NCBI GenBank assembly: GCA_964424775.1
Contig: CAYRJZ010000006.1
Span: forward strand, 1-57,757
DNA: 57,757 nt
Direction of reading: 5' to 3'
From: an uncultured Gammaproteobacteria bacterium
Lineage (GTDB): Bacteria; Patescibacteriota; Microgenomatia; Levybacterales; UBA12049
In this document: in pieces, positions 1 to 57,757 of the stretch
How the letters are laid out: every line of letters begins with the position of its first letter
How positions within the stretch are numbered: position 1 is the stretch's first letter
Program-made: the position numbers and the translations under genes
Notes under the pieces: model-generated
Told to the model about the DNA's origin: nothing
Database searches by the model: none
The model's input: the letters and a program-made list of their open reading frames with translations, nothing else

Positions 1-70
1 CCTGGAGGGACTTGAACCCCCGACCCCTTCGTCCGAAGCGAAGTGCTCTAATCCACTGAGCTACAGGTGC
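1..70 (-). tRNA. tRNA-Arg(UCG), 3' end cut by window edge
   Basis: Reverse complement gives GCACCTG acceptor, GCTC/GAGC D-stem, CTTCG-CTTCGGA-CGAAG anticodon arm and GGGGG-TTCAAGT-CCCTC T-arm. Confidence 0.93.
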
Positions 71-136
71 GTGTTTCTACGCTCATAATTGTATCAAAGT
101 GGGTACTCTTATTCAAACTATTAGCTTCTCGTCATC

Positions 137-1420
137 TTGAAATTGATGAGAGAGTGGTTCATACTATGTTATATGACTATCATGCCTTATGTAAGAAAAG
201 CAGCTTATCCTTATCAGGTATTTAAAAGAGTTTCATTCAAAAAGAAAATACTTATTGTTGTTGGATTAATTATTCTCATTCTCATAGTCTCAAGCTCAAT
301 CCAGAATGCATTCAAGCCAGCTCCTTACACGTTAGCAAAAGCTCAGAAAAGTGATATTACTGAAGTTGTCTCTGAATCTGGAAATATCTCTTTAAGTAAC
401 AAAGCCAATGTTTACTCAACAAGTACGGGAATTGTGGAAGAGGTGTATGTTGCTAACGGAGATCAAGTAAATGAGGGCGACGAACTTTTCAGGGTAGAAA
501 GCACTGCAACAGAGCAAGAGAGAAATGCTGCATATGCAAATTATCTTACTGCCCAAGCATCACTTAAAGCTGCTCACTCAAATGCTGATGTTTTGAGAGC
601 AGACATGTATGGAAAGTGGAAGTCATACCGTGATATGGCAACAAATGATACTTATGAAACAGGTGATGGAGTTGCAAAAGAAAGAGAACGTGAAGCCGCA
701 GAATTTCAAATCGCGCGAGACACATGGGAAGCAGCTGAAGCGAAATATAAAGATCAACAGACAACAATTGCACAGGCACAAGCACACGTAACATCTACAT
801 ATCTTTTATACCAAGCTACGCAAAACACAGTTGTTAAAGCTCCAATTAGCGGCACTATAAACAATGTTTCAGTTGCCCAAGGGAGTTCAGTAACTGTTAA
901 TTCACCAACATCTCTCACAACTCCAGCTCCTGCACTTTCTATTGCCAACTTTTCAAGGACTGAGGCAGTTATTGCGTTAAATGAGTCAGATGCATTGAAA
1001 GTAAAAGAAGGACAAATTGTCGAAATTGATGTTAATGCAATTGATAATAAGAAATTTAGAGGAAGAGTTGTTCGTGTAGATGATATTGGGACGAGTAATC
1101 AAGGAGTCATTCAATATAATGCCTATATTGAGGTTTTTGCTCCTTCGCAAAATCTTAAAGCAGGTATGACGGTAGATGTCGACATTACCACCAATAAAAT
1201 CTCACGTGTTCTGTCTGTTCCAAACGCTGCAGTCAAACCGTACCAGGGAGGAAGGGCAGTCCGCATTGTCAATCCAAAAACTAAAAAAATTGAGTATATC
1301 CCTGTCGTAACGGGTGTAAAGGGAGAGGAAAGAACTCAAATAGTAAAAGGTATCGCTGAAGGACAAGAAGTTGTAACTGCACTTGCAAATGATCAAATTA
1401 AACGGCCTGGACTTTTCTAA
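137..1420 (+). CDS. MacA-like periplasmic adaptor (membrane fusion protein); true start probably ATG 173 or 182
   Basis: N-terminal TM, lipoyl half-motifs (VEEVYVANGDQVNEGDELF; APISGTINNVSVAQGSSV), helical hairpin, C-terminal VPNAAV...G motif; upstream of ABC ATPase and permease. Confidence 0.88.
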   Translation: MKLMREWFILCYMTIMPYVRKAAYPYQVFKRVSFKKKILIVVGLIILILIVSSSIQNAFKPAPYTLAKAQKSDITEVVSESGNISLSNKANVYSTSTGIVEEVYVANGDQVNEGDELFRVESTATEQERNAAYANYLTAQASLKAAHSNADVLRADMYGKWKSYRDMATNDTYETGDGVAKEREREAAEFQIARDTWEAAEAKYKDQQTTIAQAQAHVTSTYLLYQATQNTVVKAPISGTINNVSVAQGSSVTVNSPTSLTTPAPALSIANFSRTEAVIALNESDALKVKEGQIVEIDVNAIDNKKFRGRVVRVDDIGTSNQGVIQYNAYIEVFAPSQNLKAGMTVDVDITTNKISRVLSVPNAAVKPYQGGRAVRIVNPKTKKIEYIPVVTGVKGEERTQIVKGIAEGQEVVTALANDQIKRPGLF

Positions 1421-1422
1421 TC

Positions 1423-2118
1423 ATGGCTACTACGACCCCCGTCATTCAGCTTGAAAATGTTACCAAACGATATCCTCTGTCAGATGGAGAATTTTATCAA
1501 TCTCTCAATGGTATTACCCTGACAATTCATAAAGGTGAATTTGTAGCCATTATGGGACCCTCTGGAAGTGGAAAATCTACAACAATGCATATAATCGGAG
1601 CACTTGACTCTCCAACAACTGGTAAATATTTTTTAGATGGAAAAGATATTAGTACATACTCAGAAGACCAACTTGCAGAAATAAGAAATAAAGAAATTGG
1701 GTTTGTGTTTCAAACATTTAATCTTCTTTCACGTACAACCGTACTAAAAAACGTAGAACGCCCGATGGTGTATGCAGGAATCCCTCAGGATGAAAGGACA
1801 AAGCGAGCTTTACAAGCACTCGACCTTGTTCATATCGCCGATAAGGCAAACAATCTTTCAAATAGAATTTCCGGTGGACAAATACAACGTGTTGCTATTG
1901 CGCGAGCAATTGTCATGAATCCGACAATTATTCTTGCAGATGAACCGACAGGAAATCTCGATACAAAAACGTCACATGAGATTATGCAGTATTTCCAAAA
2001 ACTAAATTCTGAAGGAAAAACAATCGTTATTATTACTCATGAAGAAGAAATTGCAAAGTATGCAAAAAGAATTATCAAAATTGTCGATGGGAAAATAGTA
2101 TCAGATCAAAAAAACTAA
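1423..2118 (+). CDS. MacB/LolD-family ABC transporter ATP-binding protein
   Basis: Walker [10 protein letters not shown], signature [14 protein letters not shown], Walker [14 protein letters not shown]-loop IITHE. Confidence 0.95.
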
Positions 2119-2119
2119 T

Positions 2120-3331
2120 ATGGATTATCGAGAAATTGTTAAATCAGCGCTCCAAGCACTCAAAAGAAATATTTTGAGAACATCTTTGACAATGCTTGGA
2201 ATTATTATTGGAATTACATCAGTCATTCTTATCGTCTCGATTGGTCGCGGAGCAGTCGCATTTATCACAGGGGAGTTATCAAGTTTTGGCACTGATTATT
2301 TTCAAATCAATCCAGGAAACAGCACTTTTAGTTCAATTACAGGAGTAAATACACTGACACTTGAGGACGTTGAGGCAATTGAAAATGATGATTCCTTAAC
2401 GAATGTCAAGCAAGTTGCCCCTATCGCTATGAGTACCAATGTTGTAGTTGCAAATGATATTGAAGAGTCAACTACTATTACTGGCATTACATCGAAAGTT
2501 CAGGAAATTTTGCGGCCTGATATTATTTATGGAGAATTTCTTACTGAAGATAATGATCGTGGGGCAGAAAGAGTCGCTGTTCTGGGAATAGAAGTAGCTA
2601 AGACTTTGTTTGGCGAAAACACAGATCCAACAGGCGAAACAATTCGCATCAAAGACTCAACTTTTCGAGTCATTGGTGTAACAGAGTCATCCAGTGCACT
2701 TGCCGGATCTGTTCTCAATAACTCAGTGTATGTCCCGATTAATGTTGTATTTAATGAGTTGGTTGGCGAAGAGAGAATACAGGAAATCGATGTTAGTGTT
2801 CATGATGAAAGTCAGATGAATCAAACAATAGAAGATGTAGAGACCTTACTTCGTGACCGGCATAATCTTGATGAAAATGACGAAAACGATTTTCAGATAC
2901 AAAGTGCGCAAGATATTCTGACGACTGTTCAAACAATTACTGGTCTTTTAACAACGATGATTGCAGGTATTTCAGGTATTTCCCTTTTAGTGGGAGGAGT
3001 AGGGGTCATGAACATCATGTTAGTATCAGTTACTGAGAGGACAAAAGAAATTGGACTTCTTAAGGCTATTGGTGCAAAAGAAAAAGATATTCTCACTCAA
3101 TTTCTTATAGAAGCAATTGTCATGTGTGTCGCTGGTGGACTTGTAGGAATAATTCTTGGAATTAGTGGGGCCTTTGTTATTTCACTTGTTGCACATATTC
3201 CATTCGTTATTGATATACCTGCAATAATTATTGCAGTTGGTGTTTCGACACTTGTTGGAATAATTTTTGGATTGTACCCTGCGCGTCGTGCAGCAAGACT
3301 ATCCCCAATTGATGCACTTAGGTATGAGTAA
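2120..3331 (+). CDS. MacB/FtsX-family ABC permease
   Basis: LTMLGIIIG first TM, large extracytoplasmic domain, GGVGVMNIMLVSVTERTKEIGLLKAIGA and YPARRAARLSPIDALRYE motifs. Confidence 0.95.
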   Translation: MDYREIVKSALQALKRNILRTSLTMLGIIIGITSVILIVSIGRGAVAFITGELSSFGTDYFQINPGNSTFSSITGVNTLTLEDVEAIENDDSLTNVKQVAPIAMSTNVVVANDIEESTTITGITSKVQEILRPDIIYGEFLTEDNDRGAERVAVLGIEVAKTLFGENTDPTGETIRIKDSTFRVIGVTESSSALAGSVLNNSVYVPINVVFNELVGEERIQEIDVSVHDESQMNQTIEDVETLLRDRHNLDENDENDFQIQSAQDILTTVQTITGLLTTMIAGISGISLLVGGVGVMNIMLVSVTERTKEIGLLKAIGAKEKDILTQFLIEAIVMCVAGGLVGIILGISGAFVISLVAHIPFVIDIPAIIIAVGVSTLVGIIFGLYPARRAARLSPIDALRYE

Positions 3332-3394
3332 ATTTTGCATATCAGTATACTTCTGTTAGAATAAAGTATGAAAAGGTGAGCCCTTTTCACTTCT

Positions 3395-3967
3395 ATGGAA
3401 CGTATTAAGTCTGCCATTAAAAAGGCCCGTTACTCATATCGATCACTTCCAGATAAAAAACAGTATGTAGAGTTTTTTACTGCTCTGCTCACTGTTCCTG
3501 TTCTTTTAACTGTTATTGTCTTAAATGTGAATAATTTGAGAACAACGAACAAAGCTCAAGAAGAGAAAAAAGAGGATACTCGCCCAATTATTATTACATC
3601 CCCACCCACAAAAGATAATTTAAGTCAAATTACTCCAATTCCTACAACTGAGGAATGCCAAGATGAAGTAGGTCCAGTAAGTATAAGTTACCCAGAGGAA
3701 GGAGAAAATGTTGATGAAAATCCTTTGAATATTGGTATCAAGCATGATAGAGAGACTTACTGTGCAGTTGTCTGGTCATACCGAATAAATGGAGGAAGAT
3801 ACTCTGATTATGATGATAAGTCGATTGCCATTTACAATCCTCCTAATGGGACTATTATTTTTGATCTTCGTGTCAAAAGTCTTAGTTCGGGTGATGAAAA
3901 GATTCTCAAAAGAACATTTACATATTCAGGTTCGACAACCCCTACTGCCTCATCTTCTGCTAATTAG
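3395..3967 (+). CDS. Hypothetical single-TM protein with Pro/Thr linker and probable Ig-like C-terminal domain
   Basis: 190-aa ORF with one hydrophobic segment, a TPIPT linker and a beta-rich C-terminus. Confidence 0.6.
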   Translation: MERIKSAIKKARYSYRSLPDKKQYVEFFTALLTVPVLLTVIVLNVNNLRTTNKAQEEKKEDTRPIIITSPPTKDNLSQITPIPTTEECQDEVGPVSISYPEEGENVDENPLNIGIKHDRETYCAVVWSYRINGGRYSDYDDKSIAIYNPPNGTIIFDLRVKSLSSGDEKILKRTFTYSGSTTPTASSSAN

Positions 3968-3999
3968 CAACAAAAGAGTCTTTTCTGTACAATATCACT

Positions 4000-6408
4000 A
4001 TGTGGGAGAAAATTAAAAAGCCTCTACAATTTTTACTTGGTTGGCCTCTTTCATTTGTCGCACTTTTCTTCATCGTCAAAACATTCCTTCCATCGTTAAA
4101 AGAAATTAATACTGCTATTACGCATATCAATATTCCACTTCTCCTGCTTGGTTTGGTAAGCTTTTTCATTTATTACTCACTTAGGAGCATTTTCTGGGCG
4201 ATGACAATTTCCTTCCTTGGGTATACTATTTCGACAAAAGAAGCTCTTTTTTTATGGTCTTCAGCACAACTCAAAAGGTATATCCCAGGAAATATCTGGG
4301 GAGTGCTAGGGATGACAGTTCTCTTTTCTGAAAAAGGGGTTTCTAAAAAAGATATTGCGCGAGGAATTCTTCTTGAAACTGAAATTGTTGTCCTAAGCAC
4401 CCTCCTTCTTGCATTTTTGGCAATACCTTTTCTCGCTCAATATGGTTTTCCATTTGGAGACTTTGTTTATCAAAGTAAATGGATAATCTTTTCACTTTAC
4501 TGCCTTGGAGTAGGAATCTATCTCTTTGGTGGGAAGTATATGAGCAGAGTAAAAATCAAACACGTCTCGCATCTCACACATCTTTTTCCTCCCTTTACTT
4601 ATCAAAAGTCTCTTTATTTACTGCTTGTCATGACGAGTTCATATGTCTTCTTCGGTCTGGGGACATTCCTTGCTATTACCTCAATTGCTTTTATTGATCC
4701 ACAACTAGTACTTCAACTCAGTGGTTATTTTGTACTCAGTCTCATCATAGGCTTTCTCTCTTTTATTACTCCAACTGGTCTGGGAGTTCGAGAAGGTGCG
4801 ATAGCATTAGGACTATCTAAAGTAATGGCATTATCGCTCGCAAGTTTTTCAGCTTTATTTGCTCGAGTTATTGTTGTTATTGCAGAAATTATTTTTGTCT
4901 TCCTCGCGTATCTTTTAACTCGAGTGAGAAATAGACACATTTTAAATGAAATTACTTTTATTAAAAATCATCTGTATGAATCAGTAGTAACACTTCTTGT
5001 CATATTGTTTTCACTTTATTTTGCTGTAATTAGTGTTCTCAGATATGTCCATTACTACACGGGAAGATTCGACCTTGGGAATATGACACAAACTGTCTGG
5101 AACACTGCGCATGGAAGAATTTTTGAATTGACAGACCCTAATGGAACTGAGATTGTCTCACGACTAGCATTCCATGCTGATTTTATTCTCATTCTTTTTG
5201 CTCCATTTTATTGGATTTGGGAGACACCAAATACGCTTCTCGTTCTTCAGGCAATTATCGTTAGCTGTGGAGCATTCTTTGTTTATTTTCTTGCAAAAGA
5301 TATTTTGAAAAGCAAACCTCTTGCTCTCCTTTTAAGTTTTCTTTATCTCTTAAATCCCAGTGTGCAACGAGCAACAATATATGACTTCCATGCAGTAACC
5401 CTAGCCACAACATTTCTTCTAGGAGCATTTTATTTTCTTCAGAAGAAGAGGTATGGATATTTTCTCCTTTTTTCTTTTCTTGCTGGAATCACAAAAGAAC
5501 AGATATGGGCAATAGTTGCACTTCTTGGTTTGTATGCTGGAGTAACGCAAAAGCAGTGGAAGTTAGGACTAAGTACATTTGTTATATCAGTCGCAATTTG
5601 TTACGGGCTTATCTGGCATGCGATACCTGCAGCACTTGGTGGTCAACATTTTGCAGTTTCTTACTACACAGGAGGAGAAACAGAGATGGGTCCAACTGGC
5701 ATTATAAAAAATGCACTTTTCTCACCAATAGAGACGATCACTACTCTAATAGAGAAAGAAAGAGTGGATTATTTAAGAAAACTCCTCGGTCCTCTTGGAT
5801 ACACATCACTTCTTTCACCATTTCTCCTTATTTTTGCACTCCCAGATCTCACAATAAATCTCCTGAGTGGCAAACCACAGCTTTATCAAATTTACTATCA
5901 GTATACTGCTGCTATTACTCCTTTCTTATTTATTAGTAGCATGTATGGATTACGATTTTTGAAAAAAGTTTATCCCAGATTACCTGAAGCTGCTATAATT
6001 CTCTTTCTTCTGACAACAGGACTCCACACTGCTTATTCTTTTGGGCCACTGCCAGGGAGTAAAGAATCAAATATCGATATGCTCACAAAATCTCAACCAT
6101 ATAGAGAGCAGGTTGATGAATTACTGTTAACTATTCCAGAATCTGCATCAGTTGCAGCAAGTAACACAATTGGCTCACATTTATCACATAGAAAATATGT
6201 TTATACAATTCCTGTTGGATGGGATACTGCAGACTATGTTATTTTTGATAGAACTGATCCGCACCAGTCACCCAGTCGACAAGTCCATACATCTCTTTTA
6301 AATTCACTGAGACAAAATGGAAACTATATTCTCATTTATGATGACGGTAATCTTGCAGCGTTTAGGAAAAGAACAAATCAAATAAATAATCTTGAGAATT
6401 CAAACTAA
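4000..6408 (+). CDS. Fusion of UPF0104/lysylphosphatidylglycerol-synthase-TM (flippase-like) domain and DUF2079 (GT-C-like) membrane domain
   Basis: N-half: KRYIPGNIW and TPTGLGVREG motifs. C-half: FDLGNMTQ, HADFIL, YDFHAVT and KE motifs, shared with the ORF at 49711. Confidence 0.75.
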   Translation: MWEKIKKPLQFLLGWPLSFVALFFIVKTFLPSLKEINTAITHINIPLLLLGLVSFFIYYSLRSIFWAMTISFLGYTISTKEALFLWSSAQLKRYIPGNIWGVLGMTVLFSEKGVSKKDIARGILLETEIVVLSTLLLAFLAIPFLAQYGFPFGDFVYQSKWIIFSLYCLGVGIYLFGGKYMSRVKIKHVSHLTHLFPPFTYQKSLYLLLVMTSSYVFFGLGTFLAITSIAFIDPQLVLQLSGYFVLSLIIGFLSFITPTGLGVREGAIALGLSKVMALSLASFSALFARVIVVIAEIIFVFLAYLLTRVRNRHILNEITFIKNHLYESVVTLLVILFSLYFAVISVLRYVHYYTGRFDLGNMTQTVWNTAHGRIFELTDPNGTEIVSRLAFHADFILILFAPFYWIWETPNTLLVLQAIIVSCGAFFVYFLAKDILKSKPLALLLSFLYLLNPSVQRATIYDFHAVTLATTFLLGAFYFLQKKRYGYFLLFSFLAGITKEQIWAIVALLGLYAGVTQKQWKLGLSTFVISVAICYGLIWHAIPAALGGQHFAVSYYTGGETEMGPTGIIKNALFSPIETITTLIEKERVDYLRKLLGPLGYTSLLSPFLLIFALPDLTINLLSGKPQLYQIYYQYTAAITPFLFISSMYGLRFLKKVYPRLPEAAIILFLLTTGLHTAYSFGPLPGSKESNIDMLTKSQPYREQVDELLLTIPESASVAASNTIGSHLSHRKYVYTIPVGWDTADYVIFDRTDPHQSPSRQVHTSLLNSLRQNGNYILIYDDGNLAAFRKRTNQINNLENSN

Positions 6409-6426
6409 TTTAGTTATTATAAAAAT

Positions 6427-7254
6427 ATGATACAAGTTCAAAAGGCCAATGGAGAGCACGAACCATTTAGTGAAATAAAAGTACTTAGCTCGATTCGACG
6501 CGCCGGAGTACCACGAGAAATTGAAGATAAAGTCTTAGAAGAAATCAAAAAAAAGCTTTACGATAACATTCCATCCTTTGAGATTTACCAGACAATTATT
6601 GATGCATTATCCAAAACAGAACAACCTTACTCACGGGCTCGTTATAGCCTCAAACAAGGAATTTATCTGCTAGGCCCAACAGGGTATCCTTTTGAAGATT
6701 TCATTGCAAAAGTATTAGAATCACAGGGTTTTAATACGCAGACACGTCAAATACTTGAAGGAAGGTGTGTCAATCACGAAGTTGATGTTATAGCTGAAAA
6801 AGAAGGAAAGAAAATTCTCGTTGAAGCGAAATTCCATAACAGTCCGGGGACACGTTCTGATGTTCACGTCGCGCTTTACATGAAATCACGCTTCGAAGAC
6901 CTTAAAGACAGACTCAAGTTTGACGAAGCCTGGATCATTACAAACACTAAAACTACTCTTGATGCAAATACATTTGCAACTTGCTCAGGTCTTAAAATTA
7001 TTAGTTGGAATTACCCAGAAGGGGAGAGTTTGAGAGATATGATTGAGCAGTCCAATCTTCACCCTATTACCATGCTCACTCAACTTTCTGCACAACAAAA
7101 GCTAAAATTGCTTGAAGATGGAGTAATTATTTGTAAAGATTTATTAAAAAACCCAGGACGACTTGATGTTATCGGACTAACAAAAAGTGAAAAAGACAAT
7201 ACACTCGCTGAACTTGCCTTTATTTGCCAAACCCCTCATCATGAAAGAGTTTAA
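6427..7254 (+). CDS. ATP-cone plus Mrr/restriction-endonuclease-like (PD-(D/E)XK) protein
   Basis: VQKANGEHEPFSEIKV ATP-cone start; GYPFEDF, HEVDVIA and VEAKFH nuclease motifs. Confidence 0.8.
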   Translation: MIQVQKANGEHEPFSEIKVLSSIRRAGVPREIEDKVLEEIKKKLYDNIPSFEIYQTIIDALSKTEQPYSRARYSLKQGIYLLGPTGYPFEDFIAKVLESQGFNTQTRQILEGRCVNHEVDVIAEKEGKKILVEAKFHNSPGTRSDVHVALYMKSRFEDLKDRLKFDEAWIITNTKTTLDANTFATCSGLKIISWNYPEGESLRDMIEQSNLHPITMLTQLSAQQKLKLLEDGVIICKDLLKNPGRLDVIGLTKSEKDNTLAELAFICQTPHHERV

Positions 7255-7260
7255 CAAATT

Positions 7261-7761
7261 TTGTTGCCATTTTCTTATGCACAGTTACAACTAATTCTTC
7301 CATTTTTCAAGATTATGTATTTTGCAAACATCCTTATCGGCATTTTCGGACTAGTAAGTTTCACGATGTTCATTAAGGCAATGTATGAATGTCGCTCGAA
7401 AAAAAATGCATTCGGCAAAACACCTAAGATATGTGACGTGTATGGGTCTTTTGTCTGGGCTGATCAAGTAATATTTGGAGCGTTCTGGTCACTTGTATCA
7501 CTTTTTTGTATCCTTATTCAGGATTATTTGTTATTCCTTCTCACTTTTTCTATTTTTTGGTTGGTAAGAAGTGTTGGTGAAACGCTTTACTGGTTTTTTC
7601 AGCAATTTCACCCACGAGGTGGTAATGAACCTGAAAAATTCTTTATGAATAAAATTATAAAAGGAGAAGCGATGTGGTTTGTAAATCAAATCTTTTGGCA
7701 GTGTATTACCGTGGTCACTCTTATCTCTTCTGTTTATCTTTTTTCTCTCTGGCTCGCGTAG
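7261..7761 (+). CDS. Hypothetical membrane protein (start uncertain)
   Basis: 166-aa ORF with 3-4 hydrophobic segments. Confidence 0.55.
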   Translation: MLPFSYAQLQLILPFFKIMYFANILIGIFGLVSFTMFIKAMYECRSKKNAFGKTPKICDVYGSFVWADQVIFGAFWSLVSLFCILIQDYLLFLLTFSIFWLVRSVGETLYWFFQQFHPRGGNEPEKFFMNKIIKGEAMWFVNQIFWQCITVVTLISSVYLFSLWLA

Positions 7762-7845
7762 TTCTCCTTACTTAGTTCTTACCGGATATTCAAAATTTAC
7801 TCACTGTTCAGCTTCATAATCAATAAGAAGAAAGGAGGATGTTTA

Positions 7846-8046
7846 ATGGCTACTGTTGTTCACGAACATACAAGAGAATCTGGTAGTAATACTGGAACAC
7901 TCGTCGCAGTTATTCTCTTAGTTCTCTTAGCAATTGCGTTTTTTGTCTACGGTCTTCCATACATTGGGAATGCCTTCCAAGCTCCTAGTGTAAATGTACC
8001 TGGTCAAGTTGACGTAAATGTTAATACACCAAATACCGGTAAATAA
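7846..8046 (+). CDS. Small single-TM protein
   Basis: Strong SD AAAGGAGG upstream, one TM segment, followed by a terminator. Confidence 0.7.
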   Translation: MATVVHEHTRESGSNTGTLVAVILLVLLAIAFFVYGLPYIGNAFQAPSVNVPGQVDVNVNTPNTGK

Positions 8047-8060
8047 TTTATTTTATAGCT

Positions 8061-8088
8061 AAAAAACAGGTCCTCGTGGCCTGTTTTT
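8061..8088. terminator. Bidirectional intrinsic terminator
   Basis: AAAAAACAGG...CCTGTTTTTT between convergent genes. Confidence 0.8.
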
Positions 8089-9344
8089 TAGTATGTCTGA
8101 GCAAGTTTTGTCCGTTCTACCTTATCGCTAAGAAAACCATTGGGAACGGTTGTTAATTTAGCAGCACGATATAAAAATGCGTTGCGAATAGTATGAGTTC
8201 CAAATTTATCATTAATTGCATCTCGAATAGAAAGGATTTTTTCCTTTCTTCTTTCTTCAGGGAAGAGAGGGCGGGTGAGATGAGATGAATCTTCTAAATA
8301 CCCTGCCCAGACCCCAATACGACGCACATATCCACTGGGAATATCACCAAAGTCCTTCCTGATAATTTCCATTCCAAGCTCAAAAAGATCCACACCACTA
8401 TCTACATATTGTTGCTGCGTTATATGTCCGTATACGCTATACGAGCCAAAAAGCGAAATCCCACACGAGCGGGCTTTCTTTTTCAGACGCCTTAACTTCA
8501 ACGCTACTTCTTCATATAACTCATAAATATGCTGGGCAACAACTCGCTGATCGTGCTCATTTTGAGGAAGACAGTACTGTCTTCCGACTGATTTCACATC
8601 AGGAGTCCTTGTAAAAGCAACAACGGGACGGACATCACGACCCTGACCAACATCATACAAAAAGTGTCCTTCAACATTACCAAATTCCGCAATAAGAGGA
8701 ACAAGAGGAGCTTTACGCAGCTGAGTAAGAGTGAAAATTCCCATTCTATGCAGTCGTGCTTCAATGCGTGGTCCAATACCACAAATATCTTGAAGCTCTG
8801 CTGTTTTATAGACCTCATCAATGTTACTCGAATTAATAGTAAAAATCCCATTTGGTTTTTTCATTCCAGAACCTAACTTAGCTAATATTTTATTTTCCGC
8901 TACGCCAACTGATACAGTAATAAAAGATCCAATTTCCCATTGAATCCGTGACTTTAAGTGATGGATGAGACTTTCCACACCTCCATACAAAGAGACAGTC
9001 GCAGTGACATCCATAAAGAGTTCATCAATTGAAAATACCTCAACAGTTGGAGAGAAATCATTACAGATAGCAATAAATTTTTTACTTATTTCCCAGTACT
9101 TCCAAAAATCAGCCGGTACAAAAACTATTCCCGGACAAAGACGCATTGCATCAAACGTACGAGTGCCTGTTTTGACCCCTCGTCTTTTTGCTTCACGGCT
9201 CGAAGCAATAACGCATGTTCTCCCGTTTGTTGCAGTAACGCCAATTGGTTTGTTGCGAAGAAGGGGATTGTGTTGCTGCTCTACACTTGCAAAGAAAGAG
9301 TCAAAATCTATATGAAGGATAATTCTTTTAGGAAGGCTGTCCAT
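8088..9344 (-). CDS. dinB: Y-family DNA polymerase (Pol IV/DinB); start ATG 9344 after SD AGGAGG
   Basis: ILHIDFDSFFASVE, ASSREAKRRGV, FSIDELFMD, AKLGS..KPNG and HhH GIGP motifs. Confidence 0.92.
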   Translation of the reverse strand: MDSLPKRIILHIDFDSFFASVEQQHNPLLRNKPIGVTATNGRTCVIASSREAKRRGVKTGTRTFDAMRLCPGIVFVPADFWKYWEISKKFIAICNDFSPTVEVFSIDELFMDVTATVSLYGGVESLIHHLKSRIQWEIGSFITVSVGVAENKILAKLGSGMKKPNGIFTINSSNIDEVYKTAELQDICGIGPRIEARLHRMGIFTLTQLRKAPLVPLIAEFGNVEGHFLYDVGQGRDVRPVVAFTRTPDVKSVGRQYCLPQNEHDQRVVAQHIYELYEEVALKLRRLKKKARSCGISLFGSYSVYGHITQQQYVDSGVDLFELGMEIIRKDFGDIPSGYVRRIGVWAGYLEDSSHLTRPLFPEERRKEKILSIRDAINDKFGTHTIRNAFLYRAAKLTTVPNGFLSDKVERTKLAQTY

Positions 9345-9588
9345 CGCTGACCTCCTCAAGACGCCAATGAAGGGTACGGGTATTTAATTTCAGACGAAAA
9401 CACAAAGACCCATCACTAACACTAAAGAAATGGCAAAGAGTATTACCTTCTGAAAGAGTGTAGTGTAAACCGATTTGTGTAATTGTGTAAGTTCTTCCAT
9501 TCCACTTAATTCTCCATGGGAGGACACGCCTTTTGATATGATCGAATACGGTGATGACACTTATATCCTCCTGAATATGTTCCTGCAT
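9328..9588 (-). CDS. Small SOS-cassette protein, possibly DUF6504-like
   Basis: PWRIKWNGRTYTI...FRLKLN...WRL pattern; lies between lexA and dinB and overlaps the dinB start. Confidence 0.6.
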   Translation of the reverse strand: MQEHIQEDISVITVFDHIKRRVLPWRIKWNGRTYTITQIGLHYTLSEGNTLCHFFSVSDGSLCFRLKLNTRTLHWRLEEVSDGQPS

Positions 9589-9624
9589 AAATTTACCTGC
9601 CTTTTTGTGAGAAAGAGAAAAGAG

Positions 9625-10194
9625 CTAGCGATACTTTCGAATAACGCTAACGACAATTCCCCCTATCGAGAGACTTTCCCTAGGATGGAGGACAGGATAG
9701 GAAGGATTTGCAGGGATTAATGAAATCCTCCCGTTTTTTCTTTGAAAATACTTAACAGTCCATTCACCGTCCACACACGCAGCGACGATATCGCCATTAC
9801 GAGGATTGTCATTTCGCTCGACAATAACAATATCCCCATCAGCAATACACTCTTCTATCATGGAATCTCCCTTAACGGTGAGGGAGAACATATCCCCAGG
9901 CATACCAAGGATATATTCATAAAAGTCGATACTATCCCCCAAGGATGGCTCCATGGGTGTTGGGTATCCTGCCTTAATAACACCCATGTGGGGGATATGG
10001 AACAGTTTCTTGGGAAGGAGTTTACCCTTTTCATCCTTCTCAAGAATGTCCGCCTCTATTAATTTATTGACTAAGTACACAGCTGCTGTCTTTGATGAGT
10101 AATTGAACAAGTCGCATAGTTCTTGATAAGAGGGAAGACGTTTCTGAGTCTTATAGAACTGTCGTATCTTGGTTATTGCTGCATCTAAATTCAT
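9625..10194 (-). CDS. lexA: LexA-type repressor (wHTH plus S24 peptidase)
   Basis: LPSYQELC HTH, IKAGYP cleavage site, VKGDSM catalytic Ser, WTVKYF catalytic Lys. Confidence 0.88.
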   Translation of the reverse strand: MNLDAAITKIRQFYKTQKRLPSYQELCDLFNYSSKTAAVYLVNKLIEADILEKDEKGKLLPKKLFHIPHMGVIKAGYPTPMEPSLGDSIDFYEYILGMPGDMFSLTVKGDSMIEECIADGDIVIVERNDNPRNGDIVAACVDGEWTVKYFQRKNGRISLIPANPSYPVLHPRESLSIGGIVVSVIRKYR

Positions 10195-10199
10195 AGTGT

Positions 10200-10246
10200 T
10201 GTACGTTTGTGCAATAGTTATATCACTGTACGAACGTACAGGTCAA
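10200..10246 (-). promoter_or_regulatory. lexA promoter (TTGACC-18-TATAAC) with two palindromic operator boxes
   Basis: Perfect TGTACG-N2-CGTACA at 10227-10240 between -35 and -10; imperfect copy TGTACGTTTGTGCA at 10200-10213. Confidence 0.75.
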
Positions 10247-10329
10247 GATGACAAACTATATCAATCTCATCTATTACATAATTCCTCCAATTTGATCTTT
10301 TTTGAAAGACTTGCTACTGTAAATAAAGG

Positions 10330-11865
10330 ATGAGTGAACGTATAACAACAGGTGACCCTACCGTAGACACAAGTACCAAGAAAACGCTTGACCAAACCAT
10401 AACACAACTTGTTCATCTCATCGATGATCGACCAGGAAGTGAGGGAATGCCTGGAACTGATCCTCAGGAATTTCTCAAAAAAGCAACGGAGAATGCTTCA
10501 GAGTTTCAAAAAAATTATGCAGTAGAAGGAAATATACTTACTCCTGAAAAAAAAGCGCAGTTCAATTCATGGATTGAGCAAGATTTAGGCCCACAAGGAG
10601 AGCATCATTTAGAAAAATTAGCACAGACAGTAATAAAATTCTGGGGAGAAGTAAAAAGAGAAGGGTTACCTGGACATGACAGAAGGCATCTGCTTGAAGA
10701 TCTCAAGGCTGCACTTCAGGCACGAGTAGAAGTAGTTCAAGCAGGAGGCAAAGACCCATATGGAGCAGTAGCACTCATTGGTTCACTCATGCATGATTCA
10801 GGAAGACTCGCAGAGGAAAGAGTATTTGGGACACAAACAGGTGGAGAGATGGGAAAAGCTCATGCACAAATGTCATTTGCCCTTACAAAAGAAATTCTTG
10901 ATCATTTCACCGGTATACCACAAGAGCTGCGAGATCATGTAGCTCATAGTGTGCTCAATCACCAGACATGGCCACCTACTAAAGAACAGCAGGAAGCAGA
11001 ACCCATAAAATATCAATTAATATTTGATGAACAAATGCCTCGCGCAGTGATGGGTGCAGATAGACTGCAACTTGTTGGTCCTGAAGCGATTCTTCGAATG
11101 TGGGGATTTGATGTAGGAATGGCAGACAAACCATTGGATATAGCAACAAAAGTAAACGAGAAGAAAAAGACTGCTCTTAAAATTCCGGATCATACCAATA
11201 CCGATCTGGCACACCATGTTGAATACTATATGAGGAATCTTCTTCCAGTCGATGTTCCAGGAACACCAGAGAAAGCTCGTGAACAAGCACGACAAAGAGC
11301 AATAGAGTTTCAGGCAATTTCTGCCACTTATCTGTGGCTGTCGTCAACTGATGAAATTCGAGAGCAGATTTTTGCTCCAGAGTTGACCCGCGCAAAAGGA
11401 GAACCAATTGATACAGTACAATTAGCAAAAGATAAAAAAACACCCCTTGCACTCGATGTGTGGGAAAAGGTACAGAAAGCAGGAAAATTGGGAGAAGCAC
11501 TTGATCCTGAAATTCTTCGCAAAATGCAATCAAAACTCAGTGGAAGATCTCTTGAACAACTTAACAGCCTTGATGAAACAAGTCTCAATGTTTTCCTCAA
11601 AATTATGGCCAAACAGCTAGTTACCGTTCCAAATGCATCGGTAACTGAAAGGGAATTAACGACAATTAATGCCAAACTTGCAGAAGTAAAAGGGAAAGAA
11701 GAAAAAGCAAGACTTCTTATTGGGCTCGCATATGCCATTACAATGCGTGAAGACCTTGATCGGAAGCATGATCATATGATGAGCGCCATTATGGCAGATA
11801 AGGATAATTATTCTGAGCACAGCCTAGAGAGAACTTTTGCTCAATTTGCTTCATCTCAAAAATAA
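10330..11865 (+). CDS. HD-domain metal-dependent phosphohydrolase-like protein
   Basis: Ordered H (GHDRRH), HD (MHDSGR), H (AHA), H (LNHQ) and D (GADRL) motifs. Confidence 0.65.
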   Translation: MSERITTGDPTVDTSTKKTLDQTITQLVHLIDDRPGSEGMPGTDPQEFLKKATENASEFQKNYAVEGNILTPEKKAQFNSWIEQDLGPQGEHHLEKLAQTVIKFWGEVKREGLPGHDRRHLLEDLKAALQARVEVVQAGGKDPYGAVALIGSLMHDSGRLAEERVFGTQTGGEMGKAHAQMSFALTKEILDHFTGIPQELRDHVAHSVLNHQTWPPTKEQQEAEPIKYQLIFDEQMPRAVMGADRLQLVGPEAILRMWGFDVGMADKPLDIATKVNEKKKTALKIPDHTNTDLAHHVEYYMRNLLPVDVPGTPEKAREQARQRAIEFQAISATYLWLSSTDEIREQIFAPELTRAKGEPIDTVQLAKDKKTPLALDVWEKVQKAGKLGEALDPEILRKMQSKLSGRSLEQLNSLDETSLNVFLKIMAKQLVTVPNASVTERELTTINAKLAEVKGKEEKARLLIGLAYAITMREDLDRKHDHMMSAIMADKDNYSEHSLERTFAQFASSQK

Positions 11866-11879
11866 TTTAATTGTTCTTC

Positions 11880-12269
11880 TTATACTAACCTTTCTAGAAC
11901 ACCTCTTCGTTTCACAATATTCTTATAGTCCCATTGAATATCTTTTGATTTTTTCAGCCATTGACGCAGGTCTTCAATATTAATCTGATCCACATTTGTA
12001 TATCTCTTTTGGGCTGCTTTAAAACTTCCTTCAACTTCCAGATCTGGCTCGTCGAAAGATTGTCCACTCCAAAAAAGAAGCTGAACATCATTTTTCCTCT
12101 TAGCATACCCAGCAACTGGATTACCATCCAAAAACCACACTGGGTGACCATGCCATACTTTACTTTCAGCGTCAGGAAGGGCGGTATCAATTTCTTTTTT
12201 CAAAAGATCACAAATATCTTTATCTGAAGGAGAGAGTGATTTATGGTATGAAAGTAAATCTTTTTGCAT
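11880..12269 (-). CDS. DUF1801/YdhG-like protein (start ATG 12269)
   Basis: LPDAESKVWHGHPVWF and LLFWSG motifs. Confidence 0.8.
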   Translation of the reverse strand: MQKDLLSYHKSLSPSDKDICDLLKKEIDTALPDAESKVWHGHPVWFLDGNPVAGYAKRKNDVQLLFWSGQSFDEPDLEVEGSFKAAQKRYTNVDQINIEDLRQWLKKSKDIQWDYKNIVKRRGVLERLV

Positions 12270-12277
12270 AATTAATT

Positions 12278-12829
12278 TTATATTTGTGAATCGAGAAGTC
12301 TCCAATTTTTCGAAACAGCTGGTTCACTACAAAGATTACGATTAAAGCAACATGGCCGTCTCATTCCTTTATTTAATTTATCAAGTGCGACATCGATATG
12401 CTTTTGACGTGTTTCCTCCGTCTTTACTGCTCGTATCCATCTGACCCAATCCCATCTCGCACTTGGAGTAATATCGTTCCAAAGTTCTTCAGCTTTAGGA
12501 GAGGTTTCAAGAGCTTTTTTCAGATCAGCTGGTACTTCTGGCTCTACCCATTCTTTTGTTGGCTCAAGTGTAACTTGAACTTTATCTCCTGCTTTAACAC
12601 CAGCTTCCCCCAGTAACTTTTTATCTGGACGAAACCAATGACTAGGCTTAAGTCCTTGTCCATATACTCCATCTGGCTCAAGAAGAGTTTTAAAAGGAAC
12701 ACCGTTCAAAGTCCCTTTTACCATAATCATGCTGCGAGTAGGGAGTAGTGCACTCGCATCTGGAGGCAAATGGAGAATAGTCCAGTCATTTATAGTGTAA
12801 AGTTGTGTTTGGAATTGTATTACTGACAT
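12278..12829 (-). CDS. DUF1905 plus YdeI/OmpD-associated domain protein (start ATG 12829)
   Basis: VKGTLNGVPF, VPADLKKAL and WVRWIRAVKTEETR motifs; longer track ORF runs into tRNA-His. Confidence 0.8.
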   Translation of the reverse strand: MSVIQFQTQLYTINDWTILHLPPDASALLPTRSMIMVKGTLNGVPFKTLLEPDGVYGQGLKPSHWFRPDKKLLGEAGVKAGDKVQVTLEPTKEWVEPEVPADLKKALETSPKAEELWNDITPSARWDWVRWIRAVKTEETRQKHIDVALDKLNKGMRRPCCFNRNLCSEPAVSKNWRLLDSQI

Positions 12830-12868
12830 GGAATTATTATAACAGAGGATTAAAATTGAGGAGAACTT

Positions 12869-12944
12869 TGGGGTGGCTAACGGGGATCGAACCCGCGACA
12901 TTCAGGTCCACAACCTGACGCTCTACCACTGAGCTATAGCCACC
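12869..12944 (-). tRNA. tRNA-His(GUG) with encoded G-1 and CCA
   Basis: TCAGG-TTGTGGA-CCTGA anticodon arm; G-1:C73; encoded CCA. Confidence 0.96.
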
Positions 12945-12995
12945 ATATGAGCTGCTAAAGTATACCATATTTGAAGCTATTTATTAAATGAATGA

Positions 12996-13205
12996 TTATT
13001 TACGAAGGAAGAAAAAGATAAGAGAAAGAACTATACTTAGAAGTATTGAAGTAACAATTGGAAAATAAAATGTAAAATTTCCTCTTTTTATAAAGATATC
13101 ACCAGGTAATTTTGGTGGAAATGATATATTTGGAAAAATAATATATATGCCACCTATAATGACTAAAACTACACCTACTATTATGAAGAGTTTTCCTATT
13201 TCCAT
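12996..13205 (-). CDS. DUF2905-family small membrane protein
   Basis: KLPGDIFIKRGNFTFYFPIVTSILLS motif. Confidence 0.85.
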   Translation of the reverse strand: MEIGKLFIIVGVVLVIIGGIYIIFPNISFPPKLPGDIFIKRGNFTFYFPIVTSILLSIVLSLIFFFLRK

Positions 13206-13873
13206 TATGCAATTCTCCTGAGCATTGGGTCACGTGTCGGCATCATCTTTGCGATCAAAAATCCAAATACAAATCCACCAATGTGAGCAAAATACGCAAC
13301 TCCACCTTGATCAGGACTCATCCCAAATGCTCCAACTCCAGATATAACTTGTAAAACGATCCAATACCCGAGCATGAACATGGCACTCACTTCAACTATG
13401 GTAAATAAGAAGGGAAGTGTAACAAGTGTTCTGATTTTATGGTGTGGAAAGAATGCGAAATACGCACCCAACGCTCCTGCTACTGCACCGGAGGCACCGA
13501 GCATTGGAATATCTGATGTGGGATTGAGAAGATACTGTGCTAGTGACCCTACAATTCCTGATCCAATATAGAGAACAAGATAGAAAAGGGGAGGGAGTTC
13601 TCCCTCGACATTATCGCCAAATACCCACAGAAAGAGCATATTCGAGATAATGTGCAAAAATCCTCCGTGTAAAAACATAGACGTAATAAAAGGATAAAGT
13701 GTAGAAAAATCAGCAAAGTTTATTTGGGATGGGATAAGTGCGTACTTCATAACAAACCCTTCAGGATCAGGTGTTGTAATCTGAAGAAAAAAGACAAAAA
13801 CATTTATACCAATAAAAATTAAATTAAGAAATGGAAATCTCTTTGATTTCTCACTATCAGAAATTGGAATCAT
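13205..13873 (-). CDS. Rhomboid intramembrane serine protease
   Basis: FLHGGFLHIISNM, GASGAV (catalytic Ser) and AHIGG (catalytic His). Confidence 0.93.
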   Translation of the reverse strand: MIPISDSEKSKRFPFLNLIFIGINVFVFFLQITTPDPEGFVMKYALIPSQINFADFSTLYPFITSMFLHGGFLHIISNMLFLWVFGDNVEGELPPLFYLVLYIGSGIVGSLAQYLLNPTSDIPMLGASGAVAGALGAYFAFFPHHKIRTLVTLPFLFTIVEVSAMFMLGYWIVLQVISGVGAFGMSPDQGGVAYFAHIGGFVFGFLIAKMMPTRDPMLRRIA

Positions 13874-14041
13874 AAAAGTATCCTACGAAGAGATTGTAAG
13901 AAACAGATGAGAATATGTAAAGCAAATGATGTACGACTGGAGGGATTTACTACAAGGGTACAATCTTCTCCGAAGTGTCGCTTCTCATCCCGTCCGAGAA
14001 CACAACAAATCTGAAGAAAGAATCTTAAAAATTTGTGTGTG

Positions 14042-14114
14042 TACGCCTGGAGGGATTCGAACCCCCGACCACATCGTTAGAACCGATATGCTCTATCCAC
14101 TGAGCTACAGGCGC
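14042..14114 (-). tRNA. tRNA-Arg(UCU), no encoded CCA
   Basis: TATCG-GTTCTAA-CGATG anticodon arm; canonical D and T arms. Confidence 0.9.
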
Positions 14115-14216
14115 AAATTACCTTTCTATTTTAGCATAGGCACGAATTTCTTGCGAATTTACTCTCGTTGACAAAGATGTGTATGCACTTCATACTATTA
14201 GAAGAATTTCTTACAT

Positions 14217-15212
14217 ATGGCACATAAATTTTTTCTCTTTCTCCTCCGTAATCAAGTGCTTTTCGCTCTTTTCCTGATCGTCATGGGATGGTTCTTATTC
14301 CAAACACGGGGAATTCTCATGTCCATCTTTCTTGCATACATCATTAATGCTTCACTTCTTCCAGTTGTAAAATTTTTGAAAAAGAGAGGTTTCCCTAACT
14401 TTCTTGCAGCTCTCCTTCCATTCTTTGGCATTCTTATTTTTATTGTTTTGATTATCTTTCCTCTTGTTCCGTTTATTGCATCACAAGTAACATCACTTCT
14501 CACAGGCCTTCCACAGTACCTGAAAGAGTCTGGTCAGGTATTTGGATTTGATGTTAATCCAGATGGAGTAAGGTCATTTATTACAAGAGAACTAGATGGA
14601 ATAGGGAGAAATGCGTTTACAGTTACAAGTAAAGTATTTGGAGGAGTGTTTTCAACCTTAACAGTACTTGTTGTTAGTTTTTATCTCATTCTCTCGCATG
14701 ATCAATTCAAAAATAGTATCTCACATCTTTTTCATCGGTCTCAAAGACAAAGAGTTGTTGAAACACTTGAACAGGTGGATGATAAATTAGGCGCGTGGCT
14801 TCAGGGTCAACTTATCTTATCTCTCGCAATCGGAGTAATTACGTATGTTGTATTAAGCATTCTCCAGTTGCCATACGCTCTCCCACTAGCCATTCTTGCC
14901 GGAATGCTTGAGGTCATCCCGACACTCGGGCCAATTCTTGCATCTATTCCAGCAATTGTTGTTGCCCTCACTGTCTCACCAACTATGGCGATAGTTGTCA
15001 CGCTTCTTTATATCGTTATCCAGATGCTTGAGAATAATATTCTTGTTCCAAAAATTATGCAGAGAGCTGTCGGACTCAATCCAGTTATCGTCATTATAGC
15101 TGTTATGATTGGAGCAAATTTAATGGGTGTGATCGGAGCACTTCTATCAATTCCTTTTGTTTCTTTCTTAATCGTCCTCTTTAACAGTATTACGACAGAC
15201 GAAGATAAATAA
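14217..15212 (+). CDS. AI-2E/PerM family transporter
   Basis: LAYIINASLLPVV, WLQGQLIL, IPTLGPI and LENNILVPKIM...GLNP motifs. Confidence 0.9.
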   Translation: MAHKFFLFLLRNQVLFALFLIVMGWFLFQTRGILMSIFLAYIINASLLPVVKFLKKRGFPNFLAALLPFFGILIFIVLIIFPLVPFIASQVTSLLTGLPQYLKESGQVFGFDVNPDGVRSFITRELDGIGRNAFTVTSKVFGGVFSTLTVLVVSFYLILSHDQFKNSISHLFHRSQRQRVVETLEQVDDKLGAWLQGQLILSLAIGVITYVVLSILQLPYALPLAILAGMLEVIPTLGPILASIPAIVVALTVSPTMAIVVTLLYIVIQMLENNILVPKIMQRAVGLNPVIVIIAVMIGANLMGVIGALLSIPFVSFLIVLFNSITTDEDK

Positions 15213-15213
15213 A

Positions 15214-15801
15214 TTATTTTTCTGCAACTATAAGTGTCCAAGGGATAGGGTAACGAACAGTTCGAATTGTCATATACTGACTTACCATATTTTTAAATTG
15301 CCAGAATGCCCAGTGATTGATATGCTCAATATCATTCCCAAAACGTGATAAATTTTTTCCTCGCAAAAAATTACCCATCATAAAAAATGGCTCATTTGGG
15401 ACTGAAAGAAGACAATATTTCTTACTAACACGAACTAACTCTTGAAGGCCTTTTTCCGGATCATCAATATGCTCGAGTACCTCTGAACAAATAATAAGAT
15501 CGAATGAATTGTCTTTGTATTTAAGATCAAAAATTGATCCCTGCTTAAGTGTTAATTTGGGATGTTCTTTCTTCCCAAGTTCAATTGCCCGATCAAGAAA
15601 GTCCACACCTTCTAATTTTTTTCCAATTCCAGCTTTACGAATTTTTTCAAGAGTAAATCCCTCACCACAGCCAACATCCAGAATTGAATCTGGATTGATC
15701 TTTTTTACTTCCTCAAGGAGAACTGAGTTAAAATTTGCAAGAAGTTTTTTTTGAAGTGAACTTGACGTTTTGTGTTTTCGATAATTATCAGTGGTATGCA
15801 T
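15214..15801 (-). CDS. Class I SAM-dependent methyltransferase (start ATG 15801)
   Basis: ILDVGCGEG, FDLIICSEVLEH; longer track ORF overlaps tRNA-Gly. Confidence 0.88.
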   Translation of the reverse strand: MHTTDNYRKHKTSSSLQKKLLANFNSVLLEEVKKINPDSILDVGCGEGFTLEKIRKAGIGKKLEGVDFLDRAIELGKKEHPKLTLKQGSIFDLKYKDNSFDLIICSEVLEHIDDPEKGLQELVRVSKKYCLLSVPNEPFFMMGNFLRGKNLSRFGNDIEHINHWAFWQFKNMVSQYMTIRTVRYPIPWTLIVAEK

Positions 15802-15808
15802 AAAACTG

Positions 15809-15879
15809 AGCGGGTGAAGGGAATCGAACCCTCGCATTCTGCTTGGAAAGCAGATGTTCTACCATTGAACTACACCCGC
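15809..15879 (-). tRNA. tRNA-Gly(UCC), no encoded CCA
   Basis: TCTGC-TTTCCAA-GCAGA anticodon arm; U73. Confidence 0.95.
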
Positions 15880-15914
15880 GAATACAAGTTATTATAACAT
15901 TTTGACTCGTAGAA

Positions 15915-16679
15915 ATGCTAGATTTTCAAAAAATAGCGTATAATAATGATGTGTCTATAATTACTTTTTTATCATCAATTAAAAATCGTGTTTTTCAATT
16001 CCTCAGAGATACAACAAGTCCATTTACTTATGTAGCACTAGGTGATAGTACAGCTGAAGGAATGGGAGCGTCTACTCCTGAAAGAGCATACACCAATATT
16101 ATTTACTCCTCCCTCAAAGATCGTTATCGATCACCGAAATATCATAATTTTGCGCGAAGTGGTGCAATTCTCTCAGATGTTGTTGACAAACAACTTCCAA
16201 AAGCTATCGCAGAAAATCCTGATCTTATTACGATCTCTGTGGGAGCAAACGACATTATTAGACGCACCAAAACAGATGATTATGAGCGACTTCTTCGCAA
16301 ACTTCTTAAAACTCTCCACCGCGAAACTGATGCAACTATTGTCATTAGTACAGTTCCAGATCTTTCTTTTACCACAGCTGTGCCTAAAATTTTAAAAACA
16401 TACAGCCGTTATATGGCAAATAGATATAATGAGATCATTGTACGTGTTGCTGATGAAACAAATACGGTTCTCGTTGATGTCTTTAATGATAGTAAAGCAA
16501 TTCTTAAGGCATACCCAGAAGCTGTTGCAAGTGATGGGTGGCATCCATCAGATTTTGGATACGCACTGTGGGCAAATAGTGTTCTGGTCACACTTCGCAA
16601 TGTCATTGCAGCACCTGAGAGAGAAAATGTGAGTAAAGATGAGGTAGAAGACCTCACCAAAGACGACGATAAAGAATAA
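15915..16679 (+). CDS. SGNH/GDSL hydrolase
   Basis: ALGDST, GA (block II), GAND (block III), DGWHP (block V). Confidence 0.9.
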   Translation: MLDFQKIAYNNDVSIITFLSSIKNRVFQFLRDTTSPFTYVALGDSTAEGMGASTPERAYTNIIYSSLKDRYRSPKYHNFARSGAILSDVVDKQLPKAIAENPDLITISVGANDIIRRTKTDDYERLLRKLLKTLHRETDATIVISTVPDLSFTTAVPKILKTYSRYMANRYNEIIVRVADETNTVLVDVFNDSKAILKAYPEAVASDGWHPSDFGYALWANSVLVTLRNVIAAPERENVSKDEVEDLTKDDDKE

Positions 16680-16732
16680 CACTTACCTCAACTGCTTTTC
16701 CTCTGAAATAAATGTTGCTATAATCCTCCTCC

Positions 16733-17428
16733 ATGTCTATAGATGAGGTTCAAGTTCAAGATGAATATGGAATTCAAGGCGGTGAGTCTATCCACTTCTC
16801 TGAAATAGAGAATTTAAGAACACCTTTGCTTGAAATTCTGAAACAGATCAAACCAGCCATTGATTCACGAAGATACGGGATGTTAGTGAGTGATGACACG
16901 GGTGGACGAATCCCAACGATTATTCTAGGACGAACTATTAACCGGTACTATTTTAAACACGGACAACGAGCAGTCCCAAGTATATTTATCCAAGGATCAA
17001 GAAACATGAAACATCTTCCGGATATGTTAAATGCCTTTCAAAGTAGAAGTCGGGCACTATCTTCTGTTCAGCCGGATCAAAGAGCACTTCTCGTAACTGA
17101 ACACATAGGTCAAGGAATTAATTTAAAACACTTTACAACTATTTTTAATTCACTCAAACTCCCATATGATGTGGCAGCAATTGAAGCTTCTGTTTCTGAA
17201 AGAAAATACCAAATTGAAGAATGTTTGGCACAAGAGTCTCATCTCTTTGCCGGAGATTCAGATTTTAAAGCACACTTTATTGATTTCAAATATACAGGAG
17301 TAAATCCTGAAAAATACACAGGAATAAAATTTATTACCGACCCGGAAGTACGAAAATATGCTCGTGTTGCACTTCAAGATGCACGTTTAGTCAGTAATCA
17401 ACTCCTCGAGGAAATTGAGAGAATATAA
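16733..17428 (+). CDS. Hypothetical protein, possibly degenerate PRTase-like fold
   Basis: LVSDDTGGRIP and ALLVTEHIGQG resemble phosphoribosyltransferase motifs; weak. Confidence 0.5.
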   Translation: MSIDEVQVQDEYGIQGGESIHFSEIENLRTPLLEILKQIKPAIDSRRYGMLVSDDTGGRIPTIILGRTINRYYFKHGQRAVPSIFIQGSRNMKHLPDMLNAFQSRSRALSSVQPDQRALLVTEHIGQGINLKHFTTIFNSLKLPYDVAAIEASVSERKYQIEECLAQESHLFAGDSDFKAHFIDFKYTGVNPEKYTGIKFITDPEVRKYARVALQDARLVSNQLLEEIERI

Positions 17429-17433
17429 AGATG

Positions 17434-17507
17434 TCGGGGACAAAGGACTTGAACCTTCGACCTCACGGTCCCAAACCGCGCGCTCTAGCCAACTGAGCTA
17501 GTCCCCG
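17434..17507 (-). tRNA. tRNA-Pro(UGG), no encoded CCA
   Basis: CGGGGAC acceptor; GCGG-TTTGGGA-CCGT anticodon arm. Confidence 0.95.
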
Positions 17508-17518
17508 AAATATTCTGG

Positions 17519-17604
17519 TGGTGCCGCGGGGGGGACTCGAACCCCCACGTCCTTGCGAACAAGGGCTCTTAAGGCCCCCGTGTATACCATTTCACCACCG
17601 CGGC
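17519..17604 (-). tRNA. tRNA-Leu(UAA) with encoded CCA
   Basis: GGGGC-CTTAAGA-GCCCT anticodon arm, long variable arm, ACCA end. Confidence 0.93.
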
Positions 17605-17843
17605 ATAGTATCGATTTCTTTGATTATTTCTCTTCCAAAACCAGATTTAAAAAAAATTTCCATTTTTCTTGCGTCACTGATAATATCAACTATTTCAACG
17701 TGTACAAGTACAACCGGCAGTTTATTTTTCGTAAAAGTTACTTTTCCTCCATCATGCTGCGCTAACCTTACACCAAGATTAGAAGTTAGTCCTTTATAAT
17801 ACTCACCTGTACGCAAACTTCTGAGTATATAAACAAAATACAT
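17592..17843 (-). CDS. Small stand-alone GIY-YIG nuclease
   Basis: YFVYIL...YYKG, RLAQH and conserved Glu (KMEIFFK); last codons and TGA stop lie within the 5' 13 nt of tRNA-Leu. Confidence 0.85.
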   Translation of the reverse strand: MYFVYILRSLRTGEYYKGLTSNLGVRLAQHDGGKVTFTKNKLPVVLVHVEIVDIISDARKMEIFFKSGFGREIIKEIDTMPRW

Positions 17844-17856
17844 TGTAAAACTTTGC

Positions 17857-17902
17857 GTGTATACCCCTGCCTGCCGGCAGGCAGGATTTCACCACCGCGG
17901 CA
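17857..17902 (-). repeat. Duplicated 5' end of tRNA-Leu (26 bp) interrupted by perfect 20-bp palindrome CCTGCCTGCCGGCAGGCAGG (17866-17885)
   Basis: GTGTATACC + ATTTCACCACCGCGGCA here matches 17580-17605 exactly once the palindrome is removed. Confidence 0.95.
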
Positions 17903-17910
17903 ATGTGCAT

Positions 17911-17940
17911 ATTTTACTTGATTTGCCGTGCTCTAAGCAA
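17911..17940 (-). promoter_or_regulatory. Sigma70-like promoter TTGCTT-18-TAAAAT upstream of the disrupted tRNA-Leu 5' copy
   Basis: -10 at 17911-17916 and -35 at 17935-17940; 9 nt separate the -10 from the first G of the fragment. Confidence 0.55.
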
Positions 17941-17961
17941 CTTGTAAGATAAAGGAATGCT

Positions 17962-18924
17962 TTATTGATGTGAAGGTGGGGGAACACCAAGTCTTTTTAA
18001 GGAAAGATCCAGAAAATTTCGCATTTCTTCTCGTCTATTTTCACTATTTAAGAGAATACCGATAATGTGATGTCCTTCATAGTCAAGATAGGAGACAAGG
18101 CACATCCCAGCTTCAGGAGTAAATCCAGTCTTTACTCCTTTCACTCCGGGATACGTCGTCAGGAGATTGGTCTCGTTAAAGAGATGAAATTCTTTATGCC
18201 TGTCATTTGCCGGTATAATGTATTCATACGTTGAGACTATCTTTCTCATTTCTGGATAATTACTTAACATATATCTTGTCATGACCAATAAATCATAGGC
18301 TGTTGTATATTGCACGCCATCTCCTTGCAGACCTGAAGGGTTGCTAAATTTTGTATCAGAAAGACCGAGTGACTTTGCCTTATCATCCATTGCTTTTAAA
18401 AACGCCTCTCGACCTTGCGGGTGATTATGCGCGAGTACTTCGGAGGCGTCATTACCTGAATTGAGCATCAGTCCATAAAGTAACTCTTCAAGTGTGAGTA
18501 TTTCACCAGCTTCAAGTCCCATACTATCTTCACCGACGAGATCCACTGAACGAACAATATACCTATCATTTTCCTTTCTATTTTCCAGTGCCACAATTGC
18601 CGTCATTATTTTAGTAAGTGAAGCCATAGGCATTTTCTCTTTTGCATTATGTTCAAAAAGTGTTTTATCTGTAGTTAAGTCATACATCAGAACTGACTTC
18701 GCAGTAAAATCAGGAATTTCTTTTTCACTTCCCTGAATCTTCTCAATAAAAGGAAGCCATACATCTATCAAGGTAACTTGTGAGTTTTCACTACGAGTAA
18801 GAAAAGAAGGAAGAGGGGATTCATAAGAAGTATCAGATGACGTTCCATTAAAAAAAAATGAATAGATAAGTACCAGAAGGAGGGAGCATAGACTGATAGA
18901 CAGCAAGTACCAGAGTCGCTTCAC
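17962..18924 (-). CDS. D-alanyl-D-alanine carboxypeptidase (peptidase S11)
   Basis: SLTK (SxxK), SGN (SxN) and KTG motifs; N-terminal TM. Confidence 0.93.
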   Translation of the reverse strand: MKRLWYLLSISLCSLLLVLIYSFFFNGTSSDTSYESPLPSFLTRSENSQVTLIDVWLPFIEKIQGSEKEIPDFTAKSVLMYDLTTDKTLFEHNAKEKMPMASLTKIMTAIVALENRKENDRYIVRSVDLVGEDSMGLEAGEILTLEELLYGLMLNSGNDASEVLAHNHPQGREAFLKAMDDKAKSLGLSDTKFSNPSGLQGDGVQYTTAYDLLVMTRYMLSNYPEMRKIVSTYEYIIPANDRHKEFHLFNETNLLTTYPGVKGVKTGFTPEAGMCLVSYLDYEGHHIIGILLNSENRREEMRNFLDLSLKRLGVPPPSHQ

Positions 18925-18992
18925 CAGAATATTTTATCAGGTAAATGGAAAATCACCAACCTCATCAGACTTGATATAATTAAGCAAAACCT

Positions 18993-19820
18993 ATGAAAAA
19001 TTCATTGCAAATTATTTCTTATAATGTCTTTGGTTCACCTTTCCATGGTGAAAGAATTCTTAAAACTTTCCTCAAAACGAAAATAAGAAAAAGATTTCGA
19101 CTTATTGCGCAGGAAATTAATAAAAGAGAAACAGATATCATCTTTTTTCAAGAAGTCCATACATACCCGCATCTCTTTGTCCTAAAAAAAGCGCTATCTC
19201 AGACATACAAAGTCTACTTTCAACCCGGTATTTTTGGACCAAAAGGAGGACTGGTAACTTTTTCAAAGTTAAAATTTACAAAAAAAATATTTATTGATTT
19301 TGCAGAAAAAGGTGCTCTTTGGAATAAATCAGTAACAGGCCCTCTTACCCAAAAAGGCATGCTTCTTTTAAAAGAAAATGGAAGTAATCTCTGGTTCATA
19401 AATACTCATCTTACGCAAAATTCAAAAGGGAACTGGAATGAAAAAAGCATTTATACAAAATTACTTACATCTCAATTAAAACAGTGTGCATCATTGGTAA
19501 ATTCACTTAAAAATAAAAATTACAATGCCATAATTGGTGGAGATTTTAATACCCCTGCAACATCTCACCTCTACCAGGCATTTTTGAATGATGCCAATGT
19601 AGTTGATGTTTTTGAAGAAGACACTACATCAACATTTATTGTGTGGTTTGATGATATAAAATTTTCGGAACGCCTTGATTATATTTTTTATACAAAGAAT
19701 GCAGGAATAAGTGTTCATGATAAAAAGCTGCTTTTTACAGAACCTTTAAAAATAGATAAGGGAGATGAACAACTCCTATCAGACCATGTGGCACTTGAAG
19801 TAAGACTCACACTTTCCTAA
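18993..19820 (+). CDS. Endonuclease/exonuclease/phosphatase (EEP) family protein
   Basis: SYNV, FQEV, NTHL, GGDFN, LDYIF and SDH motifs. Confidence 0.9.
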   Translation: MKNSLQIISYNVFGSPFHGERILKTFLKTKIRKRFRLIAQEINKRETDIIFFQEVHTYPHLFVLKKALSQTYKVYFQPGIFGPKGGLVTFSKLKFTKKIFIDFAEKGALWNKSVTGPLTQKGMLLLKENGSNLWFINTHLTQNSKGNWNEKSIYTKLLTSQLKQCASLVNSLKNKNYNAIIGGDFNTPATSHLYQAFLNDANVVDVFEEDTTSTFIVWFDDIKFSERLDYIFYTKNAGISVHDKKLLFTEPLKIDKGDEQLLSDHVALEVRLTLS

Positions 19821-19844
19821 GAAGATTTTGGTAATATAGAGACT

Positions 19845-20618
19845 ATGGATCTATTACAAGCTATTATTCTCTCAATTGTTGAAGGTATAACAGAATTTCT
19901 TCCGATCTCATCAACTGGACATCTCGTTCTTACCGCTCATGCACTATCCATTGCACACACAAATTTTGTAAAAAGTTTTGAAATTATTATCCAATTAGGT
20001 GCCATTTTGTCTATTATTACTTTGTACCTTCGAACACTTCTCCAAAAATTCGTCTTGTGGAAATCACTTATAATCGCATTTATACCAAGTGGCATTGTAG
20101 GCTTCACATTATACCCAGTTATCAAAAATGTTCTTATTGGCAATCCACTTATTACTGTTATTGCATTAATTCTTGGAGGAATATTACTCATTCTCATTGA
20201 AAAATTCTACACAGAAAAAGAGAATGCTGTTGAAAAAGTAGAGAAGATAACTTCAAGACAGGCAATTATTATCGGTGTTGCACAAGCATTCTCGGTCATT
20301 CCAGGTGTGTCCCGGGCTGGCGCGACAATTGTGGGTGGACTACTCACAGGAGCAACAAGAAAAACAGCTGTTGAGTTCTCTTTTCTTTTAGCTATCCCAA
20401 CGATGATGGGCGCAACGACACTTGATCTTATTGAAAGTGATCTCGCATTTAGTAATCAAGAATGGATGATACTCGGCGTGGGATTTGTTACGTCATATAT
20501 AGTTGCTCTTTTTGCTGTAAAGTGGCTTTTAAAATATGTCCAAAACCACTCCTTTATAGGATTTGGTATCTATAGAATATTATTTGGATTAATCTATTGG
20601 ATAATATATCTTCGCTGA
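19845..20618 (+). CDS. uppP: Undecaprenyl-diphosphate phosphatase
   Basis: VEGITEFLPISSTGH, IQLGAIL and PGVSRAGAT motifs. Confidence 0.96.
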   Translation: MDLLQAIILSIVEGITEFLPISSTGHLVLTAHALSIAHTNFVKSFEIIIQLGAILSIITLYLRTLLQKFVLWKSLIIAFIPSGIVGFTLYPVIKNVLIGNPLITVIALILGGILLILIEKFYTEKENAVEKVEKITSRQAIIIGVAQAFSVIPGVSRAGATIVGGLLTGATRKTAVEFSFLLAIPTMMGATTLDLIESDLAFSNQEWMILGVGFVTSYIVALFAVKWLLKYVQNHSFIGFGIYRILFGLIYWIIYLR

Positions 20619-20731
20619 ACATTTCACTTCACTATAAGACAATACTTGACGGATAAATGAATACCTTATATACTCTCTAAGCTCAGGTTACCTGTCCCTC
20701 TTACCTCTGCCTGCCCCAATCAATTATCCAT

Positions 20732-22180
20732 ATGGTAGATAGAATAAAACGCCTCCGTCATTTTAACGTGCAAAACACATACAAATCTATAACTTCTTCA
20801 CCACGATACCGAAGAAGTATTTCTTTTATTCAACGCAAACCATTTACTGCATTTTTCCTTACCCTCGGACTTCTTCTCCTGATTATGGTCGGTGGAACTG
20901 TAATAAATAGTCTCAATAAGAAAGAAACTACGCGTGAAGTCCCAGTAAAAGATGTATCGACCTTTAACATCGGAGAAACACCAACAGTAAAATTGCAAGC
21001 TCAGATTGAAAAGAAGGGAGTCATAACTATCGTTGCCCAGGCGCCAGGTGTTGTAAACACAATTCATGTCGAAGAAGGAGCGACACTAAGAGCAGGACAA
21101 AAAATTGTCTCACTCACAACAAATTACCAAGGAGGTAACGCAGCAGCACTTCAAGCTCAACTTGCAGGAGCACAAGCACGAAATGTAAATGAAACATACT
21201 CAACACAAAAAGATCTTATTAAAAAGCAGCGTGAAGTAGCAGAAAAGTCCAGTACAAATGCTGAAGAACTTCGGCGAATTTCCCAAGATTCAGCAGGGGA
21301 TACACGTGAGCTCCTTGATCTCAATGAAGACATCCTCGAAAGACTAACCGATGCATTAGAACAAGCAGAAAATAGTGGTGATGAATCAGCAATTGCTGCT
21401 GCTCAACAAGCAGTAGCACCTGTGCAAGCAGGAGTTGTTCAGCTTAGAGGAACTCTTCGCAACCTTGAATATCAAGGAAATAATGAAAAACCAGGGGCAG
21501 AGTTGGCAAATCTACAAAAAGACATCGCCCTCAAACAACTGGATGTACAAGAAAAAGCTATTGATCTGGGCAGACAAGTAGCAGGTATTCAGTATAACTT
21601 AGCGCTCGTTCAAGAAGGACTTATGCATCCTTCAGCTCCATACCCTGCGGTTGTTGAGCGAATCTTTGTTCAAAAAGGACAAGTAGTGAACCCTGGTACG
21701 CCTATTGCAATTGTTAGGTGTCTTGATATTGCAACTTCTGCAATTCTAAGAGCACCTCGAGATATCGCACTCTCTATTTCACGTGTTGAACCAACGACAT
21801 TTACTTTTAATAGACAGCAAGTTCGTGCTGTTCCAAGTTATGTCTCAACTATTGCAACAGATGGACAACTTCACACCATTCTGTATAACCTTCCAGATGG
21901 TGCATCCAATTCAACCAATCTTGAATTTGTCCCTGTTGAAGTACCGATTGTCTCAAGTAGAAGTGCAACAACAATTCCATATATTCCAATTGATGCTGTT
22001 TTCCAAAGTCAGGAAGAGTCAACAGTGAATATCGTTAATGATGGAAAAGTGACATCACGAACTATTGAACTTGGAACTGTGTATGGAAGCTTTGTTGAAG
22101 TGCTTTCCGGTCTCAACAGAGGAGATAAAGTCATTCTCAATAGAAATGTTGTTGTTGGCGATAAAGTTCGCCTCGAGTAA
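20732..22180 (+). CDS. RND efflux periplasmic adaptor (membrane fusion protein)
   Basis: TM, lipoyl halves (APGVVNTIHVEEGA; APYPAVVERIFVQKGQ), long coiled hairpin; upstream of AcrB-like gene. Confidence 0.8.
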   Translation: MVDRIKRLRHFNVQNTYKSITSSPRYRRSISFIQRKPFTAFFLTLGLLLLIMVGGTVINSLNKKETTREVPVKDVSTFNIGETPTVKLQAQIEKKGVITIVAQAPGVVNTIHVEEGATLRAGQKIVSLTTNYQGGNAAALQAQLAGAQARNVNETYSTQKDLIKKQREVAEKSSTNAEELRRISQDSAGDTRELLDLNEDILERLTDALEQAENSGDESAIAAAQQAVAPVQAGVVQLRGTLRNLEYQGNNEKPGAELANLQKDIALKQLDVQEKAIDLGRQVAGIQYNLALVQEGLMHPSAPYPAVVERIFVQKGQVVNPGTPIAIVRCLDIATSAILRAPRDIALSISRVEPTTFTFNRQQVRAVPSYVSTIATDGQLHTILYNLPDGASNSTNLEFVPVEVPIVSSRSATTIPYIPIDAVFQSQEESTVNIVNDGKVTSRTIELGTVYGSFVEVLSGLNRGDKVILNRNVVVGDKVRLE

Positions 22181-22207
22181 TTCCTGTACGAACAGTGACC
22201 TATATGT

Positions 22208-25200
22208 ATGACAGACTTACAATTTTTAAAAAAACTACAATTTGATGAGAAGCTAAGTAATTCTTTTATTGGGAAATATCTCTCCAACCCTCGACTTCTT
22301 ATTCTTTTTCTTTTAGCAATTCTCGTTGTCGGTCTCAGCAGTTACTTTAATCTCCCAAGACGACTCAACCCAGAAATTCAAATTCCCATAATTGTTGTGT
22401 CAACAGTACTTCCCGGTGCAAGCCCTGAAGACATTGAGTCTCTTGTTACAGAGCCACTTGAAAGTAATGTAACCGGTATAACTGATGTCAAACAAGTTTC
22501 CTCTACCTCTCGAGAGAATGTGTCAGTCATTCAAATTGAATTTCAGTCTGGAATTGATCCTGAAAAGTCAAGAACAGATGTTCAGTCTGCCATTGATCAG
22601 GTGGAATTGCCAGAAGATGCACAAGCACCTCGGGTGCAGAAAATAGACTTTGAAAATCAACCAGTCTGGTCATTTGCACTCATTGGAAAGGGTGATGTTG
22701 CAAGTCTCACACAATTTGCAAAAAATCTCCAAGACGAGTTAGAGAATATTCCAACTATTAAAGACGCTCAAGTAAGTGGACTTGAGGAACAAGAAATTAG
22801 TGTATTTATCAGACCAGAATCACTCACAACATATGACATCAATCCTCTTCAGCTGTCTCAAAGTGTGAAAACCGCGGTTAGTTCATTTCCTGCTGGATCA
22901 GTTAGAACAACTAATTCAAATTTTGCACTCAGTATTGATCCCTCAGCAACATCTATTGAGGATGTTCGAAATTTACAACTGAATGTTAATGGAAACATTC
23001 TACCCCTATCATCAATCGCAGAAGTCACAGAACGTTCCAAACCAAATCAGTTCCCATCTTACTTTGCAAATAAAGAATTAAATGGAGTCAGAGCTGTTAC
23101 TTTTAATATTTATAAGACAGACACAGCCAATATTGATAAAGCTGTTAAAGACAGTGAGAGAAAAATTGAAGAAGTACTCGCTAATTATCCGGGACAATTT
23201 GAAATAAAGACAATTACGAACGCAGGTGAAGAAATTAATAAACAGTTTGATAAATTAATTGAAGACTTTATTCTCACAACAGTTCTTGTTTTCCTCGTAC
23301 TTTTTGTTTTCTTAGGTCTCAGACAGGCAATAGTCTCGCTTTTTGCTGTTCCACTCACATTTCTTATATCGTTCTCTGTGATGAACATGTTGGGAATAAG
23401 TCTCAATTTCTTATCTATGTTCTCACTTCTTCTTTCTCTCGGACTTCTTGTCGATGATACGATCGTTGTCATTTCAGCTATGACTCAATACTTCCGTTCT
23501 GGAAAATTCACACCGCTTCAGACAGGACTACTTGTCTGGAGAGATTTTCTTGTTGCGATTTTTACGACAACGTTAACAACAGTCTGGGCATTCTTACCAC
23601 TTCTTATTTCAACAGGAATTATTGGGGAATTTATTAAATCAATTCCTCTTGTTGTCTCAAGTACACTTTTGGGATCATTTGTTGTCGCGATGCTTATCAT
23701 TCTGCCGCTCATGATCTTCCTTCTGAAACCTAATCTTCCACGTCGAGTTGTTATTTTTCTTCGAGTCCTTCTCGTTCTTATACTTCTTGCGATCTTTATA
23801 TCTATTGTTCCTAAAGGTCCGACGCTTATCTTTGCACTCTTTGCTCTTATTCTTTTCCTTTTTGTCACAGCAAATGTCAGACTTGCGCTAGTTAGAAAAT
23901 CTCGCACGTACTATCATGAGCAGCAAAAAGAATATACCGTTCTCAAAAATGCTCCAACTTACGTCGATCACGGACTGATAAGTTTTAATGGTATTGGACG
24001 ACGGTACAGACGCATCCTCACACGAGTACTCGAGAATAAAGAAAATCGACGTAAAACAGTAGCAATGGTCGTTATCTTTTCACTTTTCTCATATTTACTC
24101 GTTCCATTTGGTTTTGTCAAAAATGAATTTTTCCCAAGCAGTGATCAGAAGTACCTGTATGCATCTATTGAACTTCCCGCTGGGACTCAGCAGGATATTG
24201 CAAAAAAACAAGCTCTTGCCGTCCTTGACGTCATTCGAAAAGATGAAAGTGTTAACTATGTTATCGCTGATATTGGCCAGGCAGTAAACACGGGATTTGG
24301 AGCAGGTGGGGGAGATAGTAGTACAATTCTTTTTTCACTCGTCCTTCCAGAAAAAAGTGAAAGAGATCTTACGTCAATTCAGCTTGCTGAAAAACTCCGC
24401 GAAGACTTTGCATCATATACACCTGGAAGAGTAACGGTAACTGAAGTAAGTGGAGGTCCACCAGCTGGATCAGATCTTCAAATTCAGTTATTTGGATCAG
24501 ATCTTCGTGAATTAGATATTTACGCAAGTCGTGTTGAGGAGTATTTGGAAAGCAAAGAGGGAGTCAGTGATGTGTCCAAGTCAGTCAAACCTGGAACAAG
24601 TAAACTCGTCTTTATTCCAAATGCAAGGCAGTTAGCACTCAATAAGCTGTCGCAGGATCAACTCGGGCTTTGGCTTCGAACTTTTGCAAGTGGACTGCCA
24701 CTTGATACAGTTAAGTTTGCAGAAAACGGAGATGAAGAAAGAGATATTACCTTAAGATTGAGTAATACAACTCAAAACGTTGAAGACATTTATAAATTGT
24801 CAATTCCGACTACGACTGAGAATATTCCGTTATCAACGTTAGGAAGACTTGAAATGGAACCAAGTCCAACTCTTATTACGAGGCAAGATGGTGAACGAAC
24901 AATATCAGTGAGTGGATCAGTTGCAGATGGGTACTCTGTCAGTACACTTAATCAGGAACTCGAACAATTCGCACGAACAGATCTCAAGCTAAAAGATGGT
25001 TATACCTGGAAAACTGGAGGAGTAAATGAAGAAAATCAAAATTCTGTAAATTCAATTCTCTCAGCCATGCTTATCTCATTTCTCCTTATTGTTATAACGA
25101 TGGTAGTTCAATTTTCCTCTTTTAGAAAAGCAATTATTGTTATGCTCGTTATCCCGCTTTCTATCTCAGGAGTATTCATTCTCTTTGCTTTAACCGGCAC

Positions 25201-25576
25201 TCCACTCTCATTTCCTGCCCTCATTGGAGTTCTCGCACTCTTTGGGATAGTTGTAAAGAATTCTATTCTTATCGTTGATAAAATCACCGCCAATCAAAAG
25301 ACGGGAATGGAGTTCGTCCCAAGCATCGTTGACGCTGCAGAGAGTAGACTTGAACCAATTGCGCTGACATCACTTGCAACCATTATTGGACTTATCCCAA
25401 TTACCGTATCTGATCCACTCTGGCGTGGACTAGGAGGAGCAATTATCGCTGGTCTTTTCTTCTCTGGTACTATCATGCTTTTCTTTATTCCAATTGTCTA
25501 TTACTACTGGTTCCACCCGCAGGTGACTTCAAAAAGAATAAGTTCACGAAAAACTCAAAGAAAGACATCACGCTAA
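22208..25576 (+). CDS. RND permease, AcrB/AcrD/AcrF family
   Basis: Two large extracytoplasmic domains, GLLVDDTIV, GIVVKNSIL and RLEPIALT motifs. Confidence 0.93.
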   Translation: MTDLQFLKKLQFDEKLSNSFIGKYLSNPRLLILFLLAILVVGLSSYFNLPRRLNPEIQIPIIVVSTVLPGASPEDIESLVTEPLESNVTGITDVKQVSSTSRENVSVIQIEFQSGIDPEKSRTDVQSAIDQVELPEDAQAPRVQKIDFENQPVWSFALIGKGDVASLTQFAKNLQDELENIPTIKDAQVSGLEEQEISVFIRPESLTTYDINPLQLSQSVKTAVSSFPAGSVRTTNSNFALSIDPSATSIEDVRNLQLNVNGNILPLSSIAEVTERSKPNQFPSYFANKELNGVRAVTFNIYKTDTANIDKAVKDSERKIEEVLANYPGQFEIKTITNAGEEINKQFDKLIEDFILTTVLVFLVLFVFLGLRQAIVSLFAVPLTFLISFSVMNMLGISLNFLSMFSLLLSLGLLVDDTIVVISAMTQYFRSGKFTPLQTGLLVWRDFLVAIFTTTLTTVWAFLPLLISTGIIGEFIKSIPLVVSSTLLGSFVVAMLIILPLMIFLLKPNLPRRVVIFLRVLLVLILLAIFISIVPKGPTLIFALFALILFLFVTANVRLALVRKSRTYYHEQQKEYTVLKNAPTYVDHGLISFNGIGRRYRRILTRVLENKENRRKTVAMVVIFSLFSYLLVPFGFVKNEFFPSSDQKYLYASIELPAGTQQDIAKKQALAVLDVIRKDESVNYVIADIGQAVNTGFGAGGGDSSTILFSLVLPEKSERDLTSIQLAEKLREDFASYTPGRVTVTEVSGGPPAGSDLQIQLFGSDLRELDIYASRVEEYLESKEGVSDVSKSVKPGTSKLVFIPNARQLALNKLSQDQLGLWLRTFASGLPLDTVKFAENGDEERDITLRLSNTTQNVEDIYKLSIPTTTENIPLSTLGRLEMEPSPTLITRQDGERTISVSGSVADGYSVSTLNQELEQFARTDLKLKDGYTWKTGGVNEENQNSVNSILSAMLISFLLIVITMVVQFSSFRKAIIVMLVIPLSISGVFILFALTGTPLSFPALIGVLALFGIVVKNSILIVDKITANQKTGMEFVPSIVDAAESRLEPIALTSLATIIGLIPITVSDPLWRGLGGAIIAGLFFSGTIMLFFIPIVYYYWFHPQVTSKRISSRKTQRKTSR

Positions 25577-25580
25577 ACTT

Positions 25581-26084
25581 ATGGAACTTCGCAGACCTGA
25601 CCACATCGATACTGAGATAAATGACGAAAACCTTCATTCGTATGTTCTTCGACATAAAAAAGAAGTAAGTGCGCATTACTCCGTCCCTGCTCTGCCTCTT
25701 TCTCCTGAAGAAATTGAACTATACGGTTTGCAAAGAGAAGATCGGGATACAGGTACTATTTATAGAAATGATACCCATGAATTTCATGTAGATGAAAACG
25801 GGTTTATAAAAGTGATGAGAGTCAGAGAAGATGATGTAACTTCAGTCGAGTCATTTGAATATGACGAGCAAGGGTATATTACCAAACACGACATGCGCTC
25901 AGTAAGAGACAAAAGACCGGCTGGTGAGGGAGTCTATATTCAACACTTTTATGAGACACACGGCGGTGGTGACAAAAAACTCGCCGAAATGTATTTTACC
26001 TATTATAATGTCAATCCCCGCCTCATGCCAAACCAACTTGACAGTTCACGTCCACCTGTGAGAGTATTTTTTGATCGAACATAA
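25581..26084 (+). CDS. Hypothetical protein
   Basis: 167-aa hydrophilic ORF following the RND permease; faint YD-like FEYDEQG. Confidence 0.5.
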   Translation: MELRRPDHIDTEINDENLHSYVLRHKKEVSAHYSVPALPLSPEEIELYGLQREDRDTGTIYRNDTHEFHVDENGFIKVMRVREDDVTSVESFEYDEQGYITKHDMRSVRDKRPAGEGVYIQHFYETHGGGDKKLAEMYFTYYNVNPRLMPNQLDSSRPPVRVFFDRT

Positions 26085-26136
26085 TTTTTGCCTCAACTGA
26101 ACTATTTAGTATGTAATGTGATCCAGTAGATATCAA

Positions 26137-26165
26137 TTGACTCCCGAGTGATATTTCATTAATAT
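26137..26165 (+). promoter_or_regulatory. Sigma70 promoter TTGACT-17-TAATAT
   Basis: Near-consensus hexamers with 17-bp spacer, about 300 nt upstream of ATG 26468. Confidence 0.75.
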
Positions 26166-26184
26166 CTGCTCAGTGGGTATTAAC

Positions 26185-26205
26185 AGCCGACCGTCAGCGG
26201 AGGCA
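26185..26205 (+). promoter_or_regulatory. Leader motif copy 1 (AGCCGACCGTCAGCGGAGGCA)
   Basis: 18/21 identical to the minus-strand copy at 35255-35275; contains a CCG-N4-CGG hairpin. Confidence 0.7.
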
Positions 26206-26334
26206 AGTAGTTCAGTTTTTCCTAAAACTAACTACATCAGGCAACATCCCGAGAAGTGCACTAACAGCTGAATATATATTTGTATGCTCATTACCTGCCC
26301 GGTATCATACTGTCATTTGGTTGAAAATAACACT

Positions 26335-26377
26335 AACCCCTTATATCCGGTGTTGGAGGGATATGAGGGGTTTTTTT
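26335..26377 (+). terminator. Intrinsic terminator inside the 5' leader (attenuator candidate)
   Basis: 12-bp stem CCCCTTATATCC/GGATATGAGGGG followed by T7, between promoter and first gene. Confidence 0.8.
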
Positions 26378-26467
26378 GTGCTCAGAACCCCTCTCTCATT
26401 ATGTCCCGAGTTGAAGAATAATAAGAGGGGGGAGAATTTATCCTACCTATGAAAGGAGGTGAAAATA

Positions 26468-28108
26468 ATGAAATATACAAAACAATTTTTAGGAAGTTTT
26501 ATAGCAACAATTGCACTTTTTGCAGTAGTTCTCAGTCCAGTTACAGCTGACACACATACTGTAAGTTTTGAAAACCCTCCATATAATCCAGGGAATATTA
26601 ATGGTCAAGATAGTTGGACCAAAACTGGAACATATGATTCAGAAGTTGAAACAAATACGTATGGCTTTGCTTCATTCGGATCACAAACACTGCGTATCTC
26701 GAATGCAGTAACATCTGGAGCATTTGGGGATCAAACTTTTGCAAAACCTCTTTCTAATGGAGTTGGAGAAACAATCGCAACAAGCGGTTCATTTCTACCA
26801 GGAACCCGCCAAACAAAATTTGAGATGGAGTTTGATATTGCTTCTGCAATACCTACTGCTCAACAACCCGGCTTATTTCTCTCAATTTCTCCAGATAGGG
26901 GGGATGGATCTCGAATGAGTTACCTTGGCTTTGAAGATGTTTCTGGTGGTATTAAAGTGATATTTTATGATGTTCAAGGTACCTCTAATCCAGCAAATTT
27001 TGTTTTAACAGACTTAGGGACATACTCGAGAACTGAGACTCATAACATAAAGCTATCTTTAGACGCAGTTGAAGGCCCATCAAATGATGTAGTTAAAGTA
27101 TGGATTGACGATGTTCTTAAACATACAGGAACTAGCTGGGAAAACTATTATAGATATGATGCAGAAGCAAATGCAGAACAAACACCTAGAATAATAAAGA
27201 CAGTCTTGTTCCGTTCAGGAGGTACAGCTGTACCTGCTAATTTTGGAAACGGTTTTCTATTTGATAATGTGACTCTCACATCTTCTACGCCAGTAACATC
27301 TGTTAGTGGTGAAATTACAAACCCAGCAACTGATGGAGCTACTGTTAGCGGGATTTACAACTTTACAGCTACTTATGACGATGGTGACGAAGTAGATGAC
27401 GACGCTGTTCAATGGGCGATTCGCCAAGGAGCATGTAACGCTACAACAGCAACCTTATTCGGAAATGTAGATGGTCACAGTGACACATTTACATGGGATG
27501 GAGACTCATTCAGTACAACTCAAGACACAACTGGACTAACACCAGGCCAATACTGTTTCGTTTTCAACCCAACTGATGATGCCGGACAAAATGATGTTCG
27601 TGAACTTCGAACATTTATCATTGAAGAACCAGCTAATCCTTATGCAGTTCCTCTTGCTTGTCAAGGGAACGACGTCACCTATGGAACACCAATTGTTGGA
27701 ACTGAAGGCTCAGATAAAATCAGTGGAACATCTGGAAACGACCTTATATTCGCTCTTGGCGGATCAGACAAGGTCGATGGAAAAGGTGGACATGATTGTA
27801 TCGTTGGAGGAGCCGGAAGCAACAAGATTGATGGAGGCTCTGGAAATGACGTCATACTCGGAGGAGATAATTCAGACTCAATCGATGGAGGAAGTCATAA
27901 CGATAAAGTCTATGGTATGGGTGATAGCGATAGCTTAAAAGGAGGCTCTGGAGTTGACGAACTTTGGGGAGGAGATGGTGGCGATTCACTAAGTGGTGAC
28001 GCTGGAAACGACATACTTCGAGGTGAAGACGGTATTGACTCAGCCAAAGGTGGATCAGGAAATTCTGATAACTGTATCGCAGAATCAGAAAAGACATGTG
28101 AAATCTAA
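26468..28108 (+). CDS. Secreted protein with C-terminal RTX/hemolysin-type Ca-binding nonapeptide repeats
   Basis: Sec signal (…SPVTA), SD AAAGGAGG, about 12 GGxGxD-like repeats from GTEGSD to GGSGNSD. Confidence 0.8.
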   Translation: MKYTKQFLGSFIATIALFAVVLSPVTADTHTVSFENPPYNPGNINGQDSWTKTGTYDSEVETNTYGFASFGSQTLRISNAVTSGAFGDQTFAKPLSNGVGETIATSGSFLPGTRQTKFEMEFDIASAIPTAQQPGLFLSISPDRGDGSRMSYLGFEDVSGGIKVIFYDVQGTSNPANFVLTDLGTYSRTETHNIKLSLDAVEGPSNDVVKVWIDDVLKHTGTSWENYYRYDAEANAEQTPRIIKTVLFRSGGTAVPANFGNGFLFDNVTLTSSTPVTSVSGEITNPATDGATVSGIYNFTATYDDGDEVDDDAVQWAIRQGACNATTATLFGNVDGHSDTFTWDGDSFSTTQDTTGLTPGQYCFVFNPTDDAGQNDVRELRTFIIEEPANPYAVPLACQGNDVTYGTPIVGTEGSDKISGTSGNDLIFALGGSDKVDGKGGHDCIVGGAGSNKIDGGSGNDVILGGDNSDSIDGGSHNDKVYGMGDSDSLKGGSGVDELWGGDGGDSLSGDAGNDILRGEDGIDSAKGGSGNSDNCIAESEKTCEI

Positions 28109-28172
28109 TAGTCCTATCTATTAGCGTTTGCCGAATCGTAGATCGAGATTTTTTGAAAGGAGGTGAAATAAA

Positions 28173-28775
28173 ATGACAAATTTAAAACTTAAAATTGCTT
28201 CAGCTGCTGCAACAGCTGGACTCTTAGCAACATCTTTTGCTCCTGCAGCTTTTGCAGACACAGTTGTTGTTAAAGGAAATGGTGCTGACTCAACAAATAA
28301 AGTTAAGGTCAATAAAAAGACCAAGACTAAAGTTTCCCAAACAAACAACACAGCTGTTGTAAATCTCGTTGGTGTTATGCAAAACACTGGGGGAAATACA
28401 GCAAATAAAAATACAGGTGGAGATGTAACAGTTGGTAGTGGTGATGCCACTGCAACAGTGACAAATACAACAAAAACTGGGAACAACTCCGCAACTGTAA
28501 CAGGTTGCCCTTGTGAAGATAGTGATGACACTATCCGAATCAGTGGTAATGGTGCTGACTCAACGAATAAAGTTAAGTCAAACACTAAGACTAAAACAGT
28601 AGTCAGTCAGACCAATAATACACTTGTAGTCAATGGTGTTCTTGTTGCCCAAAACACAGGCGACAATCACGCTAATAAAAATACAGGTGGCGATGTTGAT
28701 GTAGATTCAGGAGAAGCAGATGCAACTGTTGAGAATACTACTACAACTGGTGCAAATACCGTTACTCTCGAGTAA
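28173..28775 (+). CDS. Secreted N/T/G-rich repeat protein (2 repeats), fibre-subunit candidate
   Basis: Signal peptide (…PAAFA); two GNGADS...QNTGxNxANKNTGGDVxVxSG units. Confidence 0.8.
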   Translation: MTNLKLKIASAAATAGLLATSFAPAAFADTVVVKGNGADSTNKVKVNKKTKTKVSQTNNTAVVNLVGVMQNTGGNTANKNTGGDVTVGSGDATATVTNTTKTGNNSATVTGCPCEDSDDTIRISGNGADSTNKVKSNTKTKTVVSQTNNTLVVNGVLVAQNTGDNHANKNTGGDVDVDSGEADATVENTTTTGANTVTLE

Positions 28776-28802
28776 GGTATAAATAACTTCTAGAAGGACA
28801 AG

Positions 28803-28841
28803 ACCCTGCCCGGCGTTGTCGACAAACGCAGCAGGGTTTTT
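28803..28841 (+). terminator. Intrinsic terminator with bulged long stem
   Basis: ACCCTGC...GCGTT/AACGC...GCAGGGT followed by T tract. Confidence 0.75.
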
Positions 28842-28924
28842 GTTTGAGAAAAGAAGACGTTATGGAGAATGACTGACTTTTCTTACTTTATTTTTATATT
28901 CAAAATCTATAGTATATATTTGCC

Positions 28925-29404
28925 ATGAGAAATCTTATCTATCCAGCATTACTTGTTATTACTGCACTTAGTTTTTCCTCAATTGCTCAGACTGAGGCAA
29001 AGACCTCAATCAATATCTCCAATAATTCTGATGGAGAAGACACAAGTATTAAAGTGAATAGTAATACGTCGACGTCTCAATCTACCTCAGTAAGTAGCAC
29101 AAGCGGCACAACGAGTGTCAGAATTGAAAATAATGGGGAAGTAAAAACGTTTGAGACCAAGGCAAATGAAGACTTTCACTATTCTTCAGACGATGGAAAG
29201 ACTAATATCGATATAGATTCATCAGCTGTTGTTAAAGAGAACGACACAGTTGTCACAGATGATAATAACGATGAAAAAGAAAAAAAGACAAATAAAACTG
29301 AAGTAAATAAAAAGCCTACAGAAGCTGAAAAAGCAGAAGTGAAATCATTTGTTGATTCACTTGTGAGCTCAATCCAAAGCTTCTTTTCTTCATTTTTTAA
29401 TTAA
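28925..29404 (+). CDS. Secreted Ser/Thr/Asp-rich protein
   Basis: Signal peptide, low-complexity core, amphipathic Phe-rich C-terminus. Confidence 0.65.
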   Translation: MRNLIYPALLVITALSFSSIAQTEAKTSINISNNSDGEDTSIKVNSNTSTSQSTSVSSTSGTTSVRIENNGEVKTFETKANEDFHYSSDDGKTNIDIDSSAVVKENDTVVTDDNNDEKEKKTNKTEVNKKPTEAEKAEVKSFVDSLVSSIQSFFSSFFN

Positions 29405-29462
29405 CCCGATCTCTTGACAAACACTGCAATTTCTTCCACTATTAGTTAAGAAAGGAGGATAA

Positions 29463-29621
29463 ATGGCAAAAAAGAAATCTGTCCCACTCCATAAACGAGG
29501 ATATCATAAAAAACTTGAAGAGCCAGTTCATAACCTTGTTGGATATGGAGCGCTTTTATTGTTAGCTCTTATTGTCCTTATTATGGTGTATAGTCTTCAG
29601 TGGTTTATGGTCAAACCATAA
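29463..29621 (+). CDS. Unannotated 52-aa single-TM protein (MAKKKSVPLHKRGYHKK...WFMVKP)
   Basis: SD AAAGGAGG, upstream TTGACA at 29414-29419, basic N-terminus plus TM; below ORF-track cutoff. Confidence 0.65.
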   Translation: MAKKKSVPLHKRGYHKKLEEPVHNLVGYGALLLLALIVLIMVYSLQWFMVKP

Positions 29622-29622
29622 A

Positions 29623-30180
29623 TTACTTCATATCTGCAAAGATAAGAAGTCTTTTCCAGTCTGTGCCAATTGGTGTGCATGTTTGAAGAATCAGATGATG
29701 TTTTGATTCTTTCAGAAGATAGTTAACTTCTGTGGGAAAGACTTCTTTTTTATTTTTTACTAAGTACGAATATTCTTTCCCCTCATACATAATTTTTATG
29801 TGATCATTAAGTTTCAGCTCGTTTAAGCGTAGAAAAACTGAGTTGTATCTTGTAATTTCCCAAGGCATTCCGGATGAATGAGCAAAGAGAAATATTGTTC
29901 CGTTTTCCCCAGGAAGTGACGTATTTTTTGCATGCGCAATTCCACGTTTCAGTGCCCCCATGTACTCGTCCCTATTAAATGGATCGACATTTTTAAGAAC
30001 AATACCTTCTGCTTTAATTGTAGGTATTACTAATGTAAATGATTGTGATTTTTCTTGTGCAGTAAGCTGTCGTGGAAAAAAATATGCACTCAGGACTGGA
30101 TAAAAAATTAAAACAAAACCGAAAAGTGAGGCAATAATAAGAATTGTTCCCAAATAATAAGAAATTGAACGCTTTTTCAT
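29623..30180 (-). CDS. Sortase (start probably ATG 30180)
   Basis: N-terminal TM; His (FAHSS), Cys (LQTCTP) and Arg (KRLL) triad. Confidence 0.92.
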   Translation of the reverse strand: MKKRSISYYLGTILIIASLFGFVLIFYPVLSAYFFPRQLTAQEKSQSFTLVIPTIKAEGIVLKNVDPFNRDEYMGALKRGIAHAKNTSLPGENGTIFLFAHSSGMPWEITRYNSVFLRLNELKLNDHIKIMYEGKEYSYLVKNKKEVFPTEVNYLLKESKHHLILQTCTPIGTDWKRLLIFADMK

Positions 30181-30216
30181 AAGGAGAATATTATAAGACA
30201 AGCATGTATTGAAAGC

Positions 30217-30240
30217 AAAAAAAATCCCCCGAAGGGGATT
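30217..30240 (-). terminator. Intrinsic terminator after the LPATG protein
   Basis: AATCCCC-TTCG-GGGGATT followed by T tract on the minus strand. Confidence 0.85.
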
Positions 30241-30243
30241 TCA

Positions 30244-31359
30244 CTATGCAAGTACAAAACCTGGTGACCTTCCGGATCTCAGTCTTAACACCGCACCAAA
30301 GAGGAGCATCAATAGATTGCCTAGAATAGCTAATAAGATCCAAGGATTTCCAGTAGCTGGAAGTACCTCACCAGTTGTTGTACCGAGTACACTGCCACCT
30401 GTTGGGTTGCTACCTCCAGTTGGATTGGTAGGTCCATTACCACCTGTTGGTGGATTTTCTGGCTCTTCAGGTTTTTCTGGTTCTTCAGGCTCTTCAGGTT
30501 CTTTATCACAGTTACAGTCAACTTTTACGACATTGTCGTTAATGTTATTCTCAATAAGAGCATCAAGGTCAATATCACCAGTTTTGATACTAACATCCCC
30601 GTTATTATCATCAGCAGTATTTTCACCTGTAAATAAGTTCCAGACACTATTATTGAAAATATCTGCGATATTATTTACGTTTACATTATTAACAGAATTA
30701 TTAAAGAAATTAACGTTATTAATACTCCCTGCGCCATTACCAGTGATGATAAGTGAAATACCGCCAAATGCTGATGTATTAAGCTGAACATAGGAACTGT
30801 TGACGTTATTAACAATCTTCTCACTTACTTTAATATTTCCTGTTTGAATTGAAACATTTCCACTATTTCCATTTGCAGTATTTCGACCAGTAATTGCTGT
30901 TCCATACACATTTGTTGTCACATGAGCTGTATTTGTAACAGTGACATTATTAGTAGTATTTGATCCATAATTAATTGTGTTGTTGGATTCAGAACCATTT
31001 CCAGAAATTTCCGCGGTACCTCCAGCAGACTGGCAACATCCTGTTTCAACATGTGACTGATTGAGTGTGTTGTTTACTTGAGTTGCTGTTGAAGAATCAC
31101 CCGATGAAATATTTGTATTCCCACCAGTGTTATCTGATGCTGAATTATCTCCAGTACTGCTGTTCGTTGTAACATCATTTGTGACTTCTGCTGTGTTATT
31201 CTGCTGGACTGTCGTGTTATTTGATGTCGTAACACTGATATCACTATTTGAACCACTTCCGTTTCCAGAAATGCTCAATTCTTCAGCTTGTACCGTTTTA
31301 ACTGATAAAGGCAAAACAGTTGCTGTTACTAATGCCAATAGTATTTTTTGTTTTTGCAT
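30244..31359 (-). CDS. Secreted N/G/T/S-rich repeat protein (3 repeats) with LPATG sorting signal
   Basis: Signal peptide, GNGSGS repeats, EPEEPE/PTGG linker, VLPATG + TM + RLR tail. Confidence 0.85.
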   Translation of the reverse strand: MQKQKILLALVTATVLPLSVKTVQAEELSISGNGSGSNSDISVTTSNNTTVQQNNTAEVTNDVTTNSSTGDNSASDNTGGNTNISSGDSSTATQVNNTLNQSHVETGCCQSAGGTAEISGNGSESNNTINYGSNTTNNVTVTNTAHVTTNVYGTAITGRNTANGNSGNVSIQTGNIKVSEKIVNNVNSSYVQLNTSAFGGISLIITGNGAGSINNVNFFNNSVNNVNVNNIADIFNNSVWNLFTGENTADDNNGDVSIKTGDIDLDALIENNINDNVVKVDCNCDKEPEEPEEPEKPEEPENPPTGGNGPTNPTGGSNPTGGSVLGTTTGEVLPATGNPWILLAILGNLLMLLFGAVLRLRSGRSPGFVLA

Positions 31360-31430
31360 AAAGTACTAAAAGTGTATACTTTTTTCTCTATTTACTGTTA
31401 GAGAAAATACAGAGGCAGATTATTTAATTG

Positions 31431-33614
31431 TTAGGCAGTTCGTCTATTGAGTACAAATCTTCGACTGAGATATGCACCTGCGAGGACAGGAAGCAGGAGC
31501 ATAGCCCAAGCTAAATTAATTCGAATGACATTTCTTTTTGCTGCATCAACAACAGAGTATGAAGCACCTTTCACTTGTGGTGTAGGCTGTGCAGAACCAT
31601 TACTATCAGTTAGGACAGCAACGTTTCCATTTCCGGTGTTCTGTGATGTAACAGTGTTGTTTGCATCTCCACTCCCGACAAGTGCAATTGTTTTTTGTTG
31701 TGTAACGACTGTTGGAGTAGGGGTAGGTACAGATTTGGTAGTTTCATTATTATCACTAGCTCCACCAATGTTATTACTATTATTTTGTGCTTGTGCAGTA
31801 TTTTCTTTTTTCTGACCAGGAGTTACGAAGTCGCCAAGCCAACTTCCAAAGACATTGACGACGGTTACGACGAGCTTACCGTTGCCTGCTATGTTGTTAT
31901 TAACAAAGTTCACCATGTTCGCTACGATATTAGCATCTCCAGTTGTGATATTAGAGTTGCCACCTGTATTTTTACTTGTGCTATTACCACCTGTGTTAGC
32001 TGAAAGATTTAGGTTGTTTACAATATCTGCATTATTGTCTTGAACAGTTGTTGAGTTATTGGTAACACTTGATGATGCGTCATTTGTTGATCCTGCACCA
32101 TTGCCAGTATTGGTAACGGTGATAAAGCCATTTTCATCAATAGTGTAGTCTGTACCTTGCACAGCTGCAAACTTTGTTCCCTCAGGTGCACCCATTATTT
32201 TACCCATCCAGTTACCAGCTTCATTGACAAGAACTATCCACCAATTACCGCCTGCAAGATTCATGTTCGCAATGTTAAGAACATTCGCGTCGATATTTGT
32301 ATCACCTGTTTTAATAGTACTGTTGCCACCAGTGTTATCACTTGCTGAGTTCTCACCAGTTGACGCATCAAAGATAAGATTGTTAGTAATATTTGCATCA
32401 TTCTCCTGGAATGTATTTGTATTATTTGTCGTTGATGAATTTGCTGTATTTGTAGAGCCAGAGCCATTCCCTGAATTAAGTGCTGTTGTTCCAAGTGCAT
32501 CAAATTGTGATTCGTCAAAGATAAGGTCCCCGATAAGATCACCAAAGATATTGACGACACCAAAGACTACATTTCCAGCGAGATTGTTGTTCGCAAAGGT
32601 AAGAACATTCGCTGCAACGTTTGCATCACCTGTCTCAATATTTGAGTCTCCACCTGTGTTTTTATTTGCCGTGTTATTACCTGAATCTGCTGAGAGATTT
32701 AAGTCGTTACCAATAAGTGCATCGTTCATTTGATACGTATTACTGTTATTTGTTACATCAGTATCAGCAGTGTTCTCACTGTCAACACCGTTTCCAGTGT
32801 TTCCTGCAAAGAGACTTCCCGTGCCACCACATCCTGAGACGCATGCAGCTCCAAAGTCAAGAACAATATCTCCAACATGATCATCAACGACATTGAATTC
32901 TGAGACCATAATTCCATCAGCATTCGTGTTAACGGATGTGATAACAGTTCCTGTTGTATTAGCATCACCAGTATTAATAGATGAATCTCCAACATTTTTA
33001 GAAGTGTCATTCTGACCGGTTACTGTTGCACCTGTAAGATTACTATTTACAACAGCTGCGTTATTTTGATACGTATTATCATTATTGACGACAGCCGCGG
33101 AACCGTTATTTGTTGAGTCTGCGCCATTACCAGAGTTAACAACGGTTGCTCCAGAACCTGACGTTCCTGCAGGAGATGTAGATGTATTGTTGTTACCTGC
33201 TGTAGAAATAATTCCTGATGATACAGCATCACCAGTCTTGACTTCGCTTGAACCGACCTGTCCGCTTTGCTGTTCATTTGCTGCAGCTTGTGTTGGAGTA
33301 GGGGTAGGAGTTGATTTCGTAGATGATGATTCTGTATTACTATTTTGCTCTTCAACTTCTTCTTGTTCTTCCTCTTCATCATCACTGTCATTATTTTGAA
33401 CATCACTAACAGCCTGTTCTACTGTTGGTGCAGTTGGCGCTGTTGGAGCACTTGGTGCTGTCGGTGCTGCAGGAGCTGTTGGAGCACTAGGCGCTGTAGG
33501 TGCAGTTGGCGCTGTTGGAACTTCCTGAGCGAATACTCGTGCTGGAACAGTATGAACTGTTACCATCATGAAAATTATAAAGTATGCAGTAATTTCTTTT
33601 AATATATTTGTCAT
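31431..33614 (-). CDS. Large secreted repeat protein (about 4 repeats) with C-terminal TM anchor
   Basis: Signal peptide, (APT)n linker, GNGxxS...NTGG...TGDA repeats, QVKGAS motif, TM and RR tail. Confidence 0.85.
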   Translation of the reverse strand: MTNILKEITAYFIIFMMVTVHTVPARVFAQEVPTAPTAPTAPSAPTAPAAPTAPSAPTAPTAPTVEQAVSDVQNNDSDDEEEEQEEVEEQNSNTESSSTKSTPTPTPTQAAANEQQSGQVGSSEVKTGDAVSSGIISTAGNNNTSTSPAGTSGSGATVVNSGNGADSTNNGSAAVVNNDNTYQNNAAVVNSNLTGATVTGQNDTSKNVGDSSINTGDANTTGTVITSVNTNADGIMVSEFNVVDDHVGDIVLDFGAACVSGCGGTGSLFAGNTGNGVDSENTADTDVTNNSNTYQMNDALIGNDLNLSADSGNNTANKNTGGDSNIETGDANVAANVLTFANNNLAGNVVFGVVNIFGDLIGDLIFDESQFDALGTTALNSGNGSGSTNTANSSTTNNTNTFQENDANITNNLIFDASTGENSASDNTGGNSTIKTGDTNIDANVLNIANMNLAGGNWWIVLVNEAGNWMGKIMGAPEGTKFAAVQGTDYTIDENGFITVTNTGNGAGSTNDASSSVTNNSTTVQDNNADIVNNLNLSANTGGNSTSKNTGGNSNITTGDANIVANMVNFVNNNIAGNGKLVVTVVNVFGSWLGDFVTPGQKKENTAQAQNNSNNIGGASDNNETTKSVPTPTPTVVTQQKTIALVGSGDANNTVTSQNTGNGNVAVLTDSNGSAQPTPQVKGASYSVVDAAKRNVIRINLAWAMLLLPVLAGAYLSRRFVLNRRTA
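33421..33520 (-). repeat. 9-bp-unit coding tandem repeat (PTA/PSA/PAA)n
   Basis: Encodes VPTAPTAPTAPSAPTAPAAPTAPSAPTAPTAPT. Confidence 0.8.
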
Positions 33615-33645
33615 AATTTTTAAAATATTATTTATTTAATTTCTA

Positions 33646-33700
33646 TATAAGAGTGTGGGGTGCTAATGGAAGTGCTCATCGACACCCCACAGTTCTTATA
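33646..33700. other. Long intergenic stem-loop between first and second repeat-protein genes
   Basis: TATAAGA-TGTGGGGTG pairs with CACCCCACA-TCTTATA; no U tract. Confidence 0.7.
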
Positions 33701-33702
33701 TC

Positions 33703-34938
33703 TTAGTTGTTACTAGCCCACCAAGACATGAACATACTCCACATGTTTAAATTCATGTCGAAGTCAAAGTCAAAGTCTGGAAGGTCAGCTGAGCCGATAA
33801 CGTTTTGGTTGCCTGCGTTTTTAACAGTAACCTCAGCATCTGAGTCTCCAGTTTCGATAGATGGATCAGAGATCGCATCTACTTCTCCTGTGTTGTCATC
33901 TGCATCGTTATCGCCTGTATCTCCGTCAACGTCGAGATCATTGTCGAGATCTGAATAGTTATCTTGGAAAAGACTTGCAGTCTCATCAAAGTTACCATAG
34001 ATATCGTTGTCTGAATCTGAACCGTTTCCGTTGATCTTTGCGAGTACGTCAAAGACGCATCCGCATCCTGCATCTGCAGCGTTAAAGTTAACCATGTTGT
34101 CAACTGTAACATCAGCATCAGCATCACCTGTGTCGATCATTACATCGCCACCTGTGTTGTCGTCTGCAGAATTGTCGCCTGTATCAGCATCTACGTCAAC
34201 GTCGTTATCAACATCTGCATTGTTATCTTGTGTGAGAACGAGTGCATTGTCGAAGTTGAGGTCGATTTCGTTGTCTGAATCAGAGCCGTTTCCGAGGATG
34301 TATGCTGAAACGAGTCCAGCTTCATCATCACCACCACCTACAACTGCTGAATTTGCATTAGCAGCTGTCATGATTTTAACGGTTGTGTCAGCGTCACCAG
34401 TTTCGATTTCTACATCTCCACCAGTGTTGTCATCTGCATCGTTGTCCCCAGTTTCTGCGTCAACGTCAACGTCGTTGTCGACATCAGCGTTGTTGTATTG
34501 GAAGACATTAGTTGTTGAATTGTTAGAAAGGTCTACATCATTATCTGAATCAGAACCATTTCCTGAAATAACAACCTTTGTATCACCAGTACAATTACCG
34601 CATCCACTTACATCAGCAGCATTACTATTAAGCTGGTTTTTGACTGTAACATTTGTTGAAGCATCACCTGTGTTAACTTTTACATTACCACCTGTGTTAC
34701 CTGAAGCTGAGTTATCGCCAGTTGTAGCGTTAACAGTTACGTTATTACTAACGTTAGCTGTGTTGTTTTGAACAACGTTAAGTGAACTTGATTGTGAAAC
34801 ATTTGCAGTATTGTTAGATCCTGATCCGTTTCCAGAAAGAGTGATCTCAGTAGCTGCAAGTGTCATTGGAGCTAAAGCATGGAGTAAGACTGATCCGGTT
34901 GCGATAGCTGTTGCGATTCGTGTTTTGTAATTTGTCAT
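33703..34938 (-). CDS. Secreted Asp/Asn-rich repeat protein (4 repeats of about 89 aa), major-subunit candidate (start ATG 34938)
   Basis: SD AAAGGGGG; signal peptide similar to that of 28173; four GNGSxS...Q.N.A.V.N.V...TGDNxAxxNTGG...TGDA units. Confidence 0.85.
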   Translation of the reverse strand: MTNYKTRIATAIATGSVLLHALAPMTLAATEITLSGNGSGSNNTANVSQSSSLNVVQNNTANVSNNVTVNATTGDNSASGNTGGNVKVNTGDASTNVTVKNQLNSNAADVSGCGNCTGDTKVVISGNGSDSDNDVDLSNNSTTNVFQYNNADVDNDVDVDAETGDNDADDNTGGDVEIETGDADTTVKIMTAANANSAVVGGGDDEAGLVSAYILGNGSDSDNEIDLNFDNALVLTQDNNADVDNDVDVDADTGDNSADDNTGGDVMIDTGDADADVTVDNMVNFNAADAGCGCVFDVLAKINGNGSDSDNDIYGNFDETASLFQDNYSDLDNDLDVDGDTGDNDADDNTGEVDAISDPSIETGDSDAEVTVKNAGNQNVIGSADLPDFDFDFDMNLNMWSMFMSWWASNN

Positions 34939-35036
34939 TATATTTGTCACCCCCTTTCTTGACTATGATTCCGTTTCCACCAAATGGTGAATTGGGCACT
35001 TCATCCGCTTTCCTGTCTAAGGCCTGAGGCTTGGAC

Positions 35037-35092
35037 AAAAAAACGGAAACATATCCTTCTAAATTACTTAGGAAGATGTGCTTCCGCTTTTT
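35037..35092 (-). terminator. Second leader terminator (attenuator candidate)
   Basis: GCGGAAGCACATCTTCCTAA/TTAGAAGGATATGTTTCCGT imperfect stem followed by T7. Confidence 0.75.
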
Positions 35093-35215
35093 GAGTTCTT
35101 TTTTGTTGTAATAAATTACTTGTATTCATTTGAGTTATTAAGATAATCGATTTCTTTTTGTGTTCTCTGTAAGGTTTCTCACATCCTTACAATCTATTTA
35201 CAAAACATTGTCCAC

Positions 35216-35258
35216 AAAAAAAGGCACCGTCATTTCTAATCATTTAGAAATAGGTGCC
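35216..35258 (-). terminator. First leader terminator, overlapping the leader motif
   Basis: GGCACC-ATTTCTAA/TTAGAAAT-GGTGCC followed by T7; 5' arm begins inside the GGAGGCA of the motif. Confidence 0.8.
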
Positions 35259-35275
35259 TCCGTTTACGGTCAGCT
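35255..35275 (-). promoter_or_regulatory. Leader motif copy 2 (AGCTGACCGTAAACGGAGGCA)
   Basis: 18/21 identical to 26185-26205. Confidence 0.7.
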
Positions 35276-35318
35276 CTTTATTTAATTTAGAAATTAAATA
35301 AAACTACTTAATGAGCAA

Positions 35319-35347
35319 AATATAATTGAATAAAAAATGTATGTCAA
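35319..35347 (-). promoter_or_regulatory. Sigma70 promoter TTGACA-17-TATATT
   Basis: Near-consensus promoter immediately downstream of the YezD-like gene. Confidence 0.75.
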
Positions 35348-35356
35348 TACCCAAAA

Positions 35357-35554
35357 TTATATTTTTACAGTATGCCCATTAGGAATATGTGAATTTGTCT
35401 TTTTGATATTGCGCTCTGTAATTTGAACAACTTTATAGTCCTGTACGTAGATCTCGACGCTTCCCCAACCGCGGATATTATTTAATGCTTCAACAATTTC
35501 TGCAATAAGTTCAGGACTAATTTTATTCATTGTCTTAGTTGTCTTTGTATTCAT
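35357..35554 (-). CDS. YezD/DUF2292-like small protein (alternative start 35530)
   Basis: IVEALNNIRGWGSVEIYVQDYKVVQITERN matches the recalled DUF2292 pattern (I..I..GSVEI.VQDG.V.QI). Confidence 0.7.
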   Translation of the reverse strand: MNTKTTKTMNKISPELIAEIVEALNNIRGWGSVEIYVQDYKVVQITERNIKKTNSHIPNGHTVKI

Positions 35555-35586
35555 AGAGCAGTCTGAGAAATAAAGGAACTGGTATC

Positions 35587-36204
35587 CTACTTAGTAAGAT
35601 TTAACTTAATTGTTTCTTTCTTACCTGTAAGTTCACCTACAAGAAGAGTAAGATTTTTATCTGAATCATTTATTGGGAATCCAAGTCGAGTTGGTTTGGT
35701 TGAGTCAGCTAAAATCTCAACAGGGTCGTTATGAATATCTGCTGCAATTTTTTCGCTACTATTATTAACTGTCAATCGAACATAATCTCGTGCATTTACA
35801 GCGATCGTTTTATTATATGAGTTCGTAATTTTAGCATTGAGAATTAAAAATGTTCTTCCTTCAACAGAGATTGCTCTTTTTCCTTTTACAATAACTTCGT
35901 CACGAATTTCAGCATTTTCAAGGACAAATTTTAATTTACTTACTTCTTTTCCATTCGTGTCTTTAAGTGAGAATTCGTATGTTTTATTAAGATTTTGGGT
36001 TGCTTCTGGTTTGGCAATTGTTACTTTTGTACTATTATCACCAACTGCAATTGTTTCTTTATTACTATTTGCAACTGCGAAGAAAAGTGCACCTAAAATT
36101 AGAAGAGCTGCGATAAGTCCTGGGAAGAAAAACTTTTGTCGAGTAATTTTTTTGTAGTCAAATTTATGTAATGAGTGATCCATATCTATAAAAAAACTCT
36201 GCAA
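35587..36204 (-). CDS. Membrane-anchored Ig-fold protein, possibly DUF4352-like
   Basis: TM followed by FLILNAKITN and V.I.ADST...LGF patterns. Confidence 0.55.
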   Translation of the reverse strand: MQSFFIDMDHSLHKFDYKKITRQKFFFPGLIAALLILGALFFAVANSNKETIAVGDNSTKVTIAKPEATQNLNKTYEFSLKDTNGKEVSKLKFVLENAEIRDEVIVKGKRAISVEGRTFLILNAKITNSYNKTIAVNARDYVRLTVNNSSEKIAADIHNDPVEILADSTKPTRLGFPINDSDKNLTLLVGELTGKKETIKLNLTK

Positions 36205-36250
36205 GGGGCAGAGCAGTATGGCCGGATATTACCAAGGAAAATTTGATGTG

Positions 36251-36706
36251 TCAAGAGCTTTTTACACTTATAGTAATTTTGGTCCGTTTTTCCTCATTTT
36301 TCTTTTCAATTTTTATACTCAGGATGTAGTTTTGCACATTTCCGGAAATTTCATACTGAAAAAAATTGTTACTATTATTTTTAATAACCGATTTATTTTC
36401 TACGTGAATTTTTGAGAGAATCTCCTCATACCATTTCACAATTCGATCAAAATCATCCACACTTTCTAACACAAGATCATCTTGTGTAAAATTTTTTATT
36501 ACTGAATTTGGATAAACAAAAGGCAGTTGGAATGTTCTTTTATTATTTACCCTCTCAGTAGTAGGACTTGGGGTAGGTGAGACAGAAGATGAGATGTTTA
36601 ACTGAAGAGGAGAATTTGGATCGCTGAATGTAGTCTGCATTCTGAGCATAATAATAAGAGTAATCCCCAATATAAGAAGTATTCGAAGCGAATGCATGAG
36701 AGGCAT
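36251..36706 (-). CDS. Hypothetical single-TM protein
   Basis: TM plus SPTPSPT linker plus small domain. Confidence 0.55.
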   Translation of the reverse strand: MPLMHSLRILLILGITLIIMLRMQTTFSDPNSPLQLNISSSVSPTPSPTTERVNNKRTFQLPFVYPNSVIKNFTQDDLVLESVDDFDRIVKWYEEILSKIHVENKSVIKNNSNNFFQYEISGNVQNYILSIKIEKKNEEKRTKITISVKSS

Positions 36707-36713
36707 TATATCA

Positions 36714-37064
36714 CTATGAGGAGGTTCGGTCAGGAAGTCGTGGATGACGGAATTTAAAACGATCGGGATATCGAAGGCCTTGGATTATTCCTCCGACTGC
36801 TACACCTGCAGCTGCTTTTGCGGTTGTGTAGTGCATAATATTGTCATAGACGAGAACTGTACCAACGATAAGAACTGATAAATAGAACCAATGATGAAAC
36901 CAATACGTCTTTGTTCGACTGTGAATTCTAAAATTTGGAGTAAACTCAATATTTTTGTATTTGATACAGGGGAGTCTTTTTTTATTTTTTGAAGGATGTG
37001 AGAATTGAAGTGACAAGTAATATCCAGCAAGTAGGGCAATTGAAAAAAGAAGAATCGTCTGCAT
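36714..37064 (-). CDS. Hypothetical membrane protein
   Basis: 116-aa ORF with hydrophobic segments and a WFHHW motif. Confidence 0.55.
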   Translation of the reverse strand: MQTILLFSIALLAGYYLSLQFSHPSKNKKRLPCIKYKNIEFTPNFRIHSRTKTYWFHHWFYLSVLIVGTVLVYDNIMHYTTAKAAAGVAVGGIIQGLRYPDRFKFRHPRLPDRTSS

Positions 37065-37146
37065 ACAAAAATCTTATTAGTCTCTTACTTTTTTGTTACA
37101 TTACCATCGTAGAAAAATGAGCAGCTTTTGTCAAGCAGAACGGGAG

Positions 37147-37890
37147 TTATTCACGAACATCCCTAAAAGTATGTGTGCCATTCTTCCGTAAGAAAAATCG
37201 CGAAAATACTTGTGGGACATAATCCCAAAGACCACGTAGTAGACCATCTTTATATCTTCTACCCGAAATTTTAACTGAGATATTTTTACTAATAACAACT
37301 TTCCCAATTTTTCTTAACTTCGTTGATAGATCAATATCTTCTCCCATATGAAGGTTCGTTGCAAATCCGCCTGTTTTCATGAAAGCATCCTTCTTTATTG
37401 CCATATTAAATCCAGATAAATTCCACCCACCTGAAAAAATTTTGTCAACTACGAGAAATGGATAAAAAAGATACTTTGATGCAAAGCGAGCAGAAGGTGG
37501 TCCTGAATAAAATTCACCCAGGCCACCAACGGCAACAATTTTTGGATCCCGACTGAACTCTTTTATAATATTACTTATCCAGTTCTTTGGATGTATAGTA
37601 TCAGCATCTGTTGAGATAATGATATCTCCTTTTGCTTCAGTAAAACCAAGTTGTCTTGCGTGAGCGACACCTTTATTTTTTTCAGAAAGCACTCTTACTC
37701 CAAACTCTCGCGCAACTTCTTTTGTGTTATCAGTTGAATTGTTGTCAACGACAAGTACTTCAAAGGGAGAATAATCTTGTTTGAGGACAGACTCAATTGT
37801 CTTACTTACACCTTTCTCCTCATTATATGCGGGGATAACAATACTGACCAAAGGTGAGGATTTAATAGAATTTTTTTCCATCTTATTCAA
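37147..37890 (-). CDS. Glycosyltransferase family 2
   Basis: VSIVIPAYNEE, VVDNNSTD, DAD and GED motifs. Confidence 0.93.
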   Translation of the reverse strand: MNKMEKNSIKSSPLVSIVIPAYNEEKGVSKTIESVLKQDYSPFEVLVVDNNSTDNTKEVAREFGVRVLSEKNKGVAHARQLGFTEAKGDIIISTDADTIHPKNWISNIIKEFSRDPKIVAVGGLGEFYSGPPSARFASKYLFYPFLVVDKIFSGGWNLSGFNMAIKKDAFMKTGGFATNLHMGEDIDLSTKLRKIGKVVISKNISVKISGRRYKDGLLRGLWDYVPQVFSRFFLRKNGTHTFRDVRE

Positions 37891-39085
37891 ATTGCAACAA
37901 ATATTTTTTCAGTCTTCTAAAAGGAAAATCAATATTCTTTGAATTTTTCTTGATAAGATCACTATATGTTTTTTCAAGTCTTTTGGCAATTTCCATAACT
38001 GAATAATTCTGGGCTTTTTTCTGTGCATTTACTCCCATAATTTTTCTTTTCTTCTCATTTTGAAGCAAGAGATTAACAGCTTGAGCAAATTTTTCCTCTT
38101 TACCACTGACAAGATATCCTGTTTTACCGTTTTTAACGATTTCAACATATGCATCATCATAGATTGAAACAACTGGAAGGCCTGATGCCATAGCTTCAAG
38201 AATAACCATCCCTTGGGTTTCAGAAGTCGAGGCAAAAAGAAAGACGTCTCCATCAGCGTACACTTTTGGAATGAGATGTTGTTTGACAAAACCTGTAAAA
38301 AATACCTTTTCATTCACTCCACACTCCTCTGCAATATGGAGAAGTCTTTTTCGCTCAGAGTCAGTACCATCTCCAACTATTACAAAAACAGCAGTTGAGT
38401 CTTTTAAAGCAATATCTTTAAATGACCGTATTAGAAAATCAATTGATTTTTCTTTGCCAATTCTCCCAACGTAAAGAAGTACCTTTTTTTCTGAGCTTAA
38501 ATTCAAAAGCTGATGGAGATAACCTTTTTCTTGATTATGAAATCTCTCTGTCTCAATCCCATTTGGAATAACATGAATTGGCTTATCTATTCCATAATCC
38601 TGAAGTTCTTTTTCTACTTTTCGTGTTGGAACAATAAGCATGTCACATAAATTTCCAAATATTCGACTCGCAATTTCAGCCATACGAGGTCTTATAACTT
38701 TCCCCCGGAGTATATAATGCGTGTATTGATTCCAGAGTGTATGGTATGTCACAACGAAAGGAACTCTTTTCAATCGTGAAACTTCCCATCCAAGAAGTGT
38801 AATTGGCCCACCAGAATGGCCATGGATAATATCAAAATCAATACGTGAGGCAGCAATGAGTGCTCTATTGGGAAGAAAAGTTGCCAAACGATAATCAGGT
38901 TGTTTAGTTAATTGAAGCGAGGGAATACGTATAACATTCTTTTCATCTTTATACCCAGGATATTTCGGCGCAACGATGTACACCTCGTGCCCAAGTTTCT
39001 CTAAGGCCTTTGCAGAGGATTCAACTGATACAGCCACGCCGTTGATCTGCGGAAGATAACCATCAGTAAAAAAACCTATTTTCAC
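37883..39085 (-). CDS. Glycosyltransferase family 4 (diacylglycerol glucosyltransferase-like)
   Basis: MKIGFFTDGYLPQINGV, YVGRIGKEK and ETQGMVILEAMASG motifs. Confidence 0.92.
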   Translation of the reverse strand: MKIGFFTDGYLPQINGVAVSVESSAKALEKLGHEVYIVAPKYPGYKDEKNVIRIPSLQLTKQPDYRLATFLPNRALIAASRIDFDIIHGHSGGPITLLGWEVSRLKRVPFVVTYHTLWNQYTHYILRGKVIRPRMAEIASRIFGNLCDMLIVPTRKVEKELQDYGIDKPIHVIPNGIETERFHNQEKGYLHQLLNLSSEKKVLLYVGRIGKEKSIDFLIRSFKDIALKDSTAVFVIVGDGTDSERKRLLHIAEECGVNEKVFFTGFVKQHLIPKVYADGDVFLFASTSETQGMVILEAMASGLPVVSIYDDAYVEIVKNGKTGYLVSGKEEKFAQAVNLLLQNEKKRKIMGVNAQKKAQNYSVMEIAKRLEKTYSDLIKKNSKNIDFPFRRLKKYLLQFE

Positions 39086-39190
39086 TCAGTTATTATATCA
39101 GTAGATGGGTTTGGAGAATAGTTGAGCTCACTTATCCACCTCTTACAAAATAATTCATCAATTCTTATGAGAATTTACTTTACTAAATAT

Positions 39191-39448
39191 ATGACAATAG
39201 TTATATGGATGATTTTCGGTACACTTAATGCAGTTATTTTGTATCTTCTTGAACCCAAAAAAGGAAGAGGTGAGCTTGGACCAAGTGTCCTACTTGGTAT
39301 GAGCGGAGCACTACTAGGTGGATTTTCTGCCTATCTTCTTCTTGGAAGAGATGCAATTCAACTAAATATGTCTCTCATAGGGCTTTTAGCTCTGGAAACT
39401 TGTCTTGCAGCTTTTATGCTCTCTCAAAAAGCATTTAAGAAGATCTAG
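39191..39448 (+). CDS. GlsB/YeaQ/YmgE (transglycosylase-associated) family small membrane protein
   Basis: WMIFG...LLGMSGALLGG pattern; start ATG 39191. Confidence 0.65.
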   Translation: MTIVIWMIFGTLNAVILYLLEPKKGRGELGPSVLLGMSGALLGGFSAYLLLGRDAIQLNMSLIGLLALETCLAAFMLSQKAFKKI

Positions 39449-39800
39449 TGGAAATTACTTCGCCTTCAATTGTCTTTTTATCAGTTTCTAAAAACTTTTC
39501 AAGAATATCCATATTTTTACTATTAGCCTTATAAACAAAATCACTTATATCTCCAACGATAGGGAATAGCCCCAAGACAAAATCAATCATGATATTGCGA
39601 GTCATACGAGCAATTTCTTTCTCAGGAAGTTTAAGCTGTGTAGCAATCCATAAAATATACCCTGAAAGAATTAACCCTATTGCATCTCCAATCCAGGGAA
39701 AAATGCCAAGCAGGGGATCGAGCCCAAAACTAAAGTTACCAATTCTAAACTGTTTATCAAGAAGCTTCGTTAAAGCTCTTGCAATAGTGATGTGATTCAT
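39435..39800 (-). CDS. DUF4112 family protein
   Basis: LLDKQFRIG..FGLDPLLGIFPWIGD and GDISDF..KAN.KN motifs. Confidence 0.88.
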   Translation of the reverse strand: MNHITIARALTKLLDKQFRIGNFSFGLDPLLGIFPWIGDAIGLILSGYILWIATQLKLPEKEIARMTRNIMIDFVLGLFPIVGDISDFVYKANSKNMDILEKFLETDKKTIEGEVISTRSS

Positions 39801-40014
39801 CAGAAAATTGTATAGCTGTTTGTTTTACAAAGCAAGCTCATCAATAGATTGATGACTCAAGCTAAACAATACTTTCTTACTTGATTTTTACAAATCTTTT
39901 TTCAATAATGGTCATATGATACCTTTTATGGTAGGACTCTTATTCGTCCTTGCCTTTAATCTTCTCATCTCTCGTTAAGACACATTTATCTTTCTCTACT
40001 CAATTGAGGGAAAG

Positions 40015-40488
40015 TTAACTATTAAAGGGGTAATACTCTAGGGAATAGTCTAAAAGTGTATCCTTTTGGTATGAAAATTTCCCTGAAAAAAATCCTTCTC
40101 TCCCAAGGAAAGGGAGAAAGTACTTATCTCCTTCCCACAAAGGCAAATCCACTATTTTCTCATTTCGTATCCATTCAAGATTTCCTTCCAATGACTCAAT
40201 AAGCTCACCTTCAAATTCAGTTATTAGAAAAACAAATACATACCAGTCATCATCGCCACTGAGCTTTGGAAATGTTAAGAATCCCTTTAGCTGGAGCTTT
40301 TTTACAGTAAGTCCTGTTTCTTCTTTTACTTCCCGAACTGCGCATTCTTCAGGTGATTCACCTGGTTCAAATTTTCCACCAATTCCGTTCCACTTTCCTT
40401 CATGAATGTCGTTTTCTTTTTTTACTCTATGTAACATGAGTGTAAAATCCTCTTTTTGTATATAACAAAGGGTGGCGAGCTTTAACAT
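40015..40488 (-). CDS. Nudix 8-oxo-dGTP diphosphatase (MutT/MTH1-like)
   Basis: Nudix box GGKFEPGESPEECAVREVKEETGL; PLWEGD. Confidence 0.92.
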   Translation of the reverse strand: MLKLATLCYIQKEDFTLMLHRVKKENDIHEGKWNGIGGKFEPGESPEECAVREVKEETGLTVKKLQLKGFLTFPKLSGDDDWYVFVFLITEFEGELIESLEGNLEWIRNEKIVDLPLWEGDKYFLPFLGREGFFSGKFSYQKDTLLDYSLEYYPFNS

Positions 40489-40541
40489 GAAGCAATTGTA
40501 GACTATTGCAAACTTTTTTTAAATCTGTTTAACTATTTTTA

Positions 40542-40634
40542 ACATAAAGAGTTCCACTACTTAGTGGACAGCAACCGGCATAACGCGGTGCTCTCGTCGG
40601 AAGGACGTATGTGACTGAAACAACAGTATATTAT
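40542..40634 (+). ncRNA. SAM-I/IV-type riboswitch aptamer
   Basis: P1 ACAUA/UAUGU, J1/2 AAGAG, P3 AGCAACC/GGUGCU, P5 ACUG/CAGU, possible PK2 AUAA/UUAU; directly upstream of metK. Confidence 0.75.
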
Positions 40635-40635
40635 C

Positions 40636-40660
40636 AACCTTCCATATGGAAGGTTTTTTT
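40636..40660 (+). terminator. Riboswitch expression-platform terminator
   Basis: AACCTTCC-ATAT-GGAAGGTT plus T tract ending immediately before ATG 40661. Confidence 0.8.
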
Positions 40661-41770
40661 ATGAAAAATAAAACAACATTTACGTCTGAATCTGTGTGTG
40701 CAGGACACCCAGATAAAATTTGTGATCAAATTAGTGATGCAATTGTTGATGCAGTTTTGGCACAAGATCCTTTTGGCCGAGTTGCTCTCGAAAGCCTTGC
40801 TGCTAATAATCATATTGTCTTAGCAGGTGAGGTAACTTCTACTGCACACATAAACTTTGAGGAAATTGCACGTTCGGAAATAAAAAGACTCGGATATGTC
40901 GATCCCGAGTCTGGATTTAGTTATAGATCGCCTCTAGAAAATTATGTTCATGAACAATCACCTGAAATTGCACGTGGAGTTAAGAAAAAAGGAGCGGGAG
41001 ATCAAGGTATGATGTTTGGTTTTGCATGCACAGAGACAAATTCACTGATGCCACTTCCCATAACTCTCGCACACGAACTTGCAAAAACAATAGACAAAGT
41101 AAGAGAAGACAAGACCCTTTCATATCTTCGACCTGATGGAAAAAGTCAGGTAACAGTTGCTTATGAGAATGGCAAACCAGTAGAAGTTACGAAAGTAGTT
41201 GTAGCCGTACCTCATAATGAAAGTATTTCTCTTGAGCGCGTAAAGAGGGATCTTTACAAGTATGTCATTACTCCTGTTCTCAAAGAAGAAGGCTTTCATA
41301 TAAGTGAAAACGACATTACAGTTAATGGAACAGGGGTCTGGCATAAGGGAGGTCCTGCTTCTGACTCAGGGCTCACAGGACGAAAAATTGTCGTAGATAC
41401 GTATGGAGGATATGCACGAGTGGGTGGGGGAGCGTTCAGCGGAAAAGATCCTACAAAAGTAGATCGCTCAGGTGCCTATGCAGCCCGCTTCCTGGCAAAA
41501 AATCTTGTAGCACATGGACTTTGTGAAAAAGCGGAAGTTCGTCTTGCATATGCAATTGGCATTCGCAAACCGTTAATGCAGGATATAGAGACATTTAACA
41601 CTGAAAAAGTAAGTAAAAAAGCACTCTTAGATTTTATGAAGAAACTGCTGGACACATCTGTTGAAGGGATAATTGATGGACTTGATTTGAGGCGTCCGCT
41701 CTATAAAAGTACCGCAGCCTATGGTCACTTCGGAAAAAAAGGCCTTCCTTGGGAAAAAATTGTAAAATAA
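40661..41770 (+). CDS. metK: S-adenosylmethionine synthetase
   Basis: FTSESV..GHPDK, GAGDQG, LRPDGKSQV and GGGAFSGKDPTKVDRS motifs. Confidence 0.97.
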   Translation: MKNKTTFTSESVCAGHPDKICDQISDAIVDAVLAQDPFGRVALESLAANNHIVLAGEVTSTAHINFEEIARSEIKRLGYVDPESGFSYRSPLENYVHEQSPEIARGVKKKGAGDQGMMFGFACTETNSLMPLPITLAHELAKTIDKVREDKTLSYLRPDGKSQVTVAYENGKPVEVTKVVVAVPHNESISLERVKRDLYKYVITPVLKEEGFHISENDITVNGTGVWHKGGPASDSGLTGRKIVVDTYGGYARVGGGAFSGKDPTKVDRSGAYAARFLAKNLVAHGLCEKAEVRLAYAIGIRKPLMQDIETFNTEKVSKKALLDFMKKLLDTSVEGIIDGLDLRRPLYKSTAAYGHFGKKGLPWEKIVK

Positions 41771-41802
41771 AATAGGTAGAAAATTTACTTCCTACCTATT
41801 TC
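41771..41802. terminator. Bidirectional terminator
   Basis: AAATAGGTAG...CTACCTATTT between convergent genes. Confidence 0.7.
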
Positions 41803-41823
41803 AGTTATACAAAATACTATCTG

Positions 41824-41955
41824 TTATTCAGTGTCACTTGTGTCATTGTCCAACTCAGGGAAGTTGTCTTCATGAAGACCTTCACTATAATCACTCATGC
41901 CACCTTTTTCACCAATATCTGATGATTCTTGACTATTCTTTTGTTTATCGTCCAT
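41824..41955 (-). CDS. Unannotated 43-aa acidic peptide (MDDKQKNSQESSDIGEKGGMSD...), KGG-like
   Basis: SD AGAAAGGGGGTG upstream; IGEKGG resembles the stress-protein KGG motif. Confidence 0.6.
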   Translation of the reverse strand: MDDKQKNSQESSDIGEKGGMSDYSEGLHEDNFPELDNDTSDTE

Positions 41956-42039
41956 ATTTCCACCCCCTTTCTGACACTGTGAGGATAGCTAATAAGCATA
42001 AGAATAGAAAAAAACAGGGGTAAGAAAAATGCTAGAAAA

Positions 42040-42339
42040 TTACTTTACAACTTGTTTAAGGAGCTTGGAAGTTTCTTCTTCTGATTCTTCAATTGTCATA
42101 CCTTGTGACTGTGCAGCTTCATCCATGAGTTCATTTAATTGAGACTCTTTTTCAGGATCGCTTTTTTCTCCAGTCAAAAGTGCCAGAGTAAGTTTACGAG
42201 CTTCATCAACTGACATCTCCCATTTATCTGCTAATTTAGCAAAGGTTTTATCAGTAATTGATTTTCCTTCAGGTTCGGCAAGAGCGTGTCCAACGCCCAT
42301 ATCATCATCTGTTAATCCACATCCGCAGTTATAACACAT
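42040..42339 (-). CDS. Small acidic protein with N-terminal CxxCxC
   Basis: MCYNCGCG start; SD-like AAGGGG upstream. Confidence 0.65.
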   Translation of the reverse strand: MCYNCGCGLTDDDMGVGHALAEPEGKSITDKTFAKLADKWEMSVDEARKLTLALLTGEKSDPEKESQLNELMDEAAQSQGMTIEESEEETSKLLKQVVK

Positions 42340-42401
42340 ATATTCCCCTTACGTAAGAAAGAATAAACTTTTTTTTATAAATATTCAAGCCTTATCTGTC
42401 T

Positions 42402-43049
42402 TTACGGCTTCCAACCTTCATACGCATAATAGTTACCCTCCCGCTCAACACAGACAAAAGGTGTGTCTTTCCTCATATTTTCAGCATGCCCACTAGAATT
42501 CTTCCACATTGTCACGACTTGCTTGTAATCTGACGTCATAGCAATATTCTCTGTAATACTTGAGTAAGATGGATAGGGGAGAGTTTTATTATTAATGCGA
42601 TCTCTAAATCCGTCATGATTAAATGACGTCGCTATCTCCTTGGCACGCGTTTTGGCAAAAGCACATGTACTTGAATGAGTCTTTACAATAGACAACCCTT
42701 GGGACCTTCTATACTCATTTATTTCACTCATTATAAAATCTTGAAATGACAAAGAAGATGTCATAGTGAGAGAAGGAGTAGCCTGGATAGTAGGCACCTT
42801 TGTAGGAATGAGTGTAGGAGTTTTAATCGGTTTTAGTGTTGGGGTGGGGGTCCGTATTGGTCGAAGCGTAGGTGTAGGAGTTTGTGTTGGTGTAGGGATC
42901 ATCCTTTTACTTCTTGTTCGATGAGCTGCTTCAGCTTGCGAAATAGAAGGAGACAGAGGAGAACGAGACTCAAGCAGAATATAAAAAATCATTCCGCTTA
43001 AAACAGATAAGAGAATAGGAAAAAGAAATACTGGGAGGTACTTCTGCAT
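42402..43049 (-). CDS. CAP/SCP domain protein with Pro/Thr linker
   Basis: INEYRRSQGL, FNHDGF, ENIA, WKNSSGHAENM motifs. Confidence 0.88.
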   Translation of the reverse strand: MQKYLPVFLFPILLSVLSGMIFYILLESRSPLSPSISQAEAAHRTRSKRMIPTPTQTPTPTLRPIRTPTPTLKPIKTPTLIPTKVPTIQATPSLTMTSSLSFQDFIMSEINEYRRSQGLSIVKTHSSTCAFAKTRAKEIATSFNHDGFRDRINNKTLPYPSYSSITENIAMTSDYKQVVTMWKNSSGHAENMRKDTPFVCVEREGNYYAYEGWKP

Positions 43050-43099
43050 TGGAAACTAGAATACGAAAGATAAGATTGGTTTGTCAAGCTCTTCAATTA

Positions 43100-44194
43100 C
43101 TACTGTGCGTATCTTGCTCGTAATACATCCATGCTTCTTCTTGTGATCTCAGGGTAGGGGAATGTTGCACCATCCTTTTCATTTCTTACTTGAGGTTGTA
43201 TTTCTATTGGTACCCCCCTTATTTTAAACCAGTCTGTAACATGTCGGACTAGTGATATTTCAGCAGATGCCCCACCTGATACACCAACTCTCCTTATATC
43301 ATCAGTAAACCACTCTCTTTGTATCTCAGCGCCTGTGTTAATTAAATGTGATGGAACCCCCAAGCTCTCACCAATTCTTGCAAGCATTTTTGAGTTATGA
43401 CTACTTTGTGAACCGACAACTAAAAGTGCATTGGCTTTACCTTCTGTAACGAGTTGTTCAACAGCTTCCTGTCTGTTTGTCGTTGCATAACACAGATTAC
43501 CTTCCTCTTCATTATTACCACGTCTCGCTGCCACTTCAATATCTGGACGCGCAGCACGAATCGCACGAATTCTGTCCCTCGTGTCATATTTGCCAAGAGT
43601 TGTTTGAGTGACTATTGCGATATTATCTCCCTCCACATTTGGAATTGTTTGCGCATCACTTTCCTCAAAAATGACATGCACCTGTCCATTTCCACTTTCT
43701 TCTGCAAATCCTTTGATACTTTCTGTTTCAGGATGATTTCGTGCGCCAATAAGAAGAACAGTTCCCCCTTTTCCTGTTATATCGCGTGCCTTGTCTTGTT
43801 GTGTTTTTACAAGCGGACATGTTGCGTCAAAGACAAGTAGGCCTCTTTCTTCAGCTATTCGATAGTGATCGGGTGTGACACCATGTGCAGAAAAAACAGT
43901 CAAAGCACCATCCGGTACCTGATCAAAATCATTGTTGAAAACACGAACTCCTCTTTCTAAAAAATAATCCATGGATACGTTATTATGAGTTAAGGGATGA
44001 TTTACCCAAATAGGTTCATTTCCTTGTGTCAGATCAAGCATCTCGAGCACAAGCTTATTAGCCATATTCACTCCTGCACAACCAGCAATATTTCCGGCAA
44101 CGAGCACTTTCTCAACAGAGAGAGGTGTCTCATCTTCTAACGGAGGTTTGAGCTCTGGGAGTCTAGGGTAGAGATTTAGTATCTCAGTTCTCAT
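43100..44194 (-). CDS. ispH: 4-hydroxy-3-methylbut-2-enyl diphosphate reductase (LytB)
   Basis: Three Fe-S Cys (GCAGV, DATCPLV, LCYATTNRQ), HN, SAHGV, HPE and SSHNS motifs. Confidence 0.9.
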   Translation of the reverse strand: MRTEILNLYPRLPELKPPLEDETPLSVEKVLVAGNIAGCAGVNMANKLVLEMLDLTQGNEPIWVNHPLTHNNVSMDYFLERGVRVFNNDFDQVPDGALTVFSAHGVTPDHYRIAEERGLLVFDATCPLVKTQQDKARDITGKGGTVLLIGARNHPETESIKGFAEESGNGQVHVIFEESDAQTIPNVEGDNIAIVTQTTLGKYDTRDRIRAIRAARPDIEVAARRGNNEEEGNLCYATTNRQEAVEQLVTEGKANALLVVGSQSSHNSKMLARIGESLGVPSHLINTGAEIQREWFTDDIRRVGVSGGASAEISLVRHVTDWFKIRGVPIEIQPQVRNEKDGATFPYPEITRRSMDVLRARYAQ

Positions 44195-44299
44195 CGCTGA
44201 GATTATAGCAAAATCATACTGAATTTATTACTTATGTGTTCTGTACTATCGTTTCACACAACTCTTACTCCTGCAAATTTTGGTCACCTTCAAATGCAA

Positions 44300-45316
44300 C
44301 TACAACCCTGAATTATTTTGCATTTCTTCAACCGTGAATGGAGTAATGGGTTTTATGAGAAACGTGTTCAAAACTTCAATCATTTTATTAGCAAAAAGAG
44401 CATTAACAGCAGATCCAGGATGAATACCATCATCTAGAAAAATATGATTGGGATTTTCACTAGGGAGAGTATTTTCAAGAACTTTTTCTCCAAGTGCTAT
44501 TTTTTTATCACTTCGATTGCTCTGGAGATCTTCGTAAAATTCATTGATATCAAAGAAAAGTAGCCCTCGCTCTTCAGCTAATTCTTTTAAATCAGCGTTG
44601 ATGTTATTAACAACATCAGTCACTCGTGCTCTTTGGTACGGTAGTGGAAAAGCTATTCTCATTGCAGGGTTTCGGCCCCAGTCAGGAATAGAAACAAGAA
44701 TTATTCTCACATTTCCGCTGTCTTGCAGGATATCGACAGCAGTTTTGATTCGGCTAGCCATCGTATTTATTTTTTCAAATATCTCTCCCTGTGTAAGTTG
44801 TCCTTCGTATATTGCTTCGTATCCATCAGTTGAAATAAAAGGAGCAAAATCATTTGCACCAATATAAATAATGACAACGTTCACTTGACCGCTTTTAATT
44901 TGATCCGCAACTCCCGTATGTTGGCCGCTTTCAATCATACTTAACGTTGTTGCCCCGGTCCGTGCCCAATTATATTCATATCCACTTCTTCGTGGCTCAT
45001 CAAATGTTCCTTGTGAACCAAAAGGAAGACCTCTGTATCTCGCCAGGTGTTCCACCCAGTTTAAAGTAGTCGATGCATATGTAACTCCTCGGCTATCATC
45101 AGTGCGATACTCATCTGACTGACTATCTCCAATGACCGCAATTCCTTTTAACGCAATCGGAGTAGGCTGTGGAGAAGGAGAGAGAAAATCCAACAATTCA
45201 GTCGCTAATCGGGGTTTAAAATAAATAAGTAAGGCTACAAAGACCACTGTTAAAAATGAAGAAAAAAGTATTATAAAAATTGTCTTTATCGTAATTGCTG
45301 TGAAGAATTGCTTCAT
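44300..45316 (-). CDS. Membrane-anchored SGNH/GDSL hydrolase
   Basis: IGDSQSD, GANDF and DGIHP motifs; N-terminal TM. Confidence 0.85.
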   Translation of the reverse strand: MKQFFTAITIKTIFIILFSSFLTVVFVALLIYFKPRLATELLDFLSPSPQPTPIALKGIAVIGDSQSDEYRTDDSRGVTYASTTLNWVEHLARYRGLPFGSQGTFDEPRRSGYEYNWARTGATTLSMIESGQHTGVADQIKSGQVNVVIIYIGANDFAPFISTDGYEAIYEGQLTQGEIFEKINTMASRIKTAVDILQDSGNVRIILVSIPDWGRNPAMRIAFPLPYQRARVTDVVNNINADLKELAEERGLLFFDINEFYEDLQSNRSDKKIALGEKVLENTLPSENPNHIFLDDGIHPGSAVNALFANKMIEVLNTFLIKPITPFTVEEMQNNSGL

Positions 45317-45399
45317 AGTGATATTTTACGCTAAAAAATATAAATAGTCAGTGATCTAATTGACCAGATTGTTATCACCTTTTATAATTTCTCTTCACT

Positions 45400-45870
45400 A
45401 TGAGTGAGTATGCATCAATAGGTCAGAAAATTGTAAGTACAGCCGAACAATATAGAGGAGTAAAATCCGTACCGTATCAAGGACCTGAAGCCGGTATGAG
45501 TCCGGAAAATGGATTTGAGTGTTCAGGGTATGTAACACATGTCTTAAACGAATCAGGCATTTACGTTCCAGAAGGCATTCGACATGTCACTGAGTATTAT
45601 GACCACTTTGGTGAATATGTTCGAGATCCTCTTCCAGGTGATCTCATCTTTTTTTCATACAACGGGCTTGTCCCACGACATATTGGAATTGTCACTGACC
45701 CAGATAAACAAAAATATATCCATGCTCCAGGGAAAAATGATAGTAAGGTAAAAATTTCTCCCTGGACGCAGGGTCCTATTAAAAAACTAGCTGAAGATCC
45801 AATTTATACTGAAAATCCAATAGCGATAAAAAGAGTCGTTATGAAGAGAGGAAAGTGGTACTCACTTTAA
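45400..45870 (+). CDS. NlpC/P60 (C40) cysteine peptidase
   Basis: PY..., GFECSGYV, PGDLIFF, HIGI and YIHA motifs. Confidence 0.88.
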   Translation: MSEYASIGQKIVSTAEQYRGVKSVPYQGPEAGMSPENGFECSGYVTHVLNESGIYVPEGIRHVTEYYDHFGEYVRDPLPGDLIFFSYNGLVPRHIGIVTDPDKQKYIHAPGKNDSKVKISPWTQGPIKKLAEDPIYTENPIAIKRVVMKRGKWYSL

Positions 45871-46395
45871 TTTCACTGATAGAGCAGTATCAGCAAATAC
45901 ACCCGTTTGCCATTTCTCTTTGTCCTGAAGAAGAGTGAGATATCTTCCGCCTTTTGAATCACTTAAAAAGAGGTTGGCGGTAACTAGTACTCCATTTTTC
46001 CTCAAGAGTTTAGCAAAATAGGGGAGAAATTTAAGCTGTGGGGTGTAACCATCAAAAAAAATAAGATCATACTCATCACTCAACTGAGGTAAAATTTCTT
46101 CTGCTTTCCCTTCATAATCTTCAATTTGCTGAGAATAGTGTAATTCATTCCAATATTTTCGAGCTTGTTCAAGGTGTGTGGCATCTTGATCAATAGTCTC
46201 AACAAAAACACCTTGAGATCCCCTCGCAATACAGGCAGCAGTATAACCAAGCGCTGTACCTACCTCAAGTACCCTCACTGGTTGAAGAGCTGTAATGAGT
46301 GTCGTCAAAACATCTCCATACTGATACGGATGACCTCCGCAGTCATGTTCTTTCTGATGTGCAGCTGTAATGTCAAACAACTCCTCAATACTCAT
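45862..46395 (-). CDS. O-methyltransferase-like class I SAM protein
   Basis: VLEVGTALGYTA and YDLIFFDG motifs. Confidence 0.85.
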   Translation of the reverse strand: MSIEELFDITAAHQKEHDCGGHPYQYGDVLTTLITALQPVRVLEVGTALGYTAACIARGSQGVFVETIDQDATHLEQARKYWNELHYSQQIEDYEGKAEEILPQLSDEYDLIFFDGYTPQLKFLPYFAKLLRKNGVLVTANLFLSDSKGGRYLTLLQDKEKWQTGVFADTALSVKLK

Positions 46396-46457
46396 AGTGG
46401 TAGCATTGTAGCATGAGTTCTTACCAGAAATTTACCGAAATGTACTATAATGTATAC

Positions 46458-46733
46458 ATGGCAACGAAAAAAGAAGAAACCTTTAAAGTGAATGGAGATA
46501 TTCTTTTAAAAAGAGTTAAAGAACTTATTGAAGAGGGTAACGTAAGACGTATAACAATTAAAGATAAAAATGGTAAAGAACTCATCGTTCTTCCTCTGAC
46601 TCTTGGAGTTGTCGGGGCAGTAATCGCTCCACCTCTGGCAGCAGTTGGGGCAATTGCTGCACTCATTACAGAATGCTCAATAACTGTTGAAAGAGATATT
46701 GTAGAACCAAAAAATACTCAAAAAAAAGAGTAG
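46458..46733 (+). CDS. DUF4342 family protein (start ATG 46458)
   Basis: VKELIEEGNVRRITIKD...LPLTLG...LAAVGAIAALITECSI motif. Confidence 0.85.
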   Translation: MATKKEETFKVNGDILLKRVKELIEEGNVRRITIKDKNGKELIVLPLTLGVVGAVIAPPLAAVGAIAALITECSITVERDIVEPKNTQKKE

Positions 46734-46775
46734 TTCCGTTTCACAACCATTTCATCAAAACGATAAGTCTCTTCA

Positions 46776-47420
46776 TCATGAAACTTCAGAAATTTTTCTG
46801 ATTTCTTCAACTAGTTCTGGAAAATCAGGTGAATTAAAATGTCCCTTTCCTTCAAATAGTTTTACTTCTGCATTGTGTAACGCTTCCTTATACAAAAAAA
46901 CATTGTCAGGATAGACAATTTTATCGTCATTACTATGAAAAAGCATAATTTTCCCACCTTGATCTGCAAATTTATCAAAGGGCTCTGTAAGATTAAAATC
47001 GACCAGCGGATGATTGACGGGCGTATTAAAAGGTGCAGCGATAAGGAATGTAGCCAAAATTGTTTTTGGATACACATTCTCTGAAAGATATTTTGCTAAA
47101 AAAATACCACCGAGAGAGTGACCTACAAATATAACCTGATCATCGAACAGTGGTACAAGTCTCTTGAACCATATTTGCCATTCATTATACCTCGCATTTG
47201 ATGGGTTGGGCATTTTTGGAGTCAGAACGTCAAAATTCTCGCCTAACTCATCACCAAGCGTACTTTTCCAGTCTCTTGATCTCAGTCTCTCTAGTGAAAC
47301 TTCTTTTGTCTGTAAAAAGTCTATATATTCTTCATACTTTTCGAAGGCATTTCCGCCATGTATGACCACTATTTGCTTTGTTTCCATAATGTTTATAATA
47401 TAGCAGACTAAAACAATCAC
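46776..47420 (-). CDS. RBBP9/YdeN-family alpha/beta hydrolase
   Basis: IHGG, GHSLGG nucleophile, SNDD and GHF motifs. Confidence 0.88.
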   Translation of the reverse strand: MIVLVCYIINIMETKQIVVIHGGNAFEKYEEYIDFLQTKEVSLERLRSRDWKSTLGDELGENFDVLTPKMPNPSNARYNEWQIWFKRLVPLFDDQVIFVGHSLGGIFLAKYLSENVYPKTILATFLIAAPFNTPVNHPLVDFNLTEPFDKFADQGGKIMLFHSNDDKIVYPDNVFLYKEALHNAEVKLFEGKGHFNSPDFPELVEEIRKISEVS

Positions 47421-47459
47421 GATAAAGTGACGAAGATCAATTCATTTGCTGAAAAATGA

Positions 47460-47795
47460 GTGTACAGTTGTCATATGATAAGTACAATTTCTGTAGATGA
47501 TGTTAAAAATCTTATAGATAGTGGTGAAAAAGTAACTTTAGTTGATGTTCGAACATTGTTAGAAACTCAAAGAGGATATATACCCAATAGTCTTTTTATT
47601 CCCTTAGATAAAATTAAAAATCAGATTGAAGAAAAAATACCTCAAAAAGAAAGTAAGATTATCTTGTATTGTCTCAGTGGTTCACGAAGTAGCCAAGCTG
47701 CAGAAATGATGAGTGAATTAGGATATAAAAATGTTTTTTCAATGGAGAACGGACTTTTAGCATGGCGAATAAAAAAATATCCGCTTTCATTATAG
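47460..47795 (+). CDS. Rhodanese-like protein
   Basis: VDVR, GYIPNS, YCLSGSRS and GLLAW motifs. Confidence 0.92.
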   Translation: MYSCHMISTISVDDVKNLIDSGEKVTLVDVRTLLETQRGYIPNSLFIPLDKIKNQIEEKIPQKESKIILYCLSGSRSSQAAEMMSELGYKNVFSMENGLLAWRIKKYPLSL

Positions 47796-47826
47796 TTTTT
47801 CTCTCCTCCCACTTCACAAATCGGTA

Positions 47827-48414
47827 TCAAAAAGAACCTGTCTTAACATCACCAGCTCGTTTGTAAGAAGCGAATATTACTCCAGATGGTGTAACGTGCG
47901 AATAAAACAAAGTGAACGCGACAGGTATTGTTCCATCACTAAACAAACGCTTTCCTGATCCTAATATCACAGGAAATATTTTAAGCCAAAGTTCATCAAC
48001 AAGATCATTTTTCAGTAATGTCTGAATCAAATTACTGCTTCCGTGAACTTGTAAATCCAATCCTTCTTGTCCTTTAATTTTTTTAATATCTTCAACATTT
48101 TTCAAGAAGATCGAATTACTCCAGTCACTTTGAGTGAGAGTATTGGAAACAACATATTTTGTAACATCGTTAATACCTGGCCAATCATTCTCATGTTGAG
48201 GCCAGTAGGAAGCAAAAATGTCGAATGTTTTTCTTCCTAAAAGAAGATCAGCAGGCTTCATCTGCTCAGTCATTATTTTCCCTGCGATCTCGTCAAAGTA
48301 GGGGACGGTCCAGCCTCCGTATGTAAATCCTCCACTCATATCCTCTTGCGGACCACCAGGCGCCTGCATCACTCCATCCAAAGACATAAATGAAAGTACA
48401 ATAATTTTTCTCAT
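47827..48414 (-). CDS. Dihydrofolate reductase-family (RibD C-terminal) protein
   Basis: MSLDGVMQAPGG, LLGRKTF, HGSSNL and PVILGSGKRLF motifs. Confidence 0.9.
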   Translation of the reverse strand: MRKIIVLSFMSLDGVMQAPGGPQEDMSGGFTYGGWTVPYFDEIAGKIMTEQMKPADLLLGRKTFDIFASYWPQHENDWPGINDVTKYVVSNTLTQSDWSNSIFLKNVEDIKKIKGQEGLDLQVHGSSNLIQTLLKNDLVDELWLKIFPVILGSGKRLFSDGTIPVAFTLFYSHVTPSGVIFASYKRAGDVKTGSF

Positions 48415-48453
48415 GGACTTACTATACCAAAATTCCCAAAAATGAAGTTGTTC

Positions 48454-48951
48454 TCAAACAATTAAGTCATTCTCATCTTTTAAAGACATCGCATCTGAGA
48501 GTAACTTTTGGAGTACAGCAACAAAAACGGCAATAACAGCAGGTACAAAGGTAAATACAAATCCCAGCGGAACCATAAACGTAACATCCTCACTAGGATC
48601 AATCATTTTAGAAGAAATTAAACCAAAAGTTGTAGCGAGTACCACTAACAGACTGAACATTACTGCACATATTTTTATATTTTGTAACGCCTTTAAAGAT
48701 TGTTTTGAAAAAGCTCTTCCATTATCAATCAATGTTAAGAACTTATGTGTTTGATAAAGTGCCACAAAAAAGGGAGTCGCTAAGATGTATGAACCAATAA
48801 GGAATGGAACAGTTAAATCTTGTGTGCCTGCAGGTCTTGTAACTGCATCTTCACGTGCTAATTCTGGCAGTAAAATGACACAGATGGCTACAGCAGCAAG
48901 CCCAACAAAAAGAACAACTGCATGAGCGAAATATGTTAAACCTTTCTTCAT
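48454..48951 (-). CDS. DUF2975 membrane protein
   Basis: AFSKQSLKALQNIKIC and C-terminal A..LKDENDLIV motifs. Confidence 0.88.
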   Translation of the reverse strand: MKKGLTYFAHAVVLFVGLAAVAICVILLPELAREDAVTRPAGTQDLTVPFLIGSYILATPFFVALYQTHKFLTLIDNGRAFSKQSLKALQNIKICAVMFSLLVVLATTFGLISSKMIDPSEDVTFMVPLGFVFTFVPAVIAVFVAVLQKLLSDAMSLKDENDLIV

Positions 48952-48952
48952 A

Positions 48953-49159
48953 TTAGTCCACTTTGTACTCCAAGATATCTCCTGGCTGACAGTCTAAAGC
49001 CTTACATATGGCTTCAAGTGTTGAAAAACGGATAGCTTTTGCCTTTCCATTCTTAAGAATCGAAAGATTTGCCATGGTGATACCGACTTTTTCGGTAAGT
49101 TCAGTAACACTCATCTTCCGCTTTGCCAGCATGACATCAATATTAATTACAATACTCAT
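48953..49159 (-). CDS. Cro/C1-type HTH regulator (YozG-like)
   Basis: KMSVTELTEKVGITMANLSILKNGKAKAIRFSTLEAICKALDCQPGDILEY. Confidence 0.93.
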   Translation of the reverse strand: MSIVINIDVMLAKRKMSVTELTEKVGITMANLSILKNGKAKAIRFSTLEAICKALDCQPGDILEYKVD

Positions 49160-49170
49160 AATCCTACCTT

Positions 49171-49659
49171 TTATATTGTTAATTCATTTTCAGATTTAAT
49201 ATCTAACGCATTTTGAAACATTTTCTGAAAAACTGCAGCTGCTGTTCCTATCACTAATGGACCAAAAGTAAAGATGAGCCCGATGAGTGCGAGTCCTGGG
49301 GCGTCGTCCTGTTGTGCAAGCATAAAAATATAAGGCAAACCAATAGCGTAAAGTGCACATATAATAAAACTACAGTACTTAATTCTTCTGAGGGCTTTTA
49401 TCGATAATTTTGAAAATGCCAAATTCCTATCAATAAGTCCCAAAAGATTCCATGCAGAGTGAAGTGCAATAAAAAAAGCAATAGTTGGAAGATATAGACC
49501 TAAAAGGATAGGGAGATAATCAAAATCGCTCTTAAATTCCGCAATAATTATGCGAGGAAGAACAAAAATGTGAAGCAATAGAGTAACAACAACAAGAATG
49601 CCAATAATTGTTTTCAAAAACAATGTAGAACCTTTTTTCATATAAAAGTATCTTATCAC
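49171..49659 (-). CDS. DUF2975 membrane protein
   Basis: AFSKLSIKALRRIKYC and C-terminal ALDIKSENELTI motifs. Confidence 0.9.
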   Translation of the reverse strand: MIRYFYMKKGSTLFLKTIIGILVVVTLLLHIFVLPRIIIAEFKSDFDYLPILLGLYLPTIAFFIALHSAWNLLGLIDRNLAFSKLSIKALRRIKYCSFIICALYAIGLPYIFMLAQQDDAPGLALIGLIFTFGPLVIGTAAAVFQKMFQNALDIKSENELTI

Positions 49660-49702
49660 ATCATTTATCGTTTGTCAATATATTATTATTGAATATCGTT
49701 AA
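49650..49702 (-). promoter_or_regulatory. Promoter TTGACA-18-TAAGAT with two imperfect inverted repeats TTATYG-N5-CRWTAW
   Basis: Repeats at 49665-49681 (overlapping the -35) and 49686-49702. Confidence 0.55.
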
Positions 49703-49710
49703 ATAGAGTA

Positions 49711-51171
49711 TCAGCGATTCCTGTTAACTTTATAGATTACTGCGCTTCCTTTTCTTTTATATTCTGAAATTACATTTGATTTCTCCAAATTACTAATTCC
49801 ATCAATAAAAGGATCACGATCAATGAGGAGGTGCCTTGCATCCCATTCTGGAGAAGTATCAACAATTAAATATTTGGGCTTTCCATGCCAACGAAACCAA
49901 TTACATTCTACAACTCCACATGGTGAATTTTCCATAAATTTTTTCTTCTCAGGATAAAGTGTATAAATTTTATCTCTATGGCTTATATGCGGGAGAATAT
50001 TATTCTGAGCAACAATTGAATCATTTTTATCAAATTCTTTAATAAGTGTATTTATGTGCTTGACTCCACTTGGTTCAGTCCAGAACCACGATTTAGCTAA
50101 ATAACTTAAAGGAAGATGCAAAAAATATTGGGCTAAAAGAGTACAGATTATTAAGTACACACCAATATATTTTGTATTTAATACATTAAATTGTCTTACA
50201 GTCATAATTGTCGCCCAGATAAGTAGTGGAGCCAATGTTATCCGATAATGCATATAAATACCGTGTGAAGGTGTCAATTCACTTGCTAAAATAAAATATG
50301 TTGAAAAATCACCAAGAACTGGGAGTAAAAAGATAGGAAGAAGGAGAGGAATAAATCCAAAAGTGAAAAATGAATAGAATAATGCTTCTCTCTTCTGTAC
50401 TGAATCGAACAAACTGAATGGATTAAGATTAGAAAGTAAACCCTCCTTGTTTTGATAAAGATAGTGCTGGTTTACAATATGGGGAAAATAAACAAGATAT
50501 ATAAAAAGTAGATAAAAAAGAGACAGAGTCATTAAGATAATCGTTAATTTATCTCTTCGTTTTATAAAATAGACCAAGCTAATCAGAAATGTTAGTAATC
50601 CGATATTTTCTTTTGCGGATATTGCTAAAAGACAGAATAGAATTGCCCACTTTACGCTTTTTCTATCCAGAAAATAGATAAACCAAACAAGAAATGCTGC
50701 AGCGAAAGTAGCACTATGGACATCAAACCAAATAGCGTTTTGAACACCATAAAATCCTAAAAAAGTAAAAACAAGAGATAGCGCTAAAATAGGGTTCAAT
50801 TTATTTTTTATAGCTAGTAGATAAACTCCAATTCCCGAAAAGCTCACAAAAGCAGCTTGAAGCAAAACTAACATACGTGCACTATCCCAAATCCAGTAAA
50901 AAGGCGCTATAAGCAGATATACGAGCTCAACATGAGTAACAAGTTTTGTCTGGTCAGGGAAAGGATCTGACGTAGTTAGAGGCGCTTGAAATGTACTATA
51001 ACGCCATACAACTTGTTTGTTAATACCCAAATCATAACCAAAAGACTGATAGTTATTATGCCGAACAACAGAAAGAACTGAATAAGCTATAAAGAAAAGT
51101 GAACAAAGTAAAAGTGCAAAGAAAAAAGTATATCTGTTGAGTCTTTCAAAGAGAGACTTCCTCCTGAACAT
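49711..51171 (-). CDS. DUF2079 (GT-C-like) membrane protein
   Basis: YDLGINKQ, HVEL, FDVHSAT and KEN motifs; paralog of the C-half of 4000-6408. Confidence 0.75.
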   Translation of the reverse strand: MFRRKSLFERLNRYTFFFALLLCSLFFIAYSVLSVVRHNNYQSFGYDLGINKQVVWRYSTFQAPLTTSDPFPDQTKLVTHVELVYLLIAPFYWIWDSARMLVLLQAAFVSFSGIGVYLLAIKNKLNPILALSLVFTFLGFYGVQNAIWFDVHSATFAAAFLVWFIYFLDRKSVKWAILFCLLAISAKENIGLLTFLISLVYFIKRRDKLTIILMTLSLFYLLFIYLVYFPHIVNQHYLYQNKEGLLSNLNPFSLFDSVQKREALFYSFFTFGFIPLLLPIFLLPVLGDFSTYFILASELTPSHGIYMHYRITLAPLLIWATIMTVRQFNVLNTKYIGVYLIICTLLAQYFLHLPLSYLAKSWFWTEPSGVKHINTLIKEFDKNDSIVAQNNILPHISHRDKIYTLYPEKKKFMENSPCGVVECNWFRWHGKPKYLIVDTSPEWDARHLLIDRDPFIDGISNLEKSNVISEYKRKGSAVIYKVNRNR

Positions 51172-51275
51172 AATTAATTATAACATGAGACTATACTACC
51201 TTATTAAATTAGTTGATCCGAGCCTATTTCTTGATTTTTCATTTACTCTTCATAGATACTATTACCAAGACTTTA

Positions 51276-51632
51276 ATGATTAAACCACGTATTTATACAA
51301 TGAGCTTTACAGGAGTATATCCTCTCTATATTGCAAAAGCAGAGAAAAAAGGTCGAACAAAAGAAGAGGTTGATGAAATCATTTACTGGCTTACAGGGTA
51401 TAACCAAAAACAACTTAAAGAAATTTTAAATAAACAAATAGATTTCGAGACTTTCTTTGCAGAAGCACCTCATCTCAACCCTTCTCGTCGACTTATTACA
51501 GGAATTATATGTGGTGTGAGAGTAGAAGAGATCAAAGACCCAATTATGCAAAATATTCGTTATCTGGATAAATTAATTGATGAACTAGCAAAAGGGAAGA
51601 ACTTGGATAAAATTTTAAGAAGAGCCTCCTAA
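51276..51632 (+). CDS. DUF2200 family protein (start ATG 51276)
   Basis: [25 protein letters not shown] and [13 protein letters not shown] motifs. Confidence 0.92.
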
Positions 51633-52400
51633 GGCATCATAAAGTGAAGGTATAATATAATCTTTATTATTGCGTTCTTTTTTAGTTTCTTCATCCACTC
51701 TCATCCAAAGATAACCAGCTCGAGAATATCGCCTGTCATGTGATGGAGTCTCTAAACCTTCTATTGGTAACGTCTCGTATCCATCCACCCAATTAAATCC
51801 TCCAAGTTCTAGAATATCCATGAGATCCCATGGATCTCTATTAAACGTATGTACTAGTTCACCCCAAGGGGTAGTTTGGGTTAACCATTTATTATTATTT
51901 TCACCTTTTATTGCAGCATCGTTATGAAGAGGATGTGGTTCAACAAAACATAACAATCCATTTGGCACAAGTACACGATAAATCTCACCAATTGACTCTG
52001 TAAGCATTTTATTATCAAGATATTGAAATACCATATTAGAAGTAACAACATCATATTGCTCATCTTTTAAAGGTAAATTTGTTGAAGAAGCTCTGATAAG
52101 TTGTGCGTGAGGATATTTATTTAATGCATCGGATAAAAGTTCCTGGCTTACGTCAATTCCTGTAATATTCTCTTCAGACGCTCCTAATTCGACTAATGTC
52201 TGGATAACTCTCCCTGTTCCAACACCAATATCTAATATTCTCGTCTGATCATTTATTCGCCCACTCAAATAGCGCACAAGAGCTCGTTGTTCGATATGTC
52301 TCCAAGAGAATGAATTATCTGCAAACTCTTTGTATTGTACTGCTTGTTGATCGTAAAGTTGACCAATATGTATTGGGGAAGGGGAGTAGCTTTCTCTCAT
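51615..52400 (-). CDS. Class I SAM-dependent methyltransferase
   Basis: [14 protein letters not shown] and YDVV motifs. Confidence 0.85.
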
Positions 52401-52601
52401 GCGCGAAGTATAGTGTGAAGCTAAATTTGAGTCAAGAAAATATTTTGCTGAGTATACCGGTCAGAATCCTTCAGTCGTTATAATAAATTGACTACCTATA
52501 GTACTAGAACCTAGAGAAAAAGCGTATCTTTCACATATATATTCTAGCCTTGTATTTTTGCATATTGTGAAATTGTCAGAAATTAACTAGATTAAAATAT
52601 A

Positions 52602-54026
52602 GTGAAGAAAATCCTTACATTTGTCTTTGTATTTTTTATCTTTGCCATACCAACAAATTCTGCTCATGCTTTTTCAGGTTCAGGAGCCGGAACCAGCGGA
52701 GACCCTTACCAAATAACCACATGTTTACAACTTCAGGCAATAACAGAATCTCTAAGCTCTTCGTACAAACAGATGAATGATATAGATTGTACAGGTACAA
52801 GCTTTTTCTCAATCGGTAATGGCTCTGATTTTACTGGGACATTTGACGGACAAAATTACTCAATAAACAATATTACTATTTCTTCAAATGGAAGTGCCGG
52901 TTTTTTCAGTAATACCCTGAACGCGAACATACGCAATGTTCGTCTTATTAGTGGCTCGGTATCTTCAACAGGAACTAATCCATACATAGGAAGTCTTATA
53001 GGTGGGAATAATGGGGGCACAGTTGTTTCGCACGTTTTTTCCAATCTAACACTTAATAATAAATCGGGTGCATACGTTGGCGGATTAATTGGATGGAGTG
53101 AAAATGGCATCACAATTCAAAAGTCTGCTTATATAGGCAATATAATTGGGAATGTAGATCTTTCTGCTGCTGGAGGCCTTATTGCAGGAGTGGAGGACAC
53201 AGGCAATACAATTAGCGATAGCTATACATCCGGCAATTGGGTTATGCACGGTGCTGGATATGCTGGGGGATTTATCGGGTTGGTATATAGTGGTATTACT
53301 ATTACAAATTCTTACTCAAGTGGGGTTATGGAGCGAGGAGGAGGGGGAGGAGAAGGAGGATTTATATCAGGATATTTCGCCGGAACAATTTCAAATTCTT
53401 TTTCCTCTACAGCTATTTCAAACTCAGCAGGCGGAGATGGAGGTATGTTTTGGAGTGGAAATGGTGTATCGACAGGGAACTATTTCGACGCATATTTAGC
53501 AGGGGTAAATAGCTGCAGTGCTTCAGGGTCGGCGAGTTGTACTGCAAAAAACTCAGGCAATAGCGATCCAAATTATTTTAAGGGGAATAGTACAAGCTCG
53601 CCAATGAGTACATGGAATTTTACAGATATATGGCAGGTTAATTCAGGGGGGTACCCTACGCTTCGTGGATTTATTTCTCCCTCGTCAGGATTTTCATCTA
53701 GCTCTTCAAGTTCATCAACCCCACCGTCTTGTACCACGCAAGCACCTCTTTCTGCACCGAATTTATTCCAAATGGGTGCTTCGGGGACCACTGCGAACTT
53801 GTTTTTCGCACCTGTCTCAGGTGCAAATTCATCCTATGTTATAAGTTATGGCTTTGATGAAAATGCTAACAACTTTGCTACTTTGTTTAACTACGGCTTC
53901 TCAAGCGGTGTTATCTCCTACAATATAAACTCTCTTTTTCCAGGAAAGTGGTACTTTAAAATAAGAGGACAAAACGGCTGCATGCCGGGAGAGTGGTCCT
54001 CCGTCAAGTCCATAAAAATTATTTAA
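52602..54026 (+). CDS. Secreted GLUG-repeat/beta-helix protein with Ser-rich linker and C-terminal FN3-like domain
   Basis: FSGSGAGTSGDPYQI, FTGTFDG, repeated VGGLIG/AGGFIG, WYFKIRGQNGC. Confidence 0.75.
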   Translation: MKKILTFVFVFFIFAIPTNSAHAFSGSGAGTSGDPYQITTCLQLQAITESLSSSYKQMNDIDCTGTSFFSIGNGSDFTGTFDGQNYSINNITISSNGSAGFFSNTLNANIRNVRLISGSVSSTGTNPYIGSLIGGNNGGTVVSHVFSNLTLNNKSGAYVGGLIGWSENGITIQKSAYIGNIIGNVDLSAAGGLIAGVEDTGNTISDSYTSGNWVMHGAGYAGGFIGLVYSGITITNSYSSGVMERGGGGGEGGFISGYFAGTISNSFSSTAISNSAGGDGGMFWSGNGVSTGNYFDAYLAGVNSCSASGSASCTAKNSGNSDPNYFKGNSTSSPMSTWNFTDIWQVNSGGYPTLRGFISPSSGFSSSSSSSSTPPSCTTQAPLSAPNLFQMGASGTTANLFFAPVSGANSSYVISYGFDENANNFATLFNYGFSSGVISYNINSLFPGKWYFKIRGQNGCMPGEWSSVKSIKII

Positions 54027-54266
54027 CTACTTTTTGATTTTTAACCCATTTTTATGTAAGTACTTAACACTCCTTGAACATCAGCTCTATCAAAACACTC
54101 TACATAAAAGTATTTTAATAATATATTGTCTGGAACCGAATTATCATTATAAGTACACTTCTTAGAGATTTTTGATTCAGAATTGACGCTATTGGCCATA
54201 GCATTAGGTAAAATTTCAAGATTCAGGAGCGCTGAATCGGAGCTTTAGGGTTATAGTCCTGTTTTG

Positions 54267-54337
54267 CTGCGGAACCAGGATTCGAACCTAGATAAACAGA
54301 TCCAAAGTCTGTTGTCCTACCCTTGAACGATTCCGCA
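54267..54337 (-). tRNA. tRNA-Gln(UUG), no encoded CCA
   Basis: ACAGA-CTTTGGA-TCTGT anticodon arm; U1-A72. Confidence 0.95.
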
Positions 54338-54382
54338 GTATGCGATTTTACGCTAGACCATTTTACCATAGAGAGGCTGAAT

Positions 54383-55843
54383 TTACCTAGTAGGGGAGAC
54401 TCGAGTGAATATAACTGATTTGGGATCCTCATACATCTTTCGCCAAGTACCTTCATTTTCTAGTTCCTGAAGCCTTGAATAAATTGGCTTTTCCTTCCCT
54501 GTAAAGACTACTTCATATTTGGAGAAGTGAAGATCAGCTATATTCTGCTCGATATTGTAGTCATGCCTAAATCCAGAATATCCATCTTTCTCCCACAAAT
54601 GCATCCGTCCATCCGTACTTGGCTTAATTGCAGGATAATTCCAAATGAGCCAGCCACCCCAGTCATAAAGCGTCATGGTTTTACCAGGTATGTAGTATTT
54701 TTTAAGTTTTTCTGCACCTTGAGGAGAGCAATTTCCGATTTCTTGACAGTACACGTTCCAGTTCATGTCTGCAAACTGAGTAAGAGGGTATTTAATAATA
54801 AGTGTCATCATAATCAGTACCAAAAATATTCCTGTAGCCACATGTCGTTGAATCCTCTTTGTTGGTGGTCTAAAAAAGTCAGCAAGCGGCTTAAGAAGAG
54901 GAATTGCGACATAATACATTGACCATGCATAGCGTTTGACATTAAGCGACACAGTATAGAGGAGAAGTGATGGAATTATTGTTGTAAGAGTATTTCTCCA
55001 CTTTTTCTGTATGACATATGTAATTATTCCGACTGATAAAAATATTGCCATAAATAATTGATTGATCCACGTTGTTGAGAGTTCCTCAGGAGGCACGTAC
55101 TCTGCGATACTTTTCAGAAGAGGATTGTGAAAATGAATAAGAGCATCTTCATAAATACCAATTCCAAAAGGATGTATGATGGGAAGTAGCAAACTCAATA
55201 TACTAATACCCGCATATTGAACAGCTTTACTTTTTACCTCATCATTTAATTTCTTTGCCTTAATAACATTTTCTACAACATCTGCAAATAACCACAGGAA
55301 AAGAACGCCTAATCCTAAAATAAACTGTCCATGAATATTAGCCCAGATAAAAAAGAGAAGTGGAACAAAAAAGAGTGCTTTTTGTGAACCATCTTTATAC
55401 TTTTCAAGAAGATACAATAAAACACCCAGAAGCATCACACTTATCAATTGTCCTCTGAATGAGATTCTGTTTAAGGGCTCTACAAAGAAAATGAGAAGTG
55501 GAAAAAGGATTGCCTTCTGCCAGAAATCAACTTTAAAAGCTTTAGAAAAAAAGAAAAAGGTTGACGTTACTACTATCGCACCTGCAAGTGTTAATGCGAA
55601 AAAGCCACCGAGACTATAGATTAAATAGGAAAGGATATCTGTCATCCATGCAATATTTGACCACTTGAAATCAGCCATCTCTGCTGAGAAAGTATTGGCA
55701 CGAAGAATGTCACCAGTCTTTATAAAATGCTCACCATATTTTAAATGCCAACCAAGATCAGTGTCTGCAGGACGAAAAAGTGAAGCTAAAAAGACAAAAA
55801 TATAAGGAAGTATTGCGCTGATATACGAAAAAGTTTTTTTCAT
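54383..55843 (-). CDS. Polytopic GT-C-like membrane protein (start ATG 55843)
   Basis: DTDLGWHLKYG in first loop, WANIHG, about 11 TMs, soluble C-terminal domain; longer track ORF overlaps tRNA-Gly. Confidence 0.6.
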   Translation of the reverse strand: MKKTFSYISAILPYIFVFLASLFRPADTDLGWHLKYGEHFIKTGDILRANTFSAEMADFKWSNIAWMTDILSYLIYSLGGFFALTLAGAIVVTSTFFFFSKAFKVDFWQKAILFPLLIFFVEPLNRISFRGQLISVMLLGVLLYLLEKYKDGSQKALFFVPLLFFIWANIHGQFILGLGVLFLWLFADVVENVIKAKKLNDEVKSKAVQYAGISILSLLLPIIHPFGIGIYEDALIHFHNPLLKSIAEYVPPEELSTTWINQLFMAIFLSVGIITYVIQKKWRNTLTTIIPSLLLYTVSLNVKRYAWSMYYVAIPLLKPLADFFRPPTKRIQRHVATGIFLVLIMMTLIIKYPLTQFADMNWNVYCQEIGNCSPQGAEKLKKYYIPGKTMTLYDWGGWLIWNYPAIKPSTDGRMHLWEKDGYSGFRHDYNIEQNIADLHFSKYEVVFTGKEKPIYSRLQELENEGTWRKMYEDPKSVIFTRVSPTR

Positions 55844-55873
55844 AAAATCAGGCAGAGAAGTGGAAATACGATG

Positions 55874-55945
55874 AGCGGGGAACGGGCATCGCACCCGCGA
55901 CCTCTTCCTTGGCAAGGAAGCGTTCTACTGCTGAACTACCCCCGC
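55874..55945 (-). tRNA. tRNA-Gly(GCC) with atypical D and T loops, no encoded CCA
   Basis: CTTCC-TTGCCAA-GGAAG anticodon arm; D loop AGCAGTA; T loop TGCGATG. Confidence 0.88.
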
Positions 55946-55988
55946 ATGTAAAAGGTATTATAACAAAATTTATTTATGCCTGCACAAT

Positions 55989-56423
55989 ATGATAAAATTG
56001 CACTCTATGAAATTAGAAGGCATGTACAATCAACTTCAACAATATTTTGATACAGCGGATCCAAGAGTTGGAAATCTTACCAAGGACTTTTTGAATAGTG
56101 CCGCAAAATCAGAAACAGTGACATGGATAGGTGCAGTAGAAAACACAACTGAAACTAATAAAAGTCAGCTTACTCTTCATTTGTTAAGAACAGATATTTC
56201 ATCCCCCGTTACAGGACATCAGGAAGTTCAAAGAGGAAATTATATGGAAGCATTAGAAGGCCTACAATCCGAATTAAGCCCACTCATTGATATCAGAATT
56301 GCTTCTCATGATGCAGCGAAAGTTCAAAAAGATGAGTTAGCACATCACTTGATTGCTGAAAGGGAAGACTTACCACAAACGAAAGTTGTCTTTGAAGGTA
56401 CAGTTACAACAACTGTTAGATAA
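55989..56423 (+). CDS. Hypothetical protein
   Basis: 144-aa ORF with no recognised motif. Confidence 0.45.
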   Translation: MIKLHSMKLEGMYNQLQQYFDTADPRVGNLTKDFLNSAAKSETVTWIGAVENTTETNKSQLTLHLLRTDISSPVTGHQEVQRGNYMEALEGLQSELSPLIDIRIASHDAAKVQKDELAHHLIAEREDLPQTKVVFEGTVTTTVR

Positions 56424-57087
56424 TTCCCTCAGCCTGCATTTTTCGTGCACAGCCTGGAAATTGTGTAAAAATACTTGACCTCTGAAGGAGTCGCTGAACA
56501 GCATCGATTTGTACCTCAAGAGGCGCAAGATCGGCTCGAGCGTACCCAGTATTCATACTATTCCACGTAGGAATGGAGAACTGAAAAGCTCCATAATAAC
56601 CATTTCCAGAATTTCTATTTGCAGTCATTCCAGACTCACATTGACCAAGATAGGCAATTTGTGCATCAGTTAATACTTTCACTCCTGATATAGGAACTAC
56701 TTGCTGAGGCTGCTCTGCCTGTATTGTATTTACTTGAACAACAGGAATTTCAGGTATAACAACAGGTACACGAGATTTGAGTTCGTCTTTCAATTCCTCA
56801 AATTCAATCTTACCTTCACGAATTTTCAGACGAGTACCGATCTCAAGTGTTTGAGGAAGCTCAATGCTGTCATTATCATTCCATAAAAGAGTCCAAAAGT
56901 CTTCACTGCCATATTGCTCATAAGCAATAGACATAAGGGTATCTCCTTCTTTTACCACAACATATCTCTCTTCTTTTACAGGTGTAGAAGTTGTGTTCTG
57001 CATGGAAGCAGAAGGTGAATAAGTCGCACTAAGGGACGCAGAAAAGGCGACGAGTGGCATTAAGCCTTGAAGTATGGTATTGACCAT
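56416..57087 (-). CDS. LysM plus Rpf-like transglycosylase protein (start probably ATG 57087)
   Basis: YVVVKEGDTLMSIAYEQYG LysM; CESG, GNGYYGAFQF..TW, A...Q and C-terminal PGC Rpf motifs. Confidence 0.88.
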   Translation of the reverse strand: MVNTILQGLMPLVAFSASLSATYSPSASMQNTTSTPVKEERYVVVKEGDTLMSIAYEQYGSEDFWTLLWNDNDSIELPQTLEIGTRLKIREGKIEFEELKDELKSRVPVVIPEIPVVQVNTIQAEQPQQVVPISGVKVLTDAQIAYLGQCESGMTANRNSGNGYYGAFQFSIPTWNSMNTGYARADLAPLEVQIDAVQRLLQRSSIFTQFPGCARKMQAEGII

Positions 57088-57208
57088 ATACGAAAAATGC
57101 TCCTTTCGGAGCAATATAGATCCTATAGTACCATATTTAGCTTAACTTGTCAAGTTTGGATTGATTTTACAATATAATTTGAAGGGGAGAATATATTTAT
57201 CTCTACTG

Positions 57209-57281
57209 TGCCGAGGGTCAGAGTCGAACTGACATAGCCTGTTCTTCAGACAGGTGCCTTGACCACCTTGGCTACCGCGGC
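57209..57281 (-). tRNA. tRNA-Phe(GAA), no encoded CCA
   Basis: CCTGT-CTGAAGA-ACAGG anticodon arm; C5:U68 mismatch in acceptor stem. Confidence 0.9.
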
Positions 57282-57399
57282 ACAGTACAGACAAAGTCAT
57301 TGCATTATACATAATCAAAAAGGGGGGAGGCAAGTCTTCCTTCTCACCAAATCCTTACTCTTTACTCATGTGATTCACAAGCTGTACAATAATACTTAC

Positions 57400-57651
57400 A
57401 TGGTGACACTTCAAAATATATTTTACGTCATGGCTATTGTTTTTATGAGCCTGGGAAGCATACTACTCATAGTCATCGCTGTGCTTCTTATTACGCTTCG
57501 CAATAAAGTAACTGATCTCCACGCAACTATTGATAAAAAGATCCATGATCTCTCCGATGCAGTATCGGATCCTTCTGCACTCGCTGCATCAGTAGGTACA
57601 AAAGTTGCAAATGCTGCAATTAATAAAGTAAAAAGCTCTCTCAAAAAATAA
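57400..57651 (+). CDS. Small single-TM coiled-coil protein (start ATG 57400)
   Basis: TM followed by amphipathic helix; longer track ORF overlaps tRNA-Phe. Confidence 0.6.
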   Translation: MVTLQNIFYVMAIVFMSLGSILLIVIAVLLITLRNKVTDLHATIDKKIHDLSDAVSDPSALAASVGTKVANAAINKVKSSLKK

Positions 57652-57663
57652 CCTTTCTCCCAT

Positions 57664-57694
57664 AAAAAAACTCCCACTATTCATAGGAGTTTTT
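57664..57694. terminator. Bidirectional terminator
   Basis: AAAACTCC...GGAGTTTT between a convergent CDS and tRNA-Val. Confidence 0.6.
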
Positions 57695-57698
57695 AATG

Positions 57699-57757
57699 TG
57701 GACGCTGAGGGATTTGAACCCCCGACCTACTCGGTGTAAACGAGCCGCTCTAGCCAG
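57699..57757 (-). tRNA. tRNA-Val(UAC), 5' end cut by window edge
   Basis: CTCG-TTTACAC-CGAG anticodon arm; canonical T arm. Confidence 0.92.

Follow-up and report, generated by a model that had tools for sequence, protein, structure and literature searches.

Among the described systems that come closest to the arrangement reported here, one belongs to a phage: within the tRNA gene cluster of T4 lies the gene for SegB, a free-standing GIY-YIG homing endonuclease that cleaves site-specifically (PMC2330249). SegB is a longer protein than the 83-residue one with which we are concerned (PMC2330249). The two loci resemble each other in that an intron-less GIY-YIG gene stands among tRNA genes, present in some relatives and absent from others, and the spread of SegB is thought to have occurred by break-induced copying together with its flanking sequence, a route that we also consider below. 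SegB, however, lies between genes; no part of a tRNA is duplicated there, no palindrome accompanies it, and it is a phage gene, whereas our cassette is bacterial and chromosomal. The Seg proteins also carry a separate DNA-binding region.

Integrase-borne islands use tRNA and tmRNA genes, with their junctions at the anticodon and T loops. The cassette is like these islands in carrying a replacement for the segment that it displaces, which leaves a direct repeat and a working tRNA; tmRNA is again among the targets, and a mirror form of the cassette duplicates the 3′ part of the tRNA. It is unlike them in having neither an integrase nor any other recombinase, in measuring only about 300 nt as a whole, in duplicating (in its common form) the 5′ end, and in harboring a palindrome within the displaced fragment.

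By sequence profile and by fold, the proteins nearest to that of the cassette are SLX1 and the UPF0213 proteins (YhbQ, EF2693, BH0048), with which it has catalytic-type residues in common. SLX1, unlike the cassette protein, has an extra zinc-finger domain and works together with SLX4 in repair; the UPF0213 proteins have not, to our knowledge, been linked to tRNA genes or to palindromes. The REP and REPIN sequences are short GC-rich palindromes that occur in many dispersed and nested copies, their type being tied to an adjoining single-copy RAYT gene. The palindrome of the cassette is likewise short, GC-rich, dispersed and prone to nesting, and its type goes with that of the enzyme gene; RAYT, however, is an HUH/Y1 enzyme and not a GIY-YIG nuclease, and REPs are intergenic and not tied to tRNA genes. 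Very small dispersed repeats of cyanobacteria were reportedly described by Elhai in 2008, and we know of no enzyme for these.

In the rRNA genes of CPR bacteria, GIY-YIG ORFs are found in insertions that are neither group I nor group II introns, and most of these insertions are located at the tops or the bases of stem-loops (PMC11270868). They have in common with the cassette the bacterial group and the presence of GIY-YIG ORFs in genes for structured RNAs, but they interrupt the rRNA genes, and neither tRNA genes nor a target duplication nor a palindrome is described there (PMC11270868). A full-text search of a library of papers, in which the palindrome sequence was included, found no description of tRNA-linked GIY-YIG cassettes. 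Here, we describe such a locus. It is in all likelihood a horizontally mobile insertion rather than a host operon, and we give a probability of about 0.55 to the more specific reading that it is a 297-nt selfish cassette in the 5′ part of a tRNA-Leu(UAA) gene which spreads by break-and-copy.

Anatomy of the locus and its predicted nuclease

The window, by which we mean the whole stretch of DNA analyzed (57,757 nt of contig CAYRJZ010000006.1, from an uncultured bacterium), contains the following features. The minus strand is the strand of every one of them, tRNAs, ORF, displaced copy, and palindrome alike.

17433-17507, minus strand: tRNA-Pro(UGG), a neighbor outside the insert (ARAGORN and Rfam)
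17519-17604, minus strand: intact tRNA-Leu(UAA), its first 26 nt being the replacement copy (ARAGORN and Rfam, 57.9 bits)
17592-17843, minus strand: gene of the putative 83-residue GIY-YIG nuclease (Pfam PF01541, E 1.5e-9)
17844-17855, minus strand: 12-nt spacer between the displaced copy and the start codon, devoid of a Shine-Dalgarno-like sequence (from the sequence)
17856-17865, minus strand: second part of the displaced tRNA-Leu 5′ segment, positions 17 to 26 (10-nt exact repeat of 17579-17588)
17866-17885, minus strand: perfect 20-nt palindrome CCTGCCTGCCGGCAGGCAGG, inserted cleanly into the D-loop of the displaced copy (from the sequence and its recurrence)
17886-17902, minus strand: first part of the displaced original tRNA-Leu 5′ segment, positions -1 to 16 (17-nt exact repeat of 17589-17605)
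17911-17940, minus strand: likely native tRNA promoter (TTGCTT at 17940-17935, an 18-nt spacer, TAAAAT at 17916-17911)

The first-pass annotation had seen here a 26-bp direct repeat of the tRNA 5′ end. The repeat is present, but it is not continuous: exact copies of 17 and 10 nt surround the 20-nt palindrome, and the displaced copy (27 nt in total) is interrupted between tRNA positions 16 and 17. This palindrome inside the upstream copy had gone unmentioned. It interrupts the upstream copy only, leaving tRNA-Leu itself uninterrupted, and it occurs a single time in the window, where shuffled sequence gives 0 chance matches. Since the period of the repeat is 297 nt, the formal insert is 297 nt long. 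Its only ORF is the GIY-YIG gene, whose 83 codons end with four codons and a TGA stop inside positions 1-13 of tRNA-Leu (a 13-nt overlap); the Pfam match (E 1.5e-9) and the lack of any second ORF bear out the claim of a lone 83-aa GIY-YIG gene between the repeats. The insert contains no recombinase gene, and its flanks are the same as in relatives that have no insert, which agrees with the claimed absence of an integrase; the description of an integrase-free element of about 300 bp that rebuilds its tRNA was correct (a 297-nt insert and an intact tRNA-Leu). The genes on either side encode a carboxypeptidase, a phosphatase-family protein, a lipase, and an unknown 231-residue protein.

The upstream tRNA copy has a TAAAAT box 8 nt ahead of it and, beyond the box, a weak TTGCTT; the promoter that had been placed before this copy can indeed be read there, though only at the level of consensus; a consensus promoter scan of the window did not list the pair because its -35 element is weak. 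In most of the related loci a comparable -10-like box stands before the upstream tRNA copy, and at empty sites such a box is found ahead of the tRNA itself. The same scan gave two weak promoter candidates inside the GIY-YIG ORF, and the gene appears to have no convincing promoter of its own.

Several familiar classes of element were considered for the insert and rejected. An integrase island or att-site scar was discarded, as the insert has no tyrosine or serine recombinase, and so was an insertion sequence or MITE, as there is no transposase and the palindrome lacks a regular target-site duplication. A group I intron of tRNA-Leu(UAA) does not fit either: the tRNA is uninterrupted, and an Rfam search of the locus with E up to 1 placed only the two tRNAs above threshold, two further families falling far below their cut-offs and no other RNA family exceeding its own.

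The 83-residue protein matches the Pfam GIY-YIG family PF01541 with 38.5 bits against a cut-off of 22.6, and its AlphaFold2 model has the GIY-YIG fold (pLDDT 95). The modeled elements (E2-9, E15-20, H23-31, E44-52, H55-66, H68-79) were taken to correspond to the β-β-β-α-β-α-α core. Across 40 sequences Y5, Y16, G18, R26, and E62 never vary and H30 hardly does; all of these but G18 are residues of catalytic type. Profile comparison retrieved EF2693 (E 6.9e-12), BH0048 (5.1e-11), and SLX1 (4.6e-5), and Foldseek ranked BH0048, Slx1, and EF2693 first, with I-TevI in sixth place; searches of NCBIfam and PHROGs with the same protein returned no match. No sequence lies outside the catalytic domain, and the separate DNA-binding domain of the homing endonucleases is lacking. 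On its sequence and predicted fold, the protein is a bare catalytic domain of the SLX1/UPF0213 type. Because all of its 83 residues fall within this domain and the SLX1 zinc finger is absent, it is not an SLX1 orthologue; because there is nothing beyond the domain, a long sequence-specific target is unlikely, and for that reason we propose a structure-selective enzyme. The putative nuclease is probably structure-selective, then, rather than sequence-specific.

Two observations on annotation belong here. Gene callers read through the palindrome, which produces spurious "LPAGRQ" N-termini. The relation to a bare SLX1/UPF0213-type domain, as distinct from a classical homing endonuclease with a DNA-binding domain, was not part of the first-pass annotation.

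Empty sites, recurrence, and descent

Relatives of the window were sought by means of the neighboring D-Ala-D-Ala carboxypeptidase, which gave matches at 70-82% protein identity. Three lineages (L081, L082/83, and L084/85, at 75%, 70%, and 70% identity) have the same gene order, that is, the phosphatase-family gene, the carboxypeptidase, tRNA-Leu(UAA), and tRNA-Pro, with a gap of about 40-50 nt from the carboxypeptidase to tRNA-Leu; in none of them does this locus contain a GIY gene, a tRNA fragment, or the palindrome. Between L081 and the window, tRNA-Leu, the 11-nt spacer, and tRNA-Pro are 100% identical. When the locus was sought in public sequencing runs, its tRNA parts alone were matched (a share of 0.10). 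Logan contigs from two of these runs are consistent with the empty sites: both tRNAs are free of mismatches, and the carboxypeptidase gene is reached 308 nt sooner than in the window. As in homing genes, one conserved site is found in occupied and empty alleles (the window against L081, L082/83, and L084/85). The empty sites imply that the cassette is an insertion in the window's lineage or, less simply, that several independent losses have occurred. The closest relative of the window's GIY protein is only 65% identical, from which it follows that the donor has not been sampled. The tRNA-Leu(UAA)-tRNA-Pro GIY loci of other Microgenomates (L002, L012, L023) were considered as possible sharers of the flanks and set aside, since their flanking genes differ from those of the window.

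A pattern scan of one genome per prokaryote species yielded 454 stretches encoding relatives, and 80 of these loci were analyzed. About 60 of the 80 have a co-oriented tRNA whose start lies between -35 and +30 nt from the GIY stop codon; about 12 amino-acid types are represented among the tRNAs so abutted (Leu with all five anticodons, Glu, Asn, Lys, Arg, Thr, Gln, Met, Phe, Cys, His, and Val). Most of these loci have an exact repeat of the first 16-25 nt of the same tRNA, 46-105 nt before the ATG, and this upstream repeat is split in the D-loop by the identical 20-nt palindrome or, in other clades, by a longer GC-rich hairpin. Beyond the hairpin the displaced tRNA sequence runs on to about position 25-31 or 35-39, and the palindrome has been inserted cleanly in the related loci, with no bases lost or duplicated. 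The start of the duplicated segment is tRNA position 1 to within 3 nt in 29 of 37 loci. Several GIY copies, at different tRNAs, can occur in a single genome. The nuclease family ranges over CPR bacteria, Bacteroidota, and some phage contigs, and a profile search over 1.84 billion representative proteins found 4,833 clusters at E 1e-10 or better. Its carriers among the Bacteroidota include a cultured species, Marixanthotalea marina (L080), besides Flavobacterium (L053, L039) and one further bin (L054). Two of the checks that the first-pass annotation had named, for an empty allele in close relatives and for a recurrence of the design at other tRNAs, have therefore come out in its favor, the second at many tRNAs in CPR bacteria and beyond, and its selfish-element interpretation is supported by the two together. 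The "nuclease-driven" character that it ascribed to the spread we infer, along the lines set out in the next section.

The recurrence of one architecture in dozens of independent assemblies makes a misassembly at the repeat, which the annotation had listed as a possible refutation, unlikely. A chance duplication or an assembly artefact has a negligible probability: a short repeat (17 + 10 nt) on a metagenomic contig might suggest one, but the assemblies that share the three-part design are independent and come from different projects, shuffled sequence matches the palindrome 0 times by chance, and the ORF is conserved.

The architecture varies. In a mirror form (L052), the intact tRNA comes first, the ORF begins 0-3 nt after it, and a 3′ tRNA fragment follows with the palindrome in its T-loop; L031 also has the mirror form, its 3′ fragment holding three hairpins. 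The members of a separate, well-supported clade lie directly 3′ of a tmRNA or tRNA gene, and their small hairpins are of other kinds. In L025 and L045 the 3′ end of another, older GIY ORF is situated directly upstream of the displaced copy, which, to judge from the sequence, is what would be left if a second insertion had re-invaded an already occupied tRNA. L039 contains four tandem units, each of a fragment, a palindrome, and a 52-nt stub, and ORF-less remnants (fragment plus palindrome) precede tRNA-Leu genes in L025 and L027. Differences in the acceptor stem between the displaced fragment and the adjacent tRNA were seen in L006, L010, L023, and L042, and these mismatches mean that the fragment was either imported with the cassette or is a fossil.

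The GIY ORF is under strong purifying selection, with pairwise dN/dS values among relatives of 0.04-0.18. Three pairs of loci have flanking genes in common, and in each pair synonymous divergence is 3-8 times lower in the ORF than in these genes: the dS of the ORF is 0.26 against 0.82-2.46 in L011/L014, 0.20 against 1.13-1.58 in L008/L016, and 0.16 against 0.50-1.04 in L039/L054. It is in these relatives of the window's copy that the cassette is shown to be younger than its flanks, as is expected of a homing gene; the low dS of the ORF could in part reflect a constraint on the tRNA leader. Between L011 and L014 the sequence passes from unalignable to 94-98% identity exactly at position 1 of the displaced copy and falls to about 85% after the tRNA.

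Clades of the nuclease go with particular tRNA types. The protein tree has 25 changes of tRNA type or configuration, against 38-39 in the shuffles (five listed of 200). The tRNA-Glu clade is distributed over several CPR phyla, and two copies from the same genome (L003 and L078; L017 and L072) have separate places in the tree. The lineages look like ones that are each faithful to a single tRNA type and that spread horizontally among genomes.

Break-and-copy, a proposed mechanism, and its alternatives

In the break-and-copy reading, the occupied locus begins with the likely tRNA promoter. Next come the former positions 1-26 of the tRNA, a dead fragment that encloses the palindrome, then the 12-nt spacer, the nuclease gene, and a fresh copy of positions 1-26 fused to the rest of the tRNA, which stays intact. 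The nuclease gene would be transcribed from the tRNA promoter as part of the leader of the tRNA precursor, from which RNase P would then free the tRNA. The enzyme would nick or cut DNA stem-loops, for example the arms of tRNA genes or the palindrome, and an empty tRNA gene broken in this manner would be mended by copying from an occupied one, the homology arms being the displaced 5′ fragment on the left and the intact tRNA on the right. The tRNA type of each lineage would accordingly be set by the homology arms and not by the enzyme. Metatranscriptome data gave two contigs of depth 2, from a relative of L080, which span two pieces, from the hairpin to the start of the ORF and from the end of the ORF to where the tRNA begins; these are too thin to count, and DNA carry-over is possible. 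Several points speak against the model. The 83-residue domain has no DNA-binding module such as the proven GIY-YIG homing enzymes have. Occupied and empty alleles do not differ in the intact tRNA, so that there is no obvious immunity to re-cutting. The model also leaves unexplained why the palindrome is always in the D-loop of the displaced copy, and how both repeat copies come to match the new tRNA type after a jump.

The palindrome has given rise to the most serious rival. In the 80 loci together with the window's own stretch there are 56 copies with at most 2 mismatches, and 47 of the 56 are beside a GIY gene. Metagenome contigs present another picture: among 127 exact copies, 6 (about 5%) are within 200 nt of a GIY gene, 6 more are near a tRNA, and 115 (about 91%) are near neither, the distances considered being 200 nt for the gene and 450 nt for the tRNA. 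About 95% of the exact copies in metagenome contigs stand alone, as do 40 of 42 on viral contigs, and with about 91% of copies far from both the gene and any tRNA, the palindrome has a life of its own. This independent dispersal is the reason why an alternative after the manner of REP and RAYT has to be taken seriously: the palindrome would be the real mobile unit and the GIY-YIG gene an enzyme acting on it in trans, as RAYT transposases do for REP, while the tRNA-linked gene would occupy a stable and well-expressed home base and not a homing cassette, the tRNA fragment being merely a tolerated landing pad for the palindrome. Other observations favor it as well. The 161 distinct flanks of the palindrome have no target consensus and no regular target-site duplication (the duplication match is 0-1 nt in 150 and reaches at least 7 nt in only 3). 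The type of hairpin follows the nuclease clade, and hairpins are nested inside one another in L043 and L029. The asymmetric 35-nt hairpin of the tRNA-Glu clade is in one orientation at 5 loci and in the reverse complement at 6, which argues for insertion at the level of DNA; a role of this hairpin at the RNA level, considered as a candidate, was weakened by the same finding. Three variants of the 20-mer are known to us, in which positions 5 and 12 change together; these two positions pair only in a slipped register.

This alternative does not account for everything, however. The ORF itself is younger than its flanks in the three pairs, and it is present or absent among relatives that have the same flanking genes, which means that the gene moves too; the duplication of the tRNA and its boundary at position 1 are left unexplained. 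We consider it appreciably less probable than break-and-copy, perhaps a one-in-five matter.

A Campbell-type integration and excision is improbable but deserves mention. A circle of about 280-300 nt that carried a tRNA 5′ segment would insert by recombination within the 17-24-nt repeat, presumably through host recombination that the nuclease might stimulate, and the reverse event would restore a perfect tRNA. The anatomy is indeed what one crossover within tRNA positions 1-17, joining such a circle to the tRNA gene, would produce; empty sites have perfect tRNAs, and the tRNA and tmRNA targets, with junctions in the anticodon- and T-loops, resemble those of the integrase-borne islands. Yet repeats of 17-24 nt are very short for host recombination, and no strand-transferase is encoded in the cassette.

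It is similarly improbable that the nuclease serves the host, for example in repair or defense at stem-loop DNA that is highly transcribed, with co-transcription with the tRNA providing its expression and the tRNA fragments arising as by-products. The strong purifying selection on the ORF, the very large size of the family (the 4,833 clusters above), and the ordinary chromosomal nature of its UPF0213/YhbQ relatives all speak for such a function. The patchiness of the gene among close relatives, the several copies per genome at different tRNAs, the tandem re-insertions and decayed ORF-less remnants, and the youth of the cassette relative to its flanks are not what a host gene would lead one to expect.

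Implications for tRNA genes and dispersed palindromes

Essential and highly conserved as they are, tRNA genes can apparently be entered by a selfish element that brings with it a spare copy of the part it displaces, with no need of an intron or an integrase and no loss of function. Such entry by means of a spare copy is a route distinct from those of the self-splicing introns and the integrative islands, and the cassette affects the annotation of tRNA loci. Provided that the nuclease does select stem-loop DNA by its structure, those who study DNA hairpins would have in it a small and tractable enzyme.

More tentatively, and with clearly less confidence than in break-and-copy itself, we suggest that cassette and palindrome may form a two-part and previously unrecognized kind of mobile DNA: a nuclease cassette that resides in tRNA and tmRNA genes and restores its target, and a cognate palindrome moved in trans into hundreds of unrelated sites, phage DNA included, with targets chosen by stem-loop structure and homology arms and not by a sequence-reading domain. 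Were this to be true, the 20-nt palindrome would be among the smallest mobile elements known, and an explanation would be at hand for the dispersed GC-rich palindromes of the genomes that carry it.

Palindrome register and reading-frame limits

Variants of the family's 20-nt palindrome were found in four of the loci carrying GIY-YIG relatives (L001, L012, the Flavobacterium locus L039 and L054, from another Bacteroidota bin), and in these positions 5 and 12 are altered together, from C/G to either T/A or A/T. Such joint changes keep pairing only in one register, in which a 6-bp stem closes a loop of TGCC and CAGG is left as a 3' tail. The palindrome also occurs within a tRNA-Met-like sequence of two viral contigs (L110 at 2239-2330 and L087 near 8616), where it follows the anticodon arm and lies close to the variable region; in L110 a 92-nt tRNA is still called by ARAGORN despite its presence. 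Gene callers often extend the GIY ORFs upstream through the palindrome, as in P0002 and many of the proteins from the profile search, and these proteins therefore acquire spurious N-terminal extensions of 20-45 residues that include 'LPAGRQ'.

Variant arrangements at related loci

Downstream of its GIY gene, the Flavobacterium locus carries a repeated array:

L039 3235-3705: four tandem units, ~116 nt each

Each unit combines a 5' piece of tRNA-Arg with the palindrome and a stub of 52 nt, and the array is followed by an intact tRNA-Arg. In L042 (2611-3309), a single cassette is situated between two different tRNA-Thr(CGU) genes; the second half of its displaced fragment agrees with the upstream tRNA-Thr(CGU), and the first half agrees with neither copy. 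A separate GIY clade is located 100-140 nt 3' of tmRNA genes in L048, L051 and L075 (about 2460-3270), and the intervening gap is full of small hairpins, for example CGCGTCAAACGCG and AACGTCTGACGTTT.

Other tRNA features of the window

1-70, minus strand: tRNA-like sequence, apparently tRNA-Arg, cut by the contig start
13931-13946, minus strand: 16-nt copy of the tRNA-Arg(UCU) 3' end, 1 mismatch
14041-14114, minus strand: tRNA-Arg(UCU)
16733-17428, plus strand: 231-residue ORF, without a Pfam match at cut-offs up to E 10

The 16-nt copy lies ~95 nt downstream of tRNA-Arg(UCU), with neither an ORF nor a palindrome between them; it may be the scar of an old integration or what is left of a 3'-side cassette that has decayed. 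Only 5 nt separate the end of the 231-residue ORF from the tRNA-Pro 3' end. Among the related lineages that have the same gene order and no cassette, L081 and L084 lack this ORF at the site and have the lipase gene directly next to the tRNA, and L082/83 has a 588-residue ABC transporter gene in its place. Because of these differences, the 3' side of tRNA-Pro is a second variable spot.

Follow-up and report, generated by a model that had tools for sequence, protein, structure and literature searches.

What is a perfect, GC-rich palindrome doing inside a crippled tRNA copy that stands directly ahead of a small nuclease gene? The window (the whole stretch of DNA analysed here, 57,757 nt or 57.8 kb) contains the sequence CCTGCCTGCCGGCAGGCAGG, henceforth referred to as PAL, a perfect 20-bp palindrome composed of two 10-nt arms with no spacer between them (Table 1). 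As an earlier note on this DNA had described, PAL is a GC-rich palindrome in a low-GC genome (80% GC against 37.9% for the window) and lies in the D-loop of an upstream tRNA copy. The same note placed it 22 bp from the start codon of a GIY-YIG gene, and PAL is indeed separated by 22 nt from the ATG (17843) of an 83-aa open reading frame that matches PF01541. On the minus strand PAL is flanked by ...TGCCGCGGTGGTGAAAT (17902-17886) and GGTATACACG (17865-17856), and these flanks, when joined, match positions -1 to 26 of the neighbouring tRNA-Leu(UAA) (17605-17579) at 27 of 27 nucleotides. Because the flanks form an uninterrupted 27-nt tRNA copy, PAL must be an insert of exactly 20 bp, with no base duplicated or lost, and it is situated between tRNA nucleotides 16 and 17 (plain count), immediately 5' of the D-loop GG. 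The part of the copy ahead of PAL covers the 5' strand of the acceptor arm, the D-stem and the start of the D-loop, and the part that follows covers the remaining D-loop and the 3' strand of the D-stem. At the other end, the final 13 nt of the nuclease gene (four codons and the TGA stop) are themselves positions 1-13 of tRNA-Leu. The insert between the repeats amounts to 298 bp, with one 83-aa nuclease gene and no further gene.

Table 1. Positions of PAL and of the features around it in the window.
Feature	Position	Strand	Description
PAL, CCTGCCTGCCGGCAGGCAGG	17866..17885	.	single-strand form: 8-bp stem and CCGG loop; DNA hairpin energy -8 kcal/mol
tRNA fragment, part A	17886..17902	-	tRNA-Leu -1 to 16; 17/17 identical to 17589-17605 (direct repeat D1)
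tRNA fragment, part B	17856..17865	-	tRNA-Leu 17 to 26; 10/10 identical to 17579-17588 (direct repeat D3)
Spacer, end of tRNA copy to start codon	17844..17855	-	12 nt; no Shine-Dalgarno-like sequence visible
GIY-YIG nuclease gene, 83 aa	17592..17843	-	PF01541
Intact tRNA-Leu(UAA), functional copy	17519..17604	-	ARAGORN; Rfam tRNA 57.9 bits; directly downstream of the nuclease gene
tRNA-Pro(UGG)	17433..17507	-	ARAGORN, Rfam; 11 nt beyond tRNA-Leu
Sigma-70-like match TTCACA-17-TATCTT	17946..17974	-	weak; consensus scan alone, 9/12 matches; upstream of the tRNA fragment

The tRNA-Pro(UGG) gene is probably on the same transcript as tRNA-Leu, and the sigma-70-like match upstream is a candidate for the promoter of the former tRNA gene, which would now read through fragment, PAL, nuclease and tRNA. 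Directly downstream of the tRNA pair, a 231-aa open reading frame on the plus strand (16733-17428) has no Pfam match at E 0.01. We considered and rejected three conventional identities for PAL. It is not an intrinsic terminator, as there are no terminator-like sites in 17400-18050 and PAL is followed by GGTATACACG with no T-run; it does not belong to a known RNA family, as the Rfam matches are confined to the two tRNAs, with none at PAL; and it is unrelated to its own flanks, which argues against an origin from P-nucleotides or by fold-back. No second copy of PAL occurs in the window even when up to 3 mismatches are allowed, and 0 of 100 shuffles gave a match. The window does contain two more perfect 20-bp palindromes that are unrelated to PAL, GGAAGACAGTACTGTCTTCC (8566-8585) and AACCTTCCATATGGAAGGTT (40636-40655), making three in 57.8 kb against approximately 0.1 expected from base composition by our own arithmetic; perfection over 20 bp is therefore no distinction of PAL within the window. 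PAL is set apart by its GC content, by its position and, above all, by its recurrence elsewhere.

Scanning one genome per species, we found exact copies of PAL in at least 120 stretches, each from a different genome; by our own arithmetic, a given 20-mer is expected to match by chance about 0.5 times in 596 Gb. The hosts comprise Patescibacteria, Bacteroidota, Omnitrophota, Planctomycetota, Bdellovibrionota, Thermodesulfovibrionales, Elusimicrobia and Verrucomicrobia, together with metagenome-assembled genomes labelled Gamma- or Deltaproteobacteria. Cultured Bacteroidota are represented by Winogradskyella, Flagellimonas, Longitalea, Aquiflexum and Aestuariivivens, and a further 35 stretches come from viral contigs. 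The suggestion that PAL is a chance palindrome, or an artefact of sequencing or assembly such as an adapter or chimera, is refuted. Beyond the fact that metagenome assemblies make up most of the records, nothing specific speaks in its favour. The same module appears in assemblies from many studies and technologies, including long-read ones, and in isolate genomes (Winogradskyella, Flagellimonas, Longitalea and Aquiflexum); its distribution over phyla is restricted, and where PAL lies within Pfam-matched domains the reading frame is kept across it.

The recurrence extends to the arrangement around PAL. Among 89 relatives of the nuclease (all loci with enough upstream sequence; mean identity about 55%), 69 carry an exact PAL at a distance of 8-40 nt ahead of the open reading frame; the earlier note's remark that similar palindromes lie near GIY-YIG genes in other genomes is correct, and strongly so. 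We also took 80 metagenome loci for encoding nuclease relatives (48-69% identity). A same-strand tRNA starts -29 to +73 nt from the end of the open reading frame in 74 of these, the tRNAs including all six Leu anticodons as well as Asn-GUU (mostly Leu, some Asn), and exact PAL is found no more than 140 nt upstream in 64. Between them, the genome count and these loci dispose of the idea that PAL might be unique and unconnected with GIY-YIG genes. Viewed from the side of PAL, a nuclease relative is present in 9 of the 120 genome stretches (among the matches listed, in stretches of up to 8 kb). In four of the nine (L037, L060, L106 and L118) PAL lies 20-43 nt ahead of the nuclease gene; L099 looks like these, but the end of the locus cuts it. 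The architecture of the window is repeated at tRNA-Lys(UUU) in a member of WWE3 (L037) and, in two Chitinophagales, at tRNA-Gly(UCC) (L106) and tRNA-Leu(GAG) (L118). In L060 (3861-4145), PAL and the GIY-YIG domain form one open frame inside the type I specificity subunit HsdS (Methylase_S), in its conserved central linker; there the host reading QDPNDPP resumes after PAL in another frame.

It is well supported, in our judgement, that PAL is the invariant cis-element of a family of selfish cassettes, minimal in size, that reside in tRNA genes. Equally well supported is the order of these cassettes: a non-functional, displaced tRNA fragment with PAL in a loop (usually the D-loop), then 8-40 nt, then a nuclease gene of about 80 aa, then an intact tRNA. 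The intact tRNA is of the same kind as the fragment and abuts or overlaps the nuclease gene. The window holds a complete, undecayed cassette at tRNA-Leu(UAA), which groups with that of L121 (67% identity, same tRNA, same PAL position). Most of the loci that depart from the exact 20-mer have PAL at the same spot with one or two mismatches or in shortened form (L077, L123, L128, L129, L137, L144 and L163), and L159 has other hairpins. In one mirrored locus (L164, 545-1000), an intact tRNA-Leu(UAG) is followed by the nuclease gene, PAL and a near-complete 3' part of the tRNA (position 23 to the end), which shows that the layout is able to restore one half of a tRNA as well as the other.

Two loci show further arrangements. 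L121, whose cassette is the closest relative of that in the window, has another GIY-YIG gene (562-759), more distantly related, in the space between tRNA-Leu(UAA) and tRNA-Pro, where the window has a gap of 11 nt, and this gene has neither an upstream palindrome nor a tRNA fragment. In L039 (860-1260), the D-loop of a tRNA-Val 5' fragment holds a different, nested GC hairpin (CCCGCCCG...CGGGCGGG), and the fragment is followed by a truncated remnant of a distant GIY-YIG gene and then by intact tRNA-Val, behind which PAL forms part of a large nested insert in a T-arm fragment. As to covariation between nuclease clade and hairpin, L039 and L159 are anecdotes alone.

At approximately 30 loci in which both tRNA copies are comparable, the insert is exactly 20 bp and the fragment is contiguous across it. 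The clean insertion without target duplication that the earlier note had read from the window is thus seen there and at these other loci alike. The commonest site is the 3' end of the D-loop, with the junction ...GG(C/T)A(G/T)A | CGCGCA..., and other lineages have PAL at plain positions 11-12, 12-13, 15-18 or 20-21; at most loci it falls within the D-arm, and in L106 it sits at the junction of anticodon stem and loop. In displaced 3' fragments behind intact tRNAs it is found in the T-loop, T-stem or variable arm (L128, L157, L169 and L192). PAL is always in the crippled tRNA copy and never in the intact tRNA, the mirrored L164 included. Members of a nuclease clade have the position of PAL in common, and the type of tRNA changes about 24 times on what is a poorly resolved tree.

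To describe what is conserved, we aligned 51 distinct cassettes. All 20 columns of PAL are invariant (2.0 bits each); these cassettes were chosen for the exact 20-mer, and the corresponding unselected figure is the 69 of 89 given above. Identity in the 25 nt before and the 30 nt after PAL is 35-37%, and that of the proteins averages 55% with a minimum of 35%. Such variants of PAL as we found are single, uncompensated changes, and PAL is perfect even in L146, with its decayed tRNA fragment, and in L166, from which the fragment is gone. Invariant letters, variants that are uncompensated, and a palindrome that outlives its fragment point to a constraint on the letters of PAL, and not on pairing alone or on the fragment.

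This constraint bears on two explanations in which PAL serves the cassette merely as a structure or as a spacer. According to the first, PAL acts at the RNA level, as a very stable 5'-leader hairpin in an mRNA read from the old tRNA promoter, and controls how long the nuclease mRNA lasts or how it is translated or processed. The hairpin is stable and precedes the start codon by 8-40 nt throughout the majority layout, and T4 homing endonuclease genes, segB included, commonly have a translation-regulating RNA hairpin upstream (PMC2988022). However, there is no covariation, the sequence being invariant rather than the pairing; the mirrored layout has PAL after the open reading frame; the PALs of 3' fragments precede no open reading frame; and for the solo copies that lie between genes or inside FtsK, GatB and S6 there is no nuclease mRNA on which to act. 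We consider this explanation quite unlikely. The second, which we hold to be about as improbable, is that PAL is a mere scar of immunity or anti-deletion, any D-loop insert sufficing to block cutting by the nuclease and to shorten the direct repeat through which the gene could be deleted. PAL is confined to the crippled copy and at most loci to the D-arm, and it splits the 27-nt repeat of the window into 17 + 10 nt, all of which favours such a scar. Yet a spacer need not keep an identical 20 letters across lineages and phyla, nor does a scar explain the solo copies. Pure immunity, a role that the earlier note had entertained, also fits poorly with L146 and L166, in which PAL persists in perfect form with no target left to protect.

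The protein encoded next to PAL has PF01541 as its sole Pfam match (E 1.5e-9), and it retains all of the residues that are invariant in the family (Y5, Y16, G18, R26, E50 and E62). Using a profile of 61 relatives, we obtained the best matches to 1ywl (E 3e-10) and 1zg2 (E 7e-10) (UPF0213), followed by SLX1 (7cq2, E 1.2e-3); the same profile matched the catalytic domain of I-TevI weakly. In an AF2 model (pLDDT 95) one compact domain fills the whole protein, and Foldseek with the AlphaFold model returned the same order as the profile, with 1zg2 at the top and SLX1 (7cq3) at TMq 0.65 and 2.6 A. The relatives are 71-126 aa long, and the 83-aa protein has no separate DNA-binding region. By profile and predicted fold, the nuclease is a bare catalytic core from the structure-specific branch of the GIY-YIG superfamily, of the single-domain UPF0213/SLX1 type. 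The likeness to UPF0213 (YhbQ-like) proteins and SLX1 thus lies in the best sequence and fold matches and in the single compact GIY-YIG domain; we found no report of a mobile context or a cognate palindrome for either in the literature. SLX1 itself needs SLX4 and has a RING/PHD domain.

Small GIY-YIG genes with selfish habits are familiar from phages, and the comparison is instructive in both directions. Seg and I-TevI enzymes, at two to three times the length of the 83-aa protein, include a DNA-binding region at the C-terminus. The protein of the window shares with them the GIY-YIG catalytic domain and its conserved catalytic residues, but is an 83-aa catalytic core to which no DNA-binding region is joined. 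SegB of T-even phages is encoded by a free-standing GIY-YIG homing endonuclease gene between tRNA genes (PMC2988022). Like the cassette gene, Seg-type genes are small, selfish and situated beside conserved genes that include tRNA genes; hairpins are common upstream, and there are hints of presence and absence among relatives. Unlike it, they involve no rebuilding of a tRNA, no displaced tRNA fragment and no invariant palindrome. Integrative elements that target tRNA genes by means of tyrosine or serine integrases likewise enter a tRNA gene and restore it with a copy of the displaced part that they bring along, but theirs is a duplication of the 3' part accompanied by an integrase, whereas here the 5' part is duplicated.

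Most copies of PAL are found away from any such gene. Approximately 95% of copies are solo, meaning that no same-clade nuclease gene lies in the stretch of up to 8 kb (among the matches listed). Flank preference is weak (A/G before, T after), with no conserved tetranucleotide, and we rejected a target-site duplication, since only 5 of 125 copies are flanked by a repeat of 5 nt or more, all of them in short tandem-repeat contexts. PAL is enclosed by another stem, in its loop or at its centre, more often than expected (20 sites against 7.1 for stems of at least 6 bp, and 11 against 2.6 for stems of at least 7 bp), and in L018 and L042 it is nested in the centre of another PAL. Seventeen of 167 copies are within 500 nt of a tRNA, some of them being remnants that lack an open reading frame (L001 and L004), and removal of the 20 bp restores a tRNA call in L030 (Val) and L225 (Met).

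Inside real genes, PAL reads xLPAGRQ in 9 of 12 cases. A Pfam domain match runs across PAL in FtsK_SpoIIIE, GatB_N, Ribosomal_S6 and an NAD-dependent dehydratase; the frame has therefore been kept, which is impossible for a bare 20-bp insert, and survival within genes is limited to events whose net length is a multiple of three. In-frame xLPAGRQ was seen at L013, L104, L047, L021, L014, L043, L071 and L074, the hosts being FtsK, GatB, ribosomal protein S6, an NAD-dependent sugar dehydratase, a PMT_2 glycosyltransferase and others, and two in-frame cases have a 24-nt form, GAC-PAL-GTC, that reads DLPAGRQV.

Other solo copies occur in repetitive surroundings. A 29.5-kb viral contig (L221, L228 and L229) carries at least six PAL copies and no same-clade nuclease gene; its copies are inside two larger repeat families, some of them inverted. 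L207 has three copies, two of which are 13 nt apart. Many solo PALs are in intergenic, short, word-like tandem repeats (such as aattacg x3 or gagtgatc; L101, L082, L002, L035, L050, L058, L209 and others), some of them flanked by direct repeats of 7-14 nt. In L011, L016 and others, a second GC-rich palindrome, TCCGCCAGCTGGCGGA (core CGCCAGCTGGCG, 8 loci), occurs near PAL in unrelated phyla, and this suggests a wider set of shared hairpins.

The solo copies speak for an explanation in which PAL is an independent hairpin mini-transposon of some other enzyme that lands in the loops of structured DNA, the tRNA fragments being harmless landing pads and the association with GIY-YIG genes indirect. 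Solo copies being the majority, the roughly threefold enrichment in loops and centres of other hairpins, the nesting of PAL in itself and the contig with at least six PALs and no nuclease gene are all as such an element would have it, as are PALs in T-loops and variable arms of 3' fragments, PALs in tRNAs without a nearby open reading frame, and other GC hairpins nested in similar fragments (L039 and L159). Random landing is hard to square, however, with near-universal occupancy of the cassettes (69 of 89 exact and most others near-exact), with a fixed distance of 8-40 nt to the start codon across cassettes that are 35-69% identical, or with a PAL that is perfect where the fragment has decayed. 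On balance we judge it unlikely.

A dispersed palindrome with a linked nuclease gene recalls REP/BIME sequences and their RAYT (TnpA-REP) proteins, and a REP-like mini-element, perhaps mobilised by the GIY-YIG protein, is what the earlier note had proposed. The analogy is a fair one: in both cases a short, GC-rich, dispersed palindrome is linked to the gene of a presumed nuclease, and the palindromes outnumber the enzyme genes. Membership of the REP/RAYT system nevertheless fails on every feature that we compared. RAYT is an HUH/Y1 transposase, whereas the enzyme here is GIY-YIG with a UPF0213/SLX1-like fold; REPs flank their gene in inverted orientation on both sides, whereas the window has a single PAL, upstream only; and REPs are imperfect with a conserved 5' tetranucleotide, whereas PAL is perfect and its flank is not conserved. 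Moreover, REPs are species-specific and number tens to hundreds per genome, unlike PAL, which is identical across many phyla and apparently of low copy number (one in the window), and the gene linked to PAL sits in a tRNA duplication. REP/RAYT is an analogy for PAL, and PAL is not a member of it. Rickettsia palindromic elements and the GC clusters of yeast mitochondria are likewise GC-rich palindromic inserts in AT-rich genomes that can lie in frame within genes and add a peptide, and they are 35-150 bp long and lineage-restricted. PAL, by contrast, measures 20 bp, has one and the same sequence in different phyla and is linked to a nuclease-tRNA cassette.

The reading that we favour, with confidence a little above even, is that PAL is both a cis-element of the tRNA-lodged cassettes and the cognate site of this nuclease clade. 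PAL would be a DNA site that the nuclease, probably as a dimer, reads as a hairpin or cruciform; we take support for this reading from the nearest solved structures, which are those of UPF0213 and then of SLX1, a structure-specific nuclease. PAL would be needed for the cassette to propagate and may delimit the segment copied during invasion of another tRNA gene, and its interruption of the redundant fragment may keep that fragment from serving as a target or as a recombination partner for deletion of the nuclease gene. Solo PALs could then have been made in trans, by this nuclease working on structured DNA such as the cloverleaf loops of tRNA genes or the tips of hairpins, or else remnants, and those in genes would persist only where the frame is kept.

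Several observations count against this cognate-site reading. It is doubtful that an 83-aa core lacking a DNA-binding domain could read a sequence of 20 bp; the great majority of PALs, again among the matches listed and within stretches of up to 8 kb, have no same-clade GIY-YIG gene beside them; the viral contig has many PALs and no such gene; and some neighbouring, more distant GIY-YIG genes, such as the second gene of L121, have no palindrome at all. In addition, the D-loop of the intact tRNA is uninterrupted, so the simple logic of homing, in which insertion destroys the target, does not close. With regard to mobility, contigs in three metagenome runs match 17432-17607 (tRNA-Pro and tRNA-Leu) with 0 differences; beyond this, at the place of the nuclease gene in the window, their sequence is unrelated. 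The flank of these contigs compared with the upstream flank of the window gave a score of 23, against 24 for the best shuffle, and thus falls short of convincing homology. An identical tRNA pair followed by divergence means that there are organisms with the same tRNA pair without the cassette, and the contigs give a weak indication, from sequence comparison, of an empty site.

A bolder version, which strikes us as unlikely, is that the 20-bp hairpin is itself a mobile DNA element and among the smallest known. It would be copied or pasted without target duplication into loops of structured DNA (the cloverleaves of tRNA genes, the tips of hairpins and its own centre) by an SLX1-like nuclease of about 80 aa acting in trans, with the nuclease gene riding tRNA genes behind one hairpin; the pair would have crossed many bacterial phyla and their viruses without any change to the hairpin, which would occasionally add LPAGRQ to essential proteins.

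In the searchable literature we found no published description of the cassette and no paper that joins GIY-YIG with a bacterial tRNA palindrome, and neither the 20-mer nor the peptide LPAGRQ appears in any searchable paper. If the cognate-site reading is true, the cassette represents a selfish element, new and minimal at about 300 bp, consisting of a single-domain nuclease, a 20-bp site and a rebuilt tRNA, that spans Patescibacteria, Bacteroidota, Omnitrophota, Planctomycetota and others, and it would show how a structure-specific nuclease of the SLX1 type can drive mobility. How an 80-aa protein is tied to a 20-bp sequence becomes testable, and the protein offers a very small scaffold for a programmable or site-specific nuclease. 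Cassettes, decayed tRNA fragments and horizontal transfer across phyla can readily be traced by the 20-mer, which also accounts for otherwise enigmatic inserts of seven residues (xLPAGRQ) in proteins such as FtsK, GatB and ribosomal protein S6. For annotation, the displaced fragments should not be called tRNA pseudogenes of unknown origin.

Follow-up and report, generated by a model that had tools for sequence, protein, structure and literature searches.

A candidate transcription switch ahead of cell-surface protein operons in ultra-small Microgenomates bacteria

A short RNA hairpin that overlaps an intrinsic terminator in most of its copies, and that is conserved in the leaders of cell-surface protein operons in ultra-small Microgenomates bacteria, looks like a previously undescribed on/off transcription switch. 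Two copies lie in the window analyzed here, a stretch of 57,757 nucleotides in which they head two convergent operons.

Two motif copies in the window

The window holds AGCCGACCGTCAGCGGAGGCA at 26185-26205 on the plus strand and AGCTGACCGTAAACGGAGGCA at 35275-35255 on the minus strand, identical at 18 of 21 positions, as the initial annotation had claimed. It had seen no further copy, and a degenerate pattern with up to three mismatches likewise returned these two only across the 57.7 kb (expected by chance, 0.00 copies in 100 dinucleotide shuffles of the window with the same pattern). The sigma70-like promoters it placed upstream of the copies were recovered as TTGACT-17-TAATAT (26137-26165, plus) and TTGACA-17-TATATT (35347-35319, minus; 11/12 matches), and the CCG-N4-CGG hairpin is indeed kept in both, within the common fold GCY-GA-CCG-N4-CGG-A-GGC. 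The stem difference it described as U-A changing to U-G was misread, being C-G in the plus copy and U-G in the minus copy. A MAFFT alignment of the two window leaders missed the motif and showed promoter-proximal similarity only.

On the minus strand, the gene of a 65-aa cytoplasmic protein of the DUF2292 family (YezD/OscA-type, PF10055; 35357-35554) ends 10 bp upstream of the promoter. Directly before the motif, folding predicts an AU-rich 5' hairpin, P0 (35276-35303), whose sequence is not conserved; several relatives likewise have a 5' hairpin at this position. The motif itself, GCU-GA-CCG-UAAA-CGG-A-GGC (35255-35275), was identified by pattern, fold and covariance model R1 (39.1 bits, E 5.7e-8) as a putative antiterminator hairpin. 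The 3' arm of its P1 helix overlaps the 5' arm of the intrinsic terminator T1 (GGAGGCACC...GGUGCC followed by U7; 35214-35260), with a free energy of -19 kcal/mol for T1 versus -7 kcal/mol for the hairpin. A second terminator, T2 (AAAAAGCGGAAGC...GUUUCCGUUUUUUU; 35034-35092; fold z = -4.35), is the counterpart of 'AAACGGAGGC', the ancestral terminator arm in class A leaders, although no 5' half adjoins it; T2 elements starting AAAACGGARRC are found in loci L004, L009, L012, L013, L041, L049, L059 and L072. Ortholog comparison further delineates a proximal leader element, GAAGUGC plus a short hairpin (34978-35002), followed by the Shine-Dalgarno (SD) sequence GGGGGUGA and an ATG at 34938; this element is kept in nearly all loci, including those without the motif. 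This ATG is the likely true start of the first gene (33703-34950), which encodes a 415-aa secreted Asp/Asn/Gly repeat protein with 795 homologs, those named being from Microgenomates. The remainder of the operon (29623-33614) encodes 727-aa and 371-aa (LPATG) repeat paralogs and a sortase (29623-30201, PF04203), and a terminator lies inside it, before the sortase gene (30242-30221).

The plus-strand copy, GCC-GA-CCG-UCAG-CGG-A-GGC, was detected by the same three approaches (26.6 bits, E 2.9e-4); its P1 is 3 bp long and the overlapping terminator is absent. A hairpin without a U tract, immediately 3' of the motif (26207-26235), may be a decayed terminator, and a predicted intrinsic terminator lies 130 nt downstream of the motif without overlapping it (26335-26379). 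The operon that follows (26459-28775) encodes a 549-aa secreted RTX-repeat protein, with its likely start at ATG 26469, and a 200-aa two-repeat paralog (28173-28775) that in relatives is headed directly by the motif; a further terminator follows at about 28804-28845. The two copies are not equivalent, and the plus copy is the weakest instance of the motif. The earlier view that the same functional unit heads both operons is only half right, since the motif does head both but the plus copy has lost the overlapping terminator.

Conservation and structure of the motif

Conservation in orthologous leaders, the test named in the initial annotation, was examined in 80 orthologous loci, 78 of them with upstream sequence. 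The motif is present in 66 of these 78, always in sense orientation and 90-370 nt before the start codon, in Levy-, Davies-, Woese-, Gottesman-, Roizman-, Chisholm-, Curtiss- and Shapirobacteria. Searching 867 kb with model R1 gave 76 matches at E<1e-3, every one in a leader, the next best match scoring 15 bits. Most orthologous loci have a TTGACA-type promoter ahead of the motif, with the -10 element at a variable distance of 5-100 nt. Copies also head operons for the 200-aa paralog, glycosyltransferases, and TasA/SipW-like and other secreted proteins, some with and some without a neighbouring DUF2292 gene; this placement ahead of secreted and envelope genes points to a surface regulon. In a metagenome 15-mer scan, about three-quarters of the matches were chance matches in high-GC contigs and only about 29, in low-GC contigs, were real, while a pattern scan of viral sequences gave chance matches only. 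Metatranscriptome runs yielded one or two single-read contigs covering the 5' UTR and the gene start.

Close to the 5' end of the leader RNA, the motif makes up the conserved core of a hairpin about 27-33 nt long. This hairpin comprises P1, the GA/A internal loop, an invariant CCG/CGG stem of 3 bp (P2) and a YNNA tetraloop, and RNAalifold independently gives the same structure. Within P1, pair 7-27 occurs as AU37/UA13/GU11/GC1, pair 6-28 as AU26/UA9/GU9/GC7, and pair 10-24 as UG52/CG23 among 75 instances. The covariation score is 0.239 versus 0.143 in shuffled alignments, none of 500 reaching the observed value, and slid controls reach at most 0.16. The CCG/CGG stem and the nucleotides G11, A12 and A23 vary little or not at all and the flanks are not alignable, but this apparent invariance is inflated because the instances were gathered with a pattern that demanded the core, which 68 of the 75 match perfectly. 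The proposal of a cis-acting RNA element is borne out by conservation in leaders, constant strand, variable promoter distance and P1 covariation; since P1 covaries and uses U·G pairs, the element acts as RNA and not as a DNA site.

Terminator overlap and comparison with known RNA systems

In 63 of the 66 primary copies, including the minus copy of the window, the 3' arm of P1 pairs with downstream sequence into a hairpin followed by a U tract. These overlapping terminators have free energies of -20 to -40 kcal/mol, as opposed to -7 to -12 kcal/mol for the motif hairpin. In class B leaders the terminator is a different one (GGCAYCC…), yet it too overlaps P1, and the overlap has thus persisted. 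These leaders have another terminator as well, which lies clear of the motif, and the overlapping terminator is missing from the plus copy of the window and from five of eight 'secondary' copies; a switch that acts purely locally thus leaves part of the picture unexplained. By inspection, motif-bearing loci contain no sigma70-like promoter between T1 and the gene, so that expression needs read-through. Given the far greater stability of the terminator, the hairpin would be an antiterminator that needs outside help.

In the mechanism we propose, the 3' arm of the hairpin (…AAACGGAGGC…) doubles as the 5' arm of the far more stable terminator, and the two structures are mutually exclusive because they have this arm in common. 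By default the terminator would win and transcription would end about 60-110 nt past the start. A trans-acting factor, most likely a protein, would recognise the invariant bulge together with P2 and hold the hairpin in its closed form during the passage of RNA polymerase, so that transcription continues into the genes for surface proteins, a logic of the RAT/BglG type; the best candidate would be the DUF2292 protein encoded just upstream. We regard the antiterminator/terminator architecture as highly probable and the complete antitermination explanation as somewhat favoured. Conservation, fold and terminator overlap are what the sequences show; that a factor stabilises the hairpin, and which one, is what we infer from them; whether the effector is a protein seems to us evenly balanced, and its assignment to DUF2292 specifically is tentative.

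The motif had been said to match no nameable family, and accordingly an Rfam 15 scan at the gathering threshold returned tRNAs only; at E<=10, the two window leaders gave only spurious eukaryotic or plastid matches, located on the terminators. Our literature search found nothing useful on RNA motifs of the Candidate Phyla Radiation (CPR) or on the literal motif sequence. The suggested resemblance to RAT holds for the minus copy and for the orthologous leaders with a shared arm, but not for the plus copy. As in RAT with BglG/SacY/LicT, a small internal-loop hairpin near the leader start overlaps the 5' arm of a terminator with its 3' side and is weaker than that terminator, so that a bound protein would be needed for it to win. 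Sequence and shape are nevertheless unrelated, the upper stem here being 3 bp long, the internal loop GA/A and the terminal loop a tetraloop, and the cargo (surface proteins) and candidate binder (a 65-aa DUF2292 protein) differ as well. The motif (GCY-GA-CCG-YNNA-CGG-A-GGC) shows neither the RAT consensus nor its two asymmetric internal loops. Among the 60 ORFs of the window scanned against Pfam, with 7 short ORFs set aside, none has a CAT_RBD or PRD domain, and the locus contains no PTS or sugar genes; the neighbourhood conserves a DUF4352-like membrane protein besides DUF2292.

The alternative boxB/nut reading is not supported: the hairpin ends in a YNNA tetraloop whose positions 2-3 vary, most copies overlap a terminator, and the 60 scanned ORFs include no N-like or NusG-paralog gene. 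A boxA-like string, TGCTCAkTrrGTA, follows the -10 element in both window leaders but not in relatives, so no boxA is conserved outside this genome. With lambda boxB/nut and N (and HK022 put or the LoaP hairpin) the element shares a short 5' leader hairpin tied to terminator read-through before long operons, and the additional non-overlapping terminators of this window would suit a processive mode; its loop, however, is no GNRA-like pentaloop. For the comparison with LoaP/RfaH/UpxY, no NusG/KOW domain was found in the scanned window ORFs or the conserved neighbourhood, the part of the genome covered. ANTAR (EutV/AmiR/NasR) targets also present a protein-stabilised hairpin competing with a terminator, such stabilisation being a proposal here, but they consist of two tandem hairpins with hexaloops (A1, G4), whereas only one hairpin, with a loop of 4 nt, is present here, and we encountered no ANTAR protein.

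The candidate effector and alternative explanations

The 65-aa protein scores 29.9 bits against PF10055, above the Pfam gathering cut-off of 22, but only 21 bits against the NCBIfam OscA equivalog, for which the cut-off is 85; it is thus a DUF2292 family member but not an OscA ortholog. Its core, NIRGWGSVEIYVQDxKVVQITERNIKKT, is very conserved. Across the 80 loci, gene and motif are both present in 66 and both absent in 12, with one discordant locus of each kind (78/80 concordant), and DUF2292 lies directly upstream of the motif even where the downstream cargo differs (L106, L136, L150, L159). Simple synteny may account for this link, since gene and motif are neighbours that a single deletion would take out together; the well-supported branches of the tree force only two independent co-losses, the tree being too poorly resolved to prove many independent events. 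An AlphaFold2 model (helix plus beta-hairpin, pLDDT 66) gave no significant Foldseek match, RNA-binding or other, all E-values exceeding 2, and the PDB held no sequence match. Protein searches returned close Patescibacteria relatives only, no homologs were found on plasmids, and the literature offered nothing useful on the function of DUF2292/YezD/OscA. Autoregulation was considered and rejected, a motif-like hairpin over the gene's own SD occurring only in L057 (1 of 68 loci).

The same architecture would also fit a riboswitch, the hairpin being a minimal small-molecule or metal-ion aptamer whose ligand stabilises P1 and prevents the terminator (an ON switch). Like the small-aptamer ON riboswitches preQ1-I and guanidine-II, the element is compact, lies in a 5' leader and shares its P1 3' strand with the terminator; copies without a neighbouring DUF2292 gene exist, and the regulated genes encode acidic, probably Ca2+-binding repeat proteins, one RTX protein among them. 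The ligand could conceivably be a divalent cation (Ca2+ or Mg2+, for example), in view of the Asp-rich, RTX-like cargo and of the tandem purines in the internal loop. We nonetheless judge a riboswitch unlikely: with about three conserved unpaired nucleotides outside the helices and a variable loop, there is scant material to build a selective pocket, Rfam contains no matching riboswitch, and the gene context shows neither a ligand-related function nor metabolic or transport logic. Slightly less probable still is a processive signal (nut/put/LoaP-hairpin-like), with which the hairpin, with or without a factor, would modify RNA polymerase to read through all downstream terminators. The two terminators of class B leaders, the 130-nt gap in the plus leader, the terminator ahead of the sortase gene and the long surface-structure operons, which RfaH/UpxY/LoaP systems likewise serve, would all suit it; yet a processive site needs neither the shared arm nor its rebuilding in class B, and the NusG-paralog, KOW or N-like gene is missing from the scanned window genes and conserved neighbourhood.

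We give a similarly low probability to an arrangement without any sensor, in which promoter, hairpin and T1 form a constitutive attenuator, or a small RNA of about 60-110 nt, or in which the 5' hairpin with its SD-like GGAGG stabilises the mRNA in a STAB-SD-like manner. A strong promoter followed at once by a very strong terminator, the GGAGG within the motif and the extra 5' hairpins of several leaders are in line with this, but the need for read-through speaks against it. It is also difficult, unless an alternative structure is regulated, to account for the conservation of the unpaired GA bulge among candidate phyla and for a 5' arm whose covariation serves only its pairing with the shared segment. 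Leader-peptide attenuation was rejected, no start codon being conserved after GGAGG. Finally, the CCG-N4-CGG palindrome, a short inverted repeat located 3' of the promoters, could be read as a DNA operator at which a bound transcription factor acts as a roadblock. We consider this very improbable: 52 of the 75 instances have a U·G pair in P1, equivalent to a T·G mismatch at the DNA level, the two halves lack symmetry, the motif keeps to one strand and its distance to the -10 element varies.

Returning to regulated antitermination, its furthest-reaching form would make DUF2292 (YezD/OscA-family) mini-proteins RNA-binding antiterminators with the hairpin as recognition site, the two jointly forming a master switch of a Microgenomates surface regulon of beta-solenoid repeat fibres, sortase substrates, TasA/SipW-like fibres and glycosyltransferases; we consider this possible but doubtful. 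Were DUF2292 the binder, a widespread domain of unknown function, present in many phyla, would thereby receive its first assigned role. Gene regulation in CPR bacteria is little established, these organisms being uncultured, with tiny genomes and few recognisable regulators, and we have not found a circuit of this kind described for this group. The element provides a compact, sequence-defined candidate switch, conserved in at least eight Microgenomates candidate phyla and placed ahead of genes that most likely build the outer surface, the interface with hosts and environment. It offers a handle for testing in the form of a 30-nt RNA, a switch of about 90 nt and a 65-aa candidate protein, and any CPR genome can be searched for the regulon with the covariance model.

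The leader hairpin in the window and in orthologous loci

Both 21-mers described in the initial annotation lie exactly where it had placed them, at 26185-26205 (plus strand) and 35275-35255 (minus strand), each downstream of a good sigma70-type promoter, as it had also claimed. Each folds as GCY-GA-CCG-N4-CGG-A-GGC, which contains the proposed CCG-N4-CGG hairpin, with an outer stem (P1) and a 3-bp inner stem (P2) flanking a GA/A internal loop. One detail was wrong: the stem change reported as U-A to U-G is a difference between C-G and U-G. A degenerate pattern allowing up to 3 mismatches found only these two sites, against 0.00 expected from shuffles, so the claim of no other copy in the window holds. 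The motif's absence from known families was likewise borne out, as neither leader matches Rfam even at E<=10.

The whole-window Rfam scan at gathering level returned ten tRNAs and nothing else; the tRNA genes (1-70, 12872-17604 and 54267-57757, minus strand) lie singly among protein genes, 1-1.6 kb apart and unclustered, and no SAM family was found at 40542-40663, ahead of metK (40646-41770). The first loop position of the hairpin is U in both window copies and C in most genomes. Both window leaders also carry yTGCTCAkTrrGTA directly after the -10 box (26166-26184, plus; 35318-35300, minus), which resembles boxA (UGCUCUUUAACAA). L004 and L009, the closest relatives, do not show this element, so that the two leaders of this genome may have exchanged it.

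To follow the motif across genomes, 80 loci (L001-L080) were retrieved from GTDB species genomes through alignment of homologs of the 415-aa secreted repeat protein, covering Levy-, Davies-, Woese-, Gottesman-, Roizman-, Chisholm-, Curtiss- and Shapirobacteria. Conservation in orthologous leaders, a check named in the initial annotation, was found: of the 78 loci with upstream sequence, 66 have a sense copy ahead of the homolog, with the consensus rrGCUGACCGCAAACGGAGGCUUyu. In an alignment of 75 sequences, the CCG/CGG stem and the following A and GG are invariant, an apparent invariance inflated by the first gathering of instances with a pattern requiring this core, although 68/75 match it perfectly; conservation reaches at least 90% at G11 and A12 and is absent from the flanks. 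The outer stem covaries (AAGCU/GGCUU, GAGCU/GGCUC, UUGCU/GGCAA, GUGCU/GGCAC, UUACC/GGUAA, AAACC/GGUUU, UUUCU/GGAAA), with 83% of cells paired and a covariation score of 0.239, compared with 0.143 for shuffles (0/500 reach 0.239) and at most 0.16 for slid partners. At its innermost pair, 52 sequences have U·G and 23 have C-G, and RNAalifold independently predicted the same hairpin. The covariance model that had also been called for, R1, gave 76 matches at E<1e-3 in 867 kb, all in such leaders, the next-best match scoring 15 bits. Given the G·U pairing, the fixed strand and the variable distance from the -10 box (5-100 nt), we consider the motif an RNA element rather than a DNA operator.

Overlap of the hairpin with terminators

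In almost all orthologs, the hairpin's 3' half (AAACGGAGGCuucuc…) forms a helix with …gagGAGCCUCCG, located 30-60 nt farther downstream and followed by a U tract, and this pairing constitutes an intrinsic terminator. By a tolerant automatic criterion, the overlapping terminator is present in 63 of 66 primary copies, the remaining three being borderline. Where P1 is altered, as in UUACC/GGUAA, the 3' arm of the terminator is altered too (UUUACCUCC), and therefore both alternative pairings are maintained. A subgroup of leaders, which we call class B (it includes the window minus copy, L009, L012, L013, L030, L041, L048, L049, L059 and L072), has another terminator type (GGCAYCC…GGRUGCC U-run), which likewise overlaps P1, and retains farther downstream an 'orphan' terminator beginning AAAACGGARRC. 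Because the overlap is maintained or rebuilt, as such a function predicts, mutual exclusion appears to be what the hairpin does. By inspection, no sigma70-like promoter was seen between terminator and gene in motif-bearing loci, so that expression would depend on read-through. On this comparative evidence, the hairpin is a predicted antiterminator and termination the presumed default. The terminators are far more stable (-20 to -40 kcal/mol) than the hairpin (-7 to -12), which, being weak, would need stabilising by some factor.

The minus leader of the window comprises, in order, the promoter, an AU hairpin, the motif, a terminator whose 5' arm GGCACC starts within the motif (T1, 35214-35260), the orphan terminator (T2, 35034-35092), GAAGUGC with a small hairpin, and a strong SD. 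The operon then encodes the 415-aa protein and its 727-aa and 371-aa (LPATG) paralogs, followed by a terminator and a sortase. In the plus leader, the motif is followed by a hairpin without a U tract and by a terminator 130 nt downstream, ahead of genes for a 549-aa RTX-repeat protein and a 200-aa paralog. The AAAACGGARRC start of the orphan terminator, seen in the window and in class B loci L004, L009, L012, L013, L041, L049, L059 and L072, is the string of the motif's own 3' half. The window version includes CGGAAGC, which could base-pair with the motif 5' half GCUGACCG, U-A taking the place of U-G; this makes a long-range antiterminator conceivable. In the gap separating the 415-aa gene from the 727-aa gene (33630-33690, minus) stands GUGGGGUG…CACCCCAC, a hairpin lacking a U tract. 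It may act in 3' stabilisation or processing and thereby set the subunit ratio.

At 34996-35002 (minus), the window carries GAAGUGC ahead of a variable GC hairpin and the SD, a second conserved element that recurs in the L001-L080 leaders about 60-110 nt before start codons. Motif-less loci keep it too; there, a TAAGAT -10-like box precedes it by 7 nt and a conserved ACTCTTAC by ~45 nt. In L009, L030 and L048 it stands 1-2 nt before the DUF2292 start codon, without an SD. GAAGUGC may mark either where transcription begins or where the RNA is processed.

Candidate effector and alternative readings

What stabilises the hairpin bears on its few conserved unpaired positions, namely the GA/A internal loop and, in part, the first and last loop positions, with bulge-to-loop spacing fixed at 3 bp. 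These features are typical of protein-binding hairpins and make a poor metabolite pocket, which leaves a riboswitch for a small ligand or ion unlikely. A leader without a sensor, or an sRNA, is quite improbable. Processive antitermination, in which the hairpin would act beyond the adjacent terminator, meets two features that misfit a local switch, as T2 of class B does not overlap the motif and a terminator precedes the sortase gene; set beside the overlap kept in nearly all primary copies, it is quite unlikely as the sole account, and the bound hairpin may also act processively. Secondary copies have the overlapping terminator in only 3/8 cases, the window plus copy not among them; they may be decaying, or the hairpin may additionally serve another purpose, for instance stabilising the 5' end.

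Returning to a protein-bound antiterminator, the conserved neighbourhood runs DUF4352-like membrane protein, DUF2292, promoter, motif. In the window, the minus promoter comes just after the end of the 65-aa DUF2292 gene. The gene before DUF2292 (205 aa; 35587-36204, minus) encodes a protein that crosses the membrane once and has a DUF4352-like beta-sandwich (by eye; no Pfam match); kept in 78/80 loci, it is the neighbour that accompanies the repeat-protein operon most constantly. By profile search, motif and DUF2292 are both present in 66 loci and both absent from 12 (two of these at contig edges), the discordant cases being L022 (DUF2292 without motif) and L037 (the converse); where the pair is missing, the homolog stands under a different, proximal promoter arrangement, ACTCTTAC … TAAGAT-N7-GAAGTGC. 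The protein is cytoplasmic and extremely conserved (NIRGWGSVEIYVQDxKVVQITERNIKKT), with a basic tail, and in metagenome contigs L106, L136, L150 and L159 its gene lies directly upstream of the motif despite other secreted-protein cargo. Against this effector, motif and gene are adjacent, so that a single deletion removes both; a tree built from the neighbouring gene requires only two independent co-losses when limited to its supported branches, and seven in its best topology; and the structure model of the protein (helix plus beta-hairpin, pLDDT 66) gave no informative likeness. DUF2292 is a tentative candidate, with the odds against it. In L057, a motif-like hairpin (4636-4668; CUCCC-AA-CCG-CAAU-CGG-A-GGG) covers the DUF2292 gene's own SD, a hint of autoregulation at the level of translation; of 68 loci, only this one has it.

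Surface cargo and relation to known systems

Second motif copies within the fetched loci head the 200-aa paralog; in the window, the RTX gene lies between the motif and this paralog. A metagenome scan with the commonest 15-mer, whose matches were mostly chance hits in high-GC DNA, yielded ~29 genuine low-GC instances. Downstream of the motif, L109 (motif at 4032) encodes a membrane protein, GT2, GT4, a polysaccharide deacetylase-like protein, GT4 and a large membrane protein; L120 (motif at 958) two TasA-like proteins (AYFSDTE-type signal), a SipW-like signal peptidase, a 549-aa protein homolog and the 200-aa paralog; and L178 a 389-aa secreted protein, a DUF4352-like gene and DUF2292. All of this cargo has envelope or secreted functions, and in several of these contexts no DUF2292 gene adjoins the motif, which fits a trans-acting factor.

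Of the two likenesses originally suggested, the RAT-like one stands in that the motif would work like a RAT/BglG-type antiterminator site, and the boxB/nut one does not. The antitermination logic is alike; membership of the RAT/BglG family is rejected, since the motif's sequence and shape differ and its locus lacks a CAT-PRD protein and a sugar context. Nor is it an ANTAR target, and among 60 window ORFs scanned with Pfam, none encodes a CAT/PRD, ANTAR or NusG-like protein. A literature search did not find the motif sequence. It is a new RNA motif with a known regulatory logic, in an organism that named homologs place in the CPR group Microgenomates, a lineage whose regulation is essentially uncharted.

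Follow-up and report, generated by a model that had tools for sequence, protein, structure and literature searches.

The leader of a probable surface-protein operon carries an invariant 19-nt box, the 3′ end of which also serves as the base of a transcription terminator, and a gene for a tiny protein of the DUF2292/YezD family adjoins it. The arrangement is best read, with a probability of roughly one half, as a factor-dependent transcription attenuator in which the DUF2292 protein is the candidate antiterminator. The window (the whole stretch of DNA analysed) is 57,757 nucleotides long. The operon 3′ of the leader, on the minus strand, is best explained as the main operon for Asn/Gly-rich surface-repeat protein and sortase in a Microgenomates (Patescibacteria) bacterium. 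A second copy of the box precedes a convergent operon on the plus strand.

Organisation of the minus-strand leader

The minus-strand leader extends for about 374 nt from the predicted transcription start site (TSS, ~35312) to the start codon (34938-34936). Its features, with the gene preceding it, are as follows.

35357..35554, minus strand: DUF2292/YezD-family gene, 65 aa, candidate trans-acting factor; its 3′ end lies 10 nt before the -35 hexamer
35319..35347, minus strand: sigma-70-type promoter, TTGACA 35347-35342, 17 nt spacer, TATATT 35324-35319; 11/12 match
35279..35300, minus strand: AT-rich perfect palindrome TATTTAATTTCTAAATTAAATA between TSS and box; folds with -4.4 kcal/mol
35254..35276 (core 35274-35256), minus strand: box GCUGACCGUAAACGGAGGC, forming hairpin A; proposed antiterminator and recognition site
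35216..35258, minus strand: terminator T1, GGCACC 35258-35253 paired with GGUGCC 35228-35223, T7 35222-35216; -20.3 kcal/mol
35093..35215, minus strand: spacer between T1 and T2, not conserved; 88-nt indel relative to the closest relative (L083), about 30 to 200 nt long within the sub-clade
35037..35092, minus strand: terminator T2, half-box AAAAAGCGGAAGC as 5′ arm, stem 35087-35044, T7 35043-35037; -23.2 kcal/mol
34978..35017, minus strand: post-terminator segment with GACAGGAAAGCGGA 35017-35004, GAAGUGC box 35002-34996 and a small hairpin CACC/GGUG 34989-34978
34954-34947 and 34938-34936, minus strand: Shine-Dalgarno sequence (SD) GGGGGUGA and ATG, start of the 411-aa repeat protein

The leader as a whole folds with z = -5.1, and none of 100 shuffles was equally stable. 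Both promoter hexamers are identical in L083. The earlier note had named main TSSs downstream of the terminators as evidence against control by termination; the promoter scan predicts good promoters only upstream, in the window and in relatives, and the sole promoter-like match 3′ of T2 (34965-34937) overlaps the start codon. The palindrome was considered as an operator and rejected, being absent from L083, the protein of which is 82% identical; it is probably without function. The ATG is the true start, as homolog alignments begin at MTNYK; the GTG at 34950 given in the list of open reading frames falls within the Shine-Dalgarno sequence.

The T2 U tract and CCG are possible pairing partners of GACAGGAAAGCGGA. 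A pattern search located an (A/G)AGUGC-type box, usually GAAGUGC, followed by a hairpin before the SD in 68 of 80 loci, a few of these matches looking spurious. In loci lacking the 19-nt box, a TAAGAT -10 element lies 7-9 nt 5′ of the GAAGUGC-type box. Only three or four 151-nt metatranscriptome unitigs touch the region, among them isolated ones at 34862-35010 and 34891-35041 (four of six RNA runs). They show that RNA libraries contain the 5′ UTR beginning at the T2 U tract, a result that does not bear on termination. No RNA runs were found for a second locus, L053.

Terminators T1 and T2

The earlier note had described two tandem hairpins with T7 tracts in this leader and had placed the start of the first GGCACC arm inside the motif, here called the box. 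Both descriptions hold, GGC being the last 3 nt of the box. T1 is kept, with compensatory changes, in L083 and eight relatives of the sub-clade. The stem of T2 is long and imperfect and overlaps only the degenerate half-box AAGCGGAAGC; in nine genomes its base, ACGGAAR/YUUCCGU, is kept and its distal stem covaries. A covariance model built from the leaders of other species only recovered both terminators in the window, T1 with 39.3 bits (E 1e-6) and T2 with 34.7 bits (E 2e-5). T1, T2 and the plus-strand terminator described below all have the structure of intrinsic terminators, a stable stem-loop followed by a U run. A simple terminator scan, the rules of which do not allow for their loops or mismatches, missed all three. 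Their folding energies suggest that they stop transcription in vivo.

The 19-nt box and hairpin A

The exact box occurs in only two copies in the window, against 0.08 expected by chance, and 143 instances were found among 162 related loci. It can fold into the small hairpin A, with an outer helix GCU/GGC, a GA/A internal loop, an inner stem CCG/CGG and a UAAA loop; the minus-strand copy folds with -7.0 kcal/mol. Box positions 8-16 belong to both hairpin A and the terminator.

In the alignment, hairpin A is formed in about 85% of cells. Its core is invariant within Microgenomates, where formal pair counts are indistinguishable from those of shuffles and slid controls. With native flanks the hairpin reaches -10.34 kcal/mol, compared with -9.17 for chimeric, -8.59 for reversed and -8.91 for shuffled flanks (flank-matching test, z = -7.8; Wilcoxon p 1.5e-10), and 96 of 116 sequences form the pair (-5,15), with 76 expected. 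Two single compensations are seen, C-3 to U with G13 to A at locus L045 and G-4 to U with C14 to A at L076(-), and in recurrent GGAAGC variants the C-3:G13 pair is lost with no compensating change. There is moderate support for the two halves of the box forming a small hairpin that excludes the terminator. As in an attenuator, the two structures are mutually exclusive and have nucleotides in common, and both are conserved, the terminator by covariation and hairpin A by its flanks and by a change of stem between phyla (see below).

Rfam 15 contains no family matching the box. At the gathering score only tRNAs were found in the window, and scanning the leaders by E-value yielded nothing beyond hairpin-level noise (24.7 bits at the highest, compared with gathering scores of 48-180). 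A leader peptide using the GGAGG of the box as its SD was rejected because relatives have no conserved start codon 3′ of the box.

The same pair of alternative structures could also work in the opposite sense, by repressive attenuation of the PyrR, TRAP or ribosomal protein L4 type. Hairpin A would form first and polymerase would pass by default, until a factor bound to the 5′ half of the box freed the 3′ half for the terminator; the factor might signal a surplus of unsecreted subunit. On-by-default expression with feedback is biologically attractive for a gene that is probably among the most highly expressed of the cell. However, the terminator outweighs hairpin A by about 13-30 kcal/mol, and its independent distal stem gives it a point from which to invade; unaided, hairpin A would probably give way. 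The pattern of losses (neither box nor factor in five loci, factor only in one, terminator without an adjacent factor in two) also fits a factor required for expression, and repression of this kind is considered quite improbable.

Conservation of the leader core in Microgenomates

Among species-level genomes, 73 of 79 homologous loci carry the box, 120-370 nt 5′ of the homologous gene, and the box-bearing genomes span Levy-, Gottesman-, Woese-, Davies-, Ames- and Chisholmbacteria. In about 65 of the 73, one strong terminator has the 3′ half of the box, AACGGAGGC, as its base; in constrained folds of these ~65 loci, box A6-C14 is paired with the 3′ arm and a U tract follows. The terminator covaries extensively: pairing holds in 94.9% of cells, both sides have changed in 14 of 21 pairs, and there are 205 compensatory cells. 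None of 500 shuffles was as high, and slid controls were 37-54% paired. Variation at the base of the stem lies mostly in the 3′ partner (G24 opposite C, or U in 11 sequences), which indicates that the box itself is under sequence selection.

Full overlap, in the form CUGAC-(short hairpin)-GAGGC, is typical of the relatives; T1 has it through GGC alone, and the plus-strand copy of the window does not have it. L076(-) combines a box with a non-overlapping terminator, and at L020(-) the box lies directly 5′ of the SD without any terminator. The overlap of box and terminator is a conserved core of these leaders and no accident of one genome. A literature search found no paper joining Microgenomates with antitermination.

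The promoter always lies 5′ of the box, at 15-92 nt, and is TTGACA-17/18-TATAnT in most loci; given this variable distance, the box belongs to the transcript. Its invariance, with little covariation within Microgenomates, would agree with a transcription-factor operator in the DNA or with an ops-like signal on the non-template strand. The range of promoter distances, the constant location of the box on the transcribed sense strand, its fusion to a covarying RNA stem and the compensatory change of its inner stem between phyla all tell against such a site, and the idea was rejected as having almost no likelihood.

Another view holds that the leader structures are unregulated: constitutive partial stops, or structures for RNA stability or processing, that set the expression level and release a leader RNA of about 95 nt (TSS to T1). 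No signal or ligand is known, box-less lineages use a plain promoter just 5′ of GAAGUGC, and from T2 through to the ATG the leader shares 98% identity with L083, compared with 82% amino-acid identity for the coding sequence, as would be expected of stability or translation elements. Yet a plain terminator has no need of an invariant 19-nt 5′ strand while its distal stem covaries freely, and the box is also found without a terminator and, in another phylum, beside yezD. This makes a purely constitutive role a poor candidate.

The plus-strand leader

The leader of the convergent operon is about 296 nt long (fold z = -2.1) and contains the following features.

26137..26165, plus strand: promoter, TTGACT 26137-26142, 17 nt spacer, TAATAT 26160-26165; 9/12 match, TSS ~26172
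26186..26204, plus strand: second box copy GCCGACCGUCAGCGGAGGC, -8.2 kcal/mol; the L082 relative has GCUGACCGUCAACGGAAGC in the equivalent position
26207..26259, plus strand: hairpin H1 (26207-26235, -10 kcal/mol), AUCAGGCAACAUCCCGA and GAAGUGC box (26253-26259)
26335..26377, plus strand: terminator, 14-bp stem 26335-26372, T7 26371-26377; -23 kcal/mol
26388..26432, plus strand: hairpin H3 between terminator and SD; -18.3 kcal/mol
26455-26462 and 26468, plus strand: SD and ATG

The L082 relative has a TTGACA-17-TAGTAT promoter and the same 20 nt from promoter to box. The hairpin that the earlier note had placed directly after the box is present, but AUCAGGC and no U tract follows it, and so H1 is not a terminator. 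The sequence of H1 differs in L082, where AUCAGGCAAYAUCCCRAGAAGUGC after the hairpin is kept. The second hairpin, with its T7 tract, was also correctly located, its stem having 14 bp rather than the 12 bp previously given. L082 retains it, with compensation at a single pair (UAUAUCC/GGAUAUG to UACAUCC/GGAUGUG), and there H3 is kept with compensatory changes from CCCCUCUC/GAGAGGGG to CCCCGCUC/GAGCGGGG. No box is present in L081, a relative of the RTX-domain gene, where the promoter is a plain one.

A distance of 130 nt separates the plus-strand terminator from the box upstream of it, and the two share no nucleotides. The earlier proposal that binding at the box could directly block a terminator is therefore sensible for T1, since the box hairpin can exclude the terminator base; T2 and the plus-strand terminator overlap no full box, and direct blocking explains T1 alone. 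Passage of these two needs leakage, binding at the half-box or a processive effect.

In the last case, the box would be a loading site comparable to λ nut boxB, HK022 put or the hairpin of the LoaP leader, and the loaded factor would make RNA polymerase ignore T1, T2, the plus-strand terminator and later stops. This would explain how the half-box T2 and the distant plus-strand terminator are passed, as well as boxes with non-overlapping terminators such as that of L076(-). Operons for secreted surface structures, to which these belong, are also what RfaH and LoaP classically act on. On the other hand, processivity gives no account of why the 3′ half of the box is the terminator base in ~65 of 73 loci; no NusG-like, N-like or other candidate gene is present in the window, and the interior of the minus-strand operon has just one hairpin, without a U tract. 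Processive antitermination is accordingly judged unlikely.

The DUF2292/YezD gene

The factor envisaged for attenuation at the box has its candidate in the gene next to it. The gene matches Pfam PF10055 (E 4e-7) and, weakly, the NCBIfam model of OscA. A DUF2292 gene is situated directly upstream of the box in 71 of the 73 box-bearing loci; both are present in 71 loci, neither in five, the gene only in one and the box only in two. As box and gene are neighbours, one deletion could account for their joint loss. The AF2 model of the window protein consists of one helix and a β-hairpin (pLDDT 81.6). The protein has no sequence relative in the PDB, Foldseek with the AF2 model gave nothing below E = 2, and the predicted fold matches no known RNA-binding protein. 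A literature search on DUF2292 function found nothing. Judging from the genomic association, the DUF2292/YezD protein probably reads the box.

A yezD-cysH counterpart in Bacillaceae

The DUF2292 protein of the window gave no tblastn match to plasmids; the Bacillaceae yezD loci were reached with a more typical family member as query. The sequence CUGAC-UAG-A(A/C)AAA-CUA-GAGGC comes within ~6 nt after yezD in B. mycoides p31, Bacillus sp. N5-665 and Cytobacillus spongiae. The 5′ arm of a terminator begins in GAGGC, and cysH lies downstream. The inner stem CUAG/CUAG replaces CCG/CGG and the flanks of the box are retained. The Microgenomates model has its top match at this element in each of the three loci, with 31.1 bits (E 2.6e-6), 24.8 and 11.7. 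Four further yezD loci (Niallia, Paenibacillus, Priestia and Novosphingobium) have no box. Naville and Gautheret (2010) mention a common attenuator at a sulfonate ABC operon and give no details of it.

The layout would also suit a very small riboswitch in which a metabolite is the direct ligand of hairpin A and its GA/A loop: the 3′ strand of the aptamer stem is common with the terminator, and the Bacillus element controls sulfate-assimilation genes. The conserved part, about 19-25 nt, is nevertheless below known aptamer sizes and has no Rfam match, the controlled genes are unrelated between the phyla (surface proteins and cysH), and the close link to a small protein gene suggests a protein ligand. 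A riboswitch is thus very improbable.

As a tentative generalisation, rather less probable than not, DUF2292/YezD/OscA proteins may be very small antiterminators that bind RNA and form a new family spanning phyla. They would act on a CUGAC-hairpin-GAGGC box with a GA/A loop, gating sulfate assimilation in Bacillota; in Microgenomates (CPR), protein and box would have been co-opted to turn on a regulon of the major secreted Asn/Gly-repeat surface proteins. Were this true, envelope or fibre production in Microgenomates might be linked to a cellular signal sensed by DUF2292.

Proposed mechanism

In the preferred reading, attenuation relieved by a factor, the transcript would begin at the sigma-70-type promoter and the box would emerge 14-40 nt after the transcript start and fold as hairpin A. 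Its 3′ nucleotides double as the base of the following terminator stem, and the two structures would therefore be mutually exclusive. Without the factor, the more stable terminator (-20 compared with -7 kcal/mol) would prevail and transcription would stop; these energies suggest the off-by-default state that the earlier note had also proposed. A trans-acting factor, most likely the 55-90-aa DUF2292/YezD protein encoded immediately upstream, would recognise the box and keep it in hairpin form or cover it; the terminator base would be lost and RNA polymerase would read on. Which way the regulation runs, and which factor acts, we infer from these arrangements.

In the lineage of the window, an ancestral single module appears to have been split or duplicated, leaving T1 with the full box and T2 with the half-box only; the convergent operon would have kept the box with its terminator 130 nt away. 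The uncoupled T2 and plus-strand terminator, together with L020(-), where the terminator is lacking, imply that the box does more than block an overlapping terminator.

Significance

To our knowledge, bacteria of the candidate phyla radiation cannot be grown alone, and we know of almost nothing on their gene regulation. The leader described here offers a compact control element that is conserved over the whole superphylum, fronts a probable main surface protein and is testable in a heterologous host. It also suggests a concrete, testable function for the widespread DUF2292/YezD/OscA family. If confirmed, it would represent a new class of RNA-binding antiterminator and would account for the unannotated yezD-cysH hairpin-terminator of Bacillus and Cytobacillus and, possibly, for other sulfur-gene leaders of Bacillota.

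Comparison with known regulatory systems

In the BglG/SacY/LicT systems, a protein stabilises the RAT hairpin and thereby permits read-through. As in the present leaders, a short leader hairpin overlaps the 5′ arm of a terminator and the regulator gene adjoins its target. The RAT consensus hairpin has about 29 nt, whereas the box has 19 nt with a GA/A loop and does not match the RAT consensus, differing in sequence and shape. The candidate partner is a protein of about 60 aa with a helix and a β-hairpin, and surface proteins rather than sugar-utilisation genes are controlled. Pfam scans of the 50 ORFs of the window found no CAT-PRD antiterminator gene.

The NusG paralogues LoaP and RfaH likewise act on long, terminator-containing leaders with an early recruitment element and on operons for extracellular structures, but their recruitment element is not the terminator base; the same Pfam scans found no NusG paralogue (NusG_N or KOW) in the window. 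PyrR, TRAP and L4-S10 resemble the proposed attenuator in that a leader-bound protein selects between antiterminator and terminator hairpins, and L4 exemplifies feedback on an abundant structural protein. In these systems, however, the protein promotes termination, and the binding sites (the PyrR loop, the GAG/UAG repeats) are unrelated. With λ N and nut boxB, the leaders have in common a small protein proposed to read a 5′-proximal hairpin against terminators. Here, in contrast, no boxA-like element is present and hairpin and terminator overlap. DUF2292 also has a predicted fold, unlike N, a disordered protein with an arginine-rich motif.

A further likeness is to the yezD-cysH leader element of the Bacillus cereus group and Cytobacillus, which has the box, the overlapping terminator and the adjoining DUF2292/YezD gene. 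It differs in its CUAG/CUAG stem and its AAAAA or ACAAA loop, in having no promoter between the yezD stop codon and the box, the whole unit being under an S-box riboswitch, and in the sulfate-assimilation genes that lie downstream.

The two operons and their leaders

The window has a G+C content of 38%, with tRNA and housekeeping genes scattered through it; the protein relatives of its genes are all from Patescibacteria, chiefly Microgenomates. An Rfam scan of the whole window at the gathering score, covering a proposed SAM-I/IV-like riboswitch before metK (40542–40663), returned tRNAs only. Two convergent operons encode secreted Asn/Gly/Thr-rich repeat proteins.

34938 (ATG), minus strand: gene for a 411-aa protein, with genes for a 727-aa protein, a 371-aa protein with LPATG and a sortase in the same operon
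near 30221–30242, minus strand: terminator closing this operon
35357–35554, minus strand: 65-aa DUF2292 (YezD family) gene, just upstream of the leader
26468 (ATG), plus strand: gene for an RTX-repeat protein, with the gene for a 200-aa repeat protein in the same operon
near 28803–28843, plus strand: terminator after this operon

A hairpin between genes 1 and 2 of the minus-strand operon (33645–33701, minus strand; −28.8 kcal/mol, z = −6.4, no U tract) may be an mRNA-stabilising 3′ structure that increases output of the major subunit. In the RTX-repeat protein (26468–28108, plus strand), the 400 N-terminal residues are of a family that is very large in Patescibacteria (1465 hits, Saccharimonadia included) and is paired with many different C-terminal modules; one relative of the gene (L081) adjoins sortase and SpaA-type pilin genes.

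Both leaders carry a near-invariant 19-nt RNA element, the box.

35347–35319, minus strand: promoter, 11/12 match
35274–35256, minus strand: box, GCUGACCGUAAACGGAGGC
35258–35253 and 35228–35223, minus strand: arms GGCACC and GGUGCC of the first terminator (T1), then T7; −20.3 kcal/mol
35087–35044, minus strand: stem of the second terminator (T2), with T7 at 35043–35037; −23.2 kcal/mol
26186–26204, plus strand: second copy of the box
26207–26235, plus strand: hairpin without a U tract
26335–26377, plus strand: terminator, 14-bp stem with T7; −23 kcal/mol

Exact copies of the box occur only twice in the 57.8 kb (chance expectation 0.08), and the minus-strand leader folds far better than its shuffles (z = −5.1). 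All the leader features described in an earlier note, which had inferred antitermination, were found where it placed them. An AT-rich 22-nt perfect palindrome (35279–35300, minus strand) lies between the transcription start and the box and is lost in the closest relative, L083. AAACGG occurs three times (in the box, the T2 arm and a post-terminator segment), each complementary to CCGUUU. The final CCG and U tract of T2 (35047–35034) can pair with the AAAACGG-like segment downstream (35017–35004), as in typical loci; this helix can form in read-through transcripts only.

Conservation of the box and the terminator

A search with the aligned 411-aa family as the query, limited to a single genome for each GTDB species, found 80 loci, in Levy-, Gottesman-, Woese-, Davies-, Ames- and Chisholmbacteria. 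Upstream sequence was usable in 79 loci, and in 73 of these the box lies 120–370 nt before the gene. The box–terminator design, present in six Microgenomates groups, is ancient. The commonest form is (A)AGCUGACCGCAAACGGAGGC(UUYU). In about 65 loci a single long hairpin is built on positions A6–C14 (AACGGAGGC) as its 5′ base, with a 3′ arm ending in GCCUCCGUUUUU. In a plain MAFFT alignment of 30 leaders, the terminator stem is 95.9% paired, with 11 pairs changed on both sides and no match among 500 shuffles; kinship among the sequences inflates statistics based on shuffling. A covariance-model alignment of 68 leaders gave 94.9% pairing, 14 of 21 pairs changed on both sides and 205 compensatory cells (slid controls, 37–54% paired). 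Within the stem, invariance is confined to the nine base pairs that the box forms. Variation in these pairs is mostly in the 3′ partner (G–C to G–U), which argues that the box strand itself is under sequence selection; box and terminators as unregulated elements are an improbable account. The same pattern was found in 80 further metagenome loci, bringing the totals to 143 box instances and 116 distinct sequences.

In most loci a TTGACA-17/18-TATAnT promoter lies upstream of the box, with 15–92 nt between the end of the −10 element and the box; this makes the box part of the transcript, not a promoter or operator site. Its reading as a DNA site is the least probable of those weighed. The earlier note's claim would have failed had transcription started downstream of the terminators; as far as sequence tells, there is no credible promoter between the last terminator and the gene in the window and typical relatives.

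In loci from Gottesman- and Woesebacteria (L002, L007, L009–L011, L014, L033, L052, L056, L069, L074 and L078), the interval from the promoter region to the box holds CTGCCC boxes, often two of them 15–20 nt apart.

A possible alternative hairpin within the box

The two halves of the box can pair with each other (GCU-GA-CCG-YAAA-CGG-A-GGC, −7 to −8 kcal/mol). This hairpin A and the terminator base are mutually exclusive. Its core is invariant within Microgenomates, and formal pair counts are not distinguishable from controls. Three further lines of comparison lend it moderate support. The extended hairpin with native flanks (−10.34 kcal/mol) is more stable than chimeras between loci (−9.17 ± 0.15), reversed (−8.59) or shuffled (−8.91) versions (z = −7.8, Wilcoxon p 1.5e-10); pairs (−5,15) and (−6,16) are enriched, with A–U, G–U, U–A and G–C all occurring. 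Isolated compensations are found at L045 (C−3 to U with G13 to A, the terminator pair being broken instead) and on the minus strand of L076 (G−4 to U with C14 to A). The Bacillus version, which keeps the flanks and GA/A loop around a different inner stem, also counts for hairpin A. Against it, recurrent GGAAGC variants leave C−3 opposite A13 unpaired. Repressive attenuation by these leaders is unlikely, ranking above unregulated elements; a mini-riboswitch is highly improbable, and no Rfam 15 family matches the leader element.

When Microgenomates and Bacillus DUF2292 proteins were compared with PLSDB by tblastn, YezD genes were found in eight records. In Bacillus mycoides p31, Bacillus sp. 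N5-665 and Cytobacillus spongiae, the cross-phylum sample of three Bacillaceae loci, (GCG/AAG)CUGAC-UAG-A(A/C)AAA-CUA-GAGGCG begins about 6 nt or less after the yezD stop; a terminator of at least 14 bp has its 5′ arm beginning in GAGGCG, and cysH is next. Interspecies differences in these terminators are compensatory, and in every locus the site is the top-ranked match of a model trained on Microgenomates only (31.1 bits, E 2.6e-6; 24.8 bits; 11.7 bits). No recognisable box was found at four other yezD loci (Niallia, Paenibacillus, Priestia and Novosphingobium), so the link between yezD and the box is frequent, not universal. In both Bacillus records the yezD–box–cysH unit lies downstream of an S-box riboswitch. 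The Bacillus cereus group series (L163, 2380–2800; L164, 3790–4190) reads S-box (SAM) riboswitch, yezD, box with terminator, cysH-sat-cysC, and thus places two successive attenuators on one transcript; from the end of the yezD stop codon to the CUGAC of the box is a gap of only about 6 nt.

Leaders with other arrangements

The order box, T1, spacer, T2 is common to nine genomes (the window, L004, L008, L012, L015, L027, L050, L051 and L053). T1 is here a short new terminator joined to the box, the base of T2 (ACGGAAR/YUUCCGU) is a half-box without GCUGACCG, and the 30–200-nt spacer is not conserved. Both stems covary across this sub-clade, and a covariance model from other species' leaders matches the window's T1 (39.3 bits) and T2 (34.7 bits). 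The closest relative, L083 (82% protein identity), keeps the promoter hexamers, the box and T1, the latter with compensatory changes; an 88-nt indel separates the two spacers, and identity from T2 to the ATG is 98%, above coding-sequence conservation.

The entire plus-strand layout is retained in one relative, L082 (59% protein identity, same AcrB-side synteny). Its promoter lies 20 nt ahead of the box, which reads GCUGACCGUCAACGGAAGC; the hairpin after the box differs in sequence, and AUCAGGCAAYAUCCCRAGAAGUGC is conserved beyond. The terminator is kept with one compensatory pair, a further hairpin (window 26388–26432) with several, and a CCTGCYC box is also kept. In L081 the leader lacks a box and the promoter is a plain one. 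CCTGCCCGG occurs in the plus-strand leader (26294–26300) and again within the terminator stem that follows the 200-aa gene (28805–28813), and CCTGCTC at the matching position of the L082 leader.

Boxes of convergent operons in six other loci show mixed arrangements: the box overlaps the terminator in two or three (L007, L011, L037), the terminator lies further on in L076, no obvious terminator was seen in L018, and an SD follows directly in L020.

The DUF2292 gene and natural losses

A DUF2292 homologue (conserved core YGSVEIYVQxxxVTQITVRNIKKT) lies between the promoter and a conserved 205-aa membrane-protein gene in 71 of 73 box-bearing loci; L035 and L039 have the box and no adjacent DUF2292 gene. 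In five loci (L022, L038, L046, L049, L062) gene, box and terminator are all absent; since gene and box adjoin, such joint losses are possibly single deletions. At L021 (6700–7000) the gene is kept and box and terminator are cleanly lost, by comparison with L033. This co-occurrence is no more than suggestive of a partnership with the box. The predicted fold (one helix and a β-hairpin, pLDDT 81.6) is unlike anything in the PDB.

Between terminator and SD there is another conserved box, GAAGUGC, with a short hairpin after it (window 35002–34996, minus strand; 26253–26259, plus strand); in the plus-strand leader GAAGUGC precedes the terminator. A looser (A/G)AGUGC-type pattern occurs in 68 of 80 loci (L001–L080), although a few of the matches look spurious. 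The five box-less loci have a new TAAGAT −10 element 7–9 nt before GAAGUGC, which thus marks the 5′ end of the minimal mRNA; GAAGUGC may serve as a site of processing, as a 5′ stabiliser or as a second protein site.

Proposed mechanism

With a probability of roughly 0.85, the leaders are real, conserved cis-regulatory RNAs in which a sequence-specific box is physically coupled to intrinsic terminators. Of the mechanisms weighed, the most economical, for and against which the balance is about even, is antitermination by a factor that would bind or stabilise hairpin A; DUF2292/YezD is, tentatively, the prime candidate. Such antitermination would cover T1 and typical single-terminator leaders. 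Alone, it does not cover T2, the plus-strand terminator and boxes without terminators, and these keep in play a role of the box in translation or RNA stability, as well as processive antitermination, itself unlikely and ranking just ahead of repressive attenuation.

No description of the leader element was found in the searchable literature. Mechanisms of this kind, in which alternative hairpins work with a trans-acting factor, are familiar; the box itself, its candidate protein partner and its use for CPR surface proteins are not.

Follow-up and report, generated by a model that had tools for sequence, protein, structure and literature searches.

In the antiterminators LicT, SacY, BglG and GlcT, a weak RNA hairpin with an internal loop (the RAT) overlaps the 5' base of an intrinsic terminator. 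The genes for such regulators lie directly upstream of the RAT, its terminator and the operon, as in licT-bglPH and glcT-ptsG, or are flanked by these elements, as in bgl t1-bglG-t2. An RNA-binding module of about 55 amino acids suffices in antiterminators of the LicT/SacY type, and in sacX-sacY the gene for a membrane protein is paired with that of the regulator. Processive antitermination from a leader RNA hairpin is known from lambda N/nut (boxA-boxB) and from LoaP; with RfaH and LoaP, it is typically exerted on long surface-structure operons.

The sulfur genes of Bacillus provide a further point of comparison. The supplement to Naville and Gautheret (2010; PMC2965389) presents an 'ssuB-ABC-leader' in the B. 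cereus group together with an ssuB leader in B. licheniformis, and its authors labelled the leader hairpin 'anti-terminator ?'. Control of the B. subtilis ssu genes at both initiation and termination was reported by van der Ploeg et al. (2001; PMID 11251850). Two members of the DUF2292 family of small proteins are also associated with sulfur: yezD belongs to the sulfur regulon of CymR and Spx, both of which repress it (PMC3479203), and oscA and sbp form a co-expressed sulfate-starvation unit (PMC2996968). In the searchable literature, no paper gives DUF2292 a mechanism.

The window analysed here is the whole stretch of 57,757 nucleotides, and DNA containing it has been seen in DNA metagenome runs only. 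It carries a DUF2292 gene between the gene for a membrane protein, the upstream partner (TMP), and an operon for repetitive surface proteins, and the following features enter the argument.

35587..36204, minus strand: upstream partner gene (TMP), with ATG 36183 as the likely start; a homologue adjoins the DUF2292 gene on its 5' side in 56 of 60 loci
35357..35554, minus strand: gene for a small protein of the DUF2292/YezD family, from the list of open reading frames and Pfam PF10055
35319..35347, minus strand: promoter of the repeat-protein operon, TTGACA-17-TATATT, with an 11/12 match to consensus
35256..35274, minus strand: P1 hairpin, GCU-GA-CCG-UAAA-CGG-A-GGC, candidate antiterminator or protein-binding site, from motif shuffles and covariation
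35216..35259, minus strand: intrinsic terminator T1, 5' arm AGGCACC..., 3' arm GGUGCCU followed by U7, from the fold and the pair table
35037..35087, minus strand: second intrinsic terminator, T2 (GCGGAAGCAC...GUUUCCG followed by U7), a hairpin with its U7
29623..34950, minus strand: the putatively regulated operon, three paralogous Asn/Gly/Thr-repeat secreted proteins and then a sortase, from the list of open reading frames
26137..26378, plus strand: second leader, with promoter TTGACT-17-TAATAT (26137-26165), P1 copy GCCGACCGUCAGCGGAGGC (26186-26204) and terminator at about 26336-26378

The DUF2292 gene is an intact open reading frame of 65 amino acids (35357-35554, minus strand), or of 57 if translation starts at Met9 (35530), which is also the form of the 57-residue cluster representative P0001; its TAA stop codon lies at 35359-35357 on the minus strand. 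In the Pfam scan the protein matches PF10055 with 29.9 bits against a gathering threshold of 22 (E 4e-7), residues 17-45 aligning with profile positions 2-29 of 37. Its relatives at loci L189 and L191 score 22-24 bits against the same profile, and canonical Bacillus YezD scores 68. With the NCBIfam OscA equivalog NF033785 it obtains 21.4 bits, below the cut-off of 85; judged by these profile scores, the window protein is related to OscA, yet is no OscA equivalog. DUF2292 is the sole family assigned to it by the Pfam scan at E<=0.01, which returned no CAT or PRD domain, no similarity of the N, Q or NusG type and no NGN or KOW domain, and the protein contains no arginine-rich motif.

All 538 homologues of the window protein are from the CPR, and the CPR-specific subfamily is small: out of 1.84 billion proteins, 337 representatives were obtained, and every one carries a [YWF]GS[VI]E...QIT.R.IKKT core. 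Conservation across homologues delimits an invariant core, NIRGWGSVEI..VQ..VVQITERNIKKT. The AF2 model, of moderate confidence (pLDDT 72), packs a helix (residues 14-25) against a beta-hairpin (30-38 and 41-50), on which the exposed strand positions Trp30, Ser32, Glu34 and Gln38, and Gln44, Arg48, Asn49 and Lys52, are invariant. Combined with a pI of 8.1-9.5, this modelled face is compatible with, but does not prove, a nucleic-acid-binding surface. Fold searches are silent on the function of DUF2292, since Foldseek of the model against the PDB gave nothing at E<=0.001 (best E 1.8) and hmmsearch against the PDB sequences found no relative.

The upstream partner consists of a short, variable and basic N-terminal tail, one transmembrane helix and a conserved extracytoplasmic beta-sandwich of the DUF4352 type, about 130 amino acids long. 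Pfam DUF4352 was found in 23 of 41 members, and Foldseek matches the AF2 model (pLDDT 89) to 4les, 5bxg, YxkC, YcdA and YjhA. The cytoplasmic tail is short and unconserved in the alignment. According to the model, the partner is an extracytoplasmic protein in which a signalling interface with DUF2292 is not visible. A terminator-like hairpin at 36214-36196, 5' of the membrane-protein gene, has no P1.

The sequence-only reading had placed the end of the DUF2292 gene 10 bp upstream of a promoter whose leader carries a motif and terminators, and both observations were borne out. The stop codon ends at 35357 and the promoter begins at 35347, so that the stop and the -35 hexamer are 9 nt apart. This sigma-70-like promoter (11/12) is the top promoter-like site in a 10-kb scan, and the 368-nt leader that follows it (35318 to 34951, minus strand) folds far better than its shuffles (z = -4.3). 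Within the leader lie the motif GCTGACCGTAAACGGAGGCACC, at 35274-35253 and matched in 0/100 shuffles, and two intrinsic terminators, T1 and T2, each a hairpin followed by U7. The repeat proteins encoded downstream are of 415, 727 and 371 amino acids, the 371-residue one with an LPATG motif, and the order of three repeat proteins and a sortase 3' of P1/T1 is kept in most loci. In most loci of the Levybacteria type a near-identical promoter, cTTGACAag-17/18-TATAKT, stands 20-60 nt 5' of the hairpin, and the TGA stop of DUF2292 is often contained within the -35 hexamer itself (...VKIGS-stop, aaaattgggtcTTGAca).

P1 spans 19 nt, with an outer stem of 3 bp, a GA/A internal loop, an inner stem of 3 bp and a free tetraloop, its general form being GCUGA-CCG-N4-CGG-A-GGC. 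Over 44 distinct instances, 98.9% of cells are paired; slid controls were paired at 23-50% and 0/500 shuffles were as good. Three of the six pairs present changes on both sides, namely 1-19 (G-C in 34 instances, A-U in 8), 2-18 (C-G in 41, U-A in 2) and 6-15 (C-G in 43, G-C in 1), and pair 3-17 is found as U.G (20), C-G (13) or U-A (10). P1 is a real hairpin, backed by compensatory changes. The 5' arm of T1 starts inside P1, so that the P1 3' strand (A-R-G-Y-A) is at the same time the 5' base of T1, and this strand covaries with the T1 3' arm as well (R14, G-C in 49 and A-U in 17; Y16, C-G in 59 and U-A in 11). The free energy of P1 is -5.5 kcal/mol, and the T1 fold is at -26.3 kcal/mol versus -15.3 when P1 is forced. 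P1 and T1 are mutually exclusive. Given that the P1 3' strand is the T1 5' base and that P1 is by far the weaker structure, P1 reads as a weak antiterminator in need of help. Its distance from the promoter is variable, from roughly +8 to +70, whereas the junction between P1 and the terminator is fixed, and this points to an element acting at the RNA level rather than to a DNA operator.

Two other identities were considered for parts of the motif and rejected. Reading CCG-N4-CGG as a DNA operator conflicts with its asymmetry, its constant orientation with respect to the operon, the covariation of the outer stem and a spacing tied to the terminator. As to GGAGG as the Shine-Dalgarno sequence of a leader peptide, inspection showed no start codon that is both conserved and suitably spaced from it. 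Scanning the window with Rfam 15 at gathering thresholds returned tRNAs only, permissive Rfam scans of both leaders gave only sub-threshold chance matches, and inspection found no boxA-like word beside P1. The small size of P1 and its variable loop argue against a plausible ligand pocket.

The association between DUF2292 and P1 was then considered beyond the window. A scan of one genome per species yielded 64 loci in Levy-, Gottesman-, Roizman-, Woese- and Daviesbacteria, and exact look-ups brought in Chisholm- and Curtissbacteria and others. Counting distinct Microgenomates DUF2292 loci with enough downstream sequence, P1 and a run of U lie within 250 nt of the stop codon in 70 of 73, and within 1300 nt in 71. 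At the same 70 of 73 loci the element that follows the gene is of the form CUGAC-hairpin-(G)AGGC. The linked loci span Levy-, Gottesman-, Roizman-, Woese-, Davies- and Chisholmbacteria, with protein identity down to 45%, and P1 with a terminator occurs 80 times in 1.02 Mb. The conserved module comprises a membrane protein of the DUF4352 type, then DUF2292, then P1/T1, to which T2 may or may not be added, and finally two to three repeat secreted proteins and a sortase. Of the proteins conserved in the cluster, DUF2292 is the only one predicted to be cytoplasmic and non-structural.

The exceptions and variants of this module are informative in their own right. Locus L024 has lost the whole repeat-protein operon and keeps the CGGAGG terminator alone. 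In L191, from Curtissbacteria, P1 is found 985 nt downstream, in a long palindrome, after a translationally coupled gene of 205 amino acids. L188 has the repeat operon and the upstream membrane-protein gene, but DUF2292, the promoter, P1 and T1 are jointly absent; it is the single DUF2292-less locus in a sampling centred on the repeat proteins, which covered Microgenomates only. In Gottesmanbacteria the DUF2292 gene is flanked by two P1/terminator units, one 5' of the pair formed by the membrane-protein and DUF2292 genes and the other 10-45 nt past the DUF2292 stop with no promoter between. Extra P1/terminator copies precede small paralogous genes for repeat secreted proteins without an adjacent DUF2292, and this placement fits action in trans; a P1 copy at position 6278 of L048 sits in a divergent intergenic region with its own promoter. 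A metagenome scan with CTGACCGNNNNCGGAGGCA was swamped by chance matches in high-GC coding sequence, with L181, L151 and perhaps L088 as the real-looking cases. No residue-to-nucleotide co-variation was seen between DUF2292 and P1, and the Daviesbacteria flip of a stem pair from C-G to G-C is accompanied by no private DUF2292 change. Because gene and hairpin are adjacent, synteny, or one deletion in the case of L188, can yield both their co-occurrence and their joint loss without a functional link.

Outside the CPR, plasmid searches by tblastn with the CPR protein or with P0387 as query gave nothing useful, and a hand-made canonical DUF2292 consensus used as query led to seven annotated replicons. 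Directly upstream of cysH-sat-cysC, both B. mycoides p31 and Bacillus sp. N5-665 encode a 47-residue YezD (68 bits), the canonical form of the B. cereus group, whose gene is followed, 6 nt after its stop and with no promoter between, by GCUGA-CUAG-AAAAA-CUAG-A-GGC and a terminator. The hairpin is absent after the DUF2292 genes of Paenibacillus, of a Priestia plasmid and of two Novosphingobium replicons, that is, from four of the five independent non-CPR lineages examined, and several non-CPR DUF2292 genes lie at the 3' ends of sulfate ABC operons, again without it. Conversely, one copy of the hairpin lies on a Bacillus plasmid with no DUF2292 gene closer than 3 kb. The earlier suggestion that DUF2292 genes are often followed by a CTGACC-hairpin-GGAGGC element thus proved sound for Microgenomates and for canonical yezD in the B. 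cereus group, but does not extend to the four other non-CPR loci.

The published ssuB leaders, when compared by eye, have the same architecture running into a terminator (GCUGAUUGGAGAAACCAAAGGCA... in B. cereus and GCUGAUCGGUCAACCGAAGGCU... in B. licheniformis). We delimit an 'ssuB-ABC-leader'-type class by a 5' GCUGA, a short inner stem containing G and C, a loop of 4-5 nt and a 3' A-GGC that provides the first bases of the 5' arm of an intrinsic terminator. By eye against the published Bacillus sequences and the yezD-cysH spacer, both copies in the window (35274-35256 and 26186-26204) present all of these features.

These observations lead us to propose, with an even chance of being right in our estimate, that DUF2292 binds and stabilises P1 and in this way prevents termination, in a manner resembling LicT/SacY and the RAT though by an unrelated protein. 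RNA polymerase leaving the promoter just 3' of the DUF2292 gene would produce P1 first and the 3' arm of T1 later. Unaided, the far more stable T1 would displace P1 and transcription would stop. DUF2292, probably as an oligomer, would grip P1 through the conserved Trp/Tyr/Arg/Lys face of its beta-hairpin, the invariant features available for recognition being the GA/A internal loop and the C-G inner stem. Bound P1 would then keep the AGGC(A) strand from T1 and allow read-through into the surface-protein operon, and DUF2292 may also act at other transcripts led by P1, such as the plus-strand one at 26186. Both the binding of RNA by DUF2292 and the direction of its effect are what we infer from the sequence comparisons. 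The sulfur regulon of Bacillus and the surface-fibre regulon of the CPR share only the DUF2292 gene and the hairpin-terminator, and the simplest reading of this is that the two are partners. Extending the proposal, the DUF2292 proteins, YezD and OscA included, may constitute cross-phylum minimal RNA-binding antiterminators of some 50-65 amino acids, with a GCUGA-stem-loop-A-GGC site fused to a terminator, which would serve sulfur operons in Firmicutes and have been rewired in Microgenomates to the main sortase-linked operon for a surface fibre or coat and to its satellites; to this wider generalisation we give slightly less than an even chance.

Simple occlusion is at odds with three observations. 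The ACGGAR stem base of T2 is the one found in P1/T1, but T2 is without the P1 5' half, and 40 of the leaders scanned carry two terminators. In L188, which is without DUF2292 and P1/T1, T2 is retained. In the plus-strand leader, which precedes a convergent operon for a 549-residue secreted RTX-repeat protein and a 200-residue repeat protein, the P1 copy (-6.7 kcal/mol) is next to a hairpin without a U-tract (26207-26235), and the true terminator comes about 150 nt from P1, so that P1 occlusion cannot explain read-through there. The earlier idea of an antiterminator acting in trans on both operons is supported in part by the linkage, by the exclusivity of P1 and T1 and by the extra P1 copies, but leaves T2 and the plus-strand leader unexplained. 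Such misfits could reflect a processive mode, or a hairpin read by some other factor while DUF2292 has a different role.

The latter is the weightiest of the alternatives, though we consider it rather unlikely. It holds that P1/T1 is read by an unlinked protein, by a general elongation factor, by the ribosome through GGAGG or by a small ligand, and that DUF2292 has a different role within the same pathway, for instance as a cytoplasmic accessory of the DUF4352 membrane protein or, in other phyla, as a sulfur-related small protein. Neither fold nor sequence gives a sign of RNA binding in DUF2292, whose gene is co-operonic with that of the membrane protein (adjacent in 56/60 loci), and the hairpin-less genes at the ends of sulfate ABC operons, the Bacillus plasmid hairpin without a nearby DUF2292 gene and the persistence of T2 in the DUF2292-less L188 all agree with such a role. 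On the other hand, two phyla pair DUF2292 with the hairpin, in regulons that are unrelated. A hairpin of 19-21 nt with a free loop makes a poor ligand pocket, GGAGG is not followed by a conserved start codon, and the short, unconserved tail of the membrane partner offers no visible interface for a role at the protein level. Alternatively, DUF2292 could be loaded at P1 and travel with RNA polymerase in the fashion of lambda N/nut or LoaP, bypassing T1, T2 and distant terminators. This would accommodate the second, P1-less terminator of those 40 leaders and the sole true terminator of the plus-strand leader of the window, some 150 nt past P1, and long surface-structure operons are the kind of target on which processive antitermination typically acts. 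In about 75 instances, however, P1 strictly overlaps the 5' arm of T1 with covariation kept, a signature of structural competition that a processive factor would not need; DUF2292 bears no likeness to N, Q or NusG-type proteins, and T2 is retained in a lineage without it, all of which makes the processive mode distinctly unlikely in our judgement.

Since sequence does not reveal in which direction the effect goes, DUF2292 might also act negatively, either by favouring the terminator through binding to the ACGGAR base or to the 5' half of P1 in single-stranded form, or by binding DNA and regulating the promoter that is overlapped by the 3' end of the DUF2292 gene. Its C-terminal and stop codons do overlap the conserved -35/upstream region, and the ACGGAR word is found at the base of T1 and T2 alike. 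We regard a negative role as highly improbable nonetheless, because T1 is already some 11 kcal/mol more stable than P1 and needs no helper to terminate, because the distance from promoter to hairpin varies between about +8 and +70 while the geometry of hairpin and terminator is fixed, and because no promoter separates gene from hairpin in Gottesmanbacteria or, over 6 nt, in Bacillus. Least credible of all, to the point of meriting very little credence, is the absence of any regulation, with T1 as the plain terminator of the transcript for the membrane protein and DUF2292 and the hairpin as an element of terminator efficiency or 3'-end stability. T1 is indeed the first terminator 3' of DUF2292, and it comes directly after the stop in Gottesmanbacteria and Bacillus. 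Yet copies with their own promoter occur with no co-directional gene upstream (L048 at 6278; the window at 26186), P1 excludes T1 instead of forming part of it, and a near-consensus promoter stands between gene and P1 in most loci.

The pairing of P1 and DUF2292 proposed here is described neither in the searchable literature nor in Rfam. If true, it would endow the widespread DUF2292 family with a molecular function, including YezD of B. subtilis and the OscA of sulfur starvation and chromate resistance, and would add an uncatalogued RNA element together with a class of very small antiterminators unrelated to CAT/PRD, ANTAR, HutP, PyrR and NusG-type proteins. It would likewise offer an explanation of the termination-level control reported for ssu/cys genes in 2001, by furnishing the trans factor that this control has lacked, and a rare handle on regulation in uncultured CPR bacteria, as the on/off switch of what is probably their main surface structure.

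Among known systems, the closest parallel is with LicT, SacY, BglG and GlcT and their RAT, which DUF2292 and P1 resemble in the weak, internally looped hairpin overlapping a terminator, in the order of regulator, hairpin and operon, and in the co-encoded membrane protein; the Gottesmanbacteria arrangement, with DUF2292 between two P1/terminator units, recalls bgl t1-bglG-t2. The likeness does not reach the molecules themselves. DUF2292 is without CAT or PRD, its predicted helix and beta-hairpin are not the four-stranded CAT sheet, RAT measures about 29 nt versus the 19 nt of P1 with no sequence likeness between them, and the partner is an extracytoplasmic DUF4352 beta-sandwich, as opposed to the PTS permease of the LicT/SacY type. 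With lambda N and LoaP the locus has in common a very small basic protein, a short leader hairpin with conserved single-stranded flanks, several terminators and long surface operons, but here there is no arginine-rich motif, NusG/KOW fold or boxA, and P1 overlaps the terminator. The Bacillus ssuB-ABC-leader shows the same succession of GCUGA, short stem, 4-5-nt loop and A-GGC into a terminator as P1/T1. Those leaders control sulfonate and sulfur genes with no trans factor named, and the link between hairpin and YezD made here comes from the yezD-cysH locus only; unlike them, P1 of the CPR has an inner stem of 3 bp, CCG/CGG, and serves surface-repeat operons. Finally, OscA (Pseudomonas corrugata, PA0284-type) and YezD of B. 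subtilis are members of the same Pfam family that have been characterised by phenotype. As in the co-expressed oscA-sbp unit (PMC2996968), the gene in the window is a small one placed directly 5' of an operon for extracytoplasmic proteins; unlike OscA and YezD, its product belongs to a CPR-specific subfamily with a QIT.R.IKKT tail and is encoded beside surface-fibre rather than sulfur genes.

In many Levybacteria-type loci (L003-L034 and others), the -35 hexamer (tcTTGAca), just 5' of the candidate antiterminator hairpin P1, includes the DUF2292 stop codon TGA, and the DNA upstream of the promoter encodes the conserved C-terminal end of the protein, ...VKIGS. Part of the conservation of this tail may therefore reflect the promoter. 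A deviating layout is seen in Curtissbacteria (L191:5001-6320), where a DUF2292 gene for 79 aa and the beginning of a 205-aa gene overlap in the sequence ATGA and P1 lies about 1 kb 3' of DUF2292; P1 is embedded there in a long, almost perfect palindrome that lacks a U-tract, so that both strands match the pattern.

The well-sampled lineage of locus L188 (19 contigs) has the gene for the membrane-protein partner of DUF2292 and the operon of secreted repeat proteins, and in L188:4654-5130 DUF2292, the promoter, P1 and the first terminator, T1, are all absent. An AT-rich spacer stands in their place and the second terminator, T2, is kept. The repeat protein as called in this lineage is 40 codons too long, the gene caller having extended it into the leader. 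In the window, T2 is located as follows.

35037-35087, minus strand: T2, with a base conserved in sequence (aaaaACGGARR...YYUCCG + U7)

This base recurs in the T2 of about 40 related leaders, and its word ACGGAR is also the word in the 3' half of P1; the GCUGACCG half is absent from T2. The upstream leaders of Gottesmanbacteria have another conserved hairpin as their T2, with the arms ACACUC...GAGUGU followed by U7, and the same group carries a third P1 variant.

L039:13414, L050:13185, L037:13249 and L038:13161: third P1 variant, AUCGACCG...CGGAG[GA]U, 3' of the sortase gene

The 3' strand of this variant pairs with a distal ACCUCCG and a good U-tract is absent, so that it may act on a target other than intrinsic termination.

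The partner gene, always paired with DUF2292, has homologues in 56 loci, and in the window it is preceded by two putative transcription signals.

35587-36204, minus strand: membrane-anchored DUF4352-type beta-sandwich protein (AF2 pLDDT 89)
36196-36214, minus strand: terminator-like hairpin GCUCUGCCCCUUGCAGAGU + U7, 13 nt 5' of the likely start of this gene
36254-36226, minus strand: promoter-like site, just before the hairpin

In structure the protein lies closest to B. anthracis 4les, C. difficile 5bxg and, from B. subtilis, YxkC, YcdA and YjhA. It has a short cytoplasmic tail that shows no conservation.

In public assemblies the DUF2292 ORF can be intact and conserved yet uncalled (L187:4229-4402, L190:2098-2259), and the family is hidden by small-gene filters. 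Many MAGs titled 'uncultured Gammaproteobacteria bacterium' (L003, L006, L008 and others) carry the Microgenomates-specific locus, with 65-78% protein identity to Levybacteria, and these titles look like mislabels.

In the Bacillus cereus group (L195:2780-2960 and L198), an apparent S-box (SAM-I) riboswitch, which has a separate terminator, lies 5' of yezD. The cysH operon in these loci would follow two switches in series, in the order SAM riboswitch, yezD, GCUGA-hairpin/terminator and cysH.
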